Notes under the pieces: model-generated | Told to the model about the DNA's origin: nothing | The model's input: the letters and a program-made list of their open reading frames with translations, nothing else | Databases searched by the model: none | Part shown: piece after piece, positions 1 through 64,000 of the stretch | How positions within the stretch are numbered: the first letter of the stretch is position 1 | How the letters are laid out: every line of letters starts with the position of its first letter | Virus record (IMG/VR): IMGVR_UViG_3300032954_000003 | Span: 18,847-82,846 of that record | Reading direction: 5' to 3' (one strand) | From: a virus | Taxonomy: Duplodnaviria; Heunggongvirae; Uroviricota; Caudoviricetes | Length of the DNA: 64,000 bases | Made by a program: the position numbers and the translations under genes

Positions 1-654
1 AATCTTGACAAACTGAGACTCGACTACGCCTCCGTCACCGCCAACCTTTGGCCGTCCGTAGAATGCGGCAGGCGATGTACCGGCCGTCATTGACACCATC
101 CCGAACGACAGGTCTAGCGCCTCAGCGAGCTTCTGCGCGTGCGTTGTCTTGCCGGTACCCTTAGGACCAACCATCATCAGCGGGATGCGTGCCTCAGCGG
201 CAGTCTTGAGGTGCTCGGCAACGTTAGCGATGTTGTACTTACGCACGCCCAGCTCACGTCGTGCATCCTCGGGGAAGTGCATTGTGACCGCATCCTTGAC
301 TGCCTCGATCGGCACGCCGGCCTTGATGAGCTTGAGTCCGTCGAGCGTCGGGCGCATGCTCCACTCATCGAGCTTGTGGCCGTCCGCATTGCGGCGGTTG
401 CACAGTGTGCGCACTTCGCGGGACCATTCAAGATAGCCCTCAGGCCCGCTCTTGGGCTTCGGCGCCGGAGCCGGCGTCTGCGGGACCTCAATGCGCTGTC
501 CGCGTGCCTCGCGTGCCTCAGCGCGCTTGACGGCTGCGCGTGCGGTTGCGGGATACCCGAAGCCAAGCTCGTCGGCAATGCGGGCATACGTGTAGTGACG
601 GTGCCTACGAAGGTCGAGTGCTGCGGCGTCGGTACGGGGATTGACTGGGCTCAT
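1..654 (-). CDS. AAA-family ATPase with N-terminal HTH-like region; N-terminal start at 654, C-terminal end cut by the window
   Basis: Minus-strand translation from the ATG at 654-652 with AAGGAG 6 nt upstream. Walker A GPKGTGKTT is present. The frame runs open to the window edge. The plus-strand ORFs 139..762 and 149..436 are shadow frames of this gene. Confidence 0.6.
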   Translation of the reverse strand, partial: MSPVNPRTDAAALDLRRHRHYTYARIADELGFGYPATARAAVKRAEAREARGQRIEVPQTPAPAPKPKSGPEGYLEWSREVRTLCNRRNADGHKLDEWSMRPTLDGLKLIKAGVPIEAVKDAVTMHFPEDARRELGVRKYNIANVAEHLKTAAEARIPLMMVGPKGTGKTTHAQKLAEALDLSFGMVSMTAGTSPAAFYGRPKVGGDGGVVESQFVKI

Positions 655-825
655 GCCTGCTCCTTACTTAGGTTGGATCTTGCACGCATAGCGTATCGAC
701 ATCCGACGGTATCGTCAACCCCTCAGACGCAACTCAGCCCGAAAAGGGCCAGACTCAACTAGACCTTGAAGGATCGGCTAGAATCCTTCTTTAGGTGATT
801 GCTCGCACCAAACATGGAGGGAATC

Positions 826-1224
826 ATGGACGTTGATCCTGCCCTAGACCGGCGCATCCTGAATCTACGGATCGCAGGCGGAGGCATTACCGGCCTTGCC
901 GATCAGTTCGGCCTCACCGATCAAGAGGTGCTAGACGCGTGCAAGCGAGCCCTAGATGCGATGGAAGCGCGCGAACCTATTGCTCAGGTCCGAGACCTTG
1001 AACTAGCGCGAATCGACCTCTGCCTTCGAGCGGTCATCCCGCTTGCTCTCCAAGGCAATCTCACGGCAGCGCGCACAGCTCGTGAATTCATGCAGGATCG
1101 CCGCGACATTTACGGGCTGGATAATCTACGGCCGAAACCTGAAAGTGAACATGATCGGCTGGATGCTCTCAATGAGCGACGGCGAACACGTCGCACACGC
1201 GGTATGCCACACGCTAAGAAATAA
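826..1224 (+). CDS. terminase small subunit candidate (HTH DNA-binding)
   Basis: GGAGGGA RBS precedes the ATG at 826. HTH-like segment ILNLRIAGGGITGLADQFGLTDQEV. The stop overlaps the terminase large subunit start (TAATG), a typical terS-terL arrangement. Confidence 0.45.
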   Translation: MDVDPALDRRILNLRIAGGGITGLADQFGLTDQEVLDACKRALDAMEAREPIAQVRDLELARIDLCLRAVIPLALQGNLTAARTAREFMQDRRDIYGLDNLRPKPESEHDRLDALNERRRTRRTRGMPHAKK

Positions 1225-3731
1225 TGCAAGGTAATCAGTTCCCACGCATCAGTTGTTTACCAAAATACAGCTGCTCAGCAGGCGAAGAAGCAGTTGAGCT
1301 ATGTAGCATGATCGGCTTAGAGCTTGATCCCTGGCAACAATTTGTGCTGGAGAACTCGCTGGGTGAGGATGAGGAGGGCAAATGGGCTGCTTTTCAGGTA
1401 GGTTTAGTTGTAGCTCGACAGAACGGAAAGGGGCCTGCAAGTGTCACTACTCCCGTTCTAACGGGAAATGGGTGGACAACACTAGGAGAAGTAGAACCTG
1501 GTGACAGTGTTTACGGTGGAGATGGACGACCTATCAAGGTTGTTGCGTGTTCTGAGGTCTATCTAAATGAGCCGTGTTATGAGGTTACATTTACAGATGG
1601 GGCAAAGCATGTAGTTACGGCCGATCATTTATGGTGGGTAAAACATAAGGACCGGCGCCAGTGGGAAGCAGTTCAGACTGCTGATATCGCGCGAAAGTTT
1701 GCCAGTGAACGTGCAAATGGTCGGATGGAATATCTTTGGCGCGTACGTTGTGACGCAGTGCCAGAAACTCCAGAGGCTGATTTACCGATTCACCCATACA
1801 TCTTAGGGCTATGGTTAGGTGATGGGACTAGTAGGCGACCAGAACTAACCGTCTCAGACGAAGACAGACCGTTTATGCGTGGTGTCTTACAGGCTACAGG
1901 GCATGTAGTTACAAACGAGTCTCTAGGCAATAGAGAGCATGATCCTTGGCATATTGCTTTCCGTCTTGGACCAAAGATGAACAAAGAAGGCTTTCCAGCA
2001 CGACTGCGGTGGCTCAATGTTTATCGAAATAAGCACATTCCGGAGATTTATCTGGCGGCCTCAAAGACTCAAAGATTGGAACTGCTTCGTGGCTTGATGG
2101 ATACAGACGGCTCAGTTGCGACTACGAATAAGTCACCACAAGTTGAATTTTCGACATCCAGTGAGGCTCTTGCACTTGGTTTTCAACGTCTGGTAAGAAG
2201 TCTTGGTATTCGAGTCACACCGAAACGACGCAAGACAACGCACAAAGATAACTGGCGTTTCCTATGGACCCCGACTTTCAACCCGTTTAGATTGCCACGT
2301 AAGGCTACGAAATACAAGGCACCTCTGTCTAAACGTCAAGAGTTGATGAGTGTTATTGATGTGCAACCTGTTTCCTCAGTTCCGACACGCTGCATTCAAG
2401 TAGACAGTGAGGATGGTGTTTATCTACTTGGGCACCATTTCACCCCTACACACAACTGTGTGCTCCAGGCGCGTGAGCTTGCAGGCTTGTTTCTAGATTC
2501 ACTTAGTGAACGATTCATGCTTCATAGCGCACATCGTTACGACACAAGCCAAGAGCATTTCCACCGCTTAGTCCAACGTATTGAAGGTTCAGAAGAATTT
2601 AGCAAGCGTGTAAAGCGGATCTCGCGTTCGCATAATGAAGAAGGCATTACTATGTTGGATGGACGCCAACTTCGTTTCCGCGCTAGAACGTCCGTAGGCG
2701 GTCTCGGTTTCACCATCGACACTTTGGTATGCGATGAGGCTCAAATCCTGCCACAGAGCTTCCTAGCAGCTCTCCTGCCTACTCTCAGTGCCAGACCGAA
2801 CCCTCAGATATGGTTTGCAGGTACAGCAGCTGACCAAGAGCGCCACGAAGATGCCATTGTTCTAGCTACTCTAAGAGAGCAAGCACAAAGAGGTGACACT
2901 CAGAGTGTTTGCTACATGGAGTGGTCATTCGACTCAGATCATCCGCTCAAGGTTACACCGACACAATCGCTTGACCCTGAGGTCTGGGCACAAGCAAATC
3001 CCTCAATGGGGATTCGCATAGCCGATAGCTACATCGGCAAAGAGCGCGAGGCACTAGCACCGCGAGACTTTGCTGTTGAACGTTTGGGTGTAGGTGACTG
3101 GCCACGCACTGACGGACTAGAGGGTGTCATGATTACACCCGAAGCATGGGCCGCATGTACGGATGAGGCGTCTCAGATCGTCGGTCCTGTATGCTTTGCA
3201 GTTGACGTGACTCCCGATCGTTCTTATACAGCTATCGCTGTCGGCGGATTCCGTGAGGACGGTAAGACTCACGTTGAGATCGTGGAGCACAAACGTGGCA
3301 CAGGCTGGGTTGTGAAGCGGCTCGATGAATTACTTACAAATCATCGAGGCGTAGCGATCTGTGATGCTACTGGGCCTGTGGCTTCGTTGTTGCCAGAGCT
3401 AAAGGAGCAAAGACCATACGAAGAACCAGTGCTTCTCAGCTCACGTGAGCAAGCTCAAGCTTGTGGGTACATCTATGATGCTGTAGAGCAGGATACAATT
3501 CGGCATATAGGGCAAAGGGAGCTTTCAGATGCCATACGCGTTGCTGTAAGCCGTCCTCTCGGGGATGCATGGGCTTGGTCTAGGCGTAACGCTACAGGCG
3601 ATATTTCACCGCTTGTAGCGGCCACAATGGCACTATGGGGGACGCAAACATTAGAGATAAACGAACCAGCAGTAATCGACACGGCGGCTATAGAAGAACG
3701 TATGCGTCAGGAAGGTACGCTGGTAACCTAG
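1224..3731 (+). CDS. terL: terminase large subunit, interrupted by an intein
   Basis: P-loop VVARQNGKG, Walker B LVCDEAQ, and C-terminal RNaseH-like nuclease aspartates (AVDVTPDRSYTAIAV). The roughly 340-aa insert has Hint blocks and two LAGLIDADG motifs. Confidence 0.85.
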   Translation: MQGNQFPRISCLPKYSCSAGEEAVELCSMIGLELDPWQQFVLENSLGEDEEGKWAAFQVGLVVARQNGKGPASVTTPVLTGNGWTTLGEVEPGDSVYGGDGRPIKVVACSEVYLNEPCYEVTFTDGAKHVVTADHLWWVKHKDRRQWEAVQTADIARKFASERANGRMEYLWRVRCDAVPETPEADLPIHPYILGLWLGDGTSRRPELTVSDEDRPFMRGVLQATGHVVTNESLGNREHDPWHIAFRLGPKMNKEGFPARLRWLNVYRNKHIPEIYLAASKTQRLELLRGLMDTDGSVATTNKSPQVEFSTSSEALALGFQRLVRSLGIRVTPKRRKTTHKDNWRFLWTPTFNPFRLPRKATKYKAPLSKRQELMSVIDVQPVSSVPTRCIQVDSEDGVYLLGHHFTPTHNCVLQARELAGLFLDSLSERFMLHSAHRYDTSQEHFHRLVQRIEGSEEFSKRVKRISRSHNEEGITMLDGRQLRFRARTSVGGLGFTIDTLVCDEAQILPQSFLAALLPTLSARPNPQIWFAGTAADQERHEDAIVLATLREQAQRGDTQSVCYMEWSFDSDHPLKVTPTQSLDPEVWAQANPSMGIRIADSYIGKEREALAPRDFAVERLGVGDWPRTDGLEGVMITPEAWAACTDEASQIVGPVCFAVDVTPDRSYTAIAVGGFREDGKTHVEIVEHKRGTGWVVKRLDELLTNHRGVAICDATGPVASLLPELKEQRPYEEPVLLSSREQAQACGYIYDAVEQDTIRHIGQRELSDAIRVAVSRPLGDAWAWSRRNATGDISPLVAATMALWGTQTLEINEPAVIDTAAIEERMRQEGTLVT
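1434..2456 (+). other. intein with LAGLIDADG homing endonuclease inside terL
   Basis: Block B VTADHLW, LAGLIDADG motifs LGLWLGDG and LLRGLMDTDG, and C-terminal ...TPTHN followed by Cys+1. The N-terminal boundary is ambiguous (no Cys1; Ser73 or a class-3-like start). Confidence 0.7.
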
Positions 3732-3741
3732 AAAGGAAGTT

Positions 3742-3990
3742 ATGGCAGCTAAGACTGAAGCAGCAGGTTTTGTAACTAAGGATGCAGAGACACCTAAGAC
3801 TGAACCGGCATTTCCGGCAGACGCACCAGGGCAGGTTGTCCTAGAGGGTGGCTTCAACTTCTCAGTGCAAGACATCGAGAAGGTTTATCAACAAGTAACC
3901 AACGGCAGTAATGAGTTCATCACACTCGTTGACAGCAATGGGTCAAAGCGTCTAGTTCGCGCTTCGTCTGTGATGACTCTCTCAGAGTAA
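3742..3990 (+). CDS. hypothetical protein
   Basis: GAAAGGAAG RBS precedes the ATG; clean 82-aa ORF. Confidence 0.5.
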   Translation: MAAKTEAAGFVTKDAETPKTEPAFPADAPGQVVLEGGFNFSVQDIEKVYQQVTNGSNEFITLVDSNGSKRLVRASSVMTLSE

Positions 3991-4000
3991 GGAGACAAGC

Positions 4001-4204
4001 ATGGCAATTCCCTCAGCAAGCTCTACCTACATCAAAGCTAGTGGTGTGGCTCCTCAGAGCCAGCAGTCCACTGCACCTTCAGGTAGTCTCTCAGGTGCAG
4101 TAACACTAGACAACGGTGGTACAAACTTTCCATCAGATCAGCAGAAAGATATGGTGGCACCTACTCACGACGTAGGTAGCGGTACAAACCAAAACGAACT
4201 CTGA
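4001..4204 (+). CDS. hypothetical protein
   Basis: TAAGGAGA RBS precedes the ATG; 67 aa. Confidence 0.5.
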   Translation: MAIPSASSTYIKASGVAPQSQQSTAPSGSLSGAVTLDNGGTNFPSDQQKDMVAPTHDVGSGTNQNEL

Positions 4205-4237
4205 TAGAATGTCAAGTACCAGTTAGTTTGGAGGAGT

Positions 4238-4456
4238 GTGTTCGGTCGGCTCAAGAAGAAGGTCCGAGTTTATATTCAAGATGGACCGACTATTGAAGGA
4301 ACGCTAGCGGGCAAAACGCGGGACGCCTACATTATCTGGGCGCCCCGCATTGTCCCTGAGCCGACTGAGTATGTAGAACAACCTGAACCCGTGCAGGTAT
4401 CAGGTCATGTTGAAATACCGAAGAAACGAGTCCTTTGGTATCAAGTAATTGGCTAG
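4238..4456 (+). CDS. hypothetical protein
   Basis: GGAGGAG RBS precedes a GTG start; 72 aa. Confidence 0.4.
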   Translation: MFGRLKKKVRVYIQDGPTIEGTLAGKTRDAYIIWAPRIVPEPTEYVEQPEPVQVSGHVEIPKKRVLWYQVIG

Positions 4457-4977
4457 ACGTCAATAACGTCATGATCTGGCGTAGCACCGTTTGTGTATCC
4501 TCGACCCCATCCACGCGGTGCATGCCATATATGTTGCTCGGCCGTAGCAGGCCGTGAGCCGGGCTCTAACGTCGTCCGCTGGGGATTACGGCTATTCCGC
4601 TTATGCCGGCCATCGATGGTCTGAGATGGCCTTACAGCGCGTAGCTGATAGATACCAGGCTCTATCTCACCCGTCCTATCGAACTCGGCGATTGCTTTAG
4701 CTGTCGCAGCGGAATAGTGAAACCGCACTACCTCTGTACCGCCACCACGCTTCGGTAGCTCAAGGTAGGCAATTGACTTACCGAACCAAGCGTGGTCTGC
4801 TCGCATGTGCTGCTTCGCACAGCGGGCAAATATACACTTTTCAGGGTCATCTCGTTCCCCAATGTCCCCATCTTTGATAACAAACGAGGTATCCTCACCA
4901 GGCTCTGCATCTCGATCACACATCGGGATATCACCGCGTGAACGAGCAAGCAAAGGCTTGGAAATCTTCAATGGCAA
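4453..4977 (-). CDS. hypothetical protein
   Basis: TTG start with AAGAAGGA RBS 5 nt upstream; convergent with the preceding plus-strand gene. Confidence 0.45.
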   Translation of the reverse strand: MPLKISKPLLARSRGDIPMCDRDAEPGEDTSFVIKDGDIGERDDPEKCIFARCAKQHMRADHAWFGKSIAYLELPKRGGGTEVVRFHYSAATAKAIAEFDRTGEIEPGIYQLRAVRPSQTIDGRHKRNSRNPQRTTLEPGSRPATAEQHIWHAPRGWGRGYTNGATPDHDVIDV

Positions 4978-5087
4978 TGTATCCTTCTTTCGTTTTCGTT
5001 GCGTGGTTCGAGTGCGGCAACGCTAGCGATTGGCAGTAATTCACGCAAGTAGCGTCAATAACTAGAAACCGCAAATTGCGGGATGTC

Positions 5088-5861
5088 TTAGCCGGCTAGA
5101 GACTGTTTTAGATAAGACGCATGAAATTCTAAGTAGTCAGCGAGTGCACGGAGACGTATGGGATCGTCGCCAGCATTGCCCATAGCGGCATTACATTGAT
5201 GACAGAGTAATGCTCGGACGCGATTTGTCTTGTGGCAGTGGTCTACATGTAGGTGTTGGCCCTTGCCACCAGCTTCCTCGTTGGTTCGCTTGCAGACAGC
5301 ACAGACTCCACCTTGCCGCTCTAGCATGTGCTCATATTCTTCGATAGTCATATCGTAGAACTTGCGAAGTGTACGCTTCCGGTTCTTGAGACGACGCTTG
5401 GCTGGATCACTCATGCGTTCCCTATCCCGTACTCGGTCGCAAGTTCGGCAATAAGACTTATGCGAGCCATCGCGTGGCTTCCCACATTTTGTACAGGTGT
5501 AATTTGCAGGTTCGAGCTTCGCTCGGCACGTCGGGCAGAGGTGCTTACTGCGCCGTGGGGCAGTAAGCAGCGGCGCACCACATTCCTTGCAAGTTTGCTC
5601 GCATATCTCACAAAAACTGTTTGAAGCGCCGCGCTTAGGTCGAATGCCACATCGTGCACACAGTTTTGCTCGTTTAGGCCGACAATCATTACATAATGGC
5701 TTGTAGCATCCATTAGCCATTAGTGGTGCAGGTTTGCCGCACTTCCGACACTTGCCGTAGCACTGATCGCATAGCGCATGGTTACTGCTAGAACCATCTC
5801 GCGCGGGCCGTTGTTTGCAACGGCTACAAATCACTCGACGCATCCTTGGGGATTCTAGCAT
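5088..5861 (-). CDS. endonuclease VII-like resolvase with N-terminal array of CxxC zinc-ribbon repeats
   Basis: C-terminal HVDHCH...LLCHQCN is the T4 gp49/endo VII signature. The N-terminus has more than 8 CxxC pairs. The ATG at 5861 has an AGGAG RBS; the track start at 5927 is an upstream extension. Confidence 0.7.
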   Translation of the reverse strand: MLESPRMRRVICSRCKQRPARDGSSSNHALCDQCYGKCRKCGKPAPLMANGCYKPLCNDCRPKRAKLCARCGIRPKRGASNSFCEICEQTCKECGAPLLTAPRRSKHLCPTCRAKLEPANYTCTKCGKPRDGSHKSYCRTCDRVRDRERMSDPAKRRLKNRKRTLRKFYDMTIEEYEHMLERQGGVCAVCKRTNEEAGGKGQHLHVDHCHKTNRVRALLCHQCNAAMGNAGDDPIRLRALADYLEFHASYLKQSLAG

Positions 5862-6121
5862 ATATCTCCTAAGGAATTCAAAGGAGGTGATGCCCGCCCA
5901 TGTCCAGTCATGTCGTTGCAACAACACGCGGAAATATTTCGCTAGAGCAGCGTGGAGCTAGCCCATATCTGGAATGGGGCTAACGCGTGACAGCGCCGCC
6001 GCCTCCCGGGGCAGTTTAGGTTGGAGGTAACATCGGTGGACTTCACGTCACCACTGAATCAGCGACTCAGGTAGCAGCCGTCTATGGCTGTGTATCGCTA
6101 TTAGCTAACTCGATCGCATCT

Positions 6122-8461
6122 TTGCCGATCCGAGTCCTAGACGCACCTCCTGTAGTTTCACTAAACGCCAAAGAAAAGAAGAAGATTCCTCAGCTTCTTC
6201 AGAGTCCCTATGAGCCAATCAGCTTTACTGATTGGATTGTCTGCATGATGTGGTCCCTAGCGCTACGTGGGAACTTCTTTGGACAGATCGTGGAACGTGA
6301 TCGTCTAGGTTATCCAACCCAGATCATGCCGGTCAACCCAGATTTAGTAAAACCCCATCAAGACCCCTCAGGGGTTATTGAATGGCGCTTTGCTGGCAAA
6401 GTAGTACCAACCGAAGATGTTTTTCACATCCGCTATCAGTACATGCCAGGAATGCTCTTAGGATTAAACCCTATCCAAGTCTGCAAGTACAGTTTTGGTT
6501 TAGGCCACGTCCTAGACGTACACGCAGAGACAACCTTCCGCAATAGCGCTAACCCACTAGGTGTTCTCGAAGCTAAGGGAACACCATCGCAGAATGCGGT
6601 TGAACAGATGATCCAGCGCTGGCACTCAATGCACCAAGGAGTGCGTCAGTCCAGTCTGCCGGCAATCCTGACTGAGGAAACGAAATTCAATCCGATCTCA
6701 ATTTCCCCAGAAGATCAACAACTGCTCGAAAGCAGGAAATACTCAGCCGAGGAAATATGTGGCATTGTTTTCCAAGTACCACCATTCATGCTTGGTATGA
6801 CCCAACGCTCAACCTGCCTTGCTGCTGGTACACCTGTGCTGACTGATAAAGGTCCGCGAGCAATTGAGACGATCAAAGCTGGTGAAAGGGTTTGGTCCCT
6901 CGACGAGTCTCAGGCTCGGTTTGTGTTGTCTAAGGTTGTAGCGCAAGAGAAGACTGGCTGTGACCCAATATTAACGATCAAGACGCGCCCTGGCCGTACG
7001 CTACGAGCAAATGCCAAACACAAAGTTCTAGTAAGGCGCAAATTCGCTAATCCACAACGGGGCGTTGGGAAGTATCGCTGTGTAGAGTGGCGCAACATAT
7101 GGACGACAGCGGGCGAGTTAAAGGTGGGTGACTATCTCATCGCCGGGCATGGTCTACCCGCAAGCGACAAGCGCACGGCTCCAAATGGACGAGAGCTAAC
7201 GCCGCAGTTTATGGAGTTCGCGGGGTTACTCATCGGTGATGGCAACGTCATCAAAGGCAACAAAGGTGTACCGGCGGTTGTAACGATTGCGCGTCATCGT
7301 GATGCCCGTTACATGGATGTTTACCGGCGCGGTGCTGAACGCGAGTTCAACGCAACCCATGGCGTTGGTACGGCAACTGAACGTAAGTTATCACCGATTA
7401 GGCTTCGTGAGTATGAGCGTTGCACGACGTTTTCATCCGTTACGGCAGCATCTGAGCTGGCAAGTCTCGGTTTCAGCGGTACAGCACATACAAAGCGTGT
7501 ACCTGAATGGCTGTTTGGCGTTGCGCCTGAGTTGCAACTCGCCTTCTTGCGTGGCTATGCTGACGCTGATGGTTCGGTTACTGAACGCGGAGAACTTATC
7601 TTCTGTTCATGCAACCCAGAGCTATTACAGGATGTGCGTCACCTTTGTATTCAGCTTGGGATTCCTGTAGGTCATCTGTGTGAGCATGATACGGCTGGCA
7701 CAGGGATGGTGATGGGGCGTAAAGTGACGCGTGGGAAGATGTATCGTCTAAATTGTTGCGATGCTGATTCGAACTTGCGCATTGGAACGCATGATTCACA
7801 GGACCTGAAGCGTTTGCAGCGGGCCAAGCGTTCGCCTAGACGCCAATGGTGGGATGCTGATTATCAGGGACGTGGTGGCAGCCCAGAGGCTCGTCCTGGA
7901 ACTTACTTCGACATTGAAGGCGCTCGTCTTCAGTGTATTACATCCATTGAGAAGTCTGCACCAGAGCCCGTGTATGATCTTACAGTCGAAGGTACCCATA
8001 CATTCTTGGCTGATGGTTTGGTTGTTCACAACAGCTACGGCCGTGGTATAGAGCAACAAGAGAGAACCTTTATTGCCAATACCCTCTCTGGATACCTCTG
8101 TCGCGTTGAGAGAGCGCTTACAGAATGCTTACCTGACGGGGAATACGTGAACTTTGACATACGTCACCGAGTCCGTGGCACGGCTGTAGAACGTGCTCAG
8201 CAAGCAAGCCTCCTAATGCTGTGCGGTGCTTGGTGCGCTGATGACTCTAGAGCCTTATTTGATATGCCTCCACTACCAAACGGAGAAGGCAAAATCTTCA
8301 ATACACCACTCAACACTGAGCTGCTTGAGAAGGCGCTTCTCGAAGTCAAGCAGATGGAAAAAGAAGAAGATGAACCAGAAGCGCCACCTCAGAACCCACA
8401 GTTTATGCCGGTTCCGGGTGGCGGTAGGGGTCCAAAAGCTCCTGCTGTTCCTAGGAGTTAG
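6122..8461 (+). CDS. portal protein (HK97-family-like) interrupted by an intein; true N-terminus probably upstream of 6122
   Basis: Portal-like segments flank a 406-aa insert with Hint blocks and LAGLIDADG motifs. The conserved portal N-terminal motif (AAVYGCVSLLANSIASLP) lies in-frame upstream of the TTG at 6122. Confidence 0.8.
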   Translation: MPIRVLDAPPVVSLNAKEKKKIPQLLQSPYEPISFTDWIVCMMWSLALRGNFFGQIVERDRLGYPTQIMPVNPDLVKPHQDPSGVIEWRFAGKVVPTEDVFHIRYQYMPGMLLGLNPIQVCKYSFGLGHVLDVHAETTFRNSANPLGVLEAKGTPSQNAVEQMIQRWHSMHQGVRQSSLPAILTEETKFNPISISPEDQQLLESRKYSAEEICGIVFQVPPFMLGMTQRSTCLAAGTPVLTDKGPRAIETIKAGERVWSLDESQARFVLSKVVAQEKTGCDPILTIKTRPGRTLRANAKHKVLVRRKFANPQRGVGKYRCVEWRNIWTTAGELKVGDYLIAGHGLPASDKRTAPNGRELTPQFMEFAGLLIGDGNVIKGNKGVPAVVTIARHRDARYMDVYRRGAEREFNATHGVGTATERKLSPIRLREYERCTTFSSVTAASELASLGFSGTAHTKRVPEWLFGVAPELQLAFLRGYADADGSVTERGELIFCSCNPELLQDVRHLCIQLGIPVGHLCEHDTAGTGMVMGRKVTRGKMYRLNCCDADSNLRIGTHDSQDLKRLQRAKRSPRRQWWDADYQGRGGSPEARPGTYFDIEGARLQCITSIEKSAPEPVYDLTVEGTHTFLADGLVVHNSYGRGIEQQERTFIANTLSGYLCRVERALTECLPDGEYVNFDIRHRVRGTAVERAQQASLLMLCGAWCADDSRALFDMPPLPNGEGKIFNTPLNTELLEKALLEVKQMEKEEDEPEAPPQNPQFMPVPGGGRGPKAPAVPRS
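6815..8032 (+). other. intein with LAGLIDADG homing endonuclease inside the portal gene
   Basis: Starts with Cys (STCLAAGTPVLT). Block B TLRANAKH, LAGLIDADG motifs FAGLLIGDGN and FLRGYADADGS. Ends VYDLTVEGTHTFLADGLVVHN followed by Ser+1. Confidence 0.8.
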
Positions 8462-8640
8462 GTGGGATGTTATTGTCGGGCTGTGGGCTGAGCTGTCTGT
8501 AGCTGAGCTGTCTGTAGAGTTGGTCTAAGGCGGTGGGGTTAGTCGGTTGTGTAGGTCGTGGAGGCTAGAGATGAGTAGGGTAGTCCGTTGGGATGCGTTG
8601 CGAAGTGGGTAGTCATAGAAGGGATTGTAAGTGACTAGTC
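8462..8640 (-). promoter_or_regulatory. C-rich/G-poor tract downstream of the tRNA array (candidate rut site / Rho-dependent terminator)
   Basis: The transcribed (minus) strand is strongly C-rich and G-poor for about 170 nt. Contains the tandem repeat CTGAGCTGTCTGTAG x2 (plus-strand sequence). Confidence 0.3.
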
Positions 8641-8641
8641 A

Positions 8642-8716
8642 TGGACCTGAAGAGATTCGAACTCTTATCCTCCTCGGTGCAAACGAGGCGCTCTACCAAT
8701 TAGGAGCTACAGGCCC
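8642..8716 (-). tRNA. tRNA-Ala (anticodon TGC)
   Basis: Hand-folded cloverleaf. G3:U70 identity pair, anticodon loop TTTGCAC, TTCGAAT T-loop, discriminator A. Confidence 0.75.
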
Positions 8717-8718
8717 AA

Positions 8719-8790
8719 AGGCGGCGGTGGGATTCGAACCCACGTTGAACAGCTTTGCAGGCCGTTACGTATCCATTCCGTCACGCCGCC
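8719..8790 (-). tRNA. tRNA-Cys (anticodon GCA)
   Basis: Acceptor GGCGGCG pairs with CGCCGCC, anticodon loop CTGCAAA, discriminator U. Confidence 0.7.
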
Positions 8791-8800
8791 GTTAGCGAGT

Positions 8801-8989
8801 CTAGCACGCTTCGAGTCGATATTGCAAGCGTATACACTCGTACAAGTCACCCTCACCCATGACCTCACCAGTCATGCCTCTTACGACGTACCATTTACCT
8901 CGGGTCTTCTTAGTGGGCCCAGAGATTACACGATACTCGCATGGTGGTGCGTGTAGTACATAACTATCATCGGGCATGCGTAATCTCAT
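8801..8989 (-). CDS. hypothetical small protein (62 aa); ATG begins 2 nt after the tRNA-Val(TAC) 3' end
   Basis: ORF MRLRMPDD...; no room for an RBS, so it would be leaderless after tRNA processing. The longer track ORF 8801..9139 overlaps the tRNA and is rejected. Confidence 0.3.
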   Translation of the reverse strand: MRLRMPDDSYVLHAPPCEYRVISGPTKKTRGKWYVVRGMTGEVMGEGDLYECIRLQYRLEAC

Positions 8990-8991
8990 AG

Positions 8992-9064
8992 TGGACGATT
9001 CAGGGATCGAACCTGAGACCTCTGCTTTGTAAGAGCAGTGCTCTACCTGCTGAGCTAATCGTCC
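8992..9064 (-). tRNA. tRNA-Val (anticodon TAC)
   Basis: Cloverleaf GGACGAT...ATCGTCC, anticodon loop CTTACAA, T-loop TTCGATC. Confidence 0.75.
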
Positions 9065-9369
9065 GTGGGTGCTGGCTTCCAGCTTACGATAGCACCTAGC
9101 CGTACGTACACAAAACCATCCAACACTGAAATACCCCAACCGTCGTCATATGCGATTACGCACCCTGGTTTGAGCTTATCCTCTAAACCGCCGTTCCAAG
9201 GATCGAATGCGTATGGCAACTCTCCTACTGCGAGAACAATAGCTGTACGGAGTGTTCGAGTACGTATTAGAGGTGACGGCTGTTGGTCGTCTGGTATCTC
9301 GGTCGGCAATGGAATTGCTACCAGAAAACCCGCCATTGGTTGCATTGGTGGCTCTGTATTTACATCCAT
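9055..9369 (-). CDS. hypothetical protein (104 aa); ATG begins 4 nt after the tRNA-Met 3' end
   Basis: Protein-like composition (GCVIAYDDGWGISVLDGFVYV). The last 3 codons overlap the 5' end of tRNA-Val(TAC). Confidence 0.35.
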   Translation of the reverse strand: MDVNTEPPMQPMAGFLVAIPLPTEIPDDQQPSPLIRTRTLRTAIVLAVGELPYAFDPWNGGLEDKLKPGCVIAYDDGWGISVLDGFVYVRLGAIVSWKPAPTDD

Positions 9370-9373
9370 GAGA

Positions 9374-9445
9374 TGGGCGGTCTTGGATTCGAACCAAGGT
9401 CCAACACGTTATGAGCATGCGGCTCTACCCCTGAGCTAACCGCCC
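9374..9445 (-). tRNA. tRNA-Met (anticodon CAT; elongator or Ile-lysidine type not distinguishable)
   Basis: Acceptor GGGCGGT pairs with ACCGCCC (G1-C72, so not an initiator). Anticodon loop CTCATAA. Confidence 0.7.
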
Positions 9446-9603
9446 CTATATATGTCACGCTGTCTAAAGTTAGCACTACATCCGTAGCGGTTACATCTTG
9501 CGTAAATGTAGCCGTGGCGCTCCAGAAAGCGCCAATTATGGCCTACAACGTAGCACCTGCTATGGCTCCACGCAAGTCTAATGTAATGAACTATTGCCAA
9601 GAG

Positions 9604-9675
9604 TGGGCGATGGTGGATTCGAACCACCGACCCCTACGTTGTCACCGTAGTGCTCTCCCGCTGAGCTAATCGCCC
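9604..9675 (-). tRNA. tRNA-Val (anticodon GAC)
   Basis: Cloverleaf GGGCGAT...ATCGCCC, anticodon loop GTGACAA. Confidence 0.65.
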
Positions 9676-9769
9676 GTGGTATTGCGCCACGCATTCGTTG
9701 CAATAGCACCTGCTACAAAGCTTAGCGTGAGCAGATGATCTACATCAATGCGGTTACTTGTTATGGTTT

Positions 9770-9952
9770 CTACCTCTTTATGGTTTCTACCTCTTGTGCC
9801 GCCTCAGCTAACATTGTACCGGCTATCTGGGCGCACTTGTGCACTTCACCACTAGGTAGCCCAGCTTCGGACAAGTCCCTATCAAGGGTACTCTCTGGAT
9901 GCTTGACTAGTCTTTCGAAGATCCGTCTAAAACACTGATGGTAACTGTCCAT
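9770..9952 (-). CDS. hypothetical small protein (60 aa); ATG begins 2 nt after the tRNA-Ile 3' end
   Basis: ORF MDSYHQCFRRIFERLVKH...; it contains a 17-bp tandem duplication. Confidence 0.3.
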   Translation of the reverse strand: MDSYHQCFRRIFERLVKHPESTLDRDLSEAGLPSGEVHKCAQIAGTMLAEAAQEVETIKR

Positions 9953-9955
9953 AAT

Positions 9956-10030
9956 GGGCGATGAAGGAATTGAACCTTCGACCTTTTCCTTATCAGAGAA
10001 ACGCTCTAACCAAACTGAGCTAATCGCCCA
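9956..10030 (-). tRNA. tRNA-Ile (anticodon GAT)
   Basis: Cloverleaf GGGCGAT...ATCGCCC, anticodon loop CTGATAA, T-loop TTCAATT. Confidence 0.75.
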
Positions 10031-10032
10031 AC

Positions 10033-10105
10033 GCGCCTGGGCGGATTCGAACCGCCGATCTCATGCTCCGGAGGCATGCGCTCTTTCCTCTAAGCTACAG
10101 GCGCA
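10033..10105 (-). tRNA. tRNA-Arg (anticodon CCG)
   Basis: Acceptor GCGCCTG pairs with CAGGCGC, anticodon loop CTCCGGA, discriminator G. Confidence 0.7.
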
Positions 10106-10181
10106 GGTGTGTTGGTCAGTCTAGAACCGTTTTGGGAGGTCTAGTCAAGTAGAGAAGTGCTGTCAAGGGTAGACGAGTCAA

Positions 10182-10254
10182 TGGGACGTCAGGGATTTGA
10201 ACCCCTGGTCGGCCGGTTAAGAGCCGGCTACTCTACCAATTGAGTTAACGTCCC
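10182..10254 (-). tRNA. tRNA-Lys (anticodon CTT)
   Basis: Acceptor GGGACGT pairs with ACGTCCC, anticodon loop CTCTTAA, T-loop TTCAAAT. Confidence 0.75.
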
Positions 10255-10415
10255 AAACGTGCAGGATAGCGTAAAACGTGAGGAAATGGGTAGTCGTCGG
10301 TTGTGGATTGAGCAGGACTGGACGCGAGACGGCTTGTCTGTTGAGTTGGTGCGGTAAGGACCGGCTCGAACTAGTCTATGTGCTACAATGTCAAGTACCG
10401 TCTAAGTTGGGAACA

Positions 10416-11148
10416 TTAGCTAATCGGTTCCCATTCTACAAGCTTGTATCGGCCGTAACCTTGCGACCTAGCAGCGCCGATACCCTGCTGACAGCCAGTT
10501 AGCCATATCATCGCCCACTCTTTCTGAGTGAGGTCTTGGTCGGTAATAACTGTGAAGTCGATGGTTACATCTCGGGCAACCTCCTCGTACTGGATGCCGT
10601 TGCCACGAAAAGTATGGATGAAGCGCTGTTCTACAGAATCAGGCTCTGTTACGCCAAGCGGCAAGATGTCCTCGACTATGAACACATGCTCGGCCATGAA
10701 GGACAGTATTCCCTTATTGGTCTCGCCCCAACCGCGCTTCTTAAGCTTCCCAGCCGCTACAGCAATGCTGGCAGCCTCCTTCAGAGCGGCTTTTAGCTGT
10801 CGTCCCTCGATGTACAGCTCACCATCGTGTGGACCTTCTTGCACACGCTTGAACCCGTTGAGATGTCGTAGCTTGTCTGCTATTTCGGCAGCCTCTTCAG
10901 CACCTATTTCGCGCTCATCCATGATCTGAGCTACTTGGTCACGGATTAAGTCACCTGAGTCTGCAAGCTTTGACTTGAGCCATCCTTCGGCGACACGCGG
11001 ATCGGATGGAACGCCACCTGCGATGGCATCTACTTGGATTTGACCTCGAAACTGGTGCGGAAACGCCTCACGCTCGTACTTTGCGAACGGGAACAGGTTC
11101 TTCTTCGTTGGCTTACCGTTGGCTTTAGCGGTTGCTGTTTTGGTTGGC
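10416..11148 (-). CDS. hypothetical protein
   Basis: The ATG (MPTKTATAKANGK) has an AAGGAAC RBS; the 270-aa track ORF is an upstream extension. No recognisable motif. Confidence 0.5.
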
Positions 11149-11155
11149 ATGTTCC

Positions 11156-11635
11156 TTACCTTAGAGCTTTCTTGATGGAATCTACCTGCGCACCTGTGAT
11201 GTTCTCGTTGATACCTACGCAGGTCCATACACCGAGTGCTGGTGGCGCATCGTCGGTTCTCTCAATGTCCGCCATCCAGCTCTCGGTTCGCTCGGCGTCA
11301 CTAACAGTTACTAAAAGGATCTCCTTTCGATCTGGATGGTTAGCGACATAACCAGGATCAGTTTCAGCTTCGTACGTATCAACTTCCTCGGGCTCTACCA
11401 CACGCATCCAAGACGAATAGACAGTCGCAACCTTTCGAGCTTTTAGCTCTAGGATCATTCGAACAATTGCCTGAGGGCGCAGTTCCTTTGGTAGGTCTAA
11501 CAAGACAATCGTTGTGTGGCTATCAGCGTCCTGTAAGAGAGCAATTGGCTCCCAGTCCTCCTCGGGTTCCGTAAAGGATTCTCCAACTTCGGTTGCACAA
11601 GCCTTTACATGGTCAACGAATGCACGGTAGTCCAT
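11156..11635 (-). CDS. hypothetical acidic protein
   Basis: 159-aa ORF immediately upstream of, and co-directional with, 10416..11148. Confidence 0.45.
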   Translation of the reverse strand: MDYRAFVDHVKACATEVGESFTEPEEDWEPIALLQDADSHTTIVLLDLPKELRPQAIVRMILELKARKVATVYSSWMRVVEPEEVDTYEAETDPGYVANHPDRKEILLVTVSDAERTESWMADIERTDDAPPALGVWTCVGINENITGAQVDSIKKALR

Positions 11636-11733
11636 TTAGGACGGGACGTTATCCGATTCAACTTGTCTAGGCAACCCAATAAAACGCGCAAATTGCGGGC
11701 GTGCTGCTAGCCAGCTAGAAGTTTGGAGGCTGT

Positions 11734-11991
11734 ATGCCTAATCGCGGTGTAGCACCTCAGCCACCGAATTACCGTTCCTCAGATAGCGATAAGAGACGTT
11801 GTGGCACTTGTCGCATGTATGACCGAGGACTTTGCTGGGGTTTTGGAAACAAGCACGTAGACGCCCACTACGTCTGCGATAACTGGGCCGCTGAAAAGCA
11901 GGAGGCCATTACATTGAGTGTGTCTCCTACGCTGGAGCTGCGTGATCTTTGTTGTTGCGCTGCCTGTATTGCACACCGGAACGTCCGCTAA
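11734..11991 (+). CDS. hypothetical Cys-rich small protein
   Basis: GGAGG RBS. Preceded by the conserved TTGCGG-CTAGCCAGCTAG motif. 85 aa with several Cys. Confidence 0.5.
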   Translation: MPNRGVAPQPPNYRSSDSDKRRCGTCRMYDRGLCWGFGNKHVDAHYVCDNWAAEKQEAITLSVSPTLELRDLCCCAACIAHRNVR

Positions 11992-12010
11992 TTGAGGTAG
12001 TCTTATCGCA

Positions 12011-12808
12011 GTGTCGCAGGTTGAGAGAACATGCAAGTGTGAGGGCTGCACCCGCAATTGTGTGGCAAAGGACTTGTGTAGTTTGCACTATCAGCGATTA
12101 TCTCGCTATGGAAGCACGGAATTGCCGCAACGGGTCATCATCTGTCGTATCGCTCAATGTGGACGTCCCGCAAAAGCGAAGGGTTTGTGTGCCGCACATT
12201 ATCAGCGACAAAGAGAAGGGCGAATAGTCGATTCGCCAGTTAAGGCCAAGAAGGAGAGACTCGCTACCTGCAAGGTTATTGGGTGTCAACGTAAAGCTGC
12301 TGCACGCGACTTATGCAAGGCTCATTACAGGCGGTGGACCAAAAGCGGTGACGTTGAAGCAAATAGACCGATTGCATTAAAGCAGAAGCAACCCTCTGTA
12401 TTTTGCAAGGTAGAAGGGTGTCAGCGAAAGAGTTCATCACACAATGGCTATTGCAAGATGCACGGTTATCGAATAAGACGCTATGGCAATCCTGGCTCTG
12501 TTTATCCGCTACACGCACAAAAGGGAACTGGCACTGTGCGCGATGGCTACAGGTTTATGAGCATTCAAAGCGAGAATGGTTCCCGTCTGCGCGTAGCTGA
12601 GCATCGTCTAGTTATGGAAGCATTTCTAAATAGACCACTGCGACCGTTTGAGACAGTTCATCATATCAACGGTATTCGGGATGACAACCGTATAGAGAAT
12701 CTCGAATTATGGACTCATGGTCATCCTCGTGGTCAACGACCAGAGGACTTGGTGGCGTGGGTTGTTGAGCAGTATCCCGAGTTAGTGCGAGCAGCGCTGA
12801 ATCCTTAG
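12011..12808 (+). CDS. HNH homing endonuclease with four N-terminal Cys/His zinc-binding repeats
   Basis: C-terminal AEHRLVME...VHHINGIRDDNRIENLELW is the HNH_3-type motif. Four repeats of CxGCxR....LCxxHYxR. GTG start with a GAGGT RBS. Confidence 0.75.
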   Translation: MSQVERTCKCEGCTRNCVAKDLCSLHYQRLSRYGSTELPQRVIICRIAQCGRPAKAKGLCAAHYQRQREGRIVDSPVKAKKERLATCKVIGCQRKAAARDLCKAHYRRWTKSGDVEANRPIALKQKQPSVFCKVEGCQRKSSSHNGYCKMHGYRIRRYGNPGSVYPLHAQKGTGTVRDGYRFMSIQSENGSRLRVAEHRLVMEAFLNRPLRPFETVHHINGIRDDNRIENLELWTHGHPRGQRPEDLVAWVVEQYPELVRAALNP

Positions 12809-12836
12809 CTCGCATTCGTGCGAGAGGAGGATTTGG

Positions 12837-13394
12837 ATGAGGCAGCCGTACGATCCGGCCTTTTACAACACTGCCGAATGGCGCACTTTCCGTAAGCACA
12901 AGTTGCTTAGCGTGGGCTTTCATTGTGAGCGGTGTGACGCAGACTTGCGTTCTGTACCAGCGGAGGTACACCATGTCATTTATGAGCGATTTGGCGGGGA
13001 AGAGCGTCTTGCTGATGTTGAAGCGCTTTGTAGCCGTTGTCACGATGAGGTTGAGCTAGTGAAGGCTGGTGACAAAGCGATTCGTGCCCAGCTAGAAATA
13101 GACAGCAAGATTCAACGTGCCACTGAATTAGACGTGCGAGCTGACGAATTACGGCATGAAATAAGAGAGAATCTTGACATCTTAGAACGCGAAGCTGAAA
13201 AGAAACAGCGCATTGGACTGGATGTGTTTATCAGGCATCTTCTAGAACAAGAAGTTGCAGGGCGCCAAGTTTTGGGGATGGGAGGCTTGCCAGCCCCTAG
13301 CCAAGAGTTACTTGAACAGATGCTTGAACGTACACATCGCGCACGAGAACTTTTAGTCGAGAAATACTCTCCTCCTGCTAGTGAAGCAGCCTAA
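12837..13394 (+). CDS. HNH endonuclease with C-terminal coiled coil
   Basis: HCERC...EVHHVIYERFGGEE...CSRCH pattern (H-N-H with two CxxC pairs). GGAGGA RBS. Confidence 0.7.
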   Translation: MRQPYDPAFYNTAEWRTFRKHKLLSVGFHCERCDADLRSVPAEVHHVIYERFGGEERLADVEALCSRCHDEVELVKAGDKAIRAQLEIDSKIQRATELDVRADELRHEIRENLDILEREAEKKQRIGLDVFIRHLLEQEVAGRQVLGMGGLPAPSQELLEQMLERTHRARELLVEKYSPPASEAA

Positions 13395-13408
13395 CCACGA
13401 GGTGGTAA

Positions 13409-14794
13409 ATGACAACAGCTATGACTATTGAGCGGGATGAGGTACTTTCCTACATAAGAGATATGCGTGCATTGCTCGATGAGGTAGATGAAGCGGAGAA
13501 GCAAATGCGTGATAAGTTGTCATCGGCAGATATGAATGATTTGCCGGATTCAGCATTTGCTTACATTGAGCCAGGCGGCAAAAAGGATGCAAGCGGTAAG
13601 ACCACCCCACGAAGTTTGCGGCACTTTCCAATCCATGATGTTGCACATGTGCGAAATGCGCTAGCTCGTGCTTCACAGTCACCGTTTGGTGAAAAGGCCA
13701 TGCCAAAGATTCGTGCTGCCGCTAAGAAGTTTGGCATAGAAGTTAGCGATAAAAATGGTGCCGAGGATGAGAAGAACGAGGAGCGCGAGCTGAACATGGA
13801 TGGCCATGGCGAACAGACAATGCAGTGCGACGAATGCCATGGTACTGGGAGCATCCAAAAGGAAGAAGAGTGCCCGAATTGCGGTGGTAGCGGCGCACTT
13901 GTGAGTGGGGAAATGGAAGTTGGTGGACCACCCGAGCGTTCTGCCGACGACAGTTTGGAGCTACGTATGCATCGCGCAGCTGAGATGGAGGGCATGTTTG
14001 AGCGTCGTGGTGTTGAAGGCTTCGAAATGCGTTCCACATCCGATGGTCATGTGCGCTTTACAGGTTACGCATCGACCACAGAGACACCATATGAGATTAG
14101 TGATTTTCGAGAGACAGTTGCGCGTGGTGCGTTCAAGCGTACGCTAGGTGAAGACCCGGATGTTCGTCTGCTTATCAACCATGGCATGGGTGGTCAGCTT
14201 CCTCTTGCGCGTACAAAGTCAGGGACACTAACACTCAGCGAAGATGCGCGCGGGTTGCGTGTAGATGCGGACCTTGATCCAAATGACCCAGACGTTCGTG
14301 CATTACTGCCGAAGATGCGGCGCGGCGACGTAGATGAAATGTCCTTTGCCTTCAGAGCTACTCAGCAAGAATGGAACGAAGATTACACAGAGCGTCTTAT
14401 CCGTGAGTGTTCAATCCATCGTGGCGATGTAAGCATTGTTACCACAGGCGCTAACCCAGACACTACTGGCGAGATTACAGCGAGCATCCGGTCAGATGAT
14501 GGTGCATTCGAGCTACGTGTTGGTAAACAGATCAGCGGTGCCAACGAGTCACGCCTGAAGAAGGTGCTCAATCGCCTGGCAAGTATCGACGAGGAAGCAG
14601 ACGCCGGCCAAGAGGAACTAGCCGACATCATCGGTGTACCAAATCCAGACAAAGACGGCAAAGACAACGACAATGGTGCCGTTTACGACGTCAAAGCTTT
14701 GGCAAGCGAGCCACATACTGTTCTACCAAGATCAGCACCTAGCTACCTTGAGATGGCTAAGGCACGACGGGCCAAACTGCTAGGGGCGTCATAA
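13409..14794 (+). CDS. prohead protease (HK97/U35-S78 family) with N-terminal extension and internal Zn-ribbon
   Basis: Protease core FTGYASTTETPYEISDFRETVARGAFKRTL...LLINHGMGGQLPLARTKSGTLTLSEDARGLRVDADL is the U35 signature. Internal CDECHGTG...CPNCGGSG. Confidence 0.75.
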   Translation: MTTAMTIERDEVLSYIRDMRALLDEVDEAEKQMRDKLSSADMNDLPDSAFAYIEPGGKKDASGKTTPRSLRHFPIHDVAHVRNALARASQSPFGEKAMPKIRAAAKKFGIEVSDKNGAEDEKNEERELNMDGHGEQTMQCDECHGTGSIQKEEECPNCGGSGALVSGEMEVGGPPERSADDSLELRMHRAAEMEGMFERRGVEGFEMRSTSDGHVRFTGYASTTETPYEISDFRETVARGAFKRTLGEDPDVRLLINHGMGGQLPLARTKSGTLTLSEDARGLRVDADLDPNDPDVRALLPKMRRGDVDEMSFAFRATQQEWNEDYTERLIRECSIHRGDVSIVTTGANPDTTGEITASIRSDDGAFELRVGKQISGANESRLKKVLNRLASIDEEADAGQEELADIIGVPNPDKDGKDNDNGAVYDVKALASEPHTVLPRSAPSYLEMAKARRAKLLGAS

Positions 14795-15975
14795 TGTCTG
14801 TGGAGCTAGAGACTGCCGACCACGTTTCAGATGTAATTGAACGCGCAGAGCATGATGCTCATACAGCAGTACGTGAACCGCTCGTATATACAGCAGGAGA
14901 CATCGAAGGATCATTCTACGCTGATCTATACCGGCGTGAACGCAAACAAGATACAGAAGCACGGGAACGTCTAGAACGTCATGAGAAGCAGATGTTGGAC
15001 ATTCCTTCTCGCCATGAGACGCGCACGTTCTACGGTGCTAGGTATGAGTTTCGTGCGCCGCTAAATAAGACGGCTGGACGTGGTGAAGAGTTCACGCCAC
15101 CACTGTGGCTAAATGAGCTGTTTGCTACCGCACGCCGTCCTGGACAAGTGCTTCAGCGACTAGCTCCGACCTTTGATCTGCCAAAGGGCGCAGGAAGTAT
15201 TCACCTGCCACGTATTACACAGGGTACTGTTGTCGAACCGACGATTGCAGCTACACCTGAGCCATCTCAGGATGTCGAAACAGCTGAAGTCGAATCACCC
15301 GTAGCAACCTTTTCAGGGATTTCGGACTGGGCTATACAAGCACTTGAGCAGTCACCGGCCGGCGCGCATCTGGACTGGGTTGTGTTCCGGGATATGACTG
15401 AGTCACTTGATGCTGAAATTGAGCGTGAGCTGCTTGTCGGTTCTGGCACTAACGAACACTTCTTTGGTCTGCTGGAACTTGCAGGTACGAATAGCATTGA
15501 ATACACAAGTGAAGAACCGACAGGAACTGCAATGTTTCCCTTTGTTGGTCGTGCGCTCGCACAGATTGGTGTAAAACGCCGCTTGCCACCCGAAATCATC
15601 ATGATGAATACGTCGCGGTTCTTCTGGCTATCAACGTCTGAGGATCTGGCAAACAGGCCGCTGCTCCTAGAAGACTACGAGGAGTCAACATTTCCGATTG
15701 CAGGGCTGTCTGGGGTCGGCGTATATCCAAACAACGCCATCCCCAATACGCTGACTAAAACTGAAAACCAAGATGCCATTATCTGTTGTCGTCCCTCGGA
15801 CTTCGTATTGTTTGCTTCAGAACCATATGTGACTGTAAAAGAGGATGTGCTCTCGGGAACACTGCAAGTGCGCTTTGAGCTGCATCGCTATGTAGCTGCC
15901 ATCCTGGGACGTTTCCCTAGCGGTATCAGCAAGGTTACGGGCACTGGGATGGTCGTCCAGGAAGGATTCAAGTAA
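14794..15975 (+). CDS. major capsid protein (HK97 fold), paralog 1
   Basis: Follows the prohead protease. Roughly 95-aa delta-like N-terminus. GRGEEFTPPLWL and C-terminal SGTLQVRFELHRYVAAILG are shared with the ORF at 17097. Confidence 0.7.
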   Translation: MSVELETADHVSDVIERAEHDAHTAVREPLVYTAGDIEGSFYADLYRRERKQDTEARERLERHEKQMLDIPSRHETRTFYGARYEFRAPLNKTAGRGEEFTPPLWLNELFATARRPGQVLQRLAPTFDLPKGAGSIHLPRITQGTVVEPTIAATPEPSQDVETAEVESPVATFSGISDWAIQALEQSPAGAHLDWVVFRDMTESLDAEIERELLVGSGTNEHFFGLLELAGTNSIEYTSEEPTGTAMFPFVGRALAQIGVKRRLPPEIIMMNTSRFFWLSTSEDLANRPLLLEDYEESTFPIAGLSGVGVYPNNAIPNTLTKTENQDAIICCRPSDFVLFASEPYVTVKEDVLSGTLQVRFELHRYVAAILGRFPSGISKVTGTGMVVQEGFK

Positions 15976-16271
15976 TGGCTGTAATCGGCGACAAAGTCAA
16001 TAAAACTCAGACCGCCGGTAAAGTCAAAGTCAAAGAAACTTCGACAGAAGTGCTGAAAGCGAACGAAAACCGTAGTGGATCGCAGTATGTCAACGCTTCA
16101 GCATTTCCCGTTTACCTTCAACTTGGTAAAGCCGCTGTTGCCGAAGAAGGGATCTTCTTAGTCAAGGAAGGTGGATCGTGGAATGGAATGATCGGTCCAC
16201 TAGTCTGGACTGGCAAAGTATTTGGTATTGCAGTCGGAGGAGAAGCACCCCTCACAGTCATTGAGGTTTAG
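15975..16271 (+). CDS. hypothetical small head-module protein
   Basis: AGGAAGGA RBS; 98 aa, Gly/Val-rich. Confidence 0.5.
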   Translation: MAVIGDKVNKTQTAGKVKVKETSTEVLKANENRSGSQYVNASAFPVYLQLGKAAVAEEGIFLVKEGGSWNGMIGPLVWTGKVFGIAVGGEAPLTVIEV

Positions 16272-17012
16272 ATGAGCACCTACGCAGAAACGGTGCTTGC
16301 CACTTCAGGGCTTGTGGCATTTTGGCGCCTGAATGAGAGTTCAGGTGAAGCTAAAGACAGCAAGGGTACACATAACGGTACATACGCCGGAGGTGTTACG
16401 CTTAGTCAAGCAGGTCCCATTCCTAGCGACCCAACTAGCAAATCTGTAGCATTCAACGGCACGAATGCGCGAGTAACTGTTCCCGCTTCCGCCGAATTGC
16501 AACCTGCTGAAGTAACAGTTGAGGCATGGATATTCCCGACATCTTTAGTCGGCCACTCTGGTGTCGTTACCTCGAACAAATTCTCCACCAAGGTTGGTTA
16601 CGAGCTAGGCTTTGGTGTCAGTGAAGCAGGCGAAAACAAAACGCTTGAGTTTGGAAGCTATAACGGGACTTGGCACGTAGCCTTCGACACTACAGTAGAA
16701 CTCGCACCACAGTGGTACTACGTTGTAGGTGTTTATAACGGTTCCAACGTTATCTTCTACCGCAATGGGATTGAACTTCGGAAAACAGCCTTTGCTGGAC
16801 CGCTTGAATATAACGCCGCAGAAGAATTCTTGATTGCAGTAGACCATACTAAGTCGCATTTTTTCGCTGGCCGGCTTTCAGAAGTAGCAATCTATAACAC
16901 TGCGCTTTCGTCAGCAACGATTAGCCAACATTGGCTTGCAGCGCAGTCTGGATTGACCCAAAGTCTGGAAGTCGGTGGCTGGTTGCCAGCAGGTCGCGTA
17001 CCTACTTTTTGA
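16272..17012 (+). CDS. LamG-like (concanavalin A-like lectin/glucanase jelly-roll) domain protein
   Basis: Pattern AFWRLNESSG...AFNGTNARVTVP...VEAWIFP...YNGS..FYRNG...FFAGRLSEVAIYNTALS is typical of Laminin_G_3. Confidence 0.6.
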   Translation: MSTYAETVLATSGLVAFWRLNESSGEAKDSKGTHNGTYAGGVTLSQAGPIPSDPTSKSVAFNGTNARVTVPASAELQPAEVTVEAWIFPTSLVGHSGVVTSNKFSTKVGYELGFGVSEAGENKTLEFGSYNGTWHVAFDTTVELAPQWYYVVGVYNGSNVIFYRNGIELRKTAFAGPLEYNAAEEFLIAVDHTKSHFFAGRLSEVAIYNTALSSATISQHWLAAQSGLTQSLEVGGWLPAGRVPTF

Positions 17013-17096
17013 AGTAAACACTTACCCGCGTTTCTGTCCCTCTAAGACGGACACACTCGGGGATATAACCAAACGATGTCCCCGAAAGGAGGGGCC

Positions 17097-18830
17097 ATGC
17101 CAGAGACAGTAACGCTGCTCGACGAGCTGCGCCAGCGTCGTGAGACCATCGGAAAGAATTGGGATGATCTCATTGATAGGCGTGAGACTGAACGAGCTGA
17201 GTACGAGAAACGTACTGCTGACTTCAAGTCATTGAAGGATGAGTTCGAAGCTAAGGACAGTCCAACTGACGAGGAGCGCGATGCGTTCAAGGCAGCCGAA
17301 AAGGCGCATATGGTTACAACCGATGCGTACAACTTGGCTGAGGACGAGTTCCGCTCCGCATGCGAAGACTTCGAATCGGATCTTGGTCCTCTCAATGATC
17401 GAATCAAGCGTCAAGAGGAGAAGGCGGAACGTCGTGCGGCTGCTGAGAAGGCGGCAATTAGCGATGACTCCGACCCTGCTGGCAGTCTTCATGTCACAGA
17501 GCCTTACACGTACCGCAAAGACAATGCTAATGACTATTCCTTCTACAAGGATATGCTTTCAACGGAGCCATCGATCCGAGGTCTAGTCTCCGGTATCCGT
17601 GGCTTCAACTACCAGGAAGCTAGAGAACGCATCGACCGTCACTCAGAAGAGATGAATGACGTTATGAAGAAGCGCGATGCGGAACGGATCAAAGCTGCTG
17701 AACAGCAGGTTGATGAAGCAGAGATGCAGTTCCGGTCAAGCTTCCCCACTGGGATGCTAAAGGCGGATCTCCGTGGTGCGCTGGAAGACAATCCCTTCGA
17801 ACGCCGTGCTAACCCTTCCCGTGTCGCGGGCCAGGGTGGCGAATTCGTTCCGCCCTTGTGGCTAGTCGAGGATGACTGGATTCCGTTCCTACGTGCCGGC
17901 CGTGTTATCGCACCTCTGTGCCGTAATATGCCCGTCCCGCCAGGTACGGATACGATCAAACTCCCGAAGGTGAAACTTGGTACCGAAGTTGCACCCCAGT
18001 TGATGGACAATGCTGGCGTTGCATCACGCGATATCGAAACAACTTTCGTAGAAGCTGCCGTCAAGACACTTGCCGGTCAGGAGGATGTTGCCATCCAGCT
18101 GATCGAGCAGTCACCGGGTCAGGTATTTGACACGGTAGTCCAGACGGATCTTCTTGCTGACTACAACCTGAAGGTAGACCGTAACGTCTCCTTCGGTGAA
18201 GGTCTGAACGTTACCCAGCTAAACGCCGGTACGATCAAGGGTCTGTACCCAACGACAAACTGGGAAGGTAAGAAGAACGAATCAACCTCAGCAGCTACAG
18301 GGCAAACGTTCCTAGCTTCCTTGAACTGCAACTGGTCATGGATTGCCAAGGAACGTTTCAACGTCCAGAACGTTCACCACGTTATCCATCCGCGTCGTGG
18401 TGCATGGGCTGCGTCAGTAACAGATTCATCCTCAGAAGCAGGGCGGTTGCTGTTCAATGCAACAGACTTCCCTAACTTCAACACGGCAGGTTTGTTCACC
18501 GGCCAAACACCGGCCGAGGGGTATGCGTTTACGACACCGCTTGGACCGAATGTCTACATTACGGCGAACATCTCAACCGAAGATAACGGGAAAGGTGAAA
18601 AAAAATCAGGTGAAAGCCACGATTACGCTCTGACTGCAAAGTTTGATGATGTGTGGTTCTTTGAGTCTGATCTTCGTACACGCGTACTCCCTGAGGTCGT
18701 ATCTGGCACGCTCCAGATTCGCTTCCAGGTGTATGCATACGTGGCGCTGTTGGTTCGTTACGGCCCGTCTATCGCAATTGCGGTAGGGAAAACATTCGAA
18801 GAACCCAAACTGGGTGGCTTCACCTTCTAA
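17097..18830 (+). CDS. capsid protein paralog 2 (HK97 fold) with about 220-aa N-terminal coiled-coil extension
   Basis: AAAGGAGGGG RBS precedes the ATG at 17097. GQGGEFVPPLWL, PGTDTIKLPKV and C-terminal SGTLQIRFQVYAYVALLV align with 14794..15975. Confidence 0.65.
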   Translation: MPETVTLLDELRQRRETIGKNWDDLIDRRETERAEYEKRTADFKSLKDEFEAKDSPTDEERDAFKAAEKAHMVTTDAYNLAEDEFRSACEDFESDLGPLNDRIKRQEEKAERRAAAEKAAISDDSDPAGSLHVTEPYTYRKDNANDYSFYKDMLSTEPSIRGLVSGIRGFNYQEARERIDRHSEEMNDVMKKRDAERIKAAEQQVDEAEMQFRSSFPTGMLKADLRGALEDNPFERRANPSRVAGQGGEFVPPLWLVEDDWIPFLRAGRVIAPLCRNMPVPPGTDTIKLPKVKLGTEVAPQLMDNAGVASRDIETTFVEAAVKTLAGQEDVAIQLIEQSPGQVFDTVVQTDLLADYNLKVDRNVSFGEGLNVTQLNAGTIKGLYPTTNWEGKKNESTSAATGQTFLASLNCNWSWIAKERFNVQNVHHVIHPRRGAWAASVTDSSSEAGRLLFNATDFPNFNTAGLFTGQTPAEGYAFTTPLGPNVYITANISTEDNGKGEKKSGESHDYALTAKFDDVWFFESDLRTRVLPEVVSGTLQIRFQVYAYVALLVRYGPSIAIAVGKTFEEPKLGGFTF

Positions 18831-18857
18831 GGCGAACGCCAGAAAGGAACGACAAAG

Positions 18858-19511
18858 ATGGCTGATCTAACATCTGGCCGTTACGCCAACCAGAGCCCGC
18901 TCTGGGGTTTGTTCGGGAACCAGGTAAATGCAGCTCAGGGTGATGTGCCGGCGATCCATAATGCTTCGCCGGGTGTCGGTGTTGAAGACGGTGCGCCAAT
19001 GGTTACTAAAAAGCTAACATTGGTTCCCGTCCCGTGCCCCGAAGGTGTTGAAATCTCAACAGTCAAGATTTTCGGGGGAGCAACCGAATCCGAAACGGCG
19101 ACCCATGCGTGGGCGGCAATCTACTCAGGTGTGGCGATAAAAGAAGAAGAACTCAAGGCCGTTCTTCAAGCGCAGAGTAAAGATAACACGACCTACGAAA
19201 TGAAAAAAACCGAAACGGTAACGTTTACACTGGAAAAACCAGTGCTTGTTACCAACGCGGTTGCACCCAATGGGTACATCTATGTAGGTGTGTATCTCGT
19301 AGGTACCAAAGTTGGTACATACGCTGCGATGAAATCGCCAGCTAAAGCACTGTTCAAAGCAGTGTCTGGTAAAAAAGTGTTCCCATGGTTCACTAACGGT
19401 CCAATCTCAACCGTGAGCAAAATTACAGAAGGCGGTACAGCTCCTAAAGAAGCGCCTGTCGAATCCGAATTGGCGTATGCTGAACCTGTGCCGCTGCTGC
19501 TCCTACAGTAA
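18858..19511 (+). CDS. probable capsid decoration/Ig-like protein, paralog A
   Basis: AAAGGAA RBS. Shares PNGYIYVGVYLVG and THAWAAIYSG with the ORF at 19928. Confidence 0.5.
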   Translation: MADLTSGRYANQSPLWGLFGNQVNAAQGDVPAIHNASPGVGVEDGAPMVTKKLTLVPVPCPEGVEISTVKIFGGATESETATHAWAAIYSGVAIKEEELKAVLQAQSKDNTTYEMKKTETVTFTLEKPVLVTNAVAPNGYIYVGVYLVGTKVGTYAAMKSPAKALFKAVSGKKVFPWFTNGPISTVSKITEGGTAPKEAPVESELAYAEPVPLLLLQ

Positions 19512-19514
19512 ACG

Positions 19515-19781
19515 GTGAAACGTCGAGGTTACCTCGGCCGCGAAGGTTATTGTGAGGCGTGCGGTGAATCCATGCCGGATGGCCCAGATGTCTGTCTGGG
19601 GTGGATTCCCGGCGTCTCACAAGCGTGCTGTGGTCATGGCAATACGGACCTAGCCTTTGTGTATCTTGGTAAGTCAGACGGTGCATATGTGCTACTAAAA
19701 GCGGAGTTAGCGCTTGAGTTCTTTGCACTTGTTAAACAAGGCCAGTGGGTTGATTGTGAAGCGCCAGCGACGCGAATTTGA
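19515..19781 (+). CDS. hypothetical Cys-rich small protein (start uncertain)
   Basis: ORF with Cys pairs but no convincing RBS. Confidence 0.25.
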   Translation: MKRRGYLGREGYCEACGESMPDGPDVCLGWIPGVSQACCGHGNTDLAFVYLGKSDGAYVLLKAELALEFFALVKQGQWVDCEAPATRI

Positions 19782-19927
19782 GACCACAACGGCTGTAGAT
19801 GAATTAGAACAGGCTGTGCCCGAACGTCCCAGACGTAAAGGTCCAAAGCCACGGTGTGAGCATGGTAACCCGCCTCAGCGCTGTCTTGAGTGCCGCGAGG
19901 AGGCTCAATGGCTGATAGGAGACAGTG

Positions 19928-20716
19928 ATGGCGATTACTAAAAATGAACGTGTGTTTGACCTAGCGCTTGGTGCCCAGTACAGTATTCATGAAATTGCGA
20001 ACATCATGGGCATCAATGAACCTGAAGTTATTGCCATCTTGGCAAACCTTAATAATGGTCCTTCGACACAGACCTCGCCAGCGGCAACCGCTGAAACGCC
20101 GGTGAGTGGCACGCTTGGGCTGTTGATGGGTAACAACCGCCAGCTTGGTAACACAACCCGTCCAGCACGGTCTAACTTCGACTACCTTGGACTAGCTGGC
20201 GCTAAAGACGAAAAACCCACAGCGACCACCAAATTGTCATCTAACGTGCCTATTGCCGTCAAGCCTGGTGACATATTCACCAAGGTAGGGCTGCTATGTG
20301 GTGAAACTGCTGGTGGCACAATGACTCACCAGATTGCCGCACTCTATGAAGGTAAGGGAACCAAACCAGTCCTTCTACAGCAATCAAAAGATACAACAAA
20401 TGCTGCCATTGCCGCTAACACGCTGGTGTTCTGGGAACTCGAAAAAACAGTCGAAGTAACTGAAGCTAATTGTCCGAATGGCTTTATCTACGCTCAGATA
20501 ACCATTGTGGCTACAACCATCCCAACTTGCTACAACCAAGCTACTGAAGCCAAGCTGAGCGTTATTGGTACACCAGTCAAAGGCGCAGCTAAGGAAACAC
20601 CCCAGTTCATCTCAGCAACCTCTAAAGCCGCTTCTGAAGAAGGCATCAAAGCTGAAGCTAAACTGGAAAACGAAGTCACTGCTGCTGCTAAAGCCCCATG
20701 CATTGTTCTGATCTAA
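19928..20716 (+). CDS. probable capsid decoration/Ig-like protein, paralog B
   Basis: AGGAGA RBS. Paralog of 18858..19511 (PNGFIYAQITIVA, THQIAALYEG). Confidence 0.5.
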   Translation: MAITKNERVFDLALGAQYSIHEIANIMGINEPEVIAILANLNNGPSTQTSPAATAETPVSGTLGLLMGNNRQLGNTTRPARSNFDYLGLAGAKDEKPTATTKLSSNVPIAVKPGDIFTKVGLLCGETAGGTMTHQIAALYEGKGTKPVLLQQSKDTTNAAIAANTLVFWELEKTVEVTEANCPNGFIYAQITIVATTIPTCYNQATEAKLSVIGTPVKGAAKETPQFISATSKAASEEGIKAEAKLENEVTAAAKAPCIVLI

Positions 20717-21076
20717 ATGGCCGGCAGCATAACAGTTGGTGGCATGGCCGCTGGACTCCTAGTAGGAGAAATCCGCATTGGTCCTGCCACGATGGTTGGC
20801 AAATCGGCTATCTCAGAGATTTTCAACCTAGAACTGACGTCTAATGTAGACAAGGTGGTTGTGGTCCCTAATGAAGCGGTCGCATTTTGCGTGGTCTTCA
20901 CCTTTTCAGGGACAGAACCGACTGAACTCAAAGTTCGCACGAACCTTGATAACGCTGATACGGGTTTTCCGATCCCAGCATCTGGGTTCTTTGCGGCGCC
21001 GCTGCTGTCTACTGTAACTGAACTCAAGTTCAAGGCTGCAACACCGCCTGCGGTGTTCCAGTTGGTGTTTGTATGA
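20717..21076 (+). CDS. hypothetical structural protein
   Basis: Clean 119-aa ORF, tightly packed, overlaps the next gene (ATGA). Confidence 0.5.
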   Translation: MAGSITVGGMAAGLLVGEIRIGPATMVGKSAISEIFNLELTSNVDKVVVVPNEAVAFCVVFTFSGTEPTELKVRTNLDNADTGFPIPASGFFAAPLLSTVTELKFKAATPPAVFQLVFV

Positions 21077-21492
21077 GTTCACTAGATAAGGCATGGGAGA
21101 AGAAAGTCGCTGAACTGCTGACTGGTAAGGTTGCCTCACTCAACCGACCAGCGGCTAATCTCTGGATTGCTCTCACTACAACTGTGCCGACGCGGGTGGC
21201 CAACGGCGCGGCTGCAACCTATACGGGCTATGCCCGGTTTGAGATTGAAGCAGCCAAGCTCAACATTACCGAAGGCACGGCGTCAGAACCCACACTCGTC
21301 AAGAACGCCGAAGAAGTGAAGTCGCCGGAATGTACGGGTGGCGAATCGACTATCAAGGGCATCGAGCTGTGGACTGCCGAATCGGGCGGTGAACGTGTGG
21401 CATGGGGTGTACCGACAGAAGAACTGACAGTTACGCCAACTCACATGCCATACGTGTTTGCCGCAGAAGCGCTGGTCTGGCAGTTCAACTAA
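21073..21492 (+). CDS. hypothetical structural protein
   Basis: 139-aa ORF with start coupled to the previous gene. Confidence 0.5.
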   Translation: MSSLDKAWEKKVAELLTGKVASLNRPAANLWIALTTTVPTRVANGAAATYTGYARFEIEAAKLNITEGTASEPTLVKNAEEVKSPECTGGESTIKGIELWTAESGGERVAWGVPTEELTVTPTHMPYVFAAEALVWQFN

Positions 21493-21496
21493 CGTT

Positions 21497-23035
21497 ATGG
21501 CATTTCCAAGTATCACCGAAAATGTCACTGTTGCGAGTAAGCCGTTCTTCGAAGAAATCTTCTCGCAAACTGAAACGCTGACCAACGTTACGCGTGGACG
21601 CATTGGAACCCTTCCTCCCTACAACCTCGACCCCACGGGAACCGTAACGGATACAGGAAAGCTCCAGGAAGCCCTCACTGCGGCACACACAGCTGGTGGC
21701 GGAACAATATATCTGCCGGAAGGCACCTTCAAGAAGAACTACGAACTGGTCATCCCCTACAACGTCCGCCTCGTCGGCGCTGGGCGCAACGCCACCATCA
21801 TTCAGGACACGACAGACCTCGGCGCCTCGCACTCTGCCGCGCGCACCGAAGAAGAATCCAACTCCCTGAGCTATCCCGTAGTCGAACACCTGTCCTTCAA
21901 GGGACCGGGCTCGACCACCTTCTCCGCCGGCACGCAGCAGGCGGAAATGCACGGGCTCCTGCTGAAGTCAGACGGCGAAGCAAACCGCGTCAACGTCTAC
22001 GGATACGCCTCGGGCATCAGCTTCAACGGTAACCACCAGGCTGTCGAACACTGTCGCCTCTACGGGAACTACTACGGGCTCTACTGGCGCGACGGCGGAG
22101 AAAACCAGGGCAACCAGACGGTCATCGACGTTGTGTGCGCCCGTAACAACCACTCTGGCGTTCGCGTGCACAAGACCAACACGATCGACTCCTGCACCAT
22201 CATCGAACTGCACAACTTTGGCAACCCCTACGGGATGTCCAAGGGCAACGAGGCCGGCACCTCGCGCGGCTTCATCACCGACAGTACGTGCACGATCTAC
22301 TTCGAGGAATGCGGCAACGGCGGCATCTTCGACGAAACCGGCCAGACCATCAAGGACAACACCTTCAACAACTTCGCGGTCAGCTTTAACGCCTCCAACC
22401 GCATCGGCGGCAAAGCCCACGAATGGACGGTCACCTGCGGCGAACTAATAGGCAACACCTTCACCGGCGACCTGAACGGCGTCGAAGCCCTCGAAAAAGG
22501 CGTCTTCAACTGCACCAAGGCATACGGCAATACCTTCTTCACGGGCGAAACCTACCTCCAGGAAATGCGCGAAAAACGGCTCATCTTCGCGGATTCAAAC
22601 GACGTGCAGGGCGTAACCTTCTACACCCAGTACGGCGGCCGCTGCCAGATGTACAAGGTCGGTGGCGGCGCGGCCACGCCGGAACTCGGCGACCTGCTCT
22701 ACTGGGCCTCTTCACTGGGCATGTGGGGCGCTGCCAAGACCGAAGGCGAAGGCGGCTCGAACATCCCCGTGGGGTTCCTGATGGCCTGGGGCCTGGAATC
22801 ATCGCTGAACCACTGGGCACCCCTGCTCGTCGAGGGACCTGTCAAGGCCAAGACGCACTCGGAAGCAGCCGAAGTCAAGGCCCTCACCCACGCGGAAATC
22901 ACCGCCGGCATCGTCAAGGCCGACACCGCGAATCGCGGCAAGATCACCTCGGGGGGAGCCGAAGGTCTCACAGTTGGCTACGGCAAGCCCTCAGGCTCCG
23001 AACACGCCGAAGTCCACGCGCGCCTCGGTGGCTGA
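21497..23035 (+). CDS. right-handed beta-helix pectate-lyase-like protein (putative tail spike/depolymerase), GC-rich C-terminal two-thirds
   Basis: GGGTIYLPEGTF... opening is typical of the pectate_lyase_3/GH28-like fold. The ATG at 21497 follows the stop of the previous gene. GC rises to about 65% from roughly 21700. Confidence 0.6.
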   Translation: MAFPSITENVTVASKPFFEEIFSQTETLTNVTRGRIGTLPPYNLDPTGTVTDTGKLQEALTAAHTAGGGTIYLPEGTFKKNYELVIPYNVRLVGAGRNATIIQDTTDLGASHSAARTEEESNSLSYPVVEHLSFKGPGSTTFSAGTQQAEMHGLLLKSDGEANRVNVYGYASGISFNGNHQAVEHCRLYGNYYGLYWRDGGENQGNQTVIDVVCARNNHSGVRVHKTNTIDSCTIIELHNFGNPYGMSKGNEAGTSRGFITDSTCTIYFEECGNGGIFDETGQTIKDNTFNNFAVSFNASNRIGGKAHEWTVTCGELIGNTFTGDLNGVEALEKGVFNCTKAYGNTFFTGETYLQEMREKRLIFADSNDVQGVTFYTQYGGRCQMYKVGGGAATPELGDLLYWASSLGMWGAAKTEGEGGSNIPVGFLMAWGLESSLNHWAPLLVEGPVKAKTHSEAAEVKALTHAEITAGIVKADTANRGKITSGGAEGLTVGYGKPSGSEHAEVHARLGG

Positions 23036-23277
23036 TGGCACTCATCAGCTCCGGGCTCATCATCCCCTTCACGATTGGTTCGGCGACCAGCACAACACTG
23101 AATATGAATGTTGCGCTCTCGGGGAAAACAAGAGTGGCATCCCACAGCAAAGGCACTAGCGCTGCCTCATTTTCACTACAAGGTACACCTCATTTTGGGA
23201 TGCCAGTAGTCGGACCTCCATCTGGGGTGGCAGGCTTTACGCGCCCACGGCAAACTACAGGAATTACGGCTAAATAA
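23036..23277 (+). CDS. hypothetical small protein (80 aa)
   Basis: ATG overlaps the upstream stop (TGATG) and the ORF ends at the TAA adjoining the next ATG. Hydrophobic N-terminus. Confidence 0.4.
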
Positions 23278-24249
23278 ATGCCCGATTTCATCATCAAGGC
23301 TGGCGATACACAACCCTTCTTTGAAGATAGTTTGTCTTACTCGAATGGTGAATCGGCAAACCTCGAAGGAGCCACTGTCACATTTGTGATGCGGCGTCTT
23401 ACTTTAGAAGAACCGCAATCACTCAAAGGTACAGTCGAAATAACCAAAGCAAAAGAAGGTGGCGTCCGCTTCAAGCCTGCTGCTGAAGACACATCTGTTC
23501 CTGGTGATTTGATGGCTTATTGGCACGTCAAATTCGCTACCGGCGGTACAATGACGTTCCCAACTACCGGCTACTTGTGGGTTGAAATCCAGGAGTCCCT
23601 CAGTGCTAAAAGCAGTCCGTTGTTGGTGGGATTACCAGAGGTCAAGGACTACCTCAATCTGTCGGCGTCAGATCGTACACATGACGCTAAGCTGATCGCA
23701 CATATTGAAGCAATTACAGGGCAGATGGAACGGCTTATCGGCCCAATCATCCCCACAGTCTACGATGAGTGGTATGAAGGCGGTCATGCCGTTATCAGCT
23801 TACGGCATAAGCCATCGTATGGTTATGGTGCCAATCCTGTTTTCAAGCTAATGGCGGTCAGTGAGTATCGCGGTCCTATCGAGTACAACCTTTCGATTGT
23901 AGGTGTACCTACGCAGGGTTCTGTTTACTCGACTATGCTCAATGCCGAACTAGGGACGATTGTACGCCGTACGGCTGGTGGAGGGACGTATCCATTCTGG
24001 TCTGATCCGGAACATCCGTGGCAAAGTATCCACGCGATTTATGCAGCGGGACAGGAACCAATACCGCGTGCTGTCCGTACAGCAGCGCTTGAGGCTATCC
24101 GTGTTCATTACGAGAACACGATGATGGTGGGTCGTGGTTTCCAGACAGTCGCCGATGCACAAGAACCTTCGATGCCGCTGGGCTTTTACATGCCGCGCCA
24201 TTGTCTAGAGATATTGGAGCCGCTGCGCACGCATCCTGTGCTTGTCTAG
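23278..24249 (+). CDS. head-tail adaptor (gp6-like connector) with N-terminal extension
   Basis: Segment LLVGLPEVKDYLNLSASDRTHDAKLIAHIEAITGQMERLIG matches the phage gp6/head-tail connector signature. Confidence 0.6.
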   Translation: MPDFIIKAGDTQPFFEDSLSYSNGESANLEGATVTFVMRRLTLEEPQSLKGTVEITKAKEGGVRFKPAAEDTSVPGDLMAYWHVKFATGGTMTFPTTGYLWVEIQESLSAKSSPLLVGLPEVKDYLNLSASDRTHDAKLIAHIEAITGQMERLIGPIIPTVYDEWYEGGHAVISLRHKPSYGYGANPVFKLMAVSEYRGPIEYNLSIVGVPTQGSVYSTMLNAELGTIVRRTAGGGTYPFWSDPEHPWQSIHAIYAAGQEPIPRAVRTAALEAIRVHYENTMMVGRGFQTVADAQEPSMPLGFYMPRHCLEILEPLRTHPVLV

Positions 24250-24267
24250 CTGGCTAGAGAGGTTGAG

Positions 24268-24906
24268 ATGCCGGAAGATGTCTTCGGACCATTAGCGAGT
24301 CCGTGGTCAGTTGAGACCGCCGTGCTTCAAACACTCGAAGACTGGGCGGATTCATATGCGGCCGAGGTGGAACGCAAAAATGGGTTGAGTGACAAGGTAA
24401 TCGGTAGGCCATTAGCACCTGACAGCTACCGAGGTGGCTTGGATTGGCAAAGCGTCAAACAAGACTGGATGCCAATGTTGATAGCCATTGCCAATCCAGT
24501 CGGCGAACCGGAACGCCAAGCAAACACTTACATCCAAGCGTTTCAAGTAGAAGTTGGTGCAGTTGTCTTCAGTGAGGAAACGGAAAACCCTGAGGCAATG
24601 GCACGCAGAAACGCTGGCTTGTGGGCTGCTGCGTGTATGGGAATCCTCGTCCAGCATGGTGACCTAGGGAACTCTGAAGTAGAGGAGACCGTGTTAGTCG
24701 GTGCACCCAAAGTCGAGTTTATTGAAGCTGAAGATAGACGGTTCGCTGTGGGTATCACCACATACCACGTCTACATCCAGCTCATCCGGTCGAACTCAGG
24801 TCCGCTTCTTGTCCAGAAGGAAGCTGAAGAACCGTACCCAGAATGGCCGGCAGTAAAAGAGCACACTGTGAAAGTCAAAGCCGTCGAAATCGATGAAGAG
24901 GTCTAA
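24268..24906 (+). CDS. hypothetical neck/tail-completion protein
   Basis: GAGAGG RBS. Position between adaptor and sheath. The palindrome CTAGCTGGCTAG lies just upstream. Confidence 0.45.
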   Translation: MPEDVFGPLASPWSVETAVLQTLEDWADSYAAEVERKNGLSDKVIGRPLAPDSYRGGLDWQSVKQDWMPMLIAIANPVGEPERQANTYIQAFQVEVGAVVFSEETENPEAMARRNAGLWAAACMGILVQHGDLGNSEVEETVLVGAPKVEFIEAEDRRFAVGITTYHVYIQLIRSNSGPLLVQKEAEEPYPEWPAVKEHTVKVKAVEIDEEV

Positions 24907-26373
24907 ATGCCACTTGGGATAAAAGTTACAACCGGAGAGACTTCTGGTTCAGCCGGTTCATCCATTGTTACTGGTACCGCCTTCATTATCGGTTTGGCGG
25001 ACTGGGGTGTATTCACACCTACGCTTGTACGTAGTGCTGCTGGCTATCTAGCCGCTTTTGGCGAACGTACCGCTACATCATCCAAACTATTCGATGCCGT
25101 TGAAACGTTCTTCCAGCTTGGTGGTGAACGTGCGTACATCCAGCGTTGCGGCAAAGAAGCTTCTGGTGAAAAAGCAAAACCAGCCGCTCAGCTCAAAGGA
25201 GCGTCTCACGCGGAACAGATCAAAGTTGTTGCTAAGTACGTCGGAACACTTGGGAACAAACTCAAGATCGAAGTAGTTGAAAACGAAGCCAAAACGGAAT
25301 ATGAAGTCCTAATTCTCAACGAAGCTAGCGAACTTCTGGAAACCACTGGGCTTCTCAAAGAAGCTAAGCAGCTTGTCGGTAAGAGTTCGGCTTGGGTTAC
25401 ATACGCGGAAGGGACGAAATTCGCCGAAGGTGAAACGGAAAAACTCGAAAAACTAACAGCGAAAGCTTTCTCTGGTGGCACTAACCCCGCCGCTTCTATC
25501 ACCTCAGCTCTCGCCAAAGAATCCCTAGAACTTCTGCCTAAAACACTAGGTCCAGGCCAAGTCCTTATTCCTTCAGTGACTGGAGAACCGACTGAAGAAG
25601 CTACCCACAAACTTATGGGTGAACACTCGGAAAAAAACAACCGTGTGGCTCTCTGTGATCTTACGGATTCTTCTTCATCTACCACACTGGTCTCTAACAA
25701 AAAAACCTACGCCAACAACATCGCCGCCTATATGGAGTTTCACTCAAGTTCGTGCATCATCCCTGGTGTAACGCTAGGTACTACACGAACAGTTGCCGGC
25801 TCAGCCGTTGTAGCTGGGTTGTGCGCACAGGTGGCGAAAACAGAAAACGACAATCTCGCGCCAGCCGGTGTGACCTATTCACTTGCACCATTCGTAACTG
25901 GTTTTACCAACACATTTTCACTGACTCAGATGCAGACTCTAGGAGAAAACGGCATCAACGCTTTTGCGGAACGGCAGAGCAAACCTGTTCTCTACAACTT
26001 TGTGTCTGCAATCCCAGTAACAACGGACAAGATTTTCTGGCAGTTCTCAGCTAGCCGCGAGCGCATGCACCTCGTATGGGCTGCGGAAGAAATTGCAGAA
26101 ACCTACTTGTTCAAGCAGATAGACGGCCGCAAACAGCTCCTAGGACGCTTCCAGGGCGCATTAGGGGCGATGTTAGGGCGCCAGTGGACCCTCGGGGCTC
26201 TCTACGGTGAAACAGCCGCAGAAGGCGGCGTAGTGTACGTGGGCGAACCGATCAATACGCCAACGACTATCGCCGAAGGACAGCTAAACGCTGAACTGAA
26301 AGTTCGCATTTCACCATTTGCTGAGAGCATCGCCATCACCATTATCAGCTCTCCAATTACAGAAGCGATCTGA
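24907..26373 (+). CDS. tail sheath protein
   Basis: 488 aa. N-terminus MPLGIKVTTGETSG...GTAFIIGLADWGVFTPTLVRSAAGYLAAFG fits the sheath N-terminal consensus. Followed by a tube gene. Confidence 0.7.
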   Translation: MPLGIKVTTGETSGSAGSSIVTGTAFIIGLADWGVFTPTLVRSAAGYLAAFGERTATSSKLFDAVETFFQLGGERAYIQRCGKEASGEKAKPAAQLKGASHAEQIKVVAKYVGTLGNKLKIEVVENEAKTEYEVLILNEASELLETTGLLKEAKQLVGKSSAWVTYAEGTKFAEGETEKLEKLTAKAFSGGTNPAASITSALAKESLELLPKTLGPGQVLIPSVTGEPTEEATHKLMGEHSEKNNRVALCDLTDSSSSTTLVSNKKTYANNIAAYMEFHSSSCIIPGVTLGTTRTVAGSAVVAGLCAQVAKTENDNLAPAGVTYSLAPFVTGFTNTFSLTQMQTLGENGINAFAERQSKPVLYNFVSAIPVTTDKIFWQFSASRERMHLVWAAEEIAETYLFKQIDGRKQLLGRFQGALGAMLGRQWTLGALYGETAAEGGVVYVGEPINTPTTIAEGQLNAELKVRISPFAESIAITIISSPITEAI

Positions 26374-26384
26374 AAGGAATAATT

Positions 26385-26807
26385 GTGCCCGTCTACTTCC
26401 GCTCGGACCAAGCGCAGATTTTGGTGGAAATCAAAGGTGTCACGCTGGATAAGGAATCCTGGTCAGTTATGGAAGGTGGCGACAATACCGCTGAGGAAGC
26501 ACAGACTTTCCCGGGTGGTATGAAGCCGCTCGTAGCTCTTGGGGGTTTCCCTAAGAGATCCAAAATTACGGTCAGCCGTCCATGGCAGGACACCCTTGTG
26601 ACCGCTTACAAGCAGATTGATCCGCTCGTAGGTAAAGCCGTTGTAACGGTTAGTTACCAGGTCCTCAACTCTAACAAGGAACCTTTCGGCGAACCTATCA
26701 ACTATGAAGGCATACTCGACAGCGTAACGCGACCTAACTACAAGGCTGGTACGTCCGAAGAGGCTATGCTCGTCATTACTGTTTCACCGAATGGTGAAAT
26801 CAGCTAG
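26385..26807 (+). CDS. tail tube protein
   Basis: 140 aa directly after the sheath. GAAAGGAA RBS plus a GTG start. Confidence 0.6.
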   Translation: MPVYFRSDQAQILVEIKGVTLDKESWSVMEGGDNTAEEAQTFPGGMKPLVALGGFPKRSKITVSRPWQDTLVTAYKQIDPLVGKAVVTVSYQVLNSNKEPFGEPINYEGILDSVTRPNYKAGTSEEAMLVITVSPNGEIS

Positions 26808-36466: not shown

Positions 36467-36642
36467 CGACCAAGCATAAGCCAGCATCGCCTAAGCTTAC
36501 AATTGAAGTTACGCCGCCAATGCTTACTATGCTTGTCCGACTTGTTATGAATACTACAAGCCTTACAGCAGAGGAGCATCGGCTAGTGGCTGACTTTCAA
36601 GAAGAGGCAGTTGGCATCCTACAAGCGATGGCTGACCAATGA
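36465..36642 (+). CDS. hypothetical small protein (58 aa)
   Basis: ATG overlaps the upstream stop; GGAAAG RBS. Confidence 0.35.
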
Positions 36643-36947
36643 CTCTCATCCCGCATTTCGCTGCGCCCTTTGCCTTTAGTGCGAAGGGCGTAGTGAATGT
36701 TACCGAACAAGATAGTCAGCAGGAAATCTCAGACTGCATCTTCAATGTTGCTAGTTGCTTTGAAAACTTCCGCGAAGACTTGCCCGAATTTGGCATACCG
36801 GATCTAACATTCGAACAGATCCCACTGAATCTCGAAGCACTACAAGCGGCACTAAACCGCTGGGAACCGCGAGCGGAACTTACGCTTGAAGAAACAGAAG
36901 AACTTATGAATCCAGCAGCGCGTGCTGTATCGATCGAAGTGTTCTAG
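36639..36947 (+). CDS. baseplate wedge protein, GPW/gp25 family
   Basis: Segment FGIPDLTFEQIPLNLEALQAALNRWEPRAEL matches the GPW_gp25 signature (WEPR). Confidence 0.6.
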   Translation: MTLIPHFAAPFAFSAKGVVNVTEQDSQQEISDCIFNVASCFENFREDLPEFGIPDLTFEQIPLNLEALQAALNRWEPRAELTLEETEELMNPAARAVSIEVF

Positions 36948-38317
36948 AGAAGCTCTGCACGTTGGCGTATATCGAGTATGTGGTGCTGCCGTTCCAGCTT
37001 GCCGTCCTCAAAAAGCTTTAGCAGATAGTTGATGCCATCTGCTCCCTCCGCCAACGTTGCCAAAACACCCCTCCGGATAGTCAGCTTTAGCCGTCCGGCT
37101 TTGCTTGTCTTATCGGAACCTAGTGGTTCCTTATAGACAGGGTGCCACTCGCCTTCGCGCTTTTGTGCGCTGCACTTGAACGCAAACCTCTGGGTGTCGC
37201 GGTTGAGCTTTTGCAGTAGACCACCACCCATACCGAAAACCAAGTTCTCAGCAGCCCAACCAGCCTCTGCGGTAACGTCGAGGATCTGTTGGATATCGGC
37301 TGGTGTTAGACCATCGCCCCATAGGACGCGGACGTGGGGATCGAGTACGGTTCGCTTGCCGTTTGAGGTGCCACCAAACGCATCGCCTAGTGTCTGAAGA
37401 ATCCAGGTTACCAGCTCGCCTGGTGTTTTGTGTGCATCAGTGACTGAGTCAGGTCGTATAACAACAGGACCACCCTCGCGCTGCATGATCTCTTTCTTAC
37501 GCGCACAGATGTTGTATACGCAGTCATAGACGTTGTAGCTATCTACTACGATGGATAGCGGTCCTGAAGGGTACTGTTCGAGGATGTGACTAATCATGTC
37601 ATCCTCTCCCTCAGGGCCAAGCGCAGTCATTACTGAGTGCTCGGTCGCTGGTACGCTAGATCCAAGCTCTTCGTGGTAGCTGTCGCGCAACAGCTGGATA
37701 GCTGGCAACGTGTCTGTACCTAGGAAATTCACAAGGTGTGCCGCTCCACCTATAGCTGCTGCATCATGCGTTGTAGCGCCTCGATAGCCAAAGTCATGGA
37801 GCATAAAAGGCAAACCATTGAGCGAGCTTCCTGTATCCTCTAGTGCCTTTTTCAGCATTATCTTCACCTCTCGGCTAAGGGTTGCCACCGTGCATGGGTA
37901 CCACAAATGTGTTAGGTAGCTCTCGATGGCATTTGTTAGCCAGTAGCACTCGGGATCAGTGTTCTCGACCGTCATCAAGACATTGCCAGTCGGGATAGCC
38001 ATTCCCTCAGGGACAGCTCTTATGAGCAAAGGAAGTTTGCCATCATGCCAGTTGATGATGTGTTCCCACCCCTCAGTGTTAATCATGTCATCCGACCCGA
38101 AGTGCTTGCTTGCAAGCTGTTGCGCCTCTTGCAGGTGCTCGTCGGTTACTACCTCACCCGTGAGACCGCGTAGCAGGTGCTGTAAGCCGAAGAAAACGGT
38201 GTAGGGGTACCTTGCCCCTACTCGACTCTCGAAGTAGCTGTAAACGTGTTCAGTGCCCTCTGGATATTGTTTCCAGTGCGTGAGCTTGTATGAATCGGTT
38301 GCAAGTATGAGGTTCAT
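36944..38317 (-). CDS. nadV: nicotinamide phosphoribosyltransferase (NadV/NAMPT)
   Basis: Hallmark N-terminus MNLILATDSYKLTHWKQYP; 457 aa. Confidence 0.8.
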   Translation of the reverse strand: MNLILATDSYKLTHWKQYPEGTEHVYSYFESRVGARYPYTVFFGLQHLLRGLTGEVVTDEHLQEAQQLASKHFGSDDMINTEGWEHIINWHDGKLPLLIRAVPEGMAIPTGNVLMTVENTDPECYWLTNAIESYLTHLWYPCTVATLSREVKIMLKKALEDTGSSLNGLPFMLHDFGYRGATTHDAAAIGGAAHLVNFLGTDTLPAIQLLRDSYHEELGSSVPATEHSVMTALGPEGEDDMISHILEQYPSGPLSIVVDSYNVYDCVYNICARKKEIMQREGGPVVIRPDSVTDAHKTPGELVTWILQTLGDAFGGTSNGKRTVLDPHVRVLWGDGLTPADIQQILDVTAEAGWAAENLVFGMGGGLLQKLNRDTQRFAFKCSAQKREGEWHPVYKEPLGSDKTSKAGRLKLTIRRGVLATLAEGADGINYLLKLFEDGKLERQHHILDIRQRAELL

Positions 38318-39282
38318 CTCTTTACCTTTCGTATCTCTAAACCGCTGGTGTCGAGTTCAAGTTCTTCCACAACATGTAGTAATGCTCTGGACAATAGAGG
38401 TCGATGGTTTGGCATGACCTTGAGTTCAAGGTCTATGTCCAGTATGGATTCGTCTCCACGCCAGATATCGAACCAACCTACTTCCTCAATGTCGTCGTCT
38501 GGCCGAGGTGTACCGCTTTGGTGCTTAGCAGCGAACAGTAAAGTCTTGACCTTGTCTTGCTCGTTGCGATAGCGCCAGTCATCAACTTTGAAGGAACCGA
38601 GATACATTGGGTCCGTGATTTCTATGTGTGTCTCCTCATGCACCTCGCGCCGAGCATCCTGCTCAAATGTCTCTGAGGATGGATCAGCGAACCCACCGAT
38701 CAAGCGCCATAGCTTCTCGTCTGCCTTACGGCACAGAAGAATACGCTCGTAATCCTCACTGAAAACAGCTATATCTACTGTTGTAAACGAGGTAGGAAAG
38801 CGACTCTGCGAAGCCCACACAACACCAGCGCGCCAATCTGGCGAGTTCTTAGTTCGCCGGCGTCCCACCTCCTTTCGAAGCTGGCTGCCAGATACTCGGA
38901 TATAGTGCTCAGGCTCAAGTACCTCAGTAGGGTATGCCCCTCTGTAATGCTCTATGAATGAGTCCCGACCACCATATAGGATTGGACTCTGGGCAGGCGT
39001 GGTAACCTTGGCTATCTCAGCATCGAGCTTACGGCTCCAAAGCTGATCGTTGTTGACGTCCTGTATATAGAGAACATTGAGGTCTGGATAGGCAGCTAAA
39101 AGCATCTGCTTTCGCGCTTCAAAATCCAGCGGATTCTCAGCTGTTACTGGCAAAGGTGACAACCCAAGAAAGACAATCACCTTGTGGTGTTTGGCACAGA
39201 CGCTCTCAATCAAATGTCTGTGCATCCCATGCAAGTCGTGGACTTGAAAACGTCCCACGATGACGCCTACGTCGTGTTCCAT
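38314..39282 (-). CDS. nadM: bifunctional NMN adenylyltransferase / Nudix hydrolase (NadM-Nudix)
   Basis: Cytidylyltransferase motif GRFQVHDLHGMH (HxGH). C-terminal Nudix box GGFADPSSETFEQDARREVHEETHIEI. Confidence 0.75.
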   Translation of the reverse strand: MEHDVGVIVGRFQVHDLHGMHRHLIESVCAKHHKVIVFLGLSPLPVTAENPLDFEARKQMLLAAYPDLNVLYIQDVNNDQLWSRKLDAEIAKVTTPAQSPILYGGRDSFIEHYRGAYPTEVLEPEHYIRVSGSQLRKEVGRRRTKNSPDWRAGVVWASQSRFPTSFTTVDIAVFSEDYERILLCRKADEKLWRLIGGFADPSSETFEQDARREVHEETHIEITDPMYLGSFKVDDWRYRNEQDKVKTLLFAAKHQSGTPRPDDDIEEVGWFDIWRGDESILDIDLELKVMPNHRPLLSRALLHVVEELELDTSGLEIRKVKR

Positions 39283-39346
39283 AAGTTCCTCCGCGATTAT
39301 CAGTAAACAACGCTTTGGTACGGAAACGGTAGTATAGCGATTATCG

Positions 39347-39715
39347 ATGGGCTATAGCGATCCGCAACGGCAGCGCGAGTATCAGCGAGAGTGGGTGGCT
39401 AAACGTCGCGCGGAATATTTTGCTGACAAGTCGTGCGTTGTCTGCGGTAATACCAATGACCTTCAGCTTCACCACCTCGATCCAGCGCAAAAGATCAGTC
39501 ACAACATTTGGGGTTGGCGACGTGAGCGCATGGAAGCCGAGATAGCCAAGTGTGAGGTTCGCTGTTCCGCTTGTCATCGCAAACACCACTATGTATTATG
39601 GCGTAAGCACGGCATCGGCACTTATATGAAGAAGGGTTGTCGCTGCTTTATCTGTTATAGAGCAAAGGCAGCAGCGACACGACGTGAAACTCGATACGGA
39701 GGCGGCGCGAGTTGA
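39347..39715 (+). CDS. HNH endonuclease (small)
   Basis: CVVCGNTNDLQLHHLDP...CSACHRKHH pattern. Confidence 0.65.
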   Translation: MGYSDPQRQREYQREWVAKRRAEYFADKSCVVCGNTNDLQLHHLDPAQKISHNIWGWRRERMEAEIAKCEVRCSACHRKHHYVLWRKHGIGTYMKKGCRCFICYRAKAAATRRETRYGGGAS

Positions 39716-39794
39716 ACGCGCAGACCGCCGCTAAGGACGGCCACGAGGTTTAGCAAACCCGCTGGCGCACCACATGCCCAGCACCTCCAAGCTT

Positions 39795-40124
39795 TCAAAA
39801 CCCCACCTTCTTTTTCTTAGTAGAAGGCTTGGGTGGTGCTTGTAGTATACGACCTAAGGCGCTCTCAAACACCATGAAGTCTCTGTCTTCCTCACTGAGG
39901 AGCGGAGTGGGCTGATGACCACCCTTGCGCCTTGGGCGAAGTATTTCATTGAGTCTGTTAGGCGAGAGCCCCGCCTCCTTTGCAATCTCCTCAGGATCGA
40001 CACCAGCATCACGAGCCTCAATGCACCTTTCCGACAAGTCCTTGAGTGCTTCCATCTGCGCTCGCACAGCTTGAGCCCGTTTCCATGCTGCGCTACGGAC
40101 TGCCTCAAGAGTGTCCTTGGTCAT
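39795..40124 (-). CDS. HTH DNA-binding protein; ATG starts 1 nt after the tRNA-Asn 3' end
   Basis: HTH EIAKEAGLSPNRLNEIL. No space for an RBS between the tRNA and the ATG. Confidence 0.45.
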   Translation of the reverse strand: MTKDTLEAVRSAAWKRAQAVRAQMEALKDLSERCIEARDAGVDPEEIAKEAGLSPNRLNEILRPRRKGGHQPTPLLSEEDRDFMVFESALGRILQAPPKPSTKKKKVGF

Positions 40125-40125
40125 A

Positions 40126-40197
40126 CTGGCAACCTGGGATTCGAACCCAGAACCGTTCGGTTAACAGCCGAGCGCTCTGCCATTGAGCTAGTTGCCA
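40126..40197 (-). tRNA. tRNA-Asn (anticodon GTT)
   Basis: Acceptor TGGCAAC pairs with GTTGCCA, anticodon loop CTGTTAA, discriminator G. Confidence 0.7.
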
Positions 40198-40324
40198 TTT
40201 TGTTCTAATTTTTGGTCGGTTCACCGCGCCGACGCTTCAGGATAGCGCCTAGCAGTGATTCCGAATGATCCCATTTACCAAACAGATACTTCCAAATCAT
40301 TGACCACTCCTTTGTAGTGTCTAG

Positions 40325-40396
40325 AACGGGTGGCGAGGATCGAACTCGCTCTTAGAGCTTGGAAAGCTCTCGTGCTGCCAAGTACACCTCACCCGC
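40325..40396 (-). tRNA. tRNA-Gly (anticodon TCC), atypical A8 and G1.U72
   Basis: Cloverleaf with anticodon loop TTTCCAA and T-loop TTCGATC. Position 8 is A and 1-72 is a G.U pair. Confidence 0.5.
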
Positions 40397-40538
40397 GAAG
40401 AAATTGCCGTCGCCTAGAGCTGCCGCTTCAGCTCTAATTGACGGACTTGCCCTATTGGTTTATAGAAGGGCTATACATGCCTATTTCGGCCTCACGCGAG
40501 CGGTGCGGCATATTAGCTGTAGCTGCTTTTCGCGTTAG

Positions 40539-40628
40539 CGGAAAGCGGAGGAGTCGAACCCCTGCCTCGTCTTAGGAGACAACTGGTTTTCAAGACCAGC
40601 GCCGAGACCGACCTCGGCCGCACTTTCC
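40539..40628 (-). tRNA. tRNA-Ser (anticodon TGA), type II
   Basis: Anticodon stem-loop CTGGT-CTTGAAA-ACCAG, long variable arm GTCTCCTAAGAC, discriminator G; 90 nt. Confidence 0.65.
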
Positions 40629-40770
40629 ATATGTGCGGATTACCCCAACCCTTCGGCTTTCCGCAAGCTCGGTCACCTACCGAGTTCCCTCAGATAAGAG
40701 ATGAAATGTCACTCCCCGCATAACGCAACACTTCATTCCGCGCGGGTTAGCGGACCCTACCCTTATCCTA

Positions 40771-40843
40771 AGTGCACGGTGGGATTTGAACCCACGGCCT
40801 TCACGTTGGCAACGTGACGCTCTACCAGCTGAGCTACGCACAC
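40771..40843 (-). tRNA. tRNA-Gly (anticodon GCC)
   Basis: Acceptor GTGTGCG pairs with CGTGCAC, anticodon loop TTGCCAA, discriminator U. Confidence 0.65.
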
Positions 40844-41140
40844 ATAAGCGTTGCCTACACGACAAGCCTCTCAGGTACATCCGGTTTGCTTGTCCCGTTT
40901 TGTCCTTCAGGAACTAACCCATCCGTAAGCGCCTATCTGTACTTAGCGCAACCTCGGCAACGCAATAACGACTATAGCGTATCTAGCCGGCTCGTGCAAG
41001 CAGCGTGGATGCTGACAACTTAGTAGCTGGTGCTTCTTTGGACTTAGACATAGACATCAACGATACAGTAGACCGTCCTTCTTGGGGTGGACTGAATTCA
41101 GCAAAGTCATAAGCAAGCTCGGGCTTTGCTAAGTCCTTGC

Positions 41141-41353
41141 CTAGAAAGGGCGCACCACAACCTGGCAGCGGTCTAGCTTTGCTTGATCGGCAACAATCTC
41201 GTCCGGAATCGCACGAGCTGCGATCATTTGCGCCTTACCCTCATCGCGTGCCAAGATGCGTGTTACATCGACGACAAGCTTGGCCTCTTCAGTGACTTCA
41301 CCATCCTTGTCTGTTTTCTCGTCAAGAATAACGGCGTACTCGAAAATCTCCAT
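41141..41353 (-). CDS. hypothetical small acidic protein (70 aa)
   Basis: GAAAGGAAC RBS precedes the ATG. Confidence 0.5.
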   Translation of the reverse strand: MEIFEYAVILDEKTDKDGEVTEEAKLVVDVTRILARDEGKAQMIAARAIPDEIVADQAKLDRCQVVVRPF

Positions 41354-41574
41354 CGTGTTCCTTTCTTGCAGACAAATCCCCTAGCCCGCCCTCACGGCTC
41401 TCTATTGAAGTGATGCTGGTAATAACGATTCACCGTTACGATGCTCAATTGAGCTGTACACCTGCCGTACGATGAGGTGTTTCAACAGGTTTCTAGGTGT
41501 CGTAGATTGGGCCGACCAAGGCCAAGGAAAAGGTGCATCCGTCCTTCGCTAGATAACCGCTACCGACTGTCTGC

Positions 41575-42033
41575 TTAGATTAGGTCTGTAGCCCAGTTGA
41601 CTACCTGGATTTCATTGTCCAACTTCCGCAACTTTGCAGAAGTCTTATCAGCTTTTTCATGCAGTGCCTTTACATCCACATGCCGTGTGAGCTTTAGCTC
41701 AGACCGCATATAGCGGAAAGCACTAGTGTCACCTTGAGCAGCATCAGCCGCTTGCTTATAGGTGGCGATCAAGCCAGCCAAACGGTCACGTTCGGCGAGC
41801 GCATCTGTGAGTGTCCCCTTCTTGAACTTCGTAGAAGCGTTTGTATGGTTGATACGACCGATTAGGACCGCTAGGGCCTCATGAACCGTCTCTGCTTCTG
41901 AGATGAGCGTAGACGCGTTCTCAGGAGGTGTTGTATCCTCTTGTGCCGCTGCACTCATACTGATGCGGCTACGTAGTTCGCTAATGCGCTTTTGTAAGCG
42001 TGCGCGCTCTGAAAGCGCCTCTCCTAGTTTCAT
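41575..42033 (-). CDS. hypothetical helical protein
   Basis: The ATG (MKLGEALSERARLQKRISELRS) has an AAGGTGAG RBS; the track start at 42102 is an extension. Confidence 0.5.
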   Translation of the reverse strand: MKLGEALSERARLQKRISELRSRISMSAAAQEDTTPPENASTLISEAETVHEALAVLIGRINHTNASTKFKKGTLTDALAERDRLAGLIATYKQAADAAQGDTSAFRYMRSELKLTRHVDVKALHEKADKTSAKLRKLDNEIQVVNWATDLI

Positions 42034-42063
42034 TCTCTCACCTTGGTTTACTTGGTTACCGGA

Positions 42064-42135
42064 TTGCCGACCGAGGATTCGAACCTCAACCTCAGGGGCC
42101 AAAACCCTGCGTCACTGCCTTTAGACTAGTCGGCA
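42064..42135 (-). tRNA. tRNA-Gln (anticodon TTG)
   Basis: U1-A72 acceptor TGCCGAC pairs with GTCGGCA, anticodon loop TTTTGGC. Confidence 0.6.
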
Positions 42136-42208
42136 CTGGCGACCGAGGGCTCGAACCTCGAATACTGCGTCCAGAGCGCAGCGTCTTTCCTATTTAGACT
42201 AGTCGCCA
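42136..42208 (-). tRNA. tRNA-Gln (anticodon CTG)
   Basis: U1-A72 acceptor TGGCGAC pairs with GTCGCCA, anticodon loop CTCTGGA, discriminator G. Confidence 0.65.
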
Positions 42209-42282
42209 TACCCGCCGAGGGATTCGAACCCCCACTTTCCTGTTCTTGAAACAGTTGCCTCTACCGATTGGGCTACACGGGC
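42209..42282 (-). tRNA. atypical type-I tRNA with anticodon CAA (Leu UUG codon) but short variable arm; isotype undetermined
   Basis: 74 nt: GCCCGTG-TA-GCCC...AGGC-A-ACTGT-TTCAAGA-ACAGG-AAAGT-GGGGG-TTCGAAT-CCCTC-GGCGGGT-A. A73, G37, 5-nt variable loop. Confidence 0.5.
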
Positions 42283-42289
42283 TTGTACA

Positions 42290-42364
42290 TACCGCTGGTA
42301 GGATTCGAACCTACACTGACCGGAGCTTAAATCCGGTGCCTCTGCCAGGTTGGGCTACAGCGGC
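42290..42364 (-). tRNA. atypical type-I tRNA with anticodon TAA (Leu UUA codon) but short variable arm; isotype undetermined
   Basis: 75 nt: GCCGCTG-TA-GCCC...AGGC-A-CCGGA-TTTAAGC-TCCGG-TCAGT-GTAGG-TTCGAAT-CCTAC-CAGCGGT-A. Its 5' end overlaps the stop of CDS 42355..43041. Confidence 0.5.
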
Positions 42365-43041
42365 TCAATTACTACTGGTGGGTTGATGGGTCTGTAAATC
42401 GCATCCATGTGCGCAACATTATAGATGTTAGTCTCTCGTCCTTCGTACCTCAGTGTATATTGACCGTATCCCTCGTGAATATGACCACAGACAACGGTAC
42501 GTACACGTTGGGTTGCAACATTCTCTCGAAGCTCCTTTGAGCCACAATACTCGTAGCCTGTAATTCGATTGCCTACTAGATCTCCTCTGCCAGCTAATGG
42601 GCCGTGCGACAGTAGGATGTCTGTGTTCCGTGGGATGTTAGCGAAAGCTAGTCTAGCCTCGTCACCTTCCTTCTGAAACGCCCACCCAGGCAAATTAGGT
42701 GTCCAAGGTGTTCCATAGATGGTGAGGCCGTCTACCTCAGTGCCTGAATCCTCAAGGTAAGTTAGCTTTGGGATCTCCTCGACAGCTGCTTTACCTTCTT
42801 CGGTCTCAAGCCAGAAGTCATGGTTCCCAGCAACGAGGATCACACGCTCTGTAGGTAATGCGGCAATCCACTCAGCAAACGTTTCCTTCGCCCACTGCGT
42901 TTGGTCTGCCGGATGATGGCTACCATTGACTGGTGGTAAGTCTCCACCGATAAGAAGCAAGTCACAAGGCTCAATCTCAGGTAGCGCACCATGGAGATCG
43001 GATGTAGCAATGATGTGCATTACTCTCTTGGCTTCCACCAA
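42355..43041 (-). CDS. calcineurin-like metallophosphoesterase
   Basis: Motifs DLHG, GGDL, AGNHD and GHIHE. The start is either 43041 or the ATG at 43018 (MHII...). Confidence 0.65.
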   Translation of the reverse strand: MVEAKRVMHIIATSDLHGALPEIEPCDLLLIGGDLPPVNGSHHPADQTQWAKETFAEWIAALPTERVILVAGNHDFWLETEEGKAAVEEIPKLTYLEDSGTEVDGLTIYGTPWTPNLPGWAFQKEGDEARLAFANIPRNTDILLSHGPLAGRGDLVGNRITGYEYCGSKELRENVATQRVRTVVCGHIHEGYGQYTLRYEGRETNIYNVAHMDAIYRPINPPVVIEPL

Positions 43042-43235
43042 TCGGAAAACTCTGAGGAGCTGAGTCGATGCATTGCATGAGACGTCACAAACCCCTGCAA
43101 TACATGGACCGCTTGAGTTAGCTCACTACGATTGTACTGTAGTGGTCCGCGCTCGTCCATCTCAATGATTGCTTTAGCAGCATCCTCAATGGCTAGCATT
43201 GCGCGCAACTCATTCTCGTCAAGGATACTTTTCAT
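43020..43235 (-). CDS. hypothetical small protein (71 aa)
   Basis: ORF overlapping the start of the phosphoesterase gene; no clear RBS. Confidence 0.35.
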   Translation of the reverse strand: MKSILDENELRAMLAIEDAAKAIIEMDERGPLQYNRSELTQAVHVLQGFVTSHAMHRLSSSEFSDWWKPRE

Positions 43236-43369
43236 GCTGGTCTGTTGTGGAAGGTTTCTGGATCAGGGTCGAAGCCTAGGCATGGGCACTCGGTTTCGTT
43301 CTCGTCATCCAGCACATCGATGCAAGGTCCTGGCATTACACCGCCACCCTGTGTGGAGTAGTGCATCAT
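43236..43369 (-). CDS. hypothetical small Cys-containing peptide (44 aa)
   Basis: Its stop TGA overlaps the ATG of 43020..43235 (ATGA coupling). Confidence 0.25.
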
Positions 43370-43417
43370 GACCACACTTACAGGTGCTATAGATTGTGGC
43401 TTCTAACTTGTTCATAG

Positions 43418-43504
43418 TACCGCCCGAGGGACTCGAACCCTCAATGCCTATCACGGCAAACTGGTTCCTAAGACCAGCGTGTTTACCAATTTCACCAGAG
43501 CGGC
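43418..43504 (-). tRNA. tRNA-Leu (anticodon TAG), canonical type II
   Basis: 87 nt. Anticodon stem-loop CTGGT-CTTAGGA-ACCAG, long variable arm TGCC-GTGATA-GGCA, A73. Confidence 0.65.
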
Positions 43505-43524
43505 CTGTGTCTAGCTGGCTAGAA

Positions 43525-43605
43525 GTGCCGAGGGAGGAATCGAACCTACCTTGTCGGAGACCACCGGGTTACAGCCGGCTACCTGGCCATCAGGCGTCCT
43601 CGGCA
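43525..43605 (-). tRNA. tRNA-Tyr (anticodon GTA), type II
   Basis: 81 nt. U1-A72 acceptor, anticodon loop CTGTAAC at canonical positions 32-38, variable arm GTC-TCC-GAC. Confidence 0.55.
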
Positions 43606-43610
43606 TTGAG

Positions 43611-43684
43611 CGGGTGGGCCGAGAATCGAACTCGGGATTACTGGTTTTGGAGACCAGTCGCGGACACCAACGCCGCACTCACCC
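43611..43684 (-). tRNA. tRNA-Trp (anticodon CCA)
   Basis: Anticodon stem-loop CTGGT-CTCCAAA-ACCAG, T-arm CCGAG-TTCGATT-CTCGG. One A.C mismatch in the acceptor. Confidence 0.5.
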
Positions 43685-43726
43685 CTAAGAGTAAGTGTTG
43701 GAGTCGCTGGTATCGCCATCGGAAAG

Positions 43727-43798
43727 TCCGGGTGGATGGAATCGAACCATCTCTGCCTGCTCCCAAAGCAGGTGTGCGAGCCACTACACCACACCCAG
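43727..43798 (-). tRNA. tRNA-Pro (anticodon TGG)
   Basis: C1-G72 and A73 (Pro-like). Anticodon loop TTTGGGA, T-arm GATGG-TTCGATT-CCATC. Confidence 0.65.
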
Positions 43799-44116
43799 TG
43801 GATGTGGGTCGCGGTCGATCTGGGTTTCGGTTCGTGTCCATTGCAGTAATTGTAGCAAACGCGCCGTGGGGTCATACCGACCGGCCACAGCCCACAGCCT
43901 TACCGTCGAGTCGGCGTTTGCACGCGAGGGCCCAACTTGTTGCGCCCGGTGTCTTGCCAGTGACACGACCTCTCTACCCCGCAGGGAACTGAGCGCTCTC
44001 AACACCCAAAGTGCGGATGACACAATGGGTAGAACATCTGAGCTACGGGCGCAAAGCGCACTATAGCGCATCGGCGCAACGGTGGCAAATAACGCGGTTT
44101 TGCAGGGAGATTACTT

Positions 44117-45583
44117 ATGGCTGAATTCATAAACGTAAACGTCGAAACTGAACCGATCCAGCTTGCCGATAATGCGCTAGATAGGTTGGCGGAAGAACTC
44201 GAAGCCAAGGGAATCATTGGATGGGAACCTAATGAAGCCAACCTAGAAGTCATCCTCATCAATATCTTGGCGATGATGGCTAATAACGCTGCGCTAGTCG
44301 CAGCAGTTGTACCAGAAGCTGTCTTCCGCCAATATGGCACTCAGCTTTTCAAACTCCTGTTCAACGAAGGTGCCTACGCCAGCGCTAGCACCAAATGGAA
44401 ACTCCTAGAAGAAGGCGGCAAATACCCAGCACGGGAAATTGAAGCTGGGTTAACTATCGAAGGCTCAGGCAAGGCGTTCTATGTAGAAAAAGCGGTTGAA
44501 GTCAAAGAAGGTGAACATGAAGCGACGGTACAGGTCATCGCTGCCGAACGCGGTGAAGAATATAACGGCATCACAGGAGTGCTATCGCCTGTAAACAACA
44601 TCAACTTCGTATCGGAAATCACGATTACCGCCGAAACAACAGGCGGCGCAGATCAGGAAAACGATACCGAATACATGAAACGTCTAGCTACACAGCTAGA
44701 ACTACAAGCACCACGTCCCATTACAGCAGCCAATTTTGCAACGTTTGCTTTGGATGCTCCTAGCACTGTGCTACCTACTGGTGTTGTTATCGGTAGAGCG
44801 ACAGCGATAGACGGCTATAACCCAGAAGTCCATACCTTCGAAGCCAAAGTAGTCAGCACTGAAACGACAATGGCTGAAGTGACTAGCTTTACCGGCATCA
44901 CCGCTGAAGCAAGCTCGCCGCAGAAACACCCTGGCACGCGTCTCAAAGGTCCTGGTATCGCTGAAGGTACAACCGTGGTCTCAGTCAACGAAGGTGCCAA
45001 AACCTTGGTGATGAGTAAAGCGGCGATCTCAAGTCCTGGGAAAAAAGAAAAATACGAAGCGATCGGCTCCTACGAAAACCAGCGTACTGTAACCGTATTC
45101 GTGACAACTAGACAAGGTAAAGAAGTGTCTAAAGCTGGCCGTGAAGCGGTACAGAAATATCTTGAATCGTATCGTGAGATCAACTTCAAAGTCTTCGTTG
45201 AACCACCCAACTACAACGAAGTGCGCGTGACTGCCGTTGTACATGTTCTCTCAGGGTTCAATGAAGCGACCACTCTGTCTAACGTCAAAACTGCCATCGA
45301 AAATCTCCTCTCGCCTGAAACATGGGGTAACCCGACCAACCGCAATGAAGATGAAAGTTCGGGGTGGATCAACGCCACTGAAGGCTTCAACGTTGTGCGT
45401 TACAACCAGATCATTGGAGCGATCGAGGCGGTACAGGGAGTTGCCTACGTGCTAGCAGGCAGCTCTGGACTTGCTATAGGACTGGAAGAAGCACCTGGCA
45501 GTAAAACGGCCGATCTAACGCTGTTTGGACCAGCGCCACTGCCGGAAACCAAACCAAGCAATATCAAAGTAACAGCGGGCTAA
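44117..45583 (+). CDS. baseplate J-like protein
   Basis: 488 aa. Position and composition fit P2 gpJ / T4 gp6-like proteins. Downstream of the W/gp25 gene after the insertion. Confidence 0.55.
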   Translation: MAEFINVNVETEPIQLADNALDRLAEELEAKGIIGWEPNEANLEVILINILAMMANNAALVAAVVPEAVFRQYGTQLFKLLFNEGAYASASTKWKLLEEGGKYPAREIEAGLTIEGSGKAFYVEKAVEVKEGEHEATVQVIAAERGEEYNGITGVLSPVNNINFVSEITITAETTGGADQENDTEYMKRLATQLELQAPRPITAANFATFALDAPSTVLPTGVVIGRATAIDGYNPEVHTFEAKVVSTETTMAEVTSFTGITAEASSPQKHPGTRLKGPGIAEGTTVVSVNEGAKTLVMSKAAISSPGKKEKYEAIGSYENQRTVTVFVTTRQGKEVSKAGREAVQKYLESYREINFKVFVEPPNYNEVRVTAVVHVLSGFNEATTLSNVKTAIENLLSPETWGNPTNRNEDESSGWINATEGFNVVRYNQIIGAIEAVQGVAYVLAGSSGLAIGLEEAPGSKTADLTLFGPAPLPETKPSNIKVTAG

Positions 45584-46836
45584 TGACTTTTGAACTGCCA
45601 CGGGTAGAAACACCAGCCGGCACACCCGTACTTGATAACTTCAATCGGGAAGAAAAACCGCTAAGCGATGGCGGAAAGTGGACAGTGCTTCCAAATGCTG
45701 GCAATACCGGGGAAACACGTATTTCGCCGGCTCATTGGGAAGCCAAAAGCATTGAAGTCGAAAGTGCGGCATATTGGAACGTCTCCACTTTCAGACAGCC
45801 GGCTTGTTGCATTGAATTTATAGCCCTTCCTCGACATCTCCTTGGTCAGGAAACGTTCTTTGGGCTCTGGTGTTGTTTGGTCGGTACAGCAACGACAGGG
45901 TATAGAGCGACGATTATTCCCGAACAGAACCACGATGAAAGTATATCTGAAGGTTTATTCAAACTCGATATCGAAAAGTGGGAAGCAGCGTTTCCAACTG
46001 TTCTAGCTACTCGTAATCAAGTTACATTTGCGAAGACTGACCTCATGGGGTTCAAAGTAAGCGGTGGAATCCTCACAGTTTGGCGACGCCACGCTGGTGA
46101 ATGGTCTGAACTGTTATCAGTGCGAGATAACACGTTCTCCTCAGGATACGTAGGTATGGGCACAATTGTGACTGGTGCATCGGACTTTGGTCACTATGGT
46201 CCATTCCAGGGTGGTCCTAGTGCTGGTCCGTTCACACAGCGTCTCGTACAGCGCATGCAACCGTGGCTTACAACCGATTTTGAACGGTACCTAGTGTCGA
46301 TCGCTCAGATGTACGAACCATGGCTAGAACTTGCCGAGGAACGTCACTCTGATGGAGAACCCTTCTTTGTCCCAGCATGGGGTTCACTATTCAACCCTGA
46401 AACCTGTCCGTTTGAAGCTCTGGGATACCTTGCACAGTACGTGGGTGTAAAAATCCCTTCCGGTGCAAGTGAAGCTGAAGCCAGAGAACTCGTCAAAATC
46501 CACGCTGGTTTCGAACGTGGCACAACGAAGTCAATTGAAGAAGCGATCTATGCTGGGACAACGCTCACGCGTACAGGACAGACGCTTGTTGAACGAAGCG
46601 TCCTAATCGAACGTCGTGGCCCCGAAGGAACCAAAGAAGCGTATCGGTTTGGCATATCTGTACCAAGTGCAGATATCCCGAGCGAAAGCGCGCTAATCGC
46701 CAAAGTAATGGCAGTGACACCAGCCGGCATTTGGCCTTGGCTAAACACCGGCGAAAAATACACCTTTGCTGAAGCTATCCATGCCTTCGAAGAAGATGTA
46801 TTCAGCTTCTCGGAAACCCGTTTCAAACAGCCCTAA
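45583..46836 (+). CDS. baseplate/tail protein (P2 gpI-like)
   Basis: ATG overlaps the stop of J (TAATG); 417 aa following J. Confidence 0.45.
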   Translation: MTFELPRVETPAGTPVLDNFNREEKPLSDGGKWTVLPNAGNTGETRISPAHWEAKSIEVESAAYWNVSTFRQPACCIEFIALPRHLLGQETFFGLWCCLVGTATTGYRATIIPEQNHDESISEGLFKLDIEKWEAAFPTVLATRNQVTFAKTDLMGFKVSGGILTVWRRHAGEWSELLSVRDNTFSSGYVGMGTIVTGASDFGHYGPFQGGPSAGPFTQRLVQRMQPWLTTDFERYLVSIAQMYEPWLELAEERHSDGEPFFVPAWGSLFNPETCPFEALGYLAQYVGVKIPSGASEAEARELVKIHAGFERGTTKSIEEAIYAGTTLTRTGQTLVERSVLIERRGPEGTKEAYRFGISVPSADIPSESALIAKVMAVTPAGIWPWLNTGEKYTFAEAIHAFEEDVFSFSETRFKQP

Positions 46837-46844
46837 GGACACCA

Positions 46845-47957
46845 ATGGCCTTCAAAGAAACTACACGTTACAAACTGGACTACGCCGAAGGTCCAACGCT
46901 CGTATCTGAATACCCAACCGTAGACAGTAACAAATCTAAATTACTGGATGAAGTAGTCAACGAACTGCAAGACATCATCCAAGCTGGTGTAGTCAGTTCG
47001 GCTGATTGGTCTTTCACTGCCAAAGTAATCGAAGTTACAGGCGAACTTGAATCCGAAGGCGAAGTGGCCGCATCTCTCGCATGGCTGCCAGATCCTACTG
47101 AAAACAAAAAACTGATGCGGTCCAAATCATCCAAAGCTGCGATCTCAGCCAAAAAACCAGCGGAACTTCCTGCTGAAACCAAATACATGCCGATTGCGTT
47201 TGAACTTACAGCTAGCACCTGGAACGCTGCACCAACGGTCTCACTTCACTCAGGGACTGAACGTGCCACGCTAAAAGAAGCTGAAGAAAAACCACCGTCT
47301 GCAACAGCAGGTAAGTCTCAGATACGTCTAGTCGTGCTGAAAAACACTGGCGGTAAATACAAAATCGAACACCAAGAAGATGCACGCTCGTTCATTACCG
47401 CCGCGCCACCAGCTCCTACGATCCTACGTGAAGAAGGCGTGATAGCGATAAAGAACGGTGAATCCATTCAGGTGCAGAAGAATGGTGCCACCGTTTCACT
47501 ACCTGCCTCTACTGCTAACGGCTCTGTATTGATCTGGTGCTGGGCAGAAGGTACAGGTAGCTGCAAAGTCAAAACGACTGGTGGAGCCAAAATCTACGGT
47601 GACTTTGTCTCCGCTGTTGAAGAAGTCGCTCTAGAGACCGGCCAACACTTGCTCCTGCATAACAACGGCGTCAACTGGATTATCGTTGCTGGTGAAGCAA
47701 AGCGCGAACAGACCTACACCGAAAAAACATTCACCAAAGCAGAAGCAGAAGCGGGCGTCGAACCGAGTGCAAGCCGCTCGGCGTGGGTTATAGCCGGGCC
47801 ATCATCAGCGGGTGAATTCGGGGCCGGCAACGGACCCCGAGTGGAAGGAAAACTCCTACCGAACAGCTCGGTAGTGAAGTCGATCGGTTTCTACGTGCCA
47901 CCGGGGCAGAAGTGGACCGCGAAAGTTGAAACAACAACCTCCACGCTGCTCCTCTAA
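46845..47957 (+). CDS. tail fiber protein candidate
   Basis: 370 aa, Thr/Ser/Ala/Gly-rich, follows the J-I pair. Confidence 0.45.
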   Translation: MAFKETTRYKLDYAEGPTLVSEYPTVDSNKSKLLDEVVNELQDIIQAGVVSSADWSFTAKVIEVTGELESEGEVAASLAWLPDPTENKKLMRSKSSKAAISAKKPAELPAETKYMPIAFELTASTWNAAPTVSLHSGTERATLKEAEEKPPSATAGKSQIRLVVLKNTGGKYKIEHQEDARSFITAAPPAPTILREEGVIAIKNGESIQVQKNGATVSLPASTANGSVLIWCWAEGTGSCKVKTTGGAKIYGDFVSAVEEVALETGQHLLLHNNGVNWIIVAGEAKREQTYTEKTFTKAEAEAGVEPSASRSAWVIAGPSSAGEFGAGNGPRVEGKLLPNSSVVKSIGFYVPPGQKWTAKVETTTSTLLL

Positions 47958-48273
47958 GTGTGCCCAAAGGGTGACCTAAGGGGTTACGGCTATATGGAAT
48001 GCTTGAACGGCTTAGAATCGCCAAGCCGCATACGCAAGGCTACATACAAGGAACGTCACAGCAAACGCTACAAAGCTGCCGGTTATGACCCATGCCGTTA
48101 CACTAGCTACAGCAATGAAATAACGGACAGGACGCGTTCTAGCAGCTACACGACGTTTTGCGTTTCGCCGCGCCCACCGATACTCCTTGCGTGTTGCGTA
48201 ATTCTCTCGGTTTAGTTGAGTGCTCATGCAACGTAGGATAGCAGTGGACCGACGCTAGTGCAAACGCCGCTGG

Positions 48274-48789
48274 TCACTCATCAGTCTCTCCGTGGTCTCT
48301 GGGGGTGTGGGCTGCTGAGAGCCAGTTCTCGAACGCTGGTCGTAGCTCGGCGGGTAGCTCGCTCTCGCGGCCCTCGTATGGCCATTCGCCGTTGTAGCCC
48401 TCACCGCTGTGCGCGAAGCCAGCCACGTAGGCCGCCAGCAGCTCCTCATCTGTCGGCTCACCGGACCGGACGGGCTCGGCCAACTTGTCGAAGGCGTCGG
48501 CTATGGCCGCCTCGAACCGATAGGTGCTGCTGATTGGGCCCCAGCCTGTCAGCTCCGCAATGAGCTCGTCGTGCGTGTGCATCCGGTCCCAGAACCAGCA
48601 CATCCGGGCGTGTGGCGTGCCAGCACCGATCGGGCCGGTCTCCTCGTGGTCTGTGACACCAGGGATACCGCCCTCCACATCGCCGGGCCAATAGGTCGGG
48701 CTGCCCCGGACGGGCTCGTAGGAGCAGGTCCTCTCGTCGCTGGTGTGGACCTTTACGTGAGAGCCGCAGGTGGGGCAGGTGTCAGCCAT
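48274..48789 (-). CDS. hypothetical protein with N-terminal Zn-ribbon (GC-rich island)
   Basis: GGAGGAG RBS precedes the ATG (MADTCPTCGSH...). About 68% GC. Start overlaps the upstream stop. Confidence 0.55.
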   Translation of the reverse strand: MADTCPTCGSHVKVHTSDERTCSYEPVRGSPTYWPGDVEGGIPGVTDHEETGPIGAGTPHARMCWFWDRMHTHDELIAELTGWGPISSTYRFEAAIADAFDKLAEPVRSGEPTDEELLAAYVAGFAHSGEGYNGEWPYEGRESELPAELRPAFENWLSAAHTPRDHGETDE

Positions 48790-49288
48790 TCGACTCCTCC
48801 GAGGTAGGGGTGGTTGGGTTCTGGGCTGCGAGTGCTGCGCGGGCCACGGTTCCGGCGGGGGAATTGGCACAGTCCTCGTTGGTAGCGATGAACCCCAGGG
48901 CCGCTTTGTAGCGCCCTCCGACCAGCGACTCGCGGTCCCGCTGTTCCCGATAACTCTGCTCGCGTGCAAGTGCCCCGTCCCGCTCCTCCCTCAGAGCCCT
49001 TGCGTCCTCTTCTGCCGCCTCTGCTCGCCGGTTTTTCTTTTCCGCCAGCTCGCGCAACGACTCCCGCGCTCGGCGGTGCATGGCGATCTCCTCTTCTGCA
49101 TGGGAAAGGGCGGACTCGGCTTGCTCGGCTCCGACTTCCTCGATGTAGTCGCAGGCATCGACCCATCCGGCGTTGTAGGCCACGCGCTCAATGACGCTCT
49201 GAGGGTGATGGCGCTCGCAGTGCTCCTGCATAGCGCTCGGATGGCGAGTCTCAGCCACGGGGTCTCCTGGGGATGGATGGTCAGGCAT
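48782..49288 (-). CDS. hypothetical coiled-coil protein (GC-rich island)
   Basis: GGGAG RBS plus ATG (MPDHPSPGD...); coupled to its neighbours. Confidence 0.5.
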   Translation of the reverse strand: MPDHPSPGDPVAETRHPSAMQEHCERHHPQSVIERVAYNAGWVDACDYIEEVGAEQAESALSHAEEEIAMHRRARESLRELAEKKNRRAEAAEEDARALREERDGALAREQSYREQRDRESLVGGRYKAALGFIATNEDCANSPAGTVARAALAAQNPTTPTSEESNG

Positions 49289-49604
49289 CGACCGGCTCCC
49301 GTGCGATTGAATCCCAGAAGCGCTTGGAGCCATCTACCTTGCACTCAAGGCCGCAGATCGTGCATTTGCCGTGGTAGTTCCACTCGACCTTGCCGCCCTC
49401 GGTCCACCACTCGTAATCCTCGCGGAAGGTCCGGTACTTGTTGTCTTCGGCGTCCGGGAGGTCCGGCAAGTCGGCGCGGCGCTGCTCAAACTCCTCGACG
49501 GGGATCTGGCCGTAAAGCGCGTCAACTTCGCGCTTTGCCTCTTCGGCGGTTTCCTTGGCCTGCTGCAAGCATCGCGGGCAGGCTGCCCAGTTATCGGCAC
49601 TCAT
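49281..49604 (-). CDS. hypothetical Zn-ribbon protein (GC-rich island)
   Basis: GAGAGGAGCGAG RBS. CPRC...CTICGLEC motifs. Confidence 0.55.
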   Translation of the reverse strand: MSADNWAACPRCLQQAKETAEEAKREVDALYGQIPVEEFEQRRADLPDLPDAEDNKYRTFREDYEWWTEGGKVEWNYHGKCTICGLECKVDGSKRFWDSIAREPVDA

Positions 49605-50117
49605 GGCCGCTCGCTCCTCTCACTAGATGGTGTGGTCCTGCCTGCTAGCAGCGCGTTCGTTTCGTCGATGATTTCCTGCGCCTCGTCGGACTCGGGCGGC
49701 GTTGTCGTGGCTTCCCAGAATCGTCGCGTTCGGGCCAGCACCCGCAGCGCCTCCTCCTTCTGGCGCTTCTCCTCGGTGTAGGCGGACTCGACCCGGGTCG
49801 GGAAGATGGCCAAGTCGATGTACTGGACACCCGCAGTTGCCCAGACGCCATGCAGCACCCAGGATTCGCGCCCGTGTGGTCCGAGCTTGGGCTTGTCGCT
49901 CCCTTCCGGTCCCTCGGCGACGAACCCCTCTCGGAGCAGTGCGTCGATGAGGGCTTGCGTCCCGCGTGCGGGCTCAGTCCAGGGCACGGCCACAATGTCG
50001 AAGTCCCGCGCCTCGCTGCCGTGTCGAGCGATGGCGTAGCCCGTCAGGTATCCGGCGTGACGCACACGCTCAATGATTCGGTCCAGTGCGGCCTCCCGTG
50101 GCTCAGTGTGATTGCTC
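49601..50117 (-). CDS. minimal nucleotidyltransferase (Pol-beta superfamily, MNT-like) candidate
   Basis: HGSEARDFDIVAV fits the hG[GS]...D.D NTase motif. AAGG RBS plus the ATG MSNHTEP. Confidence 0.45.
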
Positions 50118-50459
50118 ATCCGAACGCTGCCTTGATCGCCAGGCATCGGGGGCCTCCCGCTGACGCTTGGCTGCCTCGTACTCGGGGCTGCCCTCGGGTG
50201 GCCACGGGCCGGGCGAGAAGTCTTCCCAGCGAGTCACGATGCGCCGCTGATTGGCCGGTCCGGGATAGGTGCGCTCCTCCACCGTCGCCCCGCACGCCTC
50301 TAAGAAGGCGTGAATGGCGGCTTCGGCCTCCTCAACATCTTCGGCATCCTCAAGCGGCGAGCGGCCGTAGCACTCCTCGTAGCTCATGGCACAGCGGCCA
50401 CCGTCGTCCCACTTGTACTGCGGTTCGCGGTCGTACGTGGCGCGGATGTGTGCCTCCAC
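50103..50459 (-). CDS. hypothetical acidic protein (GC-rich island)
   Basis: ORF overlaps the start of the NTase gene; the start codon (GTG at 50459 or an internal ATG) is uncertain. Confidence 0.4.
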   Translation of the reverse strand: MEAHIRATYDREPQYKWDDGGRCAMSYEECYGRSPLEDAEDVEEAEAAIHAFLEACGATVEERTYPGPANQRRIVTRWEDFSPGPWPPEGSPEYEAAKRQREAPDAWRSRQRSDEQSH

Positions 50460-50498
50460 AGCCTCAGGGTGGCAACCTCAGATCAGGGGTGGGCTCAG

Positions 50499-50831
50499 TC
50501 ATCGCGTACCTCGGGTGTTCAGCTCACTATTTCTCGCAGCTACAGCTACACGAGCATCCGCCATAGCTTGATGGAACTTCGATTCCCATTCTGGGTCGTC
50601 GTCCGGTATGCGCGCACGTATGCTTGTTGCTAATACAACATCACGACCTCGTATTCCTACGTATGACATCTTTTCTAACACTTCGGTGACGTTGTTTTTA
50701 GAGCGATGGTCTGCAAACCAGCGAGCTTTACGATAAAGGTGCTGATCGTGACGTATTAGCCAACGGCGTCTGTAGTAAAACGCAATCGCTACGAGAACCA
50801 CAAGGAACAGAAGCACACCGAGGTCTGGCAT
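50499..50831 (-). CDS. small membrane protein (N-terminal TM helix)
   Basis: N-terminus LGVLLFLVVLVAIAFYY. Immediately follows the lipoprotein gene on the same strand. Confidence 0.5.
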   Translation of the reverse strand: MPDLGVLLFLVVLVAIAFYYRRRWLIRHDQHLYRKARWFADHRSKNNVTEVLEKMSYVGIRGRDVVLATSIRARIPDDDPEWESKFHQAMADARVAVAARNSELNTRGTR

Positions 50832-51791
50832 TTAGTGGGTCACCGCAAATCCTGCGCCTGGCGCAAAGGTTGTAACGTTTGGCGGAATTGCCTTTAGCTC
50901 ATCGATTTGAGCGCATGCAGGGCAGTGTTCGTAACCATGTTGACGTTCCTCATTTGCTTGTGCTTCCAGCTTGGCTTGTGCAACCTTGGCTCGTGCTGAA
51001 CCAACGGCTGCGAACTGCGCTTGTGCCTTATCGATTTCATTCTGGATAGCTTCTGGCAGTGTTACGTGTTCAAGCAGGAAGCTAATGTTCGAGAAGTAGT
51101 CATTACCGAGCGCCGATGCAATGTCGGTCTTGAGGTTAGCGTTGACTGCTTCTTGAACCTTTTGCAAGTTACCGTTGTTTTGTCCACCGCTGGACACGCT
51201 TGAACTGTTGTGGATTAGCGCACAAGATGACACAAGCTGTGGACACGTAACCGTACCGATGCTGCGTCGCAGATCATTGTTGATGATCGGTCGCACAACT
51301 TGGCTTAGCAGCGCACGCCAACCTTCTTCGCCTTCATAGGGCTTTAGCGCTTCGGCACCTTCATTGCTGGATTGAAATGTACGGATACCAAAGCGACTAT
51401 CGAAATCCTTGAGCAGTCTTACACCTGTTACTGAGCAGTTGAATGCCGTCGTGAAGTAGAAGGTACCTTCAAGTCCAACGCGAACACCATCTTGCGTTGG
51501 CACCTCAACGACATCTGCCCCCTTGCGGTCACCTTGACCAGATTCCGATGTAATGGTGTAGTTACGCTGTACGCTGTCCGCTGGGTACCAGTGGACTTCC
51601 GAGCCAAAACCTGGCCATGACCAGCCGGTCCCAGGACAAATAACCTTACTGATCCCATGACCATTGAACCACGTCCATGGTGCAATAAAGGAATGGCCTG
51701 TCCGTACTACTCCAATCTGCCCAGCACCCGGTGTAGCACCGCACGCTGCTAGCGCCAATCCAAGTGCTGCAACAGCGAAAAGTCGCTTCAA
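50832..51791 (-). CDS. SPFH/band-7-like lipoprotein
   Basis: Lipoprotein signal MKRLFAVAALGLALAACGA (lipobox LAAC). Central and C-terminal regions with Ala/Gln-rich coiled coil resemble an SPFH domain. Confidence 0.5.
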   Translation of the reverse strand: MKRLFAVAALGLALAACGATPGAGQIGVVRTGHSFIAPWTWFNGHGISKVICPGTGWSWPGFGSEVHWYPADSVQRNYTITSESGQGDRKGADVVEVPTQDGVRVGLEGTFYFTTAFNCSVTGVRLLKDFDSRFGIRTFQSSNEGAEALKPYEGEEGWRALLSQVVRPIINNDLRRSIGTVTCPQLVSSCALIHNSSSVSSGGQNNGNLQKVQEAVNANLKTDIASALGNDYFSNISFLLEHVTLPEAIQNEIDKAQAQFAAVGSARAKVAQAKLEAQANEERQHGYEHCPACAQIDELKAIPPNVTTFAPGAGFAVTH

Positions 51792-52201
51792 GTGATGCCT
51801 CCTGTTACATTGATGTCCACTGATCTGATGTCCTCATCGTTGATGAGATATGAACGAACCACCGGCTTTTGCCATGGTCCAACGCCAACTATCAGCCACT
51901 CAACATCTGGCCAGTTCTCCGCAAACTGGACGTCAACCATTGAAGGAAACGCAGGGATACAAATGTGCGAGTGATAGATGGCACCAAGCTTGAAACCTTG
52001 AGACTCGAACTCTGTGATCTGCTCGATAAGTTCGAGCGGATCAATAATGAACTCGACCTCCGGTTTGTCTGAGATGTTGATAGAGCGATGCATGCTTGTC
52101 GCTTCGTTATCCTTGGTGGCAATAAGTCCACAACACTCAAACGGCGCATCCTCCCACGCATGGGTGAGGATGTCGGCTAGGATGTTGGCGTTGATGTCCA
52201 T
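51788..52201 (-). CDS. JAB/MPN (JAMM) metallopeptidase
   Basis: JAMM motif elements PFECCG...YHSHICIPAFPSMVD (E ... HxH ... S..D). Confidence 0.65.
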   Translation of the reverse strand: MDINANILADILTHAWEDAPFECCGLIATKDNEATSMHRSINISDKPEVEFIIDPLELIEQITEFESQGFKLGAIYHSHICIPAFPSMVDVQFAENWPDVEWLIVGVGPWQKPVVRSYLINDEDIRSVDINVTGGIT

Positions 52202-52626
52202 TAGGGTCGGTATCGTTCAATTGCCTCTTGGACACGCTTTGCAACGTCTGTGACACCTGCTAGTGCGATAGCACTGATGGTGTCTGCAAGGCTTGGCGTC
52301 CCGTCTTGTGGATTCTCGTCCTGTAGCCGCTGTTCTAGTGCCTCTACATCCTGCTCTGTTTCGATCGGCCCTAGCTCACGAAGCTGCTGCGTCACGGCTG
52401 AGACCAACCTAGTGACTTCTTGTGCCGCTGGGTTATCAAGGTTCTCGTAGAACGGCAGTGTTACAACAGCAGCACGAGTTGAATTAGGGTACATCTTTTC
52501 GGCAAGTTCTCGGATGTTTTGCATATCGGTAGCGCTTGGTGGCGTGTCTAGCCGGATTTCAACCTGCGCTGCTCTGTCAGTTGCACTCGGTCCGCCAGCG
52601 CGAGCTATTACTAAATGTCTGTGCAT
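52201..52626 (-). CDS. hypothetical protein (141 aa)
   Basis: Its stop overlaps the ATG of the JAB gene (ATGA). Confidence 0.45.
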   Translation of the reverse strand: MHRHLVIARAGGPSATDRAAQVEIRLDTPPSATDMQNIRELAEKMYPNSTRAAVVTLPFYENLDNPAAQEVTRLVSAVTQQLRELGPIETEQDVEALEQRLQDENPQDGTPSLADTISAIALAGVTDVAKRVQEAIERYRP

Positions 52627-52675
52627 GGTGTCCTTTGGAAGGTGGGGACGCCGATTGACGTCCCCACAGTTTGAT

Positions 52676-54277
52676 CTATTCCAGCGGCTTTGCCGACAAA
52701 GGCGTTACCACTACTGTTGTCGAGTTACCTTCGCCACTCAGCAACATTGTGAACACTTCCCCGAGCAATCCTCCAAGTCCTAGCAAGCCGCTGTGGCAAG
52801 AGAACTTACCGATAGCGGATGTGCCATTGAGATGGACTTCGCTTTCGAGACTTGTAAGAGATTGATGTCCAGTGAGATAAAGCTTTGCCTTGCTTTCGCA
52901 GCTCGTGGGGATCTTCAGGCCGAGCATCGACAGGTACTCAATGCCGATTTGCTCGGTGCCGGTGGTGCGGAGCTTTGCTTCGGTGGCGCTTTCCCATTCG
53001 GTGTTTCCGGTGATGGCGCCGCCGATGTTTAGGCCGAGGCTTGCGACGGTGAGACCCTCCCATTCGAGTGGGGCTCTGAAAGTTCCCGTGCTGAATGAGG
53101 TGTTCAGATTCCCGTACAGTGCTGACAGACCCGACGCTTCCCCCACTGGGAAATTGAACGACTGACCCAACTTCTTGTCCTTCAGGCTGCTGCCCGCTAG
53201 AGACCACTTCGTTAGATGTAAGACTTTTGGGGCCGGTGCGCCGCCTCCGCCGACGTAGTTGTCGAGGAGGCCCTGGCCGATGACGGTGACGGGTTCTGGG
53301 AGGTCCTTGACTTCGTAGGGAGCGCAGCAGGGTTCATAGCCGCCTTCGCTCACGCCGATGCCGAGCATCCCGCGCAGGTTGCCGTCCCAGGTGTAGGCCT
53401 TGCTGTTCTGGAGTGCGATGAAGCTCTCTGTGCCGGAGGCGGCCTGCACGGCTCCCGTGATCGGTGCGGCGTGCATCTTGCCGTTGGGTTCGAGCATGTA
53501 GAGCGAGCCGTTTTCCGTCTGGGCGAGGCCGTCTGTCCACCCAGGCCAGAGGTTGACGACGCCGTTGGCGCGTTCGGTGAGTGCGTCCTCCGAGCATCCC
53601 ATCACCTTGCCCTTGGCGGTGAGGACGTACACGTCCTCCAGGGCGGGCTCGACCTGCTTCGCTTCGCTGACGCCTTCCATGACCACGGGGGAGTCGCCCC
53701 CGCCGCGTGAGGCGAGGCAGAACTGGTCGTATGTGTTCGTGCCCCAGTTGACGACCTGGCCGCCCGAGGTGACCGCGGCGGCCGATGCGGGGCCGGCGCC
53801 GATCGAGGTGGCGACCAGTCCGGGCACGACTTCCGGTAGATGGTGCGTGTCGAACTGCGGCTCATAGAGCGTGCCGTTGATCGTGGCGCCCCAGGTGACC
53901 ACGCTGCCGTTGGAGAGCAGCGCCATCGCGAAGTGCTCACCGGCCGCGATGTTGACGACGTGTTCGAGCGGCAATGCGACCGGGGTGTCCGAGCTTGCCG
54001 GTGAGGCGACGCCGAGCTGGTCGTATTCGTTCGAGCCACAGGTGTAGACCTTGCCTTCGCTGCCGAGGAAGACGACGAACTGTTCGCCGCCGGCTATCGC
54101 CGTTGGCTTGATCGACGACGCCGCGGCTGGGATGCTGCTGTACGCCTGTTCTGCGAACGGGATGCCGTCGCAGAGTGCTCCGTCTTCGTTGCCTCCGATG
54201 GAGCCGAGACCCGCCATTGCCGAGGGCGCTAAGACGAGCGCTGCCAGCGTGGCGACGAGGATTGACCCGAGTTTCAT
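52676..54277 (-). CDS. secreted RCC1-repeat beta-propeller protein (GC-rich, host-like)
   Basis: Signal peptide MKLGSILVATLAALVLAPSAMA. Repeats YTCGSNEYDQLG and WGTNTYDQ. About 68% GC. Confidence 0.6.
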   Translation of the reverse strand: MKLGSILVATLAALVLAPSAMAGLGSIGGNEDGALCDGIPFAEQAYSSIPAAASSIKPTAIAGGEQFVVFLGSEGKVYTCGSNEYDQLGVASPASSDTPVALPLEHVVNIAAGEHFAMALLSNGSVVTWGATINGTLYEPQFDTHHLPEVVPGLVATSIGAGPASAAAVTSGGQVVNWGTNTYDQFCLASRGGGDSPVVMEGVSEAKQVEPALEDVYVLTAKGKVMGCSEDALTERANGVVNLWPGWTDGLAQTENGSLYMLEPNGKMHAAPITGAVQAASGTESFIALQNSKAYTWDGNLRGMLGIGVSEGGYEPCCAPYEVKDLPEPVTVIGQGLLDNYVGGGGAPAPKVLHLTKWSLAGSSLKDKKLGQSFNFPVGEASGLSALYGNLNTSFSTGTFRAPLEWEGLTVASLGLNIGGAITGNTEWESATEAKLRTTGTEQIGIEYLSMLGLKIPTSCESKAKLYLTGHQSLTSLESEVHLNGTSAIGKFSCHSGLLGLGGLLGEVFTMLLSGEGNSTTVVVTPLSAKPLE

Positions 54278-54540
54278 TGCGGTTCACCTTCCCTTGTTCC
54301 GGTTTCTTTTGCCTCCCGTATTTCCTCGTGGCTAGCGCCTTTCTCAACTGCTAGATCAACGAGACGGTCACGCTCATTATATGTACGTACCATCTCTGTA
54401 ACTGCACGTACACAGCACGCTTCCGCTGAAACAAGCGCCGACAGCGCTTGCCGCTTAGCTTCCTCACTGTCCCTCTTTACAGAGGAGACAATGGCACTTG
54501 TTACTGGCTGAGCGGCCTTTTGGACTTGATCGTCGTCCAT
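54274..54540 (-). CDS. hypothetical protein (88 aa)
   Basis: Overlaps the start of the RCC1 gene; part of the same minus-strand operon. Confidence 0.4.
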   Translation of the reverse strand: MDDDQVQKAAQPVTSAIVSSVKRDSEEAKRQALSALVSAEACCVRAVTEMVRTYNERDRLVDLAVEKGASHEEIREAKETGTREGEPQ

Positions 54541-55118
54541 TATTCAGACCGTTTATACATGTTAGCCATTTCGAACCACCGACGCTCTAGCTCTGGATTC
54601 TCAAGCCAAAGCTTCTGACTTAGCGCATTATCAGCCGTTGGACACTCAGTGTTGATATGGCAACAGTACCAAGCGCCTACTTCTATGAAGGGTCTTTCTT
54701 CATAGCCGTGACGCCCTAAGCCAGGAATTGGCTCCTCGTAAGCAAGGAGCTTGACGTTGCCTATATGGTCACATGTATCCACTCGATATTGCCGTTTGTC
54801 GTCTGCCGAACTGACAATGAAGTATCCATTAGCATCGAGTTCTCGACGTTGATCCTCGCTCAAATAGCGCCGGAGGAGATCCATGGCACGTCTATCCGCA
54901 ACCCTTTGGCGAAGATGATACGCTCGGGTCATGTTATCGTTTATCAGCCGCCACCGTTGCCGTGACCAGAGATCATTTCGATTACCAGTGTAACTCTCCT
55001 CCGTCAACTGCTGGGCACGGACCAGCTCAGGATCTACCCGCTCGGCTCGAACCCATGTAGTGGCTGTAGGCATGCATGGCACATACTCGCGCCATGCATG
55101 CCACTCGCCGGCTGGCAT
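54540..55118 (-). CDS. hypothetical protein (192 aa)
   Basis: Clean ORF, overlaps its neighbour by 1 nt. Confidence 0.45.
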   Translation of the reverse strand: MPAGEWHAWREYVPCMPTATTWVRAERVDPELVRAQQLTEESYTGNRNDLWSRQRWRLINDNMTRAYHLRQRVADRRAMDLLRRYLSEDQRRELDANGYFIVSSADDKRQYRVDTCDHIGNVKLLAYEEPIPGLGRHGYEERPFIEVGAWYCCHINTECPTADNALSQKLWLENPELERRWFEMANMYKRSE

Positions 55119-55121
55119 TGC

Positions 55122-55349
55122 TCAGCCGCCCGCCATTGCTGGGACGTACAGGATGGCTGCTGCCATCTTGTCGAACTCGTGCAGCTGGTCACCGCGCTTG
55201 CCATCCGGGTCCATCCGGAACGCGAGATACTTCTTGTTGTGGACCATATCGGCGAACTGGTGTTCTGCTGACTGGACCTCAACATCCACGTCGGGGTCCC
55301 ACTTTGTCTCAGTGTCGCCCCTACGGTTTAGAACGTGTGCTACGCCCAT
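55122..55349 (-). CDS. hypothetical small protein (75 aa), first gene of the long minus-strand operon
   Basis: Strong AAAGGAGAG RBS precedes the ATG. Divergent from the S12-like gene. Confidence 0.5.
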   Translation of the reverse strand: MGVAHVLNRRGDTETKWDPDVDVEVQSAEHQFADMVHNKKYLAFRMDPDGKRGDQLHEFDKMAAAILYVPAMAGG

Positions 55350-55475
55350 CTATTTCTCTCCTTTTGGCTTAGATAAACTGGTCGGCGCGGAACTACAAAG
55401 TCCTTCGGGGTGGACGGTCCCGCGCCGGTCGCTAACGATAGCGGGTAACCGTAGCTAATGCAAGTCCCGTTTTAG

Positions 55476-55513
55476 CCGCTATTTGCGCGACTGCTTGCCT
55501 AGCCGGCTAGAGA
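55476..55513 (+). promoter_or_regulatory. conserved TTGCGN - CTAGCCGGCTAGAGA element upstream of the S12-like gene (one of seven copies)
   Basis: Copies at 5071-5101, 11688-11721, 24245-24261, 29047-29082, 43510-43525, 55476-55513 and a variant at 60444-60458. 12-bp palindrome CTAGCYRGCTAG. Confidence 0.5.
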
Positions 55514-55530
55514 TTGCTACCCTTTACCGC

Positions 55531-55923
55531 ATGCCAACGACTAATCAACTTGTTAGAAAAGGTCGCAAGCGCCCGTCAAAGACAAGCAAAAGCGCGGCGC
55601 TGCGAGGGAATCCGCAGCTACGTGGTACAGTTACGCGTGCGTACGTTATTAAGCCACGTAAGCCAAACTCAGCACTTAGGAAGGTAGTGCGCGTACGTTT
55701 GTCTAATGGCGAAGAGTTGACGGCAAGCATACCCGGAGAGGGACATAACTTGGCTGAGCACCATTCAGTGCTAGTAATTGGTGGAAATCGTCCCGATCTC
55801 GGTGGTGTTAGCTACAAAGTTATTCGTGGTGCGCTCGATCTATCTGCGCCATTTTCAGTCAATCAAAAGCCCGGAGACAAACGCAAGCAGTCACGTTCAA
55901 AGTATGGAACCAAGCGCACTTGA
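55531..55923 (+). CDS. rpsL: ribosomal protein uS12 (RpsL) homolog, divergent
   Basis: [13 protein letters not shown]...[16 protein letters not shown]...IPGEGHNL...[13 protein letters not shown]...[10 protein letters not shown] aligns along its full length to bacterial S12 and most closely resembles actinobacterial RpsL. The conserved KPNSALRK is intact. The loops around K42 and K87/P90 are altered. Confidence 0.8.
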
Positions 55924-56197
55924 ACTCAGACTTAGACGGGAGCGTGTCTCTCGTGCACGTTTGCGCGCAGCCGATACCGCTGAGCCACTTATGGTTCGCG
56001 TGACTGCTCTTGTCGCTGCCATCGCTTGCGATCCTGACGAACCGCTTGGTCCTGCTCCAAACTACACAGCACTACTTGGCAGTATCGCTGGACAAATCGG
56101 CTGTACACCAGCAGAGGTCCAACTTGCACTGACGGCAGCGCAAGAAAGTGGCTTGCAGAACCGCTTCGTGAAGGATTACCTGAGTGAGCGTACATAG
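55904..56197 (+). CDS. hypothetical protein (97 aa), overlaps the 3' end of the S12-like gene
   Basis: ATG in an alternate frame 20 nt before the S12 stop; no RBS. Confidence 0.3.
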
Positions 56198-56687
56198 GGG
56201 TGCGCGCGTTGTCCCTCAGTGCGGTTTGTGTTTTGGACGATATGACATCGTCTACGCGTCACTGAGCTTTGGTTATCTCTGCGAGGGTTGCAGAGATAAG
56301 GTGCATGGAGCAGCGCCGGCGAAGAACTATGAGTTCCAAGTAGAGCGTTCTAAGCGGCGCAAGTTGCGTAAGGTCCGTATTGGACCGCACCGCAATGAAT
56401 CCACTACACGGCTGCTTGTACGTATCGCCGAAAGAGATGGTTGGACTTGCCATCTCTGTGATCTGCCTGCCGACCTACAAGCACCAATGGGTCCAGACTT
56501 CGTTACGTTTGACCATCTCCGGCCTCGGGTGAAGCAAGGACAGCGCACGTATGAGAATGGTCGTATAGCACACCGCTTCTGTAATACCTTGCGCGGTGTT
56601 AGCTCTGTAGAGCAAGCGCGTGAGCGATACCAAGAACGGATGGTAACTCGGATACAGAAAGCTCTGAAGGAGAGAGGCGGTAGCTAG
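56184..56687 (+). CDS. HNH endonuclease
   Basis: WTCHLCDLP...DFVTFDHLRPRVKQG...ENGRIAHRFCNTLRG is the HNH motif. The GTG start is uncertain. Confidence 0.65.
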   Translation: MSVHRGARVVPQCGLCFGRYDIVYASLSFGYLCEGCRDKVHGAAPAKNYEFQVERSKRRKLRKVRIGPHRNESTTRLLVRIAERDGWTCHLCDLPADLQAPMGPDFVTFDHLRPRVKQGQRTYENGRIAHRFCNTLRGVSSVEQARERYQERMVTRIQKALKERGGS

Positions 56688-57025
56688 CCGACCCGAAAAG
56701 CGCGCTTGGGGATAGACGCTTGCGCTAACTACCGCCGGCAGGTATACTAGCGCAATCCAGGCAAGAGCTACTGGACAACCTCGGCGTCCTAGTCCGTCGT
56801 GAACGTTGAAGCGACTAGGTGGCCCCCCACGGTAAGCGCCCGCCTCCAAAGCGGGCGTTTGCCGTTAACGCTAGACTTGCTAGCGGCGGTGGCGGGACTG
56901 CTCGGTATCGACTCGCGTAGGGCGATGCTTGTGTGGGCGCTACGCACTTGCAACCTTTCACGTGATGTTGGGTTGACGAACCCGCTTGAGGTTGTGAACA
57001 CCCTGCCTGTCGCCGCCAATACAAA

Positions 57026-57355
57026 ATGAACCGGATCACAGCACTAAATCTCGCATTAGGCGATGAACGTGCGAACCGTAAGGTTCTTGAGGCTGAATGT
57101 GAAGAGCTGCGTTACGAGCTAGCCAAGACACAACGAGCATTGAGGGCTGCACTTAGCCAAGCGGCAAAGCCACAGGCTACGCACTGGTCCCTCTTCAGCA
57201 GCACTGGCAATCTCATTGAGGATTGTGAGTCCGAGGCGCAGGGACGCGCTCGCATGAAGCAGATCGTAGCGGCTGAGCCCGAGGCAGCCGCGCATATTGC
57301 TCTGCTGAGCTTCGACGCCGATGGCATGTGCCTAGATGTGGTAGAGGCGTTTTGA
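57026..57355 (+). CDS. hypothetical coiled-coil protein
   Basis: 109-aa ORF. Confidence 0.4.
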   Translation: MNRITALNLALGDERANRKVLEAECEELRYELAKTQRALRAALSQAAKPQATHWSLFSSTGNLIEDCESEAQGRARMKQIVAAEPEAAAHIALLSFDADGMCLDVVEAF

Positions 57356-57495
57356 GCCTAAACCCAACAGCCGTGCTGTTCGTAGCGTTTACAACGGTCG
57401 TAGGCGCTATCTTCCACGCCACGCTAATCGGTCTAGCCGTAGGTCTGGGCGTTGTGCTTGCCGTTACGGCTTGGGACATTTATAACCGCTCATAG
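57352..57495 (+). CDS. small hydrophobic peptide (about 40-47 aa)
   Basis: Single TM helix AVLFVAFTTVVGAIFHATLIGLAVGLGVVLAV; the TTG or GTG start overlaps the upstream stop. Confidence 0.25.
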   Translation: MSLNPTAVLFVAFTTVVGAIFHATLIGLAVGLGVVLAVTAWDIYNRS

Positions 57496-57746
57496 CTGCA
57501 AGAAAGCAACGGCTCAAACGTCTTAGCCTTGTTACCTTCAGAGCTTAACAGTTTGTAAGGCTTTCAGCTAAGACGAGGCGATAACGGATGATTACCAGAC
57601 CATGCGAACCCCCCCCTTAAAGGTCCCCCCTTCAGTCTATATAACTCTGCTAGAGCGTGCATAGCACGGCTGCTTTTCAACAGGCTACCCGACGGCCCGT
57701 GACCTTTCGGCCAGGCTACCTCGGACCCCTCCCGGAGAGGTTGTAG

Positions 57747-58337
57747 TTAGGTTTCGCGGTCGCTGACCTGCCTTGATCGTAGGTCGAACTTGTCCCATGG
57801 CTTCGGTGTGCCACGCTTACTACCTTTGAGGTGATTCTTGGCTAAAGCTCGTTCGTGGGCGATCTTTCTTTGTTCCAGCGGCGATGGAACTGATGCTACT
57901 CCGTATGGAAGAGGGAACGGTTTGAACCCCTGTGGTGCAGGCAGCTGTTTTGTGACTACCTTCTTGGTGACTACAGGCGGTCGTTTAGGTGATGATCTGG
58001 GTGACTTGTGATGGATCTGTCGGTGACAGCGCTTGCAGACTAAAATCAGATCGTCTAGCCGCTCTGCACCTAGGCGCACGTAAGTTAGGTGGTGTAGCTG
58101 GGTGCCAACAGCGCCGCATGCGCATCGTTGAGGTCTGTTGCTCTGGCGGTATCTTTTGTGAATATCTCGCCAATGATCCGATGCGAGATATTCAGCATAG
58201 ATTTTGTACCCTAGTGGGCGTAACCGTCCAGCAATTGTTGAGGGGCCGTCTGGGACCTCTTGTAAGCGCTCAACGCGTTGCCGCGAGGGTGTGCTTAGCG
58301 ATTTGCGGCGTGTACGTCGATGGCCGCGTTTAGCCAT
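57747..58337 (-). CDS. HNH endonuclease
   Basis: CACGAVGTQLHHLTYVRLGAERLDDLILVCKRCHRQIHH. Confidence 0.6.
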   Translation of the reverse strand: MAKRGHRRTRRKSLSTPSRQRVERLQEVPDGPSTIAGRLRPLGYKIYAEYLASDHWRDIHKRYRQSNRPQRCACGAVGTQLHHLTYVRLGAERLDDLILVCKRCHRQIHHKSPRSSPKRPPVVTKKVVTKQLPAPQGFKPFPLPYGVASVPSPLEQRKIAHERALAKNHLKGSKRGTPKPWDKFDLRSRQVSDRET

Positions 58338-58446
58338 ATGATAGACTGAACGTGAACAAAGCTAAAGAAGTGTAGCATCACTTCTGGCGCAGAAGGCCCG
58401 TCTTGTGCGGGCCTTCGCGCTGCTTACGATGAATTGAGGTGATCGC

Positions 58447-58734
58447 ATGCGCGTCGATGATCGCAGGTTCGTCCAGACGCTGTTCGGCATAGCCGCAAGC
58501 ATCGGCGCCTTCACCTACTACGAGATGGGTCGGCGTCAACGTCTAGCCGAAACACGTGAAGAAAAGCGACGGGACTGGGTGGATGCTCAACTAGCGCGCT
58601 TATCTGAAGGCGAGTTGGGTCATCGAGAACGCTCTGAAACTGTGCGCAGCATCGGCAAGATCATTGTCGGCGCAGCTACCGTCATCGTTGGCGTTGTAGC
58701 GTTAGCTGGACTCTTTGCAGCACACACCCTGTAG
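58447..58734 (+). CDS. small membrane protein (2 TM)
   Basis: TM segments LFGIAASIGAFTYY and IIVGAATVIVGVVALAGLFAA. Confidence 0.45.
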   Translation: MRVDDRRFVQTLFGIAASIGAFTYYEMGRRQRLAETREEKRRDWVDAQLARLSEGELGHRERSETVRSIGKIIVGAATVIVGVVALAGLFAAHTL

Positions 58735-58747
58735 AATGGAGTGACGG

Positions 58748-59113
58748 ATGAGCGACTTGCCTGAACCCGAGTCTAAGCAGCGTAGCGCTAGCCAAGAACG
58801 ACGGGAACGCGAGGAAGCATTTCAGCGTGGCCGCGAAACTGCGATGATCGAGGCTCGACTCAACGGTCACGATGCGCGGCTTGACGCGATCAATGGTTCA
58901 ATAGATCGCACAGGTAACGAGCTTCGTTCCGTAGGCGAAAAGTTGTCTAGATTAGATGATGCTTTCCGTCAGTCTGTAGCTGTTGCGGCAGCGAGAGCTG
59001 ACGATGCCAAAAAAGATGCTGAAAAGCAAGTATCTACACGCACCTTTATTTTGGGTCTTATCGGTGCCGTCGCTGCTATTGGACTACTTCTTGTATCGGC
59101 AGGCCATTTTTGA
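58748..59113 (+). CDS. coiled-coil protein with C-terminal TM anchor
   Basis: C-terminus FILGLIGAVAAIGLLLVSAG. Confidence 0.45.
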   Translation: MSDLPEPESKQRSASQERREREEAFQRGRETAMIEARLNGHDARLDAINGSIDRTGNELRSVGEKLSRLDDAFRQSVAVAAARADDAKKDAEKQVSTRTFILGLIGAVAAIGLLLVSAGHF

Positions 59114-59115
59114 GA

Positions 59116-59423
59116 TGACTAAGACCAACGCTTTCATAGGGCTCTTTATTGTCGTGCTGTTAGCCATCGGTGCCAATACGTACATCAGTTTGCACACTGC
59201 TTCAAACTTGCGGCATGATGAGCAAGTAACAAGGGAAGAAGCCAAACACACTGCCATGGTCCAGAAGGCAGGTGAACCCACCGGCGTGTGCCTCCGAGAA
59301 GCCATGAGAGCCGCTCTGCCGGCATTGGAGCGCCTCCCCGGTGTAGAGGCACCCTTGGCGGCTTACGTGCGCTTACAAAGCGCTAGATACCTCAGTGTTA
59401 GGTGTCCGGATGTCTCACCATAA
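59116..59423 (+). CDS. small membrane protein (N-terminal TM)
   Basis: The ATG directly follows the upstream TGA. N-terminus FIGLFIVVLLAIGANTYISL. Confidence 0.4.
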
Positions 59424-59540
59424 GCACAAGCATGACAAAGACGAGGACGACGATTTTCTCGACGAGCAGAAGGAGCGTGAAGACGAGATGACTGAGGAGC
59501 TAGAAGAGTTTGAGCACATCTTTGGGAAGGACGATGATAA

Positions 59541-60095
59541 GTGAGCCGTCATGATCACGTACATGGTTCGCGCCACCATCTTGCCGCCGCATCAGGTCTT
59601 GGGTTAGCCGGCAAAAGTATTCGCCAGATTGCATCCGAGACGAAGGGCATCAATGCTAAGACAGCCGTACTTGTGCCGGCAGTGCTTGGTTCAATGCCAT
59701 TCTTTTGGTTCTGTGTTGTTCTTGCGGTGTCCAGTCTGCCAGCAGTGCTTACCGCCTTTGACAGTGAAGTCCTCAAACACGCTCTCGGCCTCTCATCGTT
59801 CTTCCCTGCTGTCATTATCAAGGTATCACTCATCGCTCTTGTGGCGTGGCTGGCACAGACCTTTATTCAGCTCGTCGCTCTCCCAGTTCTTCAGGTAGCA
59901 AGTAACGCCACACAGGCACAAGCAGAATCCAACACACATCTTCTTCTTGAAGACGGTGAGGCTACACGTGAACACACCGAGGCCATTCTGCGCTCAGTAG
60001 ATACAACCGAGGAGAACGTAGCTGAGGGCCTAACGAAGCTAATTGATGACCGACACCAAGAATTGCTCAACGCCATCAACAAAATAACAAGCTGA
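59541..60095 (+). CDS. multi-pass membrane protein with His-rich N-terminus
   Basis: GGAAGGA RBS plus a GTG start. TM segments AVLVPAVLGSMPFFWFCVVLAVSSLPAVL and VIIKVSLIALVAWLAQTFIQLVALPVL. Confidence 0.5.
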   Translation: MSRHDHVHGSRHHLAAASGLGLAGKSIRQIASETKGINAKTAVLVPAVLGSMPFFWFCVVLAVSSLPAVLTAFDSEVLKHALGLSSFFPAVIIKVSLIALVAWLAQTFIQLVALPVLQVASNATQAQAESNTHLLLEDGEATREHTEAILRSVDTTEENVAEGLTKLIDDRHQELLNAINKITS

Positions 60096-60112
60096 GCTGA
60101 TAGGATGAAGCA

Positions 60113-60433
60113 ATGGGACTTTTCAGCCGATGGCGTCCAGATTGGCAGCAGTGGGTTACAGACGAACTACGCGACTTGCGAAAGGGATTGCACAGAATGA
60201 CTACAGCACTTGAAACGCTACAGACGGAAGTAGCAAACCTAACGACTGAGGATGAAGCACTAGCTACGGCAGTAAGCGAAGTTGTTGCACACCTTGCCGA
60301 AGCAGACAAGCAGATTGAAGAACTGAAGGCTAGTGGTAACGTCAGCGAGGCTGAATTAGAACCGCTTGCAGCCTCAGTGACTAATGCTGTTGCCGCAGTA
60401 ACGAACGCAGTGACAACACTGAAGTCTGCGTAA
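60113..60433 (+). CDS. hypothetical coiled-coil protein
   Basis: AGGA RBS; followed by a rho-independent terminator. Confidence 0.45.
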   Translation: MGLFSRWRPDWQQWVTDELRDLRKGLHRMTTALETLQTEVANLTTEDEALATAVSEVVAHLAEADKQIEELKASGNVSEAELEPLAASVTNAVAAVTNAVTTLKSA

Positions 60434-60458
60434 CAAAATCCTTCTAGCTAGCTAGACA

Positions 60459-60495
60459 AGCCCGCCGTCGTGCGGGCTTGTTGCATTTTGTCCGC
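60459..60495 (+). terminator. rho-independent terminator
   Basis: Hairpin AAGCCCGC-CGTCG-TGCGGGCTT followed by a T-rich tail (TTGCATTTTGTCC). Preceded by the palindrome CTAGCTAGCTAG. Confidence 0.6.
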
Positions 60496-60700
60496 CGCTT
60501 CTGTGGGTATGATGTGTGTTGCGCAACTAGCTCTAGTAGAAAGGTTTGAATGAACCCTAGAAAACAGGCGGCATTTTGGAAGCATATCCAAGAGAATGCG
60601 GAAGCAGAAGAAGGTACGTGGCAGGAAGATAGACCAGCGCGTGTTGGTGTTGAAAACGAACTGAGTCGTTTGGCTGAGGAGATAGGACAGGAGGATATAA

Positions 60701-61369
60701 ATGACGAAGACACCTAAGTCTTCAAGGCGACTAGAGCGCGCAAAGGACTACATTGCCATCGCTGAGTCAGCAGACTCAAAACGTGAGGCATACATCAAAG
60801 CTGCTGAGGAGATAGCGGCAGCACGAGCAGAAGGTGTTTCGGCATCCGCCGTTGCAACGGCGATCGGCAAGTCTGAAATTGAGGTGCGCCGGTTTACTGA
60901 CTGGCATAAGAGCGGCTACAAAGCAGCTACACCGTGGCTCGCTGATGAGAAGGCTACTGATAGAGCTGCAATGAGTCACACCAAGGCGACGCTGCGTAAG
61001 GCAGATCAAGACCAAATTAAGCGCATTATGGTAGAGCTACCTGATGAGCAGCTGAGCAATATAGCTAGCGAGGCTGGCAGTACGCTAGTTAGCCGCAGTC
61101 GTGCCAAGCGGGCTGAGCATCACGCCGAGCCTACGGCTGGTGAACTAATGGCGGGTGAGAAATGGGACCCCAGTGAGAGTTGGGCTGACACACTTGTCAT
61201 AGCTGTAAATAACAAGGTTAGAGAATTTGGTAGCCACGTTAAGCATTGGGGTCTTGTGCTGAATACTATGCCAACGGAGGAAGCATACAAGTATCTGCTA
61301 GAGGCAGAGCGCACTCTGGCGGATGCTCGTGCTGCATTGCAAGAGCGGTTAGAGATGGTGACAAATTGA
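60701..61369 (+). CDS. hypothetical protein
   Basis: Strong CAGGAGGA RBS; 222 aa. Confidence 0.5.
   Translation: MTKTPKSSRRLERAKDYIAIAESADSKREAYIKAAEEIAAARAEGVSASAVATAIGKSEIEVRRFTDWHKSGYKAATPWLADEKATDRAAMSHTKATLRKADQDQIKRIMVELPDEQLSNIASEAGSTLVSRSRAKRAEHHAEPTAGELMAGEKWDPSESWADTLVIAVNNKVREFGSHVKHWGLVLNTMPTEEAYKYLLEAERTLADARAALQERLEMVTN

Positions 61370-64000: not shown

Follow-up and report, generated by a model that had tools for sequence, protein, structure and literature searches.

Class 3 inteins at exactly the TerL1-b site of the phage terminase large subunit (TerL) have already been catalogued (Kelley et al. 2016, PMC5050341), and one of them, the TerL1-b intein of phage BAKA, spliced in a reporter and cut the DNA of Courthouse, which carries the empty allele (PMC5050341). 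As first described, class 3 inteins have Ser or Thr at position +1 (PMC2807308), and in 2016 the Bvi IcmO intein was reported as the sole known member of the class with Cys+1, the class 3 order of steps having been demonstrated for it (PMC5222942). Class 3 inteins are also represented among solved structures by 6RIX, 6RIY and 6BS8 (PMC7664689, PMC6195587), and in Msm DnaBi1, one of these inteins, oxidative stress links Cys48 to the catalytic Cys by a disulfide (PMC6195587). Here, we analyzed a 64,000-nucleotide stretch of a tailed phage genome (the window), whose terL gene contains an insertion in the Walker A loop. Very probably, this insertion is a mobile class 3 intein at the TerL1-b site, in which the HINT splicing domain is split by a two-motif LAGLIDADG enzyme.

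The host protein is recognizable once the insertion is taken out. The spliced product, predicted to be 494 aa long with the junction ...VVARQNGKG-CVLQARELAG..., matches PHROG 9 ("terminase large subunit") over aa 3-473 with an E value of 5.5e-73, and the top annotated matches are the TerLs of cluster J mycobacteriophages, at about 40% identity. Since the Pfam model TerL_ATPase (PF03354) hits the spliced extein below threshold (E 0.021), the TerL assignment rests on PHROG 9 and the annotated phage matches. When the full precursor was compared with Pfam, only the endonuclease domain was recovered, with no terminase model and no HINT or intein-splicing model, the HINT domain being divergent; NCBIfam returned only intein-containing-protein matches far below their cut-off. 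Megablast comparison with 50,697 phage records gave no match for the gene, indicating that no close sequenced relative is present among them. In the Walker A motif, R65, Q66, N67, G68 and K69 are invariant in our alignment of TerL homologs, as are D504 and E505 of the Walker B motif. The phage carries tail sheath and baseplate genes, is myovirus-like and has a GC content of about 53%; its portal gene holds a second intein, which belongs to class 1.

To see what the gene looks like without the insertion, we turned to 70 intein-free TerL homologs, in which RQNGKG runs straight into [G/A/S/V/T][IL]LEAREL without the 341-aa segment. In the window, this segment is inserted in frame between RQNGKG and CVLQARELAG, and the precursor reads ...VVARQNGKG70/P71ASVTTP...NGW...VTADHLWW...ILGLWLGDGT...LLRGLMDTDGS...VPTRCIQVD...HHFTPTHN411/C412VLQARELAG...TLVCDEAQ, where slashes mark the predicted junctions. 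The two nearest TerLs, at 62-63% identity, are both intein-free, and the 496-aa TerL of a syntenic relative (L004) likewise represents an empty allele. The insertion site lies one residue past the Walker A lysine (GKG/x), and a comparison of sites aligns GKG/P...HN/C of the window with GKG/D1...N349/S of BAKA gp6 and with GKG/SILEA of Courthouse gp10. In addition, the block A register of Pro1, Thr6, Val8 and Gly13 fixes the start of the intein at Pro71. Taken together, the empty-site alignment, the block A register and the published BAKA/Courthouse pair settle the predicted splice junction, and by alignment the predicted intein occupies the published TerL1-b site of terminase_1-type TerLs. A preliminary description of this DNA had already placed an intein with a LAGLIDADG endonuclease in the TerL P-loop, and the empty-site alignment, Pfam and the PDB matches bear this out; the coordinates that it gave (1434-2456, aa 71-411) are exact, and all the elements that it listed are present at the positions named. 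It had also held that the junction and the spliced P-loop could not be fixed by eye, and had pointed to intein-free TerL homologs as the means of defining the junction. The 70 homologs that lack the segment do so, giving GKG/P...HN/C before splicing and NGKG-CVLQ after it. Reading the junctions of the homologs from a MAFFT alignment in the numbering of the window intein, we further found Ser, Thr or Cys at +1 in 50/50 intein-bearing alleles versus 20/70 empty alleles (G, A or V in the rest), a bias that we count as selection for splicing.

Table 1. Positions in the window of the terL gene, its predicted intein and related features.
Feature	Position (nt)	Strand	Remarks
terL precursor (terminase large subunit)	1224..3731	+	single unbroken ORF, 835 aa including the intein
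N-extein, aa 1-70	1224..1433	+	C-terminal end is the Walker A/P-loop ARQNGKG (nt 1413..1433)
Predicted class 3 intein, 341 aa, Pro1 to Asn341 (precursor aa 71-411)	1434..2456	+	segment absent from 70 homologs
Block A, PASVTTPVLTGNG	1434..1472	+	Pro1 (1434..1436) not a nucleophile; shared with MP-Be DnaB, the class 3 prototype
Cys48, non-catalytic	1575..1577	+	Cys in 49/50 relatives; aligns with Cys48 of Msm DnaBi1
Block B, VTADHLWW	1614..1637	+	Thr62 (B7), His65 (B10, 1626..1628), Trp67 (B12, 1632..1634; W of WCT)
LAGLIDADG homing-endonuclease domain, about intein aa 108-300	1755..2333	+	splits the HINT splicing domain into two halves
First LAGLIDADG motif (block C), YILGLWLGDGT	1797..1829	+	acidic Asp130; PI-SceI aligns here with its first motif region
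Second LAGLIDADG motif (block E), LELLRGLMDTDGS	2076..2114	+	acidic Asp225; within the Pfam LAGLIDADG_3 match
Block F, VPTRCIQVDSEDGVYLLGHHF	2379..2441	+	Cys320 (F4, 2391..2393), C of WCT, predicted initiating nucleophile
Block G, TPTHN/C	2442..2459	+	Thr339 (G5, T of WCT), His340, Asn341; Cys+1 (2457..2459)
C-extein, aa 412-835 and stop codon	2457..3731	+	remaining ATPase domain and nuclease domain
Walker B, TLVCDE	2721..2738		in the C-extein
Second intein, class 1, in the portal gene	6815..8032

The catalytic residues of the splicing domain follow the class 3 pattern. The general intein hallmarks are present as His65, His340, Asn341 and Cys+1, residue 1 (Pro71 of the precursor) is not a nucleophile, and Trp67, Cys320 and Thr339 align with the same residues of 6RIX, giving a complete WCT triplet. 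Among 50 related TerL inteins, His65 and Trp67 in block B, R319 and C320 in block F and T339, H340 and N341 in block G occur in 50/50, and Gly13 of block A is invariant; block F also aligns with VPVRCVEVD of MchDnaB1. Residue 1 is more variable, with Pro in 26/50, Asp in 12/50, Cys in three and Ser in one, and so is position +1, where 36 relatives have Ser, 8 have Thr and 6 have Cys. The window intein does not have the Ser or Thr that usually accompanies class 3 at +1, and its Cys+1 departs from the rule first stated for these inteins (PMC2807308). Together with Thr62 at block B position 7, which is found in only 1/50 relatives (G, S, A or D elsewhere), Cys+1 makes up the only mildly unusual features of the element. 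These alignments place the insertion among the class 3 inteins, with all predicted catalytic residues of its class, and two suggestions of the preliminary description thereby hold: an N-terminal junction lacking a nucleophile, now assigned to Pro1, and WCT features, now assigned to Trp67, Cys320 and Thr339 and found in 50/50 relatives.

Structural comparisons point in the same direction. The AlphaFold2 (AF2) model of the intein has a pLDDT of 95.3 and a pTM of 0.92, and Foldseek searches with this predicted model matched PI-SceI (E 6e-21, TMq 0.74-0.77), class 3 DnaB inteins (TMt 0.87-0.88) and VMA inteins with a probability of 1.00, so that the element is predicted to adopt a HINT fold. At the sequence level, phmmer against the PDB recovered the class 3 DnaB inteins 6RIX, 6RIY and 6BS8 with E values from 4e-22 to 5e-21, in alignments whose register is ungapped from residue 4 (over 4-70) and which end at the terminal Asn. 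For the central domain, Pfam reports LAGLIDADG_3 (E 1e-13) and Hom_end (E 2e-8) on the precursor, and overall the matches to intein and LAGLIDADG families are far above chance. Across 45 sequences, G125, W127, L128, G129 and G131 of the first motif and L217, G220, D223, D225 and G226 of the second are invariant, and D130 is kept in at least 90%. The model shows secondary structure of the alpha-beta-beta-alpha-beta-beta-alpha type in this part, for which Foldseek finds the endonuclease domain of PI-SceI, I-DmoI and I-Tsp061I. By analogy with these enzymes, the domain is probably a monomeric two-motif LAGLIDADG homing endonuclease with the acidic residues kept in both motifs, and DNA cleavage is predicted.

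Sequence conservation and composition both bear on the mobility of the element. Identity was higher between inteins than between the corresponding exteins in 42/42 comparisons (53.7% versus 40.7%). The intein has a GC content of 0.477, compared with 0.516 for the exteins and 0.528 for the window, and ranks among the lowest 0.5% of segments of its size; its difference from the flanks is small, and it lends weak support to a foreign origin. No near-identical empty allele was found among the homologs, and recent homing can therefore not be inferred; the target site of the window and the empty allele of L004 are identical at 41/60 nt. During co-infection, the LAGLIDADG domain of the freed intein would cut intein-free terL at the conserved CAGAAYGGNAAGGGN/..., the fused intein-free target site of the window terL being predicted as CGACAGAACGGAAAGGGG/TGTGTGCTCCAGGCGCGT. 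Recombinational repair of the cut would then copy the intein into the empty allele, completing homing.

For splicing itself, the steps can be proposed by transfer from homologous class 3 inteins that have been studied biochemically, the protein of the window being known from its sequence. Aided by His65 and Trp67, Cys320 (F4) would attack the Gly70-Pro71 peptide bond of the 835-aa precursor, so that the N-extein would become thioester-linked to Cys320 in the block F branched intermediate. Next, the Cys412 (+1) side chain would take over the N-extein, yielding a block G branched intermediate that would here be a thioester as well. Cyclization of Asn341, with the assistance of His340, would release the intein, and an S-to-N acyl shift would restore a native peptide bond. 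The P-loop would be intact in the resulting TerL of 494 aa (...ARQNGKG-CVLQARELAG...). Because the 341 residues split the ATP-binding loop of the precursor, splicing would be needed for packaging.

Other readings of the same residues have to be weighed against this scheme. The preliminary description had left room for a class 1 intein with a serine at its N terminus, which would start at Ser73 (GKGPA/S) and use this serine as the N-terminal nucleophile. A serine does sit two residues past the proposed start (P71-A72-S73), Ser1 or Cys1 is found in a few WCT inteins (PMC2807308), and Cys1 and Ser1 also occur in the four relatives counted above. Yet such a start would strand Pro-Ala in the P-loop, contrary to all 70 intein-free homologs, and would break both the block A register (Thr6, Val8, Gly13) and the alignment with the class 3 DnaB inteins that is ungapped from residue 4. 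Moreover, the published BAKA junction falls directly after GKG, and intein position 3 varies among A, S, W, N, K, D and G in the relatives, with no conserved nucleophile; we therefore consider the Ser73 start next to impossible and drop it. As for class membership, class 1 inteins begin with Cys, Ser or Thr and mostly carry Asp at F4, whereas the window intein has Pro1 and a Cys at F4. A different question is which cysteine acts first. Cys+1 is the direct-attack nucleophile of class 2 (KlbA) inteins, the window intein has it, and it is present in only 6/50 relatives, all of which could fit a class 2-like route in which Cys412 attacks Gly70-Pro71 directly and Cys320 merely supports the reaction. 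This route appears very improbable, given that the WCT triplet is complete in the window and invariant in the family, that known class 2 inteins lack WCT (PMC2807308), and that in Bvi IcmO Cys+1 was unable to replace Cys F4, the passage from block F to block G being obligatory (PMC5222942). Compared with class 2 of the KlbA type (Ala1, no WCT, direct attack by Cys+1), the window intein shares Cys+1 only.

It is also conceivable that the element no longer splices, as a decayed remnant or a domesticated insertion domain, and that this terL copy either has no function or encodes a protein that works while retaining the insert. There is a precedent in Arth_1007 of Arsp-FB24, a class 3-like intein and proven pseudogene (PMC3196547), and the window intein is known from a metagenomic contig and from sequence alone. 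That pseudogene, however, has lost Cys F4 and His B10, both of which the window intein has. The ORF is intact over 835 codons, the catalytic and LAGLIDADG residues are all conserved, the intein model is confidently folded, and an essential enzyme has its Walker A loop interrupted by the insert; decay or domestication thus has only a slim chance of being correct, and the class 3 intein that is competent for splicing remains our preferred reading.

Going one step further, it is tempting to speculate that this class 3 intein, full-length and with its endonuclease, naturally splices through two thioesters (Cys320, then Cys+1) and also acts as a redox switch on DNA packaging, although we hold this combination to be unlikely. 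The window intein keeps the Cys48/Cys F4 pair, which forms the inhibitory disulfide in M. smegmatis DnaBi1. If the redox reading were true, oxidative host conditions would reversibly stall terminase maturation; if a Cys+1 minority lineage (6/50 terminase inteins) were likewise real, the Ser/Thr rule at +1 would be a sampling effect. More immediately, the gene is to be annotated as a terminase large subunit with a predicted class 3 intein and a mature protein of 494 aa with the junction NGKG-CVLQ. The element adds a divergent, metagenomic, non-mycobacteriophage case to the TerL1-b site and, with five relatives, further natural Cys+1 class 3 inteins to the one case reported in 2016. For protein engineering, there may be some minor interest in a class 3 intein that tolerates Cys+1 and has Thr at block B position 7. 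The element opens no new question.

Among known systems, the TerL1-b inteins of cluster J phages (BAKA gp6, Thibault gp6) come closest. They reside in the same host protein family at the identical insertion point, which follows RQNGKG and lies one residue beyond the classic P-loop site, and share WCT, the terminal THN and a LAGLIDADG endonuclease with the window intein, at a length of 347-349 aa compared with 341 aa. Identity to these inteins is about 49-51%, reaching 51.5% for HokkenD, and a tblastn search with the intein alone aligned 99% of its length with Thibault and EricMillard at 49.4% identity (E 3e-103). BAKA differs in having Asp instead of Pro at residue 1, Ser instead of Cys at +1 and Gly instead of Thr at block B position 7, and its exteins are only about 38% identical to those of the window; cluster J phages are listed as siphoviruses with about 61% GC (Table S1 of PMC5050341), in contrast to the myovirus-like phage of the window. 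In length and first residue, the window intein resembles the class 3 prototype, MP-Be DnaB of phage Bethlehem (PMC2807308), which also has 341 aa and Pro1. By published numbering, the prototype has the same positions for His65, Trp67, Cys320, Thr339, His340 and Asn341, and both inteins contain a LAGLIDADG endonuclease and interrupt a phage ATPase. The host of the prototype is, however, a DnaB-like helicase rather than a terminase, with Thr instead of Cys at +1 and Ser instead of Thr at block B position 7.

More distant systems share individual aspects of the window intein. The nearest solved structures by sequence, Msm DnaBi1 (6BS8) and Mch DnaB1 (6RIX/6RIY), have the same HINT fold and share WCT, Cys48 and a location in the P-loop, but they are mini-inteins of 139-145 aa without an endonuclease, carry Ala1 and Ser+1, and are inserted one residue earlier in the P-loop (GK/S) of a protein encoded on a bacterial rather than a phage chromosome. 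Bvi IcmO (Tori and Perler 2016, PMC5222942) is likened here by its description: its natural Cys+1 makes both branched intermediates of this class 3 intein thioesters, yet, unlike the window intein, it is a mini-intein of 142 aa that lacks an endonuclease and interrupts an IcmO gene on a plasmid. For the whole architecture of HINT and LAGLIDADG domains in the predicted model, the best structural match is PI-SceI, the yeast VMA1 intein, which differs in being a class 1 intein with Cys1, in its extra DNA-recognition region and in its eukaryotic host, and which is 16-19% identical to the window intein. Set beside these systems, the window intein is a real but ordinary example at an insertion site that has already been described and tested.

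The terminase large subunit (TerL) of this phage is encoded by one uninterrupted reading frame, in which all motifs listed by the preliminary description are found, and the stretch where that description had placed an intein with a LAGLIDADG endonuclease in the TerL P-loop (1434..2456) corresponds precisely to codons 71-411. The precursor reads ...FQVGLVVARQNGKG70 / P71ASVTTPVLTGNGW...VTADHLWW...ILGLWLGDGT...LLRGLMDTDGS...VPTRCIQVDSEDGVYLLGHHFTPTHN411 / C412VLQARELAGLFLD...TLVCDEAQ, and the presence of the intein in terL is confirmed. Spliced TerL (494 aa) matches PHROG 9 'terminase large subunit' (E 5.5e-73), while Pfam TerL_ATPase gets no further than E 0.021 on the spliced protein and gives no match on the unspliced precursor. 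The nearest annotated TerLs belong to cluster J mycobacteriophages (Baka, Thibault, Optimus, Redno2, and others; ~40% identity over 97% of the length), and megablast found no close phage relative. The 141-aa ORF just upstream overlaps the terL start codon and holds the position of a small terminase subunit; its sole match is PHROG 645 (E 2e-13), whose label 'RNase E' is probably uninformative.

A search over 5.8 billion proteins returned long (~800-980 aa) and short (~475-525 aa) TerL homologs. The window protein was aligned with seven of the short homologs and six of the long; RQNGKG runs straight into [S/A/V/G][IL]LEARELAGLFL in the short proteins, whereas ~340 additional residues intervene in the long proteins. 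The site is empty in 70 among the best 120 matches, with G (28), A (20), S (19), V (2), or T (1) after GKG/GKN. Because intein-free homologs join RQNGKG directly to that residue, the intein extends from Pro71 to Asn411, with Cys412 (Cys+1) replacing the post-GKG residue; the extein junction, which the preliminary description had left to such an alignment, is thus set at Pro71/Asn411 against 70 empty alleles. The same junction is seen in Baka gp6 (VSRQNGKG/DLGHNTQVLTTDGW...IPTHN/SILEAIELAG; intein coordinates 2948..3994 in Table S2 of Kelley et al., PMC5050341) and the intein-free Courthouse gp10 (VSRQNGKG/SILEALELAG). Kelley et al. named this site TerL1-b (PMC5050341); it lies 1 residue past TerL1-a, the classic P-loop site. 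Since homologous class 3 inteins sit 1 residue earlier, at the GK/x position of TerL1-a, in three homologs of a different terminase subfamily (P0027, P0033, and P0040; C-extein S[LV]I[IA]E), one intein lineage appears, on the aligned proteins, to occupy both adjacent P-loop sites. Five related terminases of 1190-1250 aa (P0011, P0013, P0018, P0020, and P0021) evidently have a second intein elsewhere besides the P-loop one; three others (P0051, P0059, and P0069) reach ~800-850 aa with the P-loop site empty and therefore carry an insertion at another position.

We then aligned 50 intein-bearing homologs, reading the columns in window-intein numbering (intein residue 1 being Pro71). All 50 share His65 (B10), Trp67 (B12), Arg319, Cys320 (F4), Thr339 (G5), His340, and Asn341; at residue 1, 26 have Pro, 12 have Asp, 3 have Cys, 1-2 each have L, S, A, Q, R, or N, and 2 are gapped. 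The class 3 signature is a non-nucleophilic residue 1 together with a Trp-Cys-Thr triplet (PMC2807308; PMC5050341), and Pro1 with this universally shared triplet supports the class 3 (WCT) reading, one of two that had been offered. The closest solved structures by sequence, 6RIX and 6RIY (M. chimaera DnaB1) and 6BS8 (M. smegmatis DnaBi1), with E values of 4e-22 to 5e-21, are called class 3 inteins by their authors (PMC7664689, PMC6195587). Residues 4-70 align with them without gaps, and a second stretch (VPTRCIQVD...FTPTHN versus VPVRCVEVD...VPTHN) ends at the terminal Asn.

The other reading offered, a class 1 intein beginning at Ser73, is rejected: Pro-Ala would remain in the P-loop, the start is at odds with the block A register, and intein position 3 is variable among relatives. 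The Cys at +1 might instead allow class 2-like splicing, which is unlikely given the invariant WCT triplet and the experiments on Bvi IcmO, a Cys+1 class 3 intein in which Cys F4 is not replaceable by Cys+1 and the two branched intermediates must form in a fixed order (PMC5222942). Decay is also unlikely, since the proven class 3-type pseudogene intein, Arsp-FB24 Arth_1007, is without Cys F4 and His B10 (PMC3196547), whereas the catalytic residues of the window intein are all intact, as is the terL reading frame.

For this class 3 intein we infer from homologs a mechanism in which Cys320 would attack the Gly70-Pro71 bond to give a block F branched thioester, the N-extein would pass to Cys412 as a block G branched thioester, Asn341 cyclisation would release the intein, and an S-to-N shift would leave a peptide bond between the exteins. 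Mature TerL would then read ...ARQNGKG-CVLQARELAG... across the junction. Packaging should depend on splicing, because the 341 residues split the precursor's Walker A loop. Among the intein-bearing alleles, +1 is occupied by Ser in 36, Thr in 8, and Cys in 6, so that a nucleophile is found in 50/50 of them versus only 20/70 empty alleles, the pattern expected if splicing is required.

Cys+1, the block B Thr, and Cys48 are slightly unusual. Class 3 inteins were originally described with Ser or Thr at +1 (PMC2807308), and Cys at this post-GKG position occurs in 6/50 terminase inteins versus 0/70 empty alleles. Thr at block B position 7 (TxxH), generally absent from class 3 inteins (PMC6195587), is found in 1/50 relatives. 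The non-catalytic Cys48, conserved in 49/50 related terminase inteins, aligns with Cys48 of DnaBi1, which splicing requires and which, under oxidative stress, is linked to catalytic Cys118 by a disulfide (PMC6195587); Kelley et al. 2018 described Cys48 as non-conserved. It is possible that terminase maturation would be subject to a redox effect.

An AlphaFold2 model of the 341 intein residues (alignment input, 44 homologs) is of very high confidence, with a mean pLDDT of 95.3, a pTM of 0.92, and no segment below 50. Foldseek against the PDB matches PI-SceI over the whole two-domain body (E 6e-21; TM 0.74-0.77, query length), the splicing domain to class 3 DnaB mini-inteins (TM 0.87-0.88, target length), and the endonuclease domain to I-DmoI and I-Tsp061I; the Pfam matches are LAGLIDADG_3 (E 1e-13) and Hom_end (E 2e-8). 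The first LAGLIDADG motif region aligns to PI-SceI. Across 45 sequences, G125, W127, L128, G129, G131, L217, G220, D223, D225, and G226 are invariant and at least 90% have D130, so both metal-binding acidic residues are retained. Purifying selection appears to act on the domain, in keeping with an active enzyme; that it is active we infer.

Identity to the window is higher for intein than extein in 42/42 comparisons (means 53.7% versus 40.7%), and the two closest TerL exteins (62-63% identity) are intein-free. In L004, a syntenic relative (90.6-kb contig; TerL, 496 aa) with intein-free terL, 41/60 nt of the site DNA are identical, and the flanking DNA is conserved (CAGAAYGGNAAGGGN on the 5' side). 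The GC content of the intein (0.477; exteins, 0.516; window, 0.528) falls within the bottom 0.5% of windows of equal size, a weak sign consistent with mobility.

The window, from a metagenomic contig of 108,815 bp, is a phage structural module, and its packaging/head part looks loaded with selfish elements. A second intein, in the portal gene, is unrelated to that of TerL and canonical class 1, with Cys1 (RST/CLAAGTPVLT), a LAGLIDADG domain, and the end LVVHN/SYGRG; the L004 portal (435 aa) is without it. The same module also holds three free-standing nuclease genes, one endonuclease VII-like and two HNH. In L004 the genes run without a break from TerL through two small ORFs and portal to protease, and the window has ~5 kb more between portal and protease. 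Genes for a tail sheath and baseplate J point to a phage with a contractile tail, in contrast with a terminase closest to cluster J mycobacteriophages, entered as siphoviruses in Table S1 of PMC5050341.

Coordinates of the TerL features and neighboring genes in the window
Feature	Coordinates	Strand	Details
Upstream ORF	799..1224	+	
TerL precursor ORF	1224..3731	+	835 aa
TerL intein Cys48	1575..1577		
Endonuclease VII-like gene	5088..5927	-	PHROG 2633, E 6e-31
Portal gene	6122..8461	+	779 aa; Pfam Phage_portal
Portal intein	6815..8032	+	406 aa; Pfam Intein_splicing (E 1e-12), LAGLIDADG_3
HNH gene 1	12011..12808	+	Pfam matches of the pair, HNH_3 and HNH
HNH gene 2	12837..13394	+	Pfam matches of the pair, HNH_3 and HNH
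Protease	13409..		
Head proteins			Within structural module
Tail sheath	24907..26373		
Tape measure	30294..		
Nicotinamide phosphoribosyltransferase (NAMPT)	36944..38317	-	In tail region
Baseplate J	44117..45583		

Like the window intein, that of mycobacteriophage Bethlehem DnaB, the class 3 prototype, has 341 aa and Pro1, and its catalytic numbering is the same: His65, Trp67, Cys320, Thr339, His340, and Asn341 (PMC2807308). At TerL1-b itself, efficient splicing of the BAKA intein has been shown in an MBP-intein-GFP reporter, along with specific cleavage of the Courthouse allele by lysate containing this intein (PMC5050341). The TerL intein described here is a new, divergent member of this group, already catalogued and experimentally tested at the TerL1-b site.

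What the first reader, a model, noticed from the sequence alone, without database searches (positions are those of the whole stretch)
6815..8032. Second intein (class-1, LAGLIDADG) in the portal protein
A 406-aa insert starts with Cys (STC|LAAGTPVLT) and has block B (TLRANAKH) and two LAGLIDADG motifs. It ends VYDLTVEGTHTFLADGLVVHN|S. With it removed the portal is about 373 aa, normal for the HK97 family. Two intein-bearing packaging genes sit within 7 kb, alongside five free-standing HNH genes and an endonuclease VII. This indicates an exceptionally high homing-element load.
Basis: seen in the sequence. Interest (0 to 1): 0.5.

Follow-up and report, generated by a model that had tools for sequence, protein, structure and literature searches.

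The report
Homing intein inside a phage portal gene
The 406-residue insert is a genuine self-splicing, endonuclease-carrying intein in the most conserved loop of a phage portal protein, which is an ordinary kind of element, but the same gene also carries two in-frame stop codons near its start that recur in related phages and point to unconventional translation.

Summary
Window 6815-8032 encodes a 406-aa class-1 intein (Cys1 ... His-Asn|Ser+1) with a two-motif LAGLIDADG endonuclease, inserted in an HK97-family portal gene. HMMs pass their thresholds. The AF2 model (pLDDT 92.7) matches the TliVMA intein, PI-SceI and PI-PfuI. The closest relatives (up to 67% identical) read ERST|SFGRGIEQQ straight across an empty site.

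The site equals HK97 gp3 T309|S310, in the loop before the long wing helix (probably the tunnel loop). About 50 metagenomic portal clusters carry related inteins at three offset positions in this motif. No deposited phage does. Portal inteins are already published, so this is a new member of a known kind.

- The mature portal is about 443 aa, not 373.
- I confirm three HNH genes plus endonuclease VII, not five.

The unexpected result lies upstream. The portal starts at ATG 5900 and contains two 6-nt insertions that each begin with a stop (TAA 5981, TAG 6017). Eight of nine phages carrying the same divergent endonuclease-VII gene upstream have such an insert, and no relative without that gene does. 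The codon before the stop usually matches the last codon of the insert, and post-stop codons evolve synonymously. This suggests a T4 gene 60/MobA-like bypass cassette, which remains untested.

The parts
6815..8032 (+). Intein, 406 aa, class 1, with an embedded double-motif LAGLIDADG homing endonuclease
   Evidence: Pfam and NCBIfam hits. The AF2 model has pLDDT 92.7 and pTM 0.91. Foldseek top hits are the TliVMA intein 7qsu, PI-SceI 1vde and PI-PfuI 1dq3. The segment is absent from the closest portal homologs.
6815..6844 (+). Intein block A (CLAAGTPVLT), with Cys1 as the first nucleophile
   Evidence: Read directly from the sequence. C1 is invariant in 22 relatives.
6992..7033 (+). Intein block B (GRTLRANAKHKVLV), with His69 invariant and Asn66 in place of the usual Thr
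7208..7249 (+). LAGLIDADG motif 1 (FMEFAGLLIGDGNV), with the acidic residue Asp142
   Evidence: G141, D142 and G143 are (nearly) invariant in the family.
7538..7579 (+). LAGLIDADG motif 2 (LAFLRGYADADGSV), with Asp250 and Asp252
   Evidence: Pfam LAGLIDADG_3 matches aa 239-283. D252 and G253 are invariant.
7964..8032 (+). Intein blocks F and G (EPVYDLTVEGTHTFLA DGLVVHN), with Asp388, His405 and Asn406
   Evidence: TIGR01443 matches aa 385-406. N406 is invariant and H405 nearly so.
6023..6814 (+). Portal N-extein (main body), ending ...PPFMLGMTQRST
   Evidence: Pfam Phage_portal E=3.7e-59 and TIGR01537 at 145 bits against a cut-off of 112. About 61-67% identical to intein-less homologs.
8033..8461 (+). 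Portal C-extein (SYGRGIEQQERTF... to the TAG stop), with Ser+1 as the splice acceptor
   Evidence: It aligns to homolog residues directly following ...ERST.
5900..5980 (+). True 5' end of the portal gene (MSSHVVATTRGNISLEQRGASPYLEWG), preceded by the SD AAGGAGGTG at 5881-5889
   Evidence: It is in frame with the body and homologous to the N-termini of L005 (MSGHVLAT...PYLEWG), P0012 and P0013.
5981..5986 (+). Micro-insertion 1, TAACGC (in-frame TAA + CGC). The flanking codons are GGC before and GTG after.
   Evidence: It is a 6-nt insertion relative to L005 and L002 at both DNA and protein level.
5987..6016 (+). Portal codons between the two stops (VTAPPPPGAV), conserved with homologs
6017..6022 (+). 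Micro-insertion 2, TAGGTT (in-frame TAG + GTT). The preceding codon is also GTT, giving GTT TAG GTT.
5088..5927 (-). Endonuclease VII-family gene with an N-terminal array of CxxC zinc ribbons, divergent from and abutting the portal start. It is a candidate free-standing homing endonuclease.
   Evidence: Pfam Endonuclease_7 E=6.8e-22. Homologs occupy the same position next to portal genes in 8 other phage contigs.
1224..3731 (+). Large terminase carrying the 'first' intein (about 1431-2453, roughly 341 aa, LAGLIDADG type). This is context only.
   Evidence: Pfam LAGLIDADG_3 E=1e-13 and Hom_end E=2e-8. The relative L002 has a 512-aa terminase that lacks the insert after ...RQNGK.

Best explanation
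Window 6815-8032 is a mobile class-1 intein that interrupts the portal gene of an uncultured HK97-like tailed phage. The contig is 108.8 kb, and the nearest cultured relatives of the portal are cluster J mycobacteriophages.

The portal is made as a precursor. The intein's Hint domain then removes itself by the standard four steps:
1. An N-S acyl shift at Cys1.
2. Transfer of the N-extein to the side chain of Ser+1.
3. Cyclisation of Asn406, assisted by His405.
4. An O-N shift that joins ...MTQRST to SYGRGIEQQ...

This restores the family's most conserved motif. That motif lies in the loop just before the long wing helix, which is most likely the channel-lining tunnel loop. An unspliced subunit should therefore be unable to form a working portal.

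The released intein is a two-motif LAGLIDADG endonuclease. During co-infection it is expected to cut the intein-less allele at the DNA encoding ERST|S(F/W/Y)GxGIEQQ, and to be copied in by recombinational repair (homing).

Shown here: the sequence anatomy, the fold, precise insertion relative to empty-site relatives, and sporadic distribution. Inferred: that splicing and DNA cleavage are currently active.
For: - **HMM hits.** Intein_splicing, LAGLIDADG_3 and TIGR01443 score above their cut-offs, and Phage_portal and TIGR01537 cover the flanks.
- **Catalytic residues.** All canonical residues are present and are invariant or nearly invariant in 22 relatives: C1, H69, D142, D252, D388, H405 and N406, plus Ser+1.
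- **Fold.** The AF2 model has pLDDT 92.7 and pTM 0.91. The best solved matches are all full-length homing inteins: TliVMA 7qsu at E=3e-19, PI-SceI and PI-PfuI.
- **Empty sites.** P0012, P0013, P0017, P0019, L005-7, L010, L011 and L097 read ...ERSTSFGRGIEQQ... with no insert.
- **Host protein.** The spliced extein models as an HK97-type portal. A profile of A1 matches the HK97 portal 8cez at E=3e-94, and the site aligns to T309|S310 of EKSTSWGSGIEQQ.
- **Sporadic distribution.** On the extein tree the window is the only intein-bearing member of its clade. The next outgroup, P0002, has a 66%-identical intein at the same site.
- **Recent mobility.** Related inteins (35-66% identical) sit at three offset positions in the same motif. 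Relatives at 46% identity occur in large terminases.
Against: - No activity data exist, and the phage is uncultured.
- Block B has Asn rather than Thr at B:7.
- The host gene cannot be translated conventionally because of two upstream in-frame stops. If these are inactivating, the intein sits in a dead gene.
- No near-identical strain with an empty site was found, so homing polymorphism is shown only between phages with at most 67% portal identity.
- Assigning the site to the tunnel loop rests on topology and a medium-confidence model (pLDDT below 50 at residues 263-268). It is not based on a residue-level structural superposition.
Confidence: 0.9

Rival explanations
1. The intein still splices, but its endonuclease no longer homes. 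It would be a domesticated or decaying element that persists only because its loss must be exact.
For: Within the window's own clade it is the only intein-bearing member, and no near-identical empty-site strain was recovered. Inteins commonly outlive their endonuclease activity (established knowledge).
Against: Both LAGLIDADG acidic residues, the conserved Lys227 and the full two-domain fold are intact and conserved across the family. The family occupies several sites and two host genes, which implies recent mobility.
Confidence: 0.25
2. The portal gene is a recently inactivated pseudogene, shown by its two in-frame stops, and the intein is a passenger in a dead phage or a defective element.
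For: TAA at 5981 and TAG at 6017 interrupt the frame. The first canonical in-frame start after them is TTG 6122, which would delete a conserved N-terminal helix. No suppressor tRNA was found in about 84 kb of the contig.
Against: The 2.4 kb after the stops is open and conserved, and every other structural gene compared is intact. Similar stop-first inserts recur at the same place in 7 other phage contigs from independent assemblies. In L010 versus L011, codons after the stop show 11 synonymous and 1 non-synonymous difference, although L010 has no canonical start until codon 57.
Confidence: 0.08
3. The segment is not an intein but a lineage-specific portal domain, or an assembly chimera.
For: None beyond the a priori possibility for a single metagenomic contig.
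Against: HMMs, catalytic residues, fold and exact in-frame excision all point to an intein. About 50 independent clusters show the same architecture. GC content of the intein (0.525) is close to that of the exteins (0.487 and 0.514).
Confidence: 0.01

Closest known systems
Published actinobacteriophage portal inteins (Kelley et al. 2016, PMC5050341: 6 in cluster C1 mycobacteriophages; bioRxiv 10.1101/2025.01.02.630785: portal inteins in five polyphyletic groups)
   Same: These are self-splicing inteins in phage portal genes, many with LAGLIDADG endonucleases. They occur in phages that also carry terminase inteins.
   Different: None is detectably related to this intein. A tblastn of the intein against 50,697 phage records found 7 hits, none in a portal and none in Mycobacterium phages; the best was a Gordonia BearBQ tape-measure intein at 28.6%. 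The 2025 survey files its portal exteins under InterPro IPR009279. I could not verify whether that entry covers PF04860/TIGR01537 portals. The nearest cultured portals (cluster J, about 35% identity) are intein-less.
PI-SceI, TliVMA, PI-PfuI and PI-TkoII (solved full-length homing inteins)
   Same: They share the architecture of a Hint splicing domain interrupted by a double-motif LAGLIDADG endonuclease, and the same catalytic residue set. TM scores are 0.55-0.69.
   Different: Sequence identity is 14-19%. The host proteins differ (V-ATPase, RNR and polymerase rather than portal). The +1 residue here is Ser rather than Cys.
Metagenomic PF04860 portal inteins (P0002-P0054), apparently undescribed
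   Same: They belong to the same intein family (35-66% identity) in the same portal motif. P0002 and P0003 use exactly the same site.
   Different: Other members sit 2 residues upstream (xR|ST...) or 3 residues downstream (SWG|TGIEQ, or ATF|SNIEQQ). P0037 and P0040 are in terminase large subunits.
T4 gene 60 coding gap plus the MobA homing endonuclease (Manning & Atkins, bioRxiv 10.1101/2022.08.31.505936). This is the comparator for the upstream stops, not for the intein.
   Same: A free-standing endonuclease gene lies next to an essential gene. That gene carries a non-coding insert which begins with a stop directly after a 'take-off' codon and ends at a matching 'landing' codon. In T4 the insert blocks self-cleavage by MobA. 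The endonuclease is sometimes pseudogenised while the insert is kept, as in L109.
   Different: The gaps are 6-12 nt rather than 50 nt. The endonuclease is of the endonuclease VII family on the opposite strand, not MobA. No stem-loop signal was detected. The target is a portal rather than a topoisomerase. Bypassing is inferred here and has not been demonstrated.

Membership tests
Class 1 intein | Cys, Ser or Thr nucleophile at intein position 1 | tested here: met
   Cys1 (TGC, 6815-6817) is invariant in 22 relatives.
Class 1 intein | Block B histidine (the TxxH motif) | tested here: met
   His69 is invariant. The Thr position is Asn66 (N-A-K-H), a tolerated variant.
Class 1 intein | C-terminal His-Asn followed by a Cys, Ser or Thr at +1 | tested here: met
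   The sequence is ...VVHN|S. N406 is invariant, H405 is nearly invariant, and Ser+1 is conserved as the Ser of ERSTS in empty-site homologs.
Class 1 intein | Hint fold | tested here: met
   The AF2 model has pLDDT 92.7. Foldseek hits include full-length inteins and mini-inteins (NpuDnaB, Ssp DnaB, Mtu RecA). A phmmer search matches the NpuDnaB intein 4o1r at E=8e-10.
Class 1 intein | Removal restores a contiguous, conserved host protein | tested here: met
   The spliced junction MTQRST-SYGRGIEQQ aligns without a gap to ERSTSFGRGIEQQ of 8 or more intein-less homologs.
Class 1 intein | Protein splicing actually occurs | not testable with these tools
   This needs expression with Western blot or mass spectrometry.
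LAGLIDADG homing endonuclease (monomeric, two-motif) | Two LAGLIDADG helices, each ending in an acidic residue | tested here: met
   The motifs are GLLIGDG (D142) and YADADG (D250 and D252). Pfam LAGLIDADG_3 scores E=1.9e-10.
LAGLIDADG homing endonuclease (monomeric, two-motif) | Site-specific cleavage of the intein-less allele | not testable with these tools
   Candidate target sequences are listed.
HK97-family portal protein (PF04860 / TIGR01537) | Profile match above the curated cut-off on both exteins | tested here: met
   PF04860 scores 201 bits (cut-off 39.1) and TIGR01537 scores 145 bits (cut-off 112).
HK97-family portal protein (PF04860 / TIGR01537) | Portal fold | tested here: met
   Foldseek top hits are phiXa 9lbn and the HK97 portals 8cez and 8fql, at E of about 1e-19. 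The extein model is only medium confidence (pLDDT 73).
Programmed translational bypass (T4 gene 60 type), for the upstream stops | An in-frame stop immediately 3' of the take-off codon | tested here: met
   All 9 inserts begin with TAA, TAG or TGA.
Programmed translational bypass (T4 gene 60 type), for the upstream stops | Matched take-off and landing codons | tested here: inconclusive
   Three matches are perfect (GTT/GTT in the window, GGC/GGC in L010 and L011). Five match at 2 of 3 positions and one at 1 of 3. At least 2 of 3 match in 7 of 8 independent cases, against a chance rate of 0.156 per case, giving P of about 1.6e-5.
Programmed translational bypass (T4 gene 60 type), for the upstream stops | Coding constraint continues in frame beyond the gap | tested here: met
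   Homology runs through both stops. L010 versus L011 shows 11 synonymous and 1 non-synonymous change after the stop.
Programmed translational bypass (T4 gene 60 type), for the upstream stops | A stimulatory take-off stem-loop | tested here: not met
   Folding 5960-6060 gives a z-score of +0.72 against shuffled sequences.
Programmed translational bypass (T4 gene 60 type), for the upstream stops | A protein product lacking the gap-encoded residues | not testable with these tools
   This needs LC-MS/MS of the junction peptide, or reporter assays.

The most novel reading that the evidence does not exclude
The portal gene that hosts the intein is also the target of a second, undescribed mobile cassette. 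The cassette is an endonuclease VII-family homing endonuclease gene inserted divergently just upstream, together with 6-12-nt 'stop-first' micro-insertions in the portal's 5' coding region.

On this reading the micro-insertions destroy the endonuclease's own target site. Ribosomes skip them by short-range hopping: the peptidyl-tRNA leaves the codon before the stop and re-pairs with the near-identical last codon of the insert, as in GTT-TAG-GTT or GGC-TGA-CCC-GGC. The window would then carry two such hops in series. This would be a natural, recurrent family of short translational bypass sites, and a second example of the T4 gene 60/MobA logic.
Probability: 0.35. Interest if true: 0.8.

Novelty: new member of a known kind. 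Interest (0 to 1): 0.5.

Why it matters
On its own the intein is one more phage intein. It does, however, anchor a sizeable family that seems to be uncatalogued. About 50 metagenomic clusters of HK97-type portals carry related inteins, all within a five-residue stretch of the loop that probably lines the DNA channel. No deposited phage has one. The same intein lineage sits at three offset sites and in terminases, which makes a compact natural data set for studying how inteins change insertion sites.

The upstream stops matter more. If confirmed, they would show that phages repeatedly tolerate stop-containing inserts in an essential gene through recoding. They would also tie that recoding to protection from a neighbouring homing endonuclease. 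Efficient translational bypassing has so far been documented mainly for the T4 gene 60/MobA element. The stops are also a practical warning. Gene callers truncated this portal to 738 aa (P0001) and its relatives to 393-405 aa, so such genes are systematically mis-annotated.

Tried and rejected
- **Genome-wide stop-codon reassignment: rejected.** Terminase, protease, capsid and five other genes align to the proteins of L002 with no in-frame stops. Only the portal has them.
- **Phage suppressor tRNA: not found.** There is none among the 21 tRNAs of the window, nor in 10 kb upstream or 10 kb downstream. About 25 kb of the contig could not be reached.
- **RNA structure or a known RNA family at the stops: nothing found.** The fold z-score is +0.72, and Rfam at gathering thresholds finds only tRNAs.
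- **Re-initiation after the stops: unlikely.** The window has no ATG, GTG or TTG between TAG 6017 and TTG 6122. L010 has none until codon 57, yet the intervening codons are under purifying selection.
- **Assembly artefact: rejected.** Eight contigs from different studies and assemblers show the feature.
- **A generic property of endonuclease VII genes: rejected.** Of 80 IMG/VR endoVII loci, only 3 lie near a PF04860 portal, and none has this arrangement or the stops.
- **Cultured examples: none.** There is no megablast match to phage records. No subfamily endoVII occurs in deposited phages. No prophage copy was found in GTDB genomes.
- **A near-identical strain with an empty intein site: none found.** The closest is 67% identical.
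- **Compositional sign of recent transfer of the intein: none.** GC is 0.525 against 0.49-0.51 for the exteins.
- **Residue-level definition of the HK97 tunnel loop from the literature: not found.** The papers I could read do not give it.
Full report
**1. The observation**

The + strand ORF listed as 6122..8461 continues upstream in the same frame. Within it, nucleotides 6815-8032 encode 406 residues. They begin with Cys (CLAAGTPVLT) and end ...THTFLADGLVVHN, followed by Ser.

- Pfam finds Intein_splicing (E=1.1e-13, 51.7 bits against a cut-off of 35.8) and LAGLIDADG_3 (E=1.9e-10) in the insert. It finds Phage_portal (E=3.7e-59) on the flanks.
- NCBIfam finds TIGR01537 portal_HK97 (145 bits against 112). 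It also finds intein_Cterm (35.3 against 15.6) and intein_Nterm (24.4 against 24.5).

The coordinates and every quoted motif are correct. Block B is N-A-K-H rather than T-x-x-H, but its His69 is invariant in the family.

**2. It is an insertion, not a portal domain**

A search of the large protein collection returned close intein-less portals (P0012, P0013, P0017 and P0019; 447-457 aa; about 60% identity). They read ...NERSTSFGRGIEQQERGF... exactly where the window reads ...TQRST|intein|SYGRGIEQQERTF....

- The closest relatives of all are three IMG/VR contigs (L005-L007) at 67% identity. They also lack the insert.
- DNA of seven empty sites is listed.
- A related contig, L002, has an intein-less terminase (512 aa) and an intein-less portal (447 aa) followed directly by protease and capsid genes. 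In the window the terminase carries a LAGLIDADG insert of about 341 aa after ...RQNGK, so the 'two intein-bearing packaging genes' statement holds.

**3. Fold**

An AF2 model of the intein, built with 21 relatives, is very confident (pLDDT 92.7, pTM 0.91).

- Its 16 best solved matches are full-length homing inteins: the TliVMA intein 7qsu and 7qss, PI-SceI, PI-PfuI, the PhoVMA intein and PI-TkoII. Mini-inteins and free LAGLIDADG enzymes follow.
- Invariant or nearly invariant positions are C1, H69, G141, D142, G143, K227, D250, D252, G253, D388, H405 and N406. This is the full catalytic complement for splicing and for a two-motif LAGLIDADG nuclease.

**4. Where it sits in the portal**

A profile of intein-less homologs matches the HK97 portal (8cez/8fql) at E=3.3e-94. 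It aligns the junction to T309|S310 of HK97 gp3 within EKSTSWGSGIEQQ.

- The spliced extein models as an HK97-type portal (pLDDT 73; Foldseek top hits 9lbn, 8cez and 8fql).
- The junction (T265|S266 of the model) lies in a low-confidence loop (residues 263-268). That loop comes after the clip and stem segments and immediately before the longest helix (271-296).
- In portal proteins, the loop joining the stem to the long kinked wing helix is the tunnel loop, which forms the narrowest part of the DNA channel (PMC10276861). I therefore infer a tunnel-loop location, but I did not do a residue-level superposition.
- This is also the most conserved stretch of the family alignment, as is typical for intein sites.

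**5. The wider family**

About 50 clusters of PF04860 portals in metagenomes carry related inteins. Mapping their junctions gives these positions in the same motif:

| Site | Junction | Clusters |
|---|---|---|
| b | xR\|ST(SWG/NNN) | 5 |
| a (the window's site) | xxT\|S(W/F/Y)G | 12, counting the window |
| c/d | SWG\|(T/S)GIEQ, and its equivalent ATF\|SNIEQQ | 28 |

- In a neighbour-joining tree of the inteins, clades largely follow site. Two terminase inteins (P0037 and P0040, 46% identical, junction ...|SWD) nest inside the site-a clade. That tree has no support values.
- On the extein tree, intein presence is patchy. The window is the only intein-bearing member of its clade, and the next outgroup, P0002, has a 66%-identical intein at the same site.
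- These patterns are what a mobile element produces.

**6. What is known**

Portal inteins are already published for actinobacteriophages (PMC5050341; bioRxiv 10.1101/2025.01.02.630785).

- None of the 50,697 deposited phage records has a detectable relative of this intein in a portal. The best hit anywhere is a tape-measure intein at 28.6%.
- The nearest cultured portals (cluster J mycobacteriophages, about 35% identity) are intein-less.
- Hence this is a new member of a known kind.

**7.

- Removing the intein leaves 407 aa from the codon after TAG 6017, or 443 aa from the real start. It does not leave 373 aa.
- Pfam confirms endonuclease VII (5088-5927) and three HNH genes (12011-12808, 12837-13394, 56184-56687). 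A fourth candidate (39338-39712) has an HNH-like motif but no hit.

**8. The unexpected part: the portal frame is broken upstream**

Homologs align through two in-frame stops:

- Window: MSSHVVATTRGNISLEQRGASPYLEWG*RVTAPPPPGAV*VGGNIGGLHVTTESATQ
- L005: MSGHVLATRGGDVELRGANPYLEWG--VTAPPPPGSV--GGSIGGLHVTTESATQ

Details of the region:

- The start is ATG 5900, ten bases after a strong SD (AAGGAGGTG, 5881-5889).
- At DNA level the stops are the first codons of two exact 6-nt insertions, GGC[TAACGC]GTG and GTT[TAGGTT]GGA (A2).
- The next canonical in-frame start is TTG 6122, which would remove a conserved, confidently modelled helix.
- No other gene compared has such stops. No suppressor tRNA was found in about 84 kb of the contig.

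**9. The stops recur and track a neighbouring endonuclease gene**

The ORF abutting the portal start on the opposite strand (5088-5927) is an endonuclease VII-family protein with an N-terminal array of CxxC ribbons. Its subfamily homologs lie in the same divergent position next to a portal gene in every contig I could inspect: L008/L009, L010, L011, L104/L105, L106, L107, L108 and L109.

Eight of the nine distinct phages, counting the window, carry a stop-first insert within the same 15-codon stretch of the portal's 5' region:

| Locus | Sequence around the insert | Protein context |
|---|---|---|
| Window, insert 1 | GGC[TAACGC]GTG | LEWG*RVTA |
| Window, insert 2 | GTT[TAGGTT]GGA | GAV*VGG |
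| L010 | GGC TGA CCC GGC AGT | LEWG*PGSTA |
| L011 | GGC TGA TCC GGC TCA | LEWG*SGSTA |
| L008/L009 | CCG TAA CTG TGG | LP*LWG |
| L107 | TAC TGA GGG TCC ATC | SSY*GSIPTN |
| L108 | TCT TGA CGA AGA TTT TAT | SS*RRFYIPTN |
| L109 | CCG TAG CCT ACG | VPP*PTN |
| L106 | ATT[TAGGTGAGGTC]CCC | 11-nt insert that also shifts the frame |

- L104/L105 have the endonuclease gene but an intact portal start.
- In L109 the endonuclease gene itself is frameshifted.
- None of the relatives without the endonuclease has a stop. These are L002/L094/L095, L005-7/L103, L097, L100, P0012, P0017, P0019, P0002 and P0003.
- The arrangement is not generic to endonuclease VII genes. It is absent from cultured phages and from GTDB genomes.

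**10. Evidence that ribosomes pass the stops**

- L010 and L011 are 91% identical in DNA. In codons 26-60, after the stop, they differ at 11 synonymous sites and 1 non-synonymous site. L010 has no canonical start before codon 57. That region is therefore under protein-level selection.
- In 7 of 8 independent inserts, the last codon of the insert matches the codon before the stop at two or more of three positions. Three matches are perfect. The chance rate is 0.156 per case, giving P of about 1.6e-5. This is the take-off/landing signature of ribosome hopping.
- The 11-nt insert in L106 cannot be rescued by simple readthrough.
- Against a gene 60-like mechanism, no stimulatory hairpin is evident, and two serial low-efficiency events would be costly.
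- The closest precedent is T4 gene 60. Its 50-nt gap is part of the MobA homing-endonuclease element and blocks self-cleavage (bioRxiv 10.1101/2022.08.31.505936).
- I rate the cassette-plus-bypass reading at about 0.35. Readthrough, non-canonical re-initiation and a packaging-related (non-selfish) role for the endonuclease remain open.

**11. Verdict**

The intein call is right and ordinary in kind. The portal gene as a whole is not ordinary. It is hit by an intein, by a neighbouring endonuclease gene, and by two stop-bearing micro-insertions that appear to need recoding.

Noticed in passing
window 5981-5986 and 6017-6022 (+): Two 6-nt insertions, each starting with an in-frame stop (TAACGC and TAGGTT), lie in the conserved 5' end of the portal gene. 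Homology to intact relatives runs straight through them. The second forms GTT-TAG-GTT, a classic hop context.
   Followed up: yes
window 5088-5927 (-); L008 5001-5939, L010 1144-1914, L011 5001-5777, L104 1406-1993, L106 446-997, L107 733-1464, L108 711-1376, L109 about 2501-3044: An endonuclease VII-family gene with N-terminal CxxC ribbons always sits divergently against a portal start. In 8 of 9 phages the adjacent portal 5' region has a stop-first micro-insertion. L104/L105 do not have one. In L109 the endonuclease gene is frameshifted.
   Followed up: partly
P0002-P0054; P0037, P0040: One intein family occupies three offset positions within five residues of the portal ERSTSWGxGIEQQ motif. 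Close relatives at 46% identity occur in terminase large subunits at ...|SWD. This suggests site sliding and jumps between genes.
   Followed up: partly
window about 1431-2453 (+), inside the terminase 1224-3731: The terminase intein starts with Gly or Pro rather than Cys, Ser or Thr. It has Trp in block B (DHLWW) and Cys in block F (TRCIQVD), and it ends HN|C. That looks like a class 3 intein inserted in the Walker A region (RQNGK|). The class was not tested.
   Followed up: partly
window 8641-10254 (-) and 39696-43798 (-): There are 21 tRNA genes in two clusters on the minus strand. The first cluster is wedged between the portal and the prohead protease, where the relative L002 has no spacer at all. 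The region 8.5-13.4 kb also holds two HNH genes.
   Followed up: no
window 17106-18821 (+): A second, longer capsid-like gene is 26% identical to the major capsid protein of L002. It is orthologous to L002 6748-8442, which has a faint Phage_capsid hit.
   Followed up: no
L003 5307-6991 (upstream of the window on the same contig): Adjacent Ku and ATP-dependent DNA ligase genes form a phage-encoded NHEJ pair, as in mycobacteriophages Omega and Corndog. This may be relevant to the origin of small insertions at endonuclease cut sites.
   Followed up: no
L004 13156-15107 (downstream of the window on the same contig): A Ro60/TROVE + vWA gene is preceded by two tRNA-Met-like genes. This may be a phage Ro60 and Y-RNA-like module.
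   Followed up: no
window 55687-55923 (+) and 52679-54283 (-): A 78-aa ORF has a Pfam Ribosom_S12_S23 hit, and a 535-aa ORF encodes an RCC1/WD40-repeat protein. Both annotations come from precomputed records only.
   Followed up: no
upstream of the portal starts: window 5870-5899, L010, L011, L106, L109: The SD and spacer GGAGGTGATGCC..CCCATGTC is shared by the endonuclease-bearing phages. L010 and L109 also share TATAGCATT just upstream. The endonuclease cassette may therefore bring its own portal 5' UTR.
   Followed up: no

What the first reader, a model, noticed from the sequence alone, without database searches (positions are those of the whole stretch)
8801..9956. ORFs that start 1-4 nt after tRNA 3' ends: candidate tRNA-punctuated leaderless mRNAs
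In four places a minus-strand ORF begins with ATG immediately downstream of a co-oriented tRNA. After tRNA-Val(TAC) it is A-CT-ATG (ORF 8801..8989). After tRNA-Met it is A-TCTC-ATG (9055..9369). After tRNA-Ile it is A-TT-ATG (9770..9952). After tRNA-Asn it is G-T-ATG (39795..40124, an HTH protein). None has room for a Shine-Dalgarno sequence. 3'-processing of the tRNA (RNase Z/E) would release an mRNA whose 5' end is essentially the AUG. That is a leaderless transcript of the kind actinobacterial ribosomes translate efficiently. Recurrence four times argues against coincidence. It resembles mitochondrial tRNA punctuation.
Basis: partly seen in the sequence, partly recalled or inferred. Interest (0 to 1): 0.55.

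Follow-up and report, generated by a model that had tools for sequence, protein, structure and literature searches.

The report
Phage genes starting right after tRNAs
In this uncultured phage, five small genes begin 1-4 bases after the end of a tRNA gene, with no room for a ribosome-binding site, so cutting out the tRNA probably creates the end of the message from which they are translated; this is inferred from sequence only and has not been shown.

Summary
All four ATGs sit 1-4 pyrimidines after the discriminator base of a co-oriented tRNA that does not encode its CCA end. I found a fifth case after tRNA-Leu(tag). The ORFs fill the gaps between tRNAs almost exactly (shuffle P 0.0007-0.004 each).

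- **Are they genes?** ORF104 is a real gene: it has remote homologues in other phages, and residues conserved upstream of its internal Met support the ATG next to the tRNA. ORF109 looks coding by codon usage and has a helical, HTH-like model. ORF62 and ORF60 are weaker. ORF60 seems truncated by a 17-nt duplication.
- **Start signals:** none has a Shine-Dalgarno sequence, and there is no room for a promoter. The other post-tRNA genes on the contig start 24-131 nt downstream with clear AGGAG-type sites.
- **Other phages:** the same arrangement occurs at about 4% of 413 phage tRNAs, with a dip at 6-10 nt. It is strictly conserved at the tRNA-Gln/nuclease junction in five Streptomyces phages.

Co-transcription, RNase Z-type cleavage and leaderless-type translation are inferred, not shown. 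One point against full punctuation: ORF104's stop codon lies inside the next tRNA. Verdict: a plausible new variant of known leaderless and tRNA-punctuated expression, of moderate interest.

The parts
9955..10029 (-). tRNA-Ile(gat). No encoded CCA. Discriminator A at 9955, trailer TT, then ATG.
   Evidence: ARAGORN. Rfam 73.4 bits. Sequence.
9770..9952 (-). ORF60. The ATG is 2 nt after tRNA-Ile and there is no SD. Its stop lies in the second copy of a 17-nt tandem duplication.
   Evidence: Codon score 0.110 per codon; 6.3% of spurious ORFs reach this. Called at full length by the source gene caller. SD energy +1.9. No homologues.
9758..9791 (-). 17-nt tandem duplication (GGTAGAAACCATAA plus 3 nt, twice). 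Removing one copy gives an 89-aa ORF that runs to the TAG inside tRNA-Val(gac).
   Evidence: period 17; reconstructed ORF; the extension has a codon score of +0.256 in the continuing frame and -1.15 and -0.81 in the other two.
9604..9675 (-). tRNA-Val(gac). The 157-nt spacer downstream of it holds no coding-like ORF.
   Evidence: The TTG ORF that spans the spacer scores -0.168.
9374..9445 (-). tRNA-Met(cat). Discriminator A at 9374, trailer TCTC, then ATG.
9055..9369 (-). ORF104, a real small phage protein. Its ATG is 4 nt after tRNA-Met. Its stop codon TAG is positions 8-10 of tRNA-Val(tac), a 10-nt overlap.
   Evidence: Codon score 0.227; 1.1% of spurious ORFs reach it. HMMER homologues P0004 (E 2.9e-7) and P0005 (E 2.5e-6). 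Alignment A1 has T5, P7, P11, M12 and G14 invariant, so coding extends upstream of M9. SD energy -0.5.
8992..9064 (-). tRNA-Val(tac). Discriminator A at 8992, trailer CT, then ATG.
8801..8989 (-). ORF62. The ATG is 2 nt after tRNA-Val(tac). The stop is 10 nt before tRNA-Cys.
   Evidence: Codon score 0.107. The source caller called 58 aa from M5. No homologues. SD energy +0.3.
8719..8790 (-). tRNA-Cys(gca), which bounds ORF62 at its 3' side. A promoter-like TTGCAA-18-TAGACT ends 7 nt upstream of it.
   Evidence: Loose motif scan.
40126..40197 (-). tRNA-Asn(gtt). Discriminator G at 40126, trailer T, then ATG.
39795..40124 (-). ORF109, a helical HTH-like protein. The ATG is 1 nt after tRNA-Asn. 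The stop is 5-6 nt before tRNA-Ser(gct).
   Evidence: Codon score 0.207. Weak PHROG HTH hits, E 5.6e-4. Single-sequence AF2 pLDDT 70, with a helix from residue 3. Called at full length by the source caller.
39697..39788 (-). tRNA-Ser(gct), which bounds ORF109 at its 3' side.
43418..43504 (-). tRNA-Leu(tag). Discriminator A, trailer CT, then ATG. This is the fifth case, not in the finding.
43305..43415 (-). ORF36 (MNKLEATIYSTCKCGHDALLH...). The ATG is 2 nt after tRNA-Leu(tag). It is weak on its own and possibly continues in the +1 frame (43232..43375).
   Evidence: Codon score -0.06 for ORF36 and +0.216 for the overlapping frame. No family hit for the fused sequence.
40205..40300 (-). Contrast case: a 31-aa ORF 24 nt after tRNA-Gly(tcc), with the SD AAAGGAG.
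   Evidence: Codon score 0.278.
41575..42033 (-). Contrast case: the DUF6847 gene 30 nt after tRNA-Gln(ttg), with the SD AAGGTGAGAG.
   Evidence: (Pfam E 5.6e-44).

Best explanation
Five small phage genes are packed into two tRNA arrays as tRNA-ORF-tRNA modules. Each start codon lies 1-4 pyrimidines after the discriminator base of a co-oriented tRNA that does not encode CCA.

The most likely mechanism is this. Each ORF is transcribed together with the tRNA in front of it. Endonucleolytic 3' maturation of that tRNA, an RNase Z-type cut directly after the discriminator, frees an RNA whose 5' end is 1-4 nt from the AUG. That RNA is translated by the 5'-end-dependent, leaderless-type route. RNase P cleavage at the next tRNA trims the 3' side.

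Shown: the geometry; its non-randomness; that at least one and probably two or more of the ORFs are genes; the absence of an SD; no detectable promoter within the tRNA 3' halves; weak structure at the putative 5' ends; and a two-class spacing.

Inferred: co-transcription, the cleavage site, and the mode of translation.
For: - **Exact junctions:**
- **ORFs fill the spacers:** shuffle P 0.00065-0.0042.
- **Frequency:** 5 of 10 tRNAs with free downstream space, against 4.1% in 413 phage tRNAs.
- **ORF104 is real:** homologues; residues conserved upstream of M9.
- **Codon usage:** ORF104 and ORF109 score in the range of real genes.
- **No SD:**. The other post-tRNA genes on the contig start 24-131 nt downstream with AGGAG-like SDs.
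- **No promoter:** no sigma-70-type match in array 1, and no TANNNT in the tRNA 3' halves (read).
- **tRNA ends:** all 21 tRNAs lack CCA and have a pyrimidine at +1, and none of the five trailers starts with CC. RNase Z cuts directly after the discriminator and is inhibited by CC/CCA trailers (PMC7479834).
- **Weak 5' structure:** the first 42 nt have ensemble energies of -2.8 to -6.1 kcal/mol, against a mean of -8.8 for internal windows.
- **Generality:** first-ATG offsets after phage tRNAs number 17 at +1..+5, 3 at +6..+10 and 64 at +14..+22. Several of the abutting ORFs carry Pfam domains.
- **Conservation elsewhere:** the tRNA-Gln/G-C-GTG nuclease junction is invariant in five Streptomyces phages, although only 33 of 71 tRNA columns are invariant.
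Against: - There are no expression data of any kind.
- ORF104's stop codon lies inside tRNA-Val(tac). RNase P cleavage would therefore leave a non-stop mRNA, so at least that ORF must be read before or instead of full processing.
- The leaders are 1-4 nt, not 0. From my own knowledge, extra 5' nucleotides lower leaderless translation in E. coli, and 5'-monophosphate ends invite RNase J/E attack.
- The host is unknown.
- No close relative exists in the databases, so conservation at these loci cannot be tested.
- ORF60 looks disrupted by a duplication and ORF36 by a frame change, which hints at decay.
- Homologues of ORF104 sit in ordinary operons with 4-nt gene overlaps, not next to tRNAs.
- The enrichment in the generic sample is modest: Fisher P 0.07-0.11 when all ATGs are counted.
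Confidence: 0.4

Rival explanations
1. The ORFs are real, but the adjacency is only a by-product of genome compaction, or of tRNA genes having been inserted at junctions of tightly packed small genes. Translation starts by SD-independent initiation on unprocessed or partly processed tRNA-mRNA precursors. tRNA 3' processing plays no positive role, or even competes with expression.
For: - About half of the window's genes lack a strong SD anyway.
- Protein-protein gene junctions in this phage commonly overlap by 1-4 nt.
- ORF104 homologues lie in operons with 4-nt overlaps.
- ORF104 needs the downstream tRNA sequence for its stop codon. The same -10 overlap is seen in two IMG/VR cases.
Against: - A folded acceptor/T-arm 1-4 nt upstream of the AUG would occupy the space a 30S subunit needs on the 5' side of the start codon. 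This is inference from the known ribosome footprint, not a test.
- The dip at +6..+10 and the separate mode at +1..+5 are not expected from compaction alone.
- The junction is strictly conserved in the Streptomyces phages while the tRNA body diverged.
Confidence: 0.25
2. Most of these ORFs, especially ORF60, ORF62 and ORF36, are not expressed. They are decaying remnants or chance open frames between tRNAs, and the ATG next to the tRNA has no function.
For: - ORF60 and ORF62 have only borderline codon scores; 6.3% of spurious ORFs do as well.
- Neither has a homologue.
- ORF60 carries a frame-breaking 17-nt duplication.
- ORF36 scores as non-coding.
- A non-coding TTG ORF also spans the Val(gac)-to-Met spacer by chance.
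Against: - Shuffle P values of 0.004 or less for each ORF.
- ORF104 has true homologues.
- ORF109 has gene-like codon usage and a confident helical core.
- The 5' ends are unstructured, like real start regions.
- Abutting ORFs with Pfam domains exist in other phages.
Confidence: 0.2
3. These are ordinary promoter-made leaderless mRNAs. A promoter inside the tRNA gene starts transcription at the A of the ATG, and tRNA processing is not involved.
For: Promoter-positioned leaderless starts may exist elsewhere on the contig. One is TTGCCT-17-TACCCT, 7 nt before the ATG of the uS12-like gene. Another is TTGCCT-17-TAACGT, 10 nt before the ATG at 11635.
Against: - No TANNNT hexamer lies 6-8 nt upstream of any of the five ATGs (sequences).
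- No sigma-70-type match in array 1.
- A promoter would have to sit within conserved T-arm and acceptor sequence.
Confidence: 0.04

Closest known systems
Mitochondrial tRNA punctuation (animal mtDNA; the Ojala-Attardi model, referenced in PMC4633059 and reviewed in PMC4394434)
   Same: The coding regions are flanked directly by tRNAs. The 5' UTRs would be 0-4 nt, the mRNAs would be released by RNase Z and RNase P cuts, and translation would be leaderless.
   Different: Here only 5 of 24 tRNAs on the contig are followed this way, and other genes have normal SD leaders. Stop codons are complete, or in one case lie inside the next tRNA, rather than being completed by polyadenylation. The processing is not demonstrated. 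The genome is a bacterial virus.
Plant mitochondrial t-elements that define mRNA ends (PMC1920247)
   Same: tRNA or tRNA-like structures processed by RNase P and RNase Z set the mRNA termini.
   Different: Those are mostly tRNA-like elements in organelles, and the resulting mRNAs keep leaders. Here real tRNAs sit directly against start codons.
Promoter-derived leaderless mRNAs of Actinobacteria (PMC4633059, PMC3848588, PMC4681348)
   Same: No SD, a start codon at or within a few nt of the 5' end, and small proteins or regulators among the products.
   Different: In those cases the 5' end is a primary triphosphate transcription start set by a -10 box. Here no promoter fits, and the 5' end would be a processed monophosphate end.
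MazF-generated leaderless mRNAs in E. coli (Vesper et al. 2011, as discussed in PMC3848588 and PMC4681348)
   Same: A leaderless mRNA is made after transcription by an endonuclease cut just upstream of the AUG.
   Different: That system uses a toxin nuclease at ACA sites under stress and leaves 5'-OH ends. Here a housekeeping tRNA-maturation enzyme would make the cut constitutively.
Annotated tRNA/CDS abutments in cultured Streptomyces phages of the BillNye group (NC_042105 gp109 nuclease after tRNA-Gln; gp114 after tRNA-Glu)
   Same: A gene starts 1-4 nt after a co-oriented tRNA that does not encode CCA, in a phage tRNA array. The junction is conserved in five phages.
   Different: The phage lineage and the genes are different, and one case uses a GTG start. 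Only 2 of about 13 junctions are of this type, against 5 of 9 here. As far as my searches show, nobody has commented on or tested these either.

Membership tests
tRNA genes (Rfam RF00005) | Cloverleaf covariance-model score above the gathering threshold, and a 7-bp acceptor stem plus discriminator | tested here: met
   All five upstream tRNAs score 56-73 bits against a 29-bit threshold. Acceptor pairing was checked.
RNase Z-type substrates (CCA-less pre-tRNAs) | No encoded CCA, and a trailer that does not begin with CC | tested here: met
   0 of 21 tRNAs encode CCA. The five trailers are CT, TCTC, TT, T and CT. The rule is taken from PMC7479834.
RNase Z-type substrates (CCA-less pre-tRNAs) | Actual cleavage directly 3' of the discriminator in the host | not testable with these tools
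   This needs RNA 5'/3'-end mapping. The host is unknown.
Leaderless mRNA | No Shine-Dalgarno pairing upstream of the start codon | tested here: met
   Anti-SD duplex energies are 0.3, -0.5, 1.9 and -3.2 kcal/mol, against a gene median of -5.25. For ORF36 the value of -6.4 comes from sequence inside the folded tRNA.
Leaderless mRNA | RNA 5' end at, or within a few nt of, the start codon | not testable with these tools
   Only the potential is shown: 1-4 nt would remain if the cut falls after the discriminator.
Leaderless mRNA (primary, promoter-made) | A -10 hexamer (TANNNT) ending 6-8 nt upstream of the start codon | tested here: not met
   No such hexamer is present in the tRNA 3' halves (sequences). 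No sigma-70-type site in array 1.
Mitochondrial-type tRNA punctuation | Coding regions abutted on both sides by tRNAs on one strand | tested here: met
   ORF62: 2 nt and 10 nt. ORF104: 4 nt and a 10-nt overlap. ORF109: 1 nt and 5-6 nt. ORF60: 2 nt and 94 nt, or an overlap if the duplication is removed.
Mitochondrial-type tRNA punctuation | Long polycistronic precursor cut by RNase P and RNase Z | not testable with these tools
   Promoter-like motifs inside array 1 suggest several short tRNA-ORF units rather than one long precursor. These are pattern matches only.
Mitochondrial-type tRNA punctuation | Incomplete stop codons completed by polyadenylation | tested here: not met
   ORF62, ORF60 and ORF109 have complete stops. 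After an RNase P cut ORF104 would end ...CCC AC, with no partial stop.
Canonical SD-led phage genes | AGGAG-like motif 5-13 nt upstream of the start | tested here: not met
   In contrast, the post-tRNA genes at 40300, 42033, L127:3574 and L128:15573 do carry one.

The most novel reading that the evidence does not exclude
Translation coupled to tRNA 3' processing is a general, so far undescribed way of expressing genes in phage tRNA arrays. The RNase Z cut that matures a CCA-less tRNA also makes the 5' end of a leaderless-type mRNA. This would link production of small phage proteins to the flux of tRNA maturation, and it would be a bacterial-virus counterpart of mitochondrial tRNA punctuation. 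This contig would be an extreme example (5 of 9 post-tRNA genes), and the Streptomyces phages of the BillNye group would be a culturable test system.
Probability: 0.3. Interest if true: 0.75.

Novelty: new variant of a known kind. Interest (0 to 1): 0.55.

Why it matters
If true, it adds a post-transcriptional route to leaderless mRNAs in bacteria and phages that uses housekeeping tRNA-maturation enzymes. It also gives a reason why small ORFs are interleaved with tRNAs in phage arrays.

It has a practical use for annotation. Gene callers moved two of these starts to internal Met codons. The homologue alignment shows that was wrong for ORF104.

It is directly testable in cultured Streptomyces phages, where the same junction is conserved. 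If false, the arrangement is simply extreme compaction, and the ORFs are poorly expressed or not expressed at all.

Tried and rejected
- **Looking for relatives to test conservation at these loci.** Megablast and blastn against 50,697 phage genomes matched only the tRNAs. A scan of IMG/VR with the neighbouring 270-aa protein found nothing. Word-index searches of 5.8 billion proteins with ORF104, ORF109 and ORF62 returned only the source contig's own proteins. tblastn of all four ORFs against phages found nothing meaningful.
- **Family assignment.** Pfam and PHROG gave nothing for ORF62, ORF104 or ORF60, and only weak HTH hits for ORF109.
- **Structure of ORF104.** The single-sequence AF2 model was uninformative, with pLDDT 46.
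- **Other RNA elements in the spacers.** Rfam found only tRNAs.
- **A promoter of their own.** Rejected.
- **The TTG ORF that fills the Val(gac)-to-Met spacer.** Rejected as non-coding, with a codon score of -0.17.
- **Fusing ORF36 with the +1 frame.** No family hit, so the proposed frameshift stays unproven.
- **Literature.** I found no paper describing leaderless mRNAs made by tRNA 3' processing in bacteria or phages. The library lacks most subscription journals, so this absence is weak evidence.
- **Host markers.** The Pfam scans gave nothing decisive.
Full report
**What the window is.** The window is the reverse complement of part of a 108,815-bp metagenome contig, ENA ERZ27256576 k141_4285166. 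It is a tailed phage. Its large terminase carries an intein and is 40% identical to those of Mycobacterium cluster J phages. The same contig encodes Ku and an ATP-dependent DNA ligase. The lineage is therefore actinophage-like, but the host is not established. No phage in INPHARED or IMG/VR is close at the DNA level, or through the neighbouring 270-aa protein.

**The observation.**
- ARAGORN finds 21 tRNAs in the window, all on the minus strand, in two arrays: 8641-10254 and 39696-43798. Rfam confirms 17 of them at gathering score, including all those at issue.
- I re-derived each discriminator from acceptor-stem pairing and read the sequence. The ORFs are 8801..8989, 9055..9369, 9770..9952 and 39795..40124.
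- A fifth junction was missed: Leu(tag) A-CT-ATG, ORF 43305..43415.
- No tRNA encodes CCA. All 21 have a pyrimidine as the first trailer base.

**Is it chance?**
- In shuffles of each inter-tRNA spacer, an ATG in the first 0-5 nt that opens an ORF at least as long appears with P = 0.0037, 0.00065, 0.0042 and 0.00085.
- The ORFs nearly fill their spacers: 189 of 200 nt; the whole 308-309-nt spacer plus a 10-nt overlap into the next tRNA; 330 of 336 nt; and 183 of 278 nt.
- As an outside baseline I fetched 120 IMG/VR loci using a generic tRNA pattern and found 976 tRNAs in them. I then measured where the first ATG of a co-oriented ORF of 50 codons or more lies after the mature tRNA end. Among 413 tRNAs with free space downstream, 17 lie at +1..+5, 3 at +6..+10 and 64 at +14..+22. 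The far background is about 6.5 per five positions.
- The distribution therefore has two modes. One is the expected SD-led mode. The other is a small abutting mode, with 1-5 against 6-10 giving P = 0.0026, and against the far background P = 0.0005. The signal is weaker when all ATGs are counted, at P 0.07-0.11.
- Against the 4.1% baseline, 5 of 10 in this window has P of about 2.5e-5. That figure is post hoc, and the fifth ORF is shorter than the 50-codon cutoff.

**Are the ORFs genes?** I built a codon-usage log-likelihood trained on 36 long genes of the window and cross-validated it.

| ORF | Score per codon | Share of spurious alternative-frame ORFs scoring as high |
|---|---|---|
| ORF104 | 0.227 | 1.1% |
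| ORF109 | 0.207 | 1.1% |
| ORF62 | 0.107 | 6.3% |
| ORF60 | 0.110 | 6.3% |
| ORF36 | -0.06 | 32.7% (33%) |

- **ORF104.** A full HMMER scan of 1.84 billion representatives found two small homologues, of 94 and 116 aa, with E 2.9e-7 and 2.5e-6. They align end to end, and T5, P7, P11, M12 and G14 are invariant. Coding therefore reaches upstream of Met9, where the metagenome gene caller had placed the start. The ATG next to tRNA-Met is the only start codon available. Both homologues sit in ordinary phage early operons with 4-nt gene overlaps and no tRNA nearby.
- **ORF109.** It has weak PHROG HTH hits. Its single-sequence AlphaFold model has pLDDT 70, and helix 1 starts at residue 3.
- **ORF62 and ORF60.** Neither has a detectable homologue.
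- **ORF60.** It ends inside the second copy of a 17-nt tandem duplication. Deleting one copy yields an 89-aa ORF that runs to the TAG inside tRNA-Val(gac). The added 35 codons score +0.256 in that frame, against -1.15 and -0.81 in the other two. The ancestral gene probably filled the whole spacer, as ORF104 does.

**Start signals.**
- About half of the window's genes have an SD of -5 kcal/mol or better, against 15% of random sites. The four candidates have 0.3, -0.5, 1.9 and -3.2.
- The remaining post-tRNA genes on the contig start 24, 29, 30 and 131 nt after the tRNA, with AAAGGAG, AAAGGA, AAGGTGAGAG and AAAGGAGA. Post-tRNA genes therefore fall into two clean classes.
- No sigma-70-type promoter match lies in array 1, and no TANNNT sits 6-8 nt before any of the five ATGs.
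- The first 42 nt of the RNAs that a cut after the discriminator would release are weakly structured. Their ensemble energies are -2.8 to -6.1 kcal/mol, against -8.8 (sd 3.4) for internal coding windows and -6.8 for other gene starts.
- RNase Z cuts directly after the discriminator and is blocked by trailers that start with CC or CCA (PMC7479834). None of these trailers does.

**Mechanism.** The tRNA and ORF are co-transcribed, a tRNA 3'-maturation cut leaves a 1-4-nt leader, and translation starts from the 5' end. I give it about 0.4.
- The steps from co-transcription onward are inference.
- A loose scan finds four TTGNNN-16..18-TANNNT motifs inside array 1, each 7-101 nt upstream of a tRNA (about 0.5 expected). 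The units may therefore be short promoter-tRNA-ORF modules rather than one long precursor.
- The main internal objection is ORF104. Its stop codon is bases 8-10 of tRNA-Val(tac), so RNase P cleavage would leave a non-stop message. Two IMG/VR examples share this -10 overlap. It seems to be a tolerated feature of such arrays, and it implies that translation and processing compete.

**Generality.**
- In Streptomyces phage BillNye, 2 of about 13 tRNA-to-CDS junctions abut: gp114 after tRNA-Glu, and the gp109 nuclease after tRNA-Gln.
- Aligning the tRNA-Gln/nuclease junction from five phages shows the tRNA body invariant at only 33 of 71 columns. The junction GGGGA-G-C-GTG is invariant, and 31 of the first 36 coding bases are too. 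Synonymous third positions are invariant at 8 of 12 there, against 4 of 17 further in.
- IMG/VR examples include ORFs with 2OG-Fe(II) oxygenase, Laminin_G_3 and DUF5522 domains. They come from loci of 32-63% GC, so the arrangement is not confined to actinophages.

**Literature.** Searches of the held library found tRNA punctuation only for organelles, and leaderless mRNAs made either by promoters or by MazF. I found no description of leaderless mRNAs generated by tRNA 3' processing in bacteria or phages. The library is incomplete, so this is weak evidence of novelty.

**Verdict.** I rate it a new variant of known kinds (leaderless mRNA and tRNA punctuation), with interest about 0.55.

Noticed in passing
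window 55531..55923 (+); promoter-like site 55495..55523: A full-length ribosomal protein uS12 homologue ([13 protein letters not shown]...; Pfam Ribosom_S12_S23, E 1e-11). The source caller called only 78 aa of it. TTGCCT-17-TACCCT ends 7 nt before its ATG and there is no SD, so it may be a promoter-made leaderless gene.
   Followed up: partly
window 9758..9791 (-): A 17-nt tandem duplication truncates ORF60. Without it the ORF is 89 aa and ends at the TAG inside tRNA-Val(gac), and the extension has gene-like codon usage. It could be a real mutation or an assembly artefact.
   Followed up: partly
window 43232..43415 (-): The ORF after tRNA-Leu(tag) has a CxCGHxxxxH motif, then loses coding signal. 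The +1 frame is coding-like and has a CPC motif. This may be a frameshift, either a sequencing error or programmed.
   Followed up: partly
window 8641..10254 and 39696..43798 (-): None of the 21 tRNAs encodes CCA, and all have a pyrimidine (15 T, 6 C) directly after the discriminator.
   Followed up: partly
window 8798..8827, 9086..9113, 9547..9575, 9719..9748 (-): Four loose promoter-like motifs (TTGNNN-16..18-TANNNT), each 7-101 nt upstream of a tRNA in array 1. The one before tRNA-Cys would start transcription at the mature 5' end. Stronger TTGC(C/A)-17-TATAGT sites lie at 44060..44088 and 40971..40999, upstream of array 2 tRNAs.
   Followed up: partly
window 1224..3731 (+) and 6122..8461 (+): Both the large terminase and the portal protein carry inteins (LAGLIDADG, Hint and Intein_splicing Pfam hits).
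   Followed up: no
window 36944..38317 (-) and 38314..39282 (-): A NAMPT-like enzyme and a NUDIX protein with a cytidylyltransferase-like N-terminus lie next to each other just downstream of tRNA array 2. This looks like an NAD salvage pair.
   Followed up: no
window 42355..43020 (-) and 41575..42033 (-): A calcineurin-like metallophosphoesterase and a DUF6847 protein are embedded in tRNA array 2. BillNye's tRNA region also carries phosphoesterases, an RNA ligase and a polynucleotide kinase.
   Followed up: no
L128 14808..17252 (same contig, beyond the window end): A Ro60/TROVE gene is preceded by two tRNA-Met genes and a weak YrlA (Y RNA-like) match (35 bits, E 8e-5, below the gathering score). 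About 1 kb of non-coding DNA lies on each side.
   Followed up: partly
L127 5307..6991 (same contig, before the window start): Ku and an ATP-dependent DNA ligase lie side by side. From my own recollection, a non-homologous end-joining pair like this is known in some mycobacteriophages.
   Followed up: no
window 39347..39715 (+): A 122-aa ORF rich in Cys and His lies on the opposite strand and overlaps the 3' end of tRNA-Ser(gct) by about 19 nt. The source caller called it, but it has no Pfam hit.
   Followed up: no
L002 8230..8437 with L129-L132: In five Streptomyces phages, the first 36 nt of the nuclease gene after tRNA-Gln are more conserved than the tRNA itself, including at synonymous sites. 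This suggests an RNA-level constraint at the junction.
   Followed up: partly

What the first reader, a model, noticed from the sequence alone, without database searches (positions are those of the whole stretch)
14794..18830. Two diverged HK97-fold capsid protein paralogs in one head module, separated by a LamG-like protein
ORF 14794..15975 (393 aa) and ORF 17097..18830 (about 577 aa) share collinear motifs: G(R/Q)G(E/G)EF(T/V)PPLWL, P(K/P)G...I(H/K)LP(R/K), AIQ(A/L)(L/I)EQSP, and C-terminal SGTLQ(V/I)RF(E/Q)...YVA(A/L). The second has an extra coiled-coil N-terminus of about 220 aa. A LamG-like jelly-roll protein and a 98-aa protein lie between them. By analogy with T4 gp23/gp24 this may be a hexamer versus vertex-pentamer specialization. 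Alternatively it could be a scaffold-fused minor capsid protein.
Basis: seen in the sequence. Interest (0 to 1): 0.55.

Follow-up and report, generated by a model that had tools for sequence, protein, structure and literature searches.

The report
Two capsid-protein paralogs, probable hexon/penton pair
An uncultivated ~109-kb contractile-tailed phage, like about 30 related metagenomic phage lineages, carries two diverged copies of the HK97-type capsid shell gene side by side, most likely one for the flat six-fold tiles and one for the five-fold corners, an arrangement proven so far only in T4-like phages and in one mycobacteriophage.

Summary
ORF 14794-15975 (MCP-A, 393 aa) and ORF 17097-18830 (MCP-B, 577 aa) are homologs (27% identity, E 8e-28). 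Both give confident AlphaFold models that match HK97 gp5. A 98-aa ORF and a Laminin_G_3 protein lie between them.

The pair is not an accident of this genome. The order protease, then A, then B recurs in every related metagenomic phage locus that could be read through, and in about 30 lineages in all. In contrast, 79 actinobacterial prophages and the cultured mycobacteriophage relatives have a single copy.

B keeps and enlarges the ancestral N-terminal helical scaffolding (delta) domain. It has the strongest ribosome-binding site in the module, codon usage like the sheath and tube genes, and the more conserved core. A has lost about 65 aa of that domain. Its start always overlaps the protease stop codon, it uses codons like low-copy genes, and it evolves faster.

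Best reading (confidence about 0.6): B builds the hexamers and supplies the scaffold, and A builds the 11 pentamers. This would be convergent with T4 gp23/gp24 and like the MCPh/MCPp pair of phage Jabs. The placement is inferred and no virion data exist.

It is a new member of a known but rare kind, of moderate interest. One side lead: A-type genes also occur as the only capsid gene in satellite-like chromosomal islands.

The parts
13409..14794 (+). Prohead maturation protease (461 aa). The S78 domain spans aa 207-356, after a long N-terminal extension that contains a CXXCXGXG zinc-finger-like motif.
   Evidence: Pfam Peptidase_S78 E 1.5e-32; phrog_80 head maturation protease E 7e-46. Its stop codon overlaps the MCP-A start as TAATG.
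14794..15975 (+). MCP-A (393 aa), the short HK97-fold paralog and candidate penton (vertex) protein. Aa 1 to about 95 are a truncated remnant of the delta domain that keeps the conserved EPxxY..SYFxDL..ERLxRH block. Aa about 96-393 are the HK97 core.
   Evidence: Pfam Phage_capsid E 2.6e-11, 43.9 bits against a cut-off of 24.2; phrog_2263. AF2 pLDDT 84.7, with Foldseek hits to HK97, D3 and others at E 3e-15. It has a weak Shine-Dalgarno sequence and its start overlaps the protease stop, here and in L001, L003, L008, L010, L092 and the P0164 contig. CAI is 0.58, the same level as TerL, portal and protease.
15975..16271 (+). 98-aa protein of unknown function. Its start overlaps the MCP-A stop (TAATG).
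   Evidence: No Pfam or PHROG match. Orthologs sit directly after the A gene in L009 (58% identity) and L001 (37%) but are absent from L002/3, L008 and L010.
16272..17012 (+). LamG / concanavalin-A-like protein (246 aa). It is a lineage-specific accessory insertion between the two capsid genes.
   Evidence: Pfam Laminin_G_3 E 1.2e-23; C-terminal similarity to phrog_8510 'virion structural protein'. tblastn finds no homolog in any related locus.
17013..17096 (+). Intergenic spacer with a strong Shine-Dalgarno sequence (AGGAGG at 17087-17092) in front of MCP-B.
   Evidence: Read directly from the sequence. B orthologs in L001, L003, L008 and L010 likewise follow a spacer with AAGGAG, AGGAGG, GAGGAG or AAGGAAG; spacers of about 160-220 nt in L003, L008, L010, L092 and the P0164 contig.
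17097..17831 (+). MCP-B N-terminal delta (scaffolding) domain, aa 1 to about 245. It consists of long helices at 7-52, 58-121 and 172-215.
   Evidence: AF2 secondary structure. Residues 5-128 align with the N-terminal domains of single-copy relatives and are missing from A. The cluster J mycobacteriophage capsid proteins align with B from residue 50 onward.
17832..18830 (+). MCP-B HK97-fold core, aa about 246-577, the candidate hexon (major shell) protein.
   Evidence: phrog_2263 E 1e-28. A profile of its orthologs hits HK97 gp5 in the PDB by sequence at E 1e-7. AF2 pLDDT 85.9, Foldseek hit to HK97 at E 1e-13 with target TM up to 0.82. The core is about 30 aa longer than in A or in single-copy relatives. 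ENC 47.9 and CAI 0.65, close to sheath and tube. The core is more conserved than A's in the same genomes.

Best explanation
The head module encodes two homologous HK97-fold shell proteins that have divided the work of building one icosahedral or prolate capsid.

MCP-B (577 aa) is the major protein. Its roughly 245-aa N-terminal helical delta domain acts as the built-in scaffold, and no separate scaffold gene is present. It forms the hexamers. MCP-A (393 aa) has lost most of the delta domain. It is made in small amounts by translational coupling to the prohead protease and forms the 11 pentameric vertices. It would be recruited into the procapsid by B's scaffold and by the conserved remnant of its own delta domain. 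The S78 protease encoded just upstream then removes the N-terminal domains, and the shell matures.

Shown here: homology, the HK97 fold of both proteins, conservation of the pair and its gene order, the domain asymmetry, the expression-signal asymmetry and the rate asymmetry. Inferred: which paralog sits where, the stoichiometry (about 13:1 if T=13, as expected for a ~109-kb genome) and the proteolytic processing.
For: (1) Both proteins have the HK97 fold and belong to one family. BLASTP E 8e-28; both match phrog_2263; AF2 plus Foldseek; profile hits to HK97 gp5.

(2) The pair has been kept for a long time. The order protease, A, B was read directly in the window, L001, L002/3, L008, L009, L010, L092 and the P0164 contig. 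L011 shows the A C-terminus followed by B. Orthologs are 38-65% identical while A against B is about 26%. Pairwise distances of A and B are correlated (Mantel r 0.50, 0 of 2000 permutations).

(3) Single-copy relatives show the ancestral state. All 79 actinobacterial prophage loci and the two mycobacteriophages whose annotation was read, Porcelain and prophiGD43A-5, have one capsid gene; each of the 61 matching mycobacteriophage records has a single matching place. Their N-terminal domain has a median of 173 aa, against 221 in the B clade (251 in this window) and 107 in the A clade.

(4) Expression signals. The A start overlaps the protease stop and has a weak Shine-Dalgarno sequence in all six lineages checked. 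B always follows a spacer with a strong one. CAI and ENC put B near sheath and tube and A near TerL, portal and protease.

(5) In the same 23 genomes the B core is more conserved than the A core (p-distance 0.35 against 0.48), as expected for the abundant subunit that must fit many quasi-equivalent positions.

(6) Precedent. In T4, gp23 forms hexons and gp24 forms pentons (PMC13185644). In phage Jabs, the cryo-EM structure shows a 594-aa MCPh whose N-terminal 266 residues are absent from the density forming hexons, and a short MCPp forming pentons (10.64898/2026.07.24.740622). That is the same long/short asymmetry.

(7) Weak hint: the A model superposes best on the HK97 penton chain G (target TM 0.77, against 0.70 for chain F and 0.67 for chain A). 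The B model superposes best on hexamer chain F (0.82).
Against: There are no virion, proteomic or structural data for this phage, so every argument about position is indirect.

A-clade proteins also occur as the only capsid gene in two satellite-like islands (L006 and L091). Proteins of this type may therefore be able to build whole shells and need not be restricted to pentons.

A's core has about the ancestral length (295 against 300 aa). It is B that gained about 30 aa, so a 'reduced axial domain' like that of Jabs MCPp is not clearly seen.

The codon-usage differences are modest. Some A orthologs (P0164, P0178, P0185; 480-499 aa) keep a long N-terminus.

A and B are each closer to single-copy relatives (32-34%) than to each other (26%). 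A second capsid gene acquired by transfer, rather than by tandem duplication, is therefore not excluded.
Confidence: 0.6

Rival explanations
1. Both paralogs are abundant and co-assemble across the shell, either as hetero-hexamers or as two classes of hexamers at different lattice positions of a large T-number or prolate capsid. There would be no dedicated penton protein.
For: Both are conserved, full-length and HK97-fold. They have been co-inherited. A keeps the conserved block of the delta domain that single-copy relatives share. A-type proteins stand alone in the satellite-like islands, so they can presumably form hexamers.
Against: The asymmetry in ribosome-binding site, translational coupling and codon usage argues for unequal amounts. 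I know of no HK97-lineage capsid with hetero-hexamers (my own knowledge, not a search result). The two solved dual-MCP systems, T4 and Jabs, are hexon/penton splits (PMC13185644; 10.64898/2026.07.24.740622).
Confidence: 0.15
2. A is a conditionally used or conflict-related capsid gene that was acquired horizontally and is exchanged with phage satellites. It could alter capsid size, resist or exploit satellite hijacking, or give an alternative capsid form. On this reading it is not a constitutive vertex protein.
For: A-clade proteins are the sole capsid gene, next to an S78 protease, a primase/helicase and either an integrase or a TerS, in islands L006 and L091 that lack TerL, portal and a B gene in the stretch read. 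The L006 protein is 51% identical to the A protein of dual-MCP phage L010. A and B are each closer to single-copy relatives than to each other.
Against: The position of A, between the protease and B with an overlapping start, is invariant across lineages only 38-65% identical. That fits an integral, vertically inherited assembly gene, as does the correlation of A and B distances.
Confidence: 0.1
3. The roles are reversed. A is the main shell protein, and B is a scaffold-fused minor or vertex protein, or chiefly a scaffold.
For: B carries the scaffold domain. A alone passes the Pfam Phage_capsid threshold.
Against: B has the ancestral full architecture seen in single-copy capsid proteins. It also has the strongest Shine-Dalgarno sequence, higher CAI and a slower-evolving core. 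A is coupled to a low-copy enzyme. In Jabs the long paralog is the hexon protein. In L009 a homing group I intron sits in B, and such introns typically target the most conserved essential genes.
Confidence: 0.08

Closest known systems
Bacteriophage T4 gp23 (hexon) / gp24 (vertex penton)
   Same: Two homologous HK97-fold shell proteins are encoded in one head module of a large myovirus. The shorter paralog has the shorter pro-region. Both would be matured by the prohead protease. The proposed division of labour is hexamers versus the 11 pentamers.
   Different: It is a different sequence family: there is no Pfam Gp23 (PF07068) match, and both proteins here belong to the Phage_capsid/phrog_2263 lineage. 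The duplication is therefore independent. T4 uses a separate scaffolding core (gp22 and others), whereas here the scaffold is fused to B as a delta domain. Placement in T4 is proven; here it is inferred.
Mycobacterium abscessus siphophage Jabs MCPh (ORF72, 594 aa) / MCPp (ORF73, 257 aa), bioRxiv 10.64898/2026.07.24.740622
   Same: The genes are adjacent. The long paralog has an N-terminal maturation domain of roughly 250-266 aa that is absent from the mature shell, and the short paralog has little or none of it. There is no separate scaffold. The relatives are actinobacterial phages. Sequence identity between the paralogs is low (18% in Jabs, 27% here).
   Different: The gene order is opposite: here the short paralog comes first and is coupled to the protease. 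A still keeps about 95 N-terminal residues and a core of ancestral size. This phage is a myovirus of about 109 kb, not a T=9 siphovirus. No cysteine network is implied. Homology to the Jabs proteins could not be tested because PQ001584 is not in the collection.
HK97 gp5 and the single capsid proteins of cluster J and related mycobacteriophages (Omega, Porcelain, Courthouse, Bipper, Typha, prophiGD43A-5)
   Same: These are the closest cultured sequence relatives (28-36% identity). They share the layout of S78 protease followed by a capsid protein with an N-terminal delta domain, and the same fold.
   Different: They have one capsid gene that must fill both hexamer and pentamer positions. The window's lineage has two genes that have diverged in opposite directions.

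Membership tests
HK97-type major capsid protein (Pfam PF05065 Phage_capsid; HK97 fold) | Sequence-profile match to the family | tested here: met
   A: PF05065 E 2.6e-11, 43.9 bits against a cut-off of 24.2. B: its own sequence gets no Pfam hit, but it matches phrog_2263 'major head protein' at E 1e-28. Many B orthologs carry a precomputed PF05065 hit, and the ortholog profile hits HK97 gp5 chains at E 1e-7.
HK97-type major capsid protein (Pfam PF05065 Phage_capsid; HK97 fold) | HK97 fold (N-arm, E-loop, spine helix, P- and A-domains) | tested here: met
   AF2 models have pLDDT 84.7 (A) and 85.9 (B). Foldseek against the PDB puts HK97 gp5, D3, R4C, Cozz, Muddy and others at the top, with E 1e-13 to 3e-15 and target TM 0.65-0.82.
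HK97-type major capsid protein (Pfam PF05065 Phage_capsid; HK97 fold) | N-terminal delta (scaffolding) domain, removed by a prohead protease encoded just upstream | tested here: inconclusive
   The S78 protease gene lies directly upstream. B has a helical N-terminal domain of about 245 aa, and A has a truncated one of about 95 aa. Cleavage itself cannot be tested in silico.
HK97-type major capsid protein (Pfam PF05065 Phage_capsid; HK97 fold) | Lys-Asn isopeptide cross-linking (HK97 K169/N356/E363). This is a feature of some members only. | not tested
   No invariant lysine appears among the conserved columns of either alignment, but no residue-level structural mapping was done.
T4-type capsid proteins gp23/gp24 (Pfam PF07068 Gp23) | Sequence membership in the Gp23 family | tested here: not met
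   No PF07068 hit for either protein at E up to 0.1. The resemblance is functional and architectural only.
Dual-MCP capsids with a penton-specific paralog (T4, Jabs) | Two homologous HK97-fold shell genes in one head module, conserved together | tested here: met
Dual-MCP capsids with a penton-specific paralog (T4, Jabs) | Asymmetry: the long paralog has the full pro/scaffold region, and the short paralog has a reduced one | tested here: met
   Median residues before the invariant PPxW proline: B 221 (251 in this window), A 107 (102 in this window), single-copy relatives 173.
Dual-MCP capsids with a penton-specific paralog (T4, Jabs) | One paralog found only in pentons and the other only in hexons of the virion | not testable with these tools
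   This needs cryo-EM or quantitative virion proteomics. The only indirect support is from ribosome-binding sites, coupling, codon usage and rates.
Dual-MCP capsids with a penton-specific paralog (T4, Jabs) | Penton paralog with a smaller axial domain and a bent spine helix (Jabs MCPp) | tested here: inconclusive
   A lacks a hairpin of about 7-14 aa that B and single-copy relatives have (B 461-477). Overall, though, A's core has the ancestral length and B's is enlarged. Helix bending cannot be read from the output available.

The most novel reading that the evidence does not exclude
The A-type gene may be a portable 'vertex/curvature' capsid module that moves between dual-MCP phages and satellite-like chromosomal islands. 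On this reading, islands such as L006 and L091 carry only an A-clade capsid gene and an S78 protease (plus replication genes, an integrase or a TerS, and a fibre). They would parasitise dual-MCP helper phages by supplying their own penton or shell protein, which combines with helper B hexamers, or replaces them, to build a smaller capsid. A gene split between hexon and penton would thus create a new handle for capsid-size hijacking.
Probability: 0.1. Interest if true: 0.75.

Novelty: new member of a known kind. Interest (0 to 1): 0.45.

Why it matters
Nearly all tailed phages build hexamers and pentamers from one protein. A 2026 review calls separate penton and hexon genes rare (PMC13185644), and the Jabs preprint calls its hexon/penton pair unprecedented among icosahedral phages.

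This window, with about 30 related metagenomic lineages, shows that a dual-MCP head module has arisen independently of T4. It arose inside the classical HK97 lineage (delta domain plus S78 protease) and has been stably kept in a diverse clade, probably of actinobacterial phages, whose tail-gene sets differ between lineages.

It offers a natural series: single-copy relatives, then the A and B clades. That series could be used to study how a quasi-equivalent protein splits into curvature specialists, and how scaffold function is partitioned between the copies.

There is also a practical consequence. Annotation pipelines label both genes 'major capsid protein', so capsid-gene phylogenies and capsid-based taxonomy will mix paralogs unless the A and B clades are told apart.

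Tried and rejected
- Megablast of the whole head module against 50,697 phage records found no match, so there is no close cultured relative.
- A pattern scan of IMG/VR with MCP-A peptides found nothing. The B query worked.
- The promoter and terminator scan of 11500-24500 gave counts equal to the shuffled expectation, so it says nothing about separate transcription of A and B.
- I tried to compare directly with the Jabs capsid proteins (PQ001584) and with an Arthrobacter cluster AP phage annotated with a 'major capsid hexamer protein' (RazzB, PV876951). Neither record is in the collection.
- A literature search for 'major capsid pentamer protein' found nothing.
- A sequence search of the PDB found no solved structure closer than HK97 gp5.
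- I considered and rejected that one copy is a pseudogene or an assembly artefact. Both are full-length, conserved across lineages only 38-65% identical, and fold confidently.
- I rejected the idea that the LamG protein is an integral part of the pair, because no relative has it.
- I rejected my own early statement that A has a clearly reduced A-domain. Against single-copy relatives, A's core length is ancestral and B's is expanded.
- The preference of the A model for the HK97 penton chain is too small to carry weight.

Full report
**Context.** The window belongs to a phage contig of 108,815 bp; the database proteins identical to both capsid ORFs come from that contig. It encodes a large terminase (1224-3731), a portal (6122-8461), a tail sheath (24907-26373) and a tail tube (26385-26807), so it is a contractile-tailed phage. 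It also carries 21 tRNA genes. No cultured phage is similar at the DNA level.

**The observation.** The head module reads as follows:
- S78 prohead protease, 13409-14794
- MCP-A, 14794-15975 (393 aa)
- a 98-aa ORF, 15975-16271
- a Laminin_G_3 protein, 16272-17012
- MCP-B, 17097-18830 (577 aa)

No third copy exists in the window. The start of B at 17097 is preferred over 17076, because AGGAGG lies 4 nt upstream and the public protein is 577 aa.

**Both proteins have the HK97 fold.** A passes the Pfam Phage_capsid threshold. B does not hit Pfam on its own, but it matches the same PHROG (phrog_2263, major head protein) more strongly than A does. Profiles built from 90 B-type and 113 A-type homologs both hit HK97 gp5 in the PDB by sequence. 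AlphaFold2 models from those alignments are confident (pLDDT 85.9 and 84.7). Foldseek puts HK97 gp5 and a long list of phage capsid proteins at the top for both (E 1e-13 to 3e-15, target TM up to 0.82).

**The pair is conserved, and single copy is the ancestral state.** I read the order protease, A, B directly in IMG/VR loci L001-L003 and in metagenomic loci L008, L009, L010 and L092 and the P0164 contig. L011 shows the end of A followed by B. In the two homolog tables, 22 further A clusters and B clusters have the same longest-contig length to the base, which means they share a contig. That gives about 30 lineages in which orthologs are 38-65% identical while A against B stays near 26%.

By contrast, 79 prophage loci in Streptomyces, Nocardia, Mycobacterium, Actinomadura and other Actinomycetota have one capsid gene within ±6 kb. 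Their capsid proteins are at most 41% identical to B. The closest cultured relatives are cluster J and related mycobacteriophages. They have one match per genome, and in the two records whose annotation was read (Porcelain, prophiGD43A-5) it is annotated as the major capsid protein and lies directly after the protease. A neighbour-joining tree separates an A clade and a B clade, with the single-copy proteins between them.

A WhiB gene in L092 and the taxonomy of all relatives point to actinobacterial hosts. The host of this 52%-GC phage is unknown.

**How the two copies differ.** I counted residues before the invariant proline of the PPxW motif.

| Group | N-terminal region, median aa | Core, median aa |
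|---|---|---|
| Single-copy relatives | 173 | 300 |
| B clade | 221 (251 in this window) | 329 |
| A clade | 107 (102 in this window) | 295 |

The first ~125 residues of B form two very long helices. They align with the N-terminal domains of single-copy relatives and are simply missing from A. A keeps only the conserved distal block (EPxxY..SYFxDL..ERLxRH). So B retained and enlarged the HK97-style delta (scaffolding) domain and gained about 30 core residues in A-domain loops. A shed most of the scaffold and kept a core of ancestral size. There is no separate scaffold gene between the protease and the capsid genes.

**Expression signals.** In the window and in L001, L003, L008, L010, L092 and the P0164 contig, the A start codon overlaps the protease stop (TAATG or ATGA), with at best a weak Shine-Dalgarno sequence in those whose upstream sequence was read (the window, L001, L003, L008 and L010). 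B always follows a spacer (84 nt to the 17097 start in the window, about 130 nt in L001, about 160-220 nt in L003, L008, L010, L092 and the P0164 contig), which carries a strong Shine-Dalgarno sequence wherever the sequence was read. Within this window the codon-usage values are:

| Gene | ENC | CAI (sheath+tube reference) |
|---|---|---|
| MCP-B | 47.9 | 0.65 |
| MCP-A | 52.4 | 0.58 |
| TerL | 56.5 | 0.55 |
| portal | 56.6 | 0.60 |
| protease | 47.6 | 0.57 |
| sheath | 47.9 | 0.75 |
| tube | 48.8 | 0.72 |

The differences are modest but consistent. A looks like a low-copy protein made together with the protease, and B looks like an abundant one.

**Evolutionary rates.** Across the same 23 paired genomes the B core is more conserved than the A core (mean p-distance 0.35 against 0.48). 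The two distance matrices are correlated (r 0.50; 0 of 2000 permutations reach it). This fits co-inheritance and stronger constraint on B. In L009 the B gene is interrupted exactly at the invariant GQGG(Y/E)F|VPPLW motif by a group I intron (Rfam RF00028, 63.5 bits) with a LAGLIDADG-like ORF. Homing elements typically sit in the most conserved essential genes.

**Interpretation.** The most economical model is a hexon/penton split. B would form the hexamers and provide the scaffold. A would form the 11 pentamers, and the S78 protease would then remove the N-terminal domains.

Two solved systems give direct precedent. T4 uses gp23 for hexons and gp24 for pentons (reviewed in PMC13185644). In the T=9 siphophage Jabs, a 594-aa MCPh lacking its first 266 residues in the density forms the 80 hexons, and a short MCPp forms the 11 pentons (10.64898/2026.07.24.740622). 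The SEA-PHAGES vocabulary also includes 'major capsid hexamer protein' (PMC13014141).

A ~109-kb genome suggests T≈13 and an A:B ratio of about 1:13. This rests on the capsid sizes of phages with similar genome lengths and was not tested. I put this model at about 0.6.

**Reasons for caution.** Nothing here locates either protein in a particle. A's core is not visibly reduced relative to the ancestor. Some A orthologs keep long N-termini. A and B are each closer to single-copy proteins (32-34%) than to each other (26%), so capture of a second capsid gene by transfer is not excluded.

Most notably, A-clade proteins occur as the sole capsid gene in two small islands in high-GC bacterial contigs (L006 and L091). 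Each has a primase/helicase and an S78 protease. L006 also has a tail-fibre-like gene and an integrase, and L091 has a TerS. Both islands lie beside a GGDEF/GAF/HD gene, and neither shows TerL, portal or a B gene in the stretch read. The L006 protein is 51% identical to the A protein of dual-MCP phage L010.

This could mean that A-type proteins can build shells alone. It could also mean that satellites have borrowed the vertex gene of their helpers. Both readings keep the rival models alive, which are mixed capsomers (0.15), a conflict-related or conditional role for A (0.10) and reversed roles (0.08).

**Comparison and novelty.** The proteins are members of the HK97/Phage_capsid family and are not members of the T4 Gp23 family. 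The duplication is therefore independent of T4's. Whether it shares an origin with the Jabs pair could not be tested. The kind of system, a penton-specialised capsid paralog, is known but rare. This is a new, uncultivated and apparently widespread member of it. It has a fused scaffold on the presumed hexon paralog only, and the short paralog comes first and is coupled to the protease. Interest is moderate (0.45). The satellite connection is the most novel reading left open (probability about 0.1).

Noticed in passing
window 18858-19511 and 19925-20716: There is a second paralog pair in the head module. The 217-aa and 263-aa proteins right after MCP-B are 32% identical (E 5e-17). L010 also has both copies, each orthologous to one window copy; L001, L003 and L009 have one. 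Homologs also follow the single capsid gene in several actinobacterial prophages (L013, L014, L018, L019, L029, L034, L066). Their CAI of 0.71 is among the highest of the 22 genes scored (only sheath, tube, p525 and one other ORF are slightly higher), which suggests abundant proteins, possibly decoration or cement proteins that may themselves be specialised. No Pfam or PHROG match.
   Followed up: partly
L006 4900-17100 and L091 3500-15300: These are satellite-like islands in high-GC bacterial contigs (71% and 68% GC), both next to a GGDEF/GAF/HD gene. They carry a primase/helicase, an A-clade capsid gene as the only capsid gene, and an S78 protease downstream of it, which is the reverse of the phage order. 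L006 also has a tail-fibre/collar protein and an integrase; L091 has a small terminase. No TerL, portal or B-type gene is in view. The L006 capsid protein is 51% identical to the A paralog of dual-MCP phage L010.
   Followed up: partly
L009 10248-12847: The MCP-B ortholog is split at the invariant GQGGYF|VPPLW motif by a group I intron (Rfam RF00028, 63.5 bits, E 1.7e-15, at 10981-11224). This is followed by a reverse-strand 182-aa ORF with a LAGLIDADG-like motif (11242-11790). Exon 2 resumes at about 11840.
   Followed up: yes
window 21458-23035: The tailspike-like ORF (525 aa; PHROG tail spike hits on aa 48-121) has a strikingly different composition from its neighbours: GC3 0.77 and ENC 34, against GC3 of about 0.45-0.55 elsewhere. 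This suggests recent horizontal acquisition. A long alternative-frame ORF (22423-23277) overlaps it, probably as a by-product of the GC-rich composition.
   Followed up: no
window 13409-14794: The prohead protease is unusually long (461 aa). The S78 domain spans aa 207-356 only. The N-terminal 200 aa contain a DnaJ-type CXXCXGXG zinc-finger-like motif (aa 133-162) and a weak DUF6582 match. Protease orthologs in relatives range from 300 to 540 aa.
   Followed up: no
window 8641-10254 and 39696-43798: There are two minus-strand tRNA clusters (8 and 13 genes, 21 in all). The first is wedged between the portal gene and the rest of the head module. Together with two minus-strand ORFs and two HNH/zinc-rich ORFs (12011-12808, with a five-fold repeated C..C..H motif, and 12837-13394), it separates the portal from the protease by about 5 kb.
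   Followed up: no
window 1224-3731 and 6122-8461: The terminase large subunit (835 aa) and the portal (779 aa) are both much longer than their counterparts in related loci (about 430-540 aa and 400-440 aa). Their PHROG matches fall in separated stretches, which suggests inserted domains or inteins.
   Followed up: no
window 21073-21492: A 139-aa protein matches Pfam Gp80 (podophage GP4 fiber I protein, E 2.2e-14) in a myovirus context, just upstream of the tailspike-like gene.
   Followed up: no
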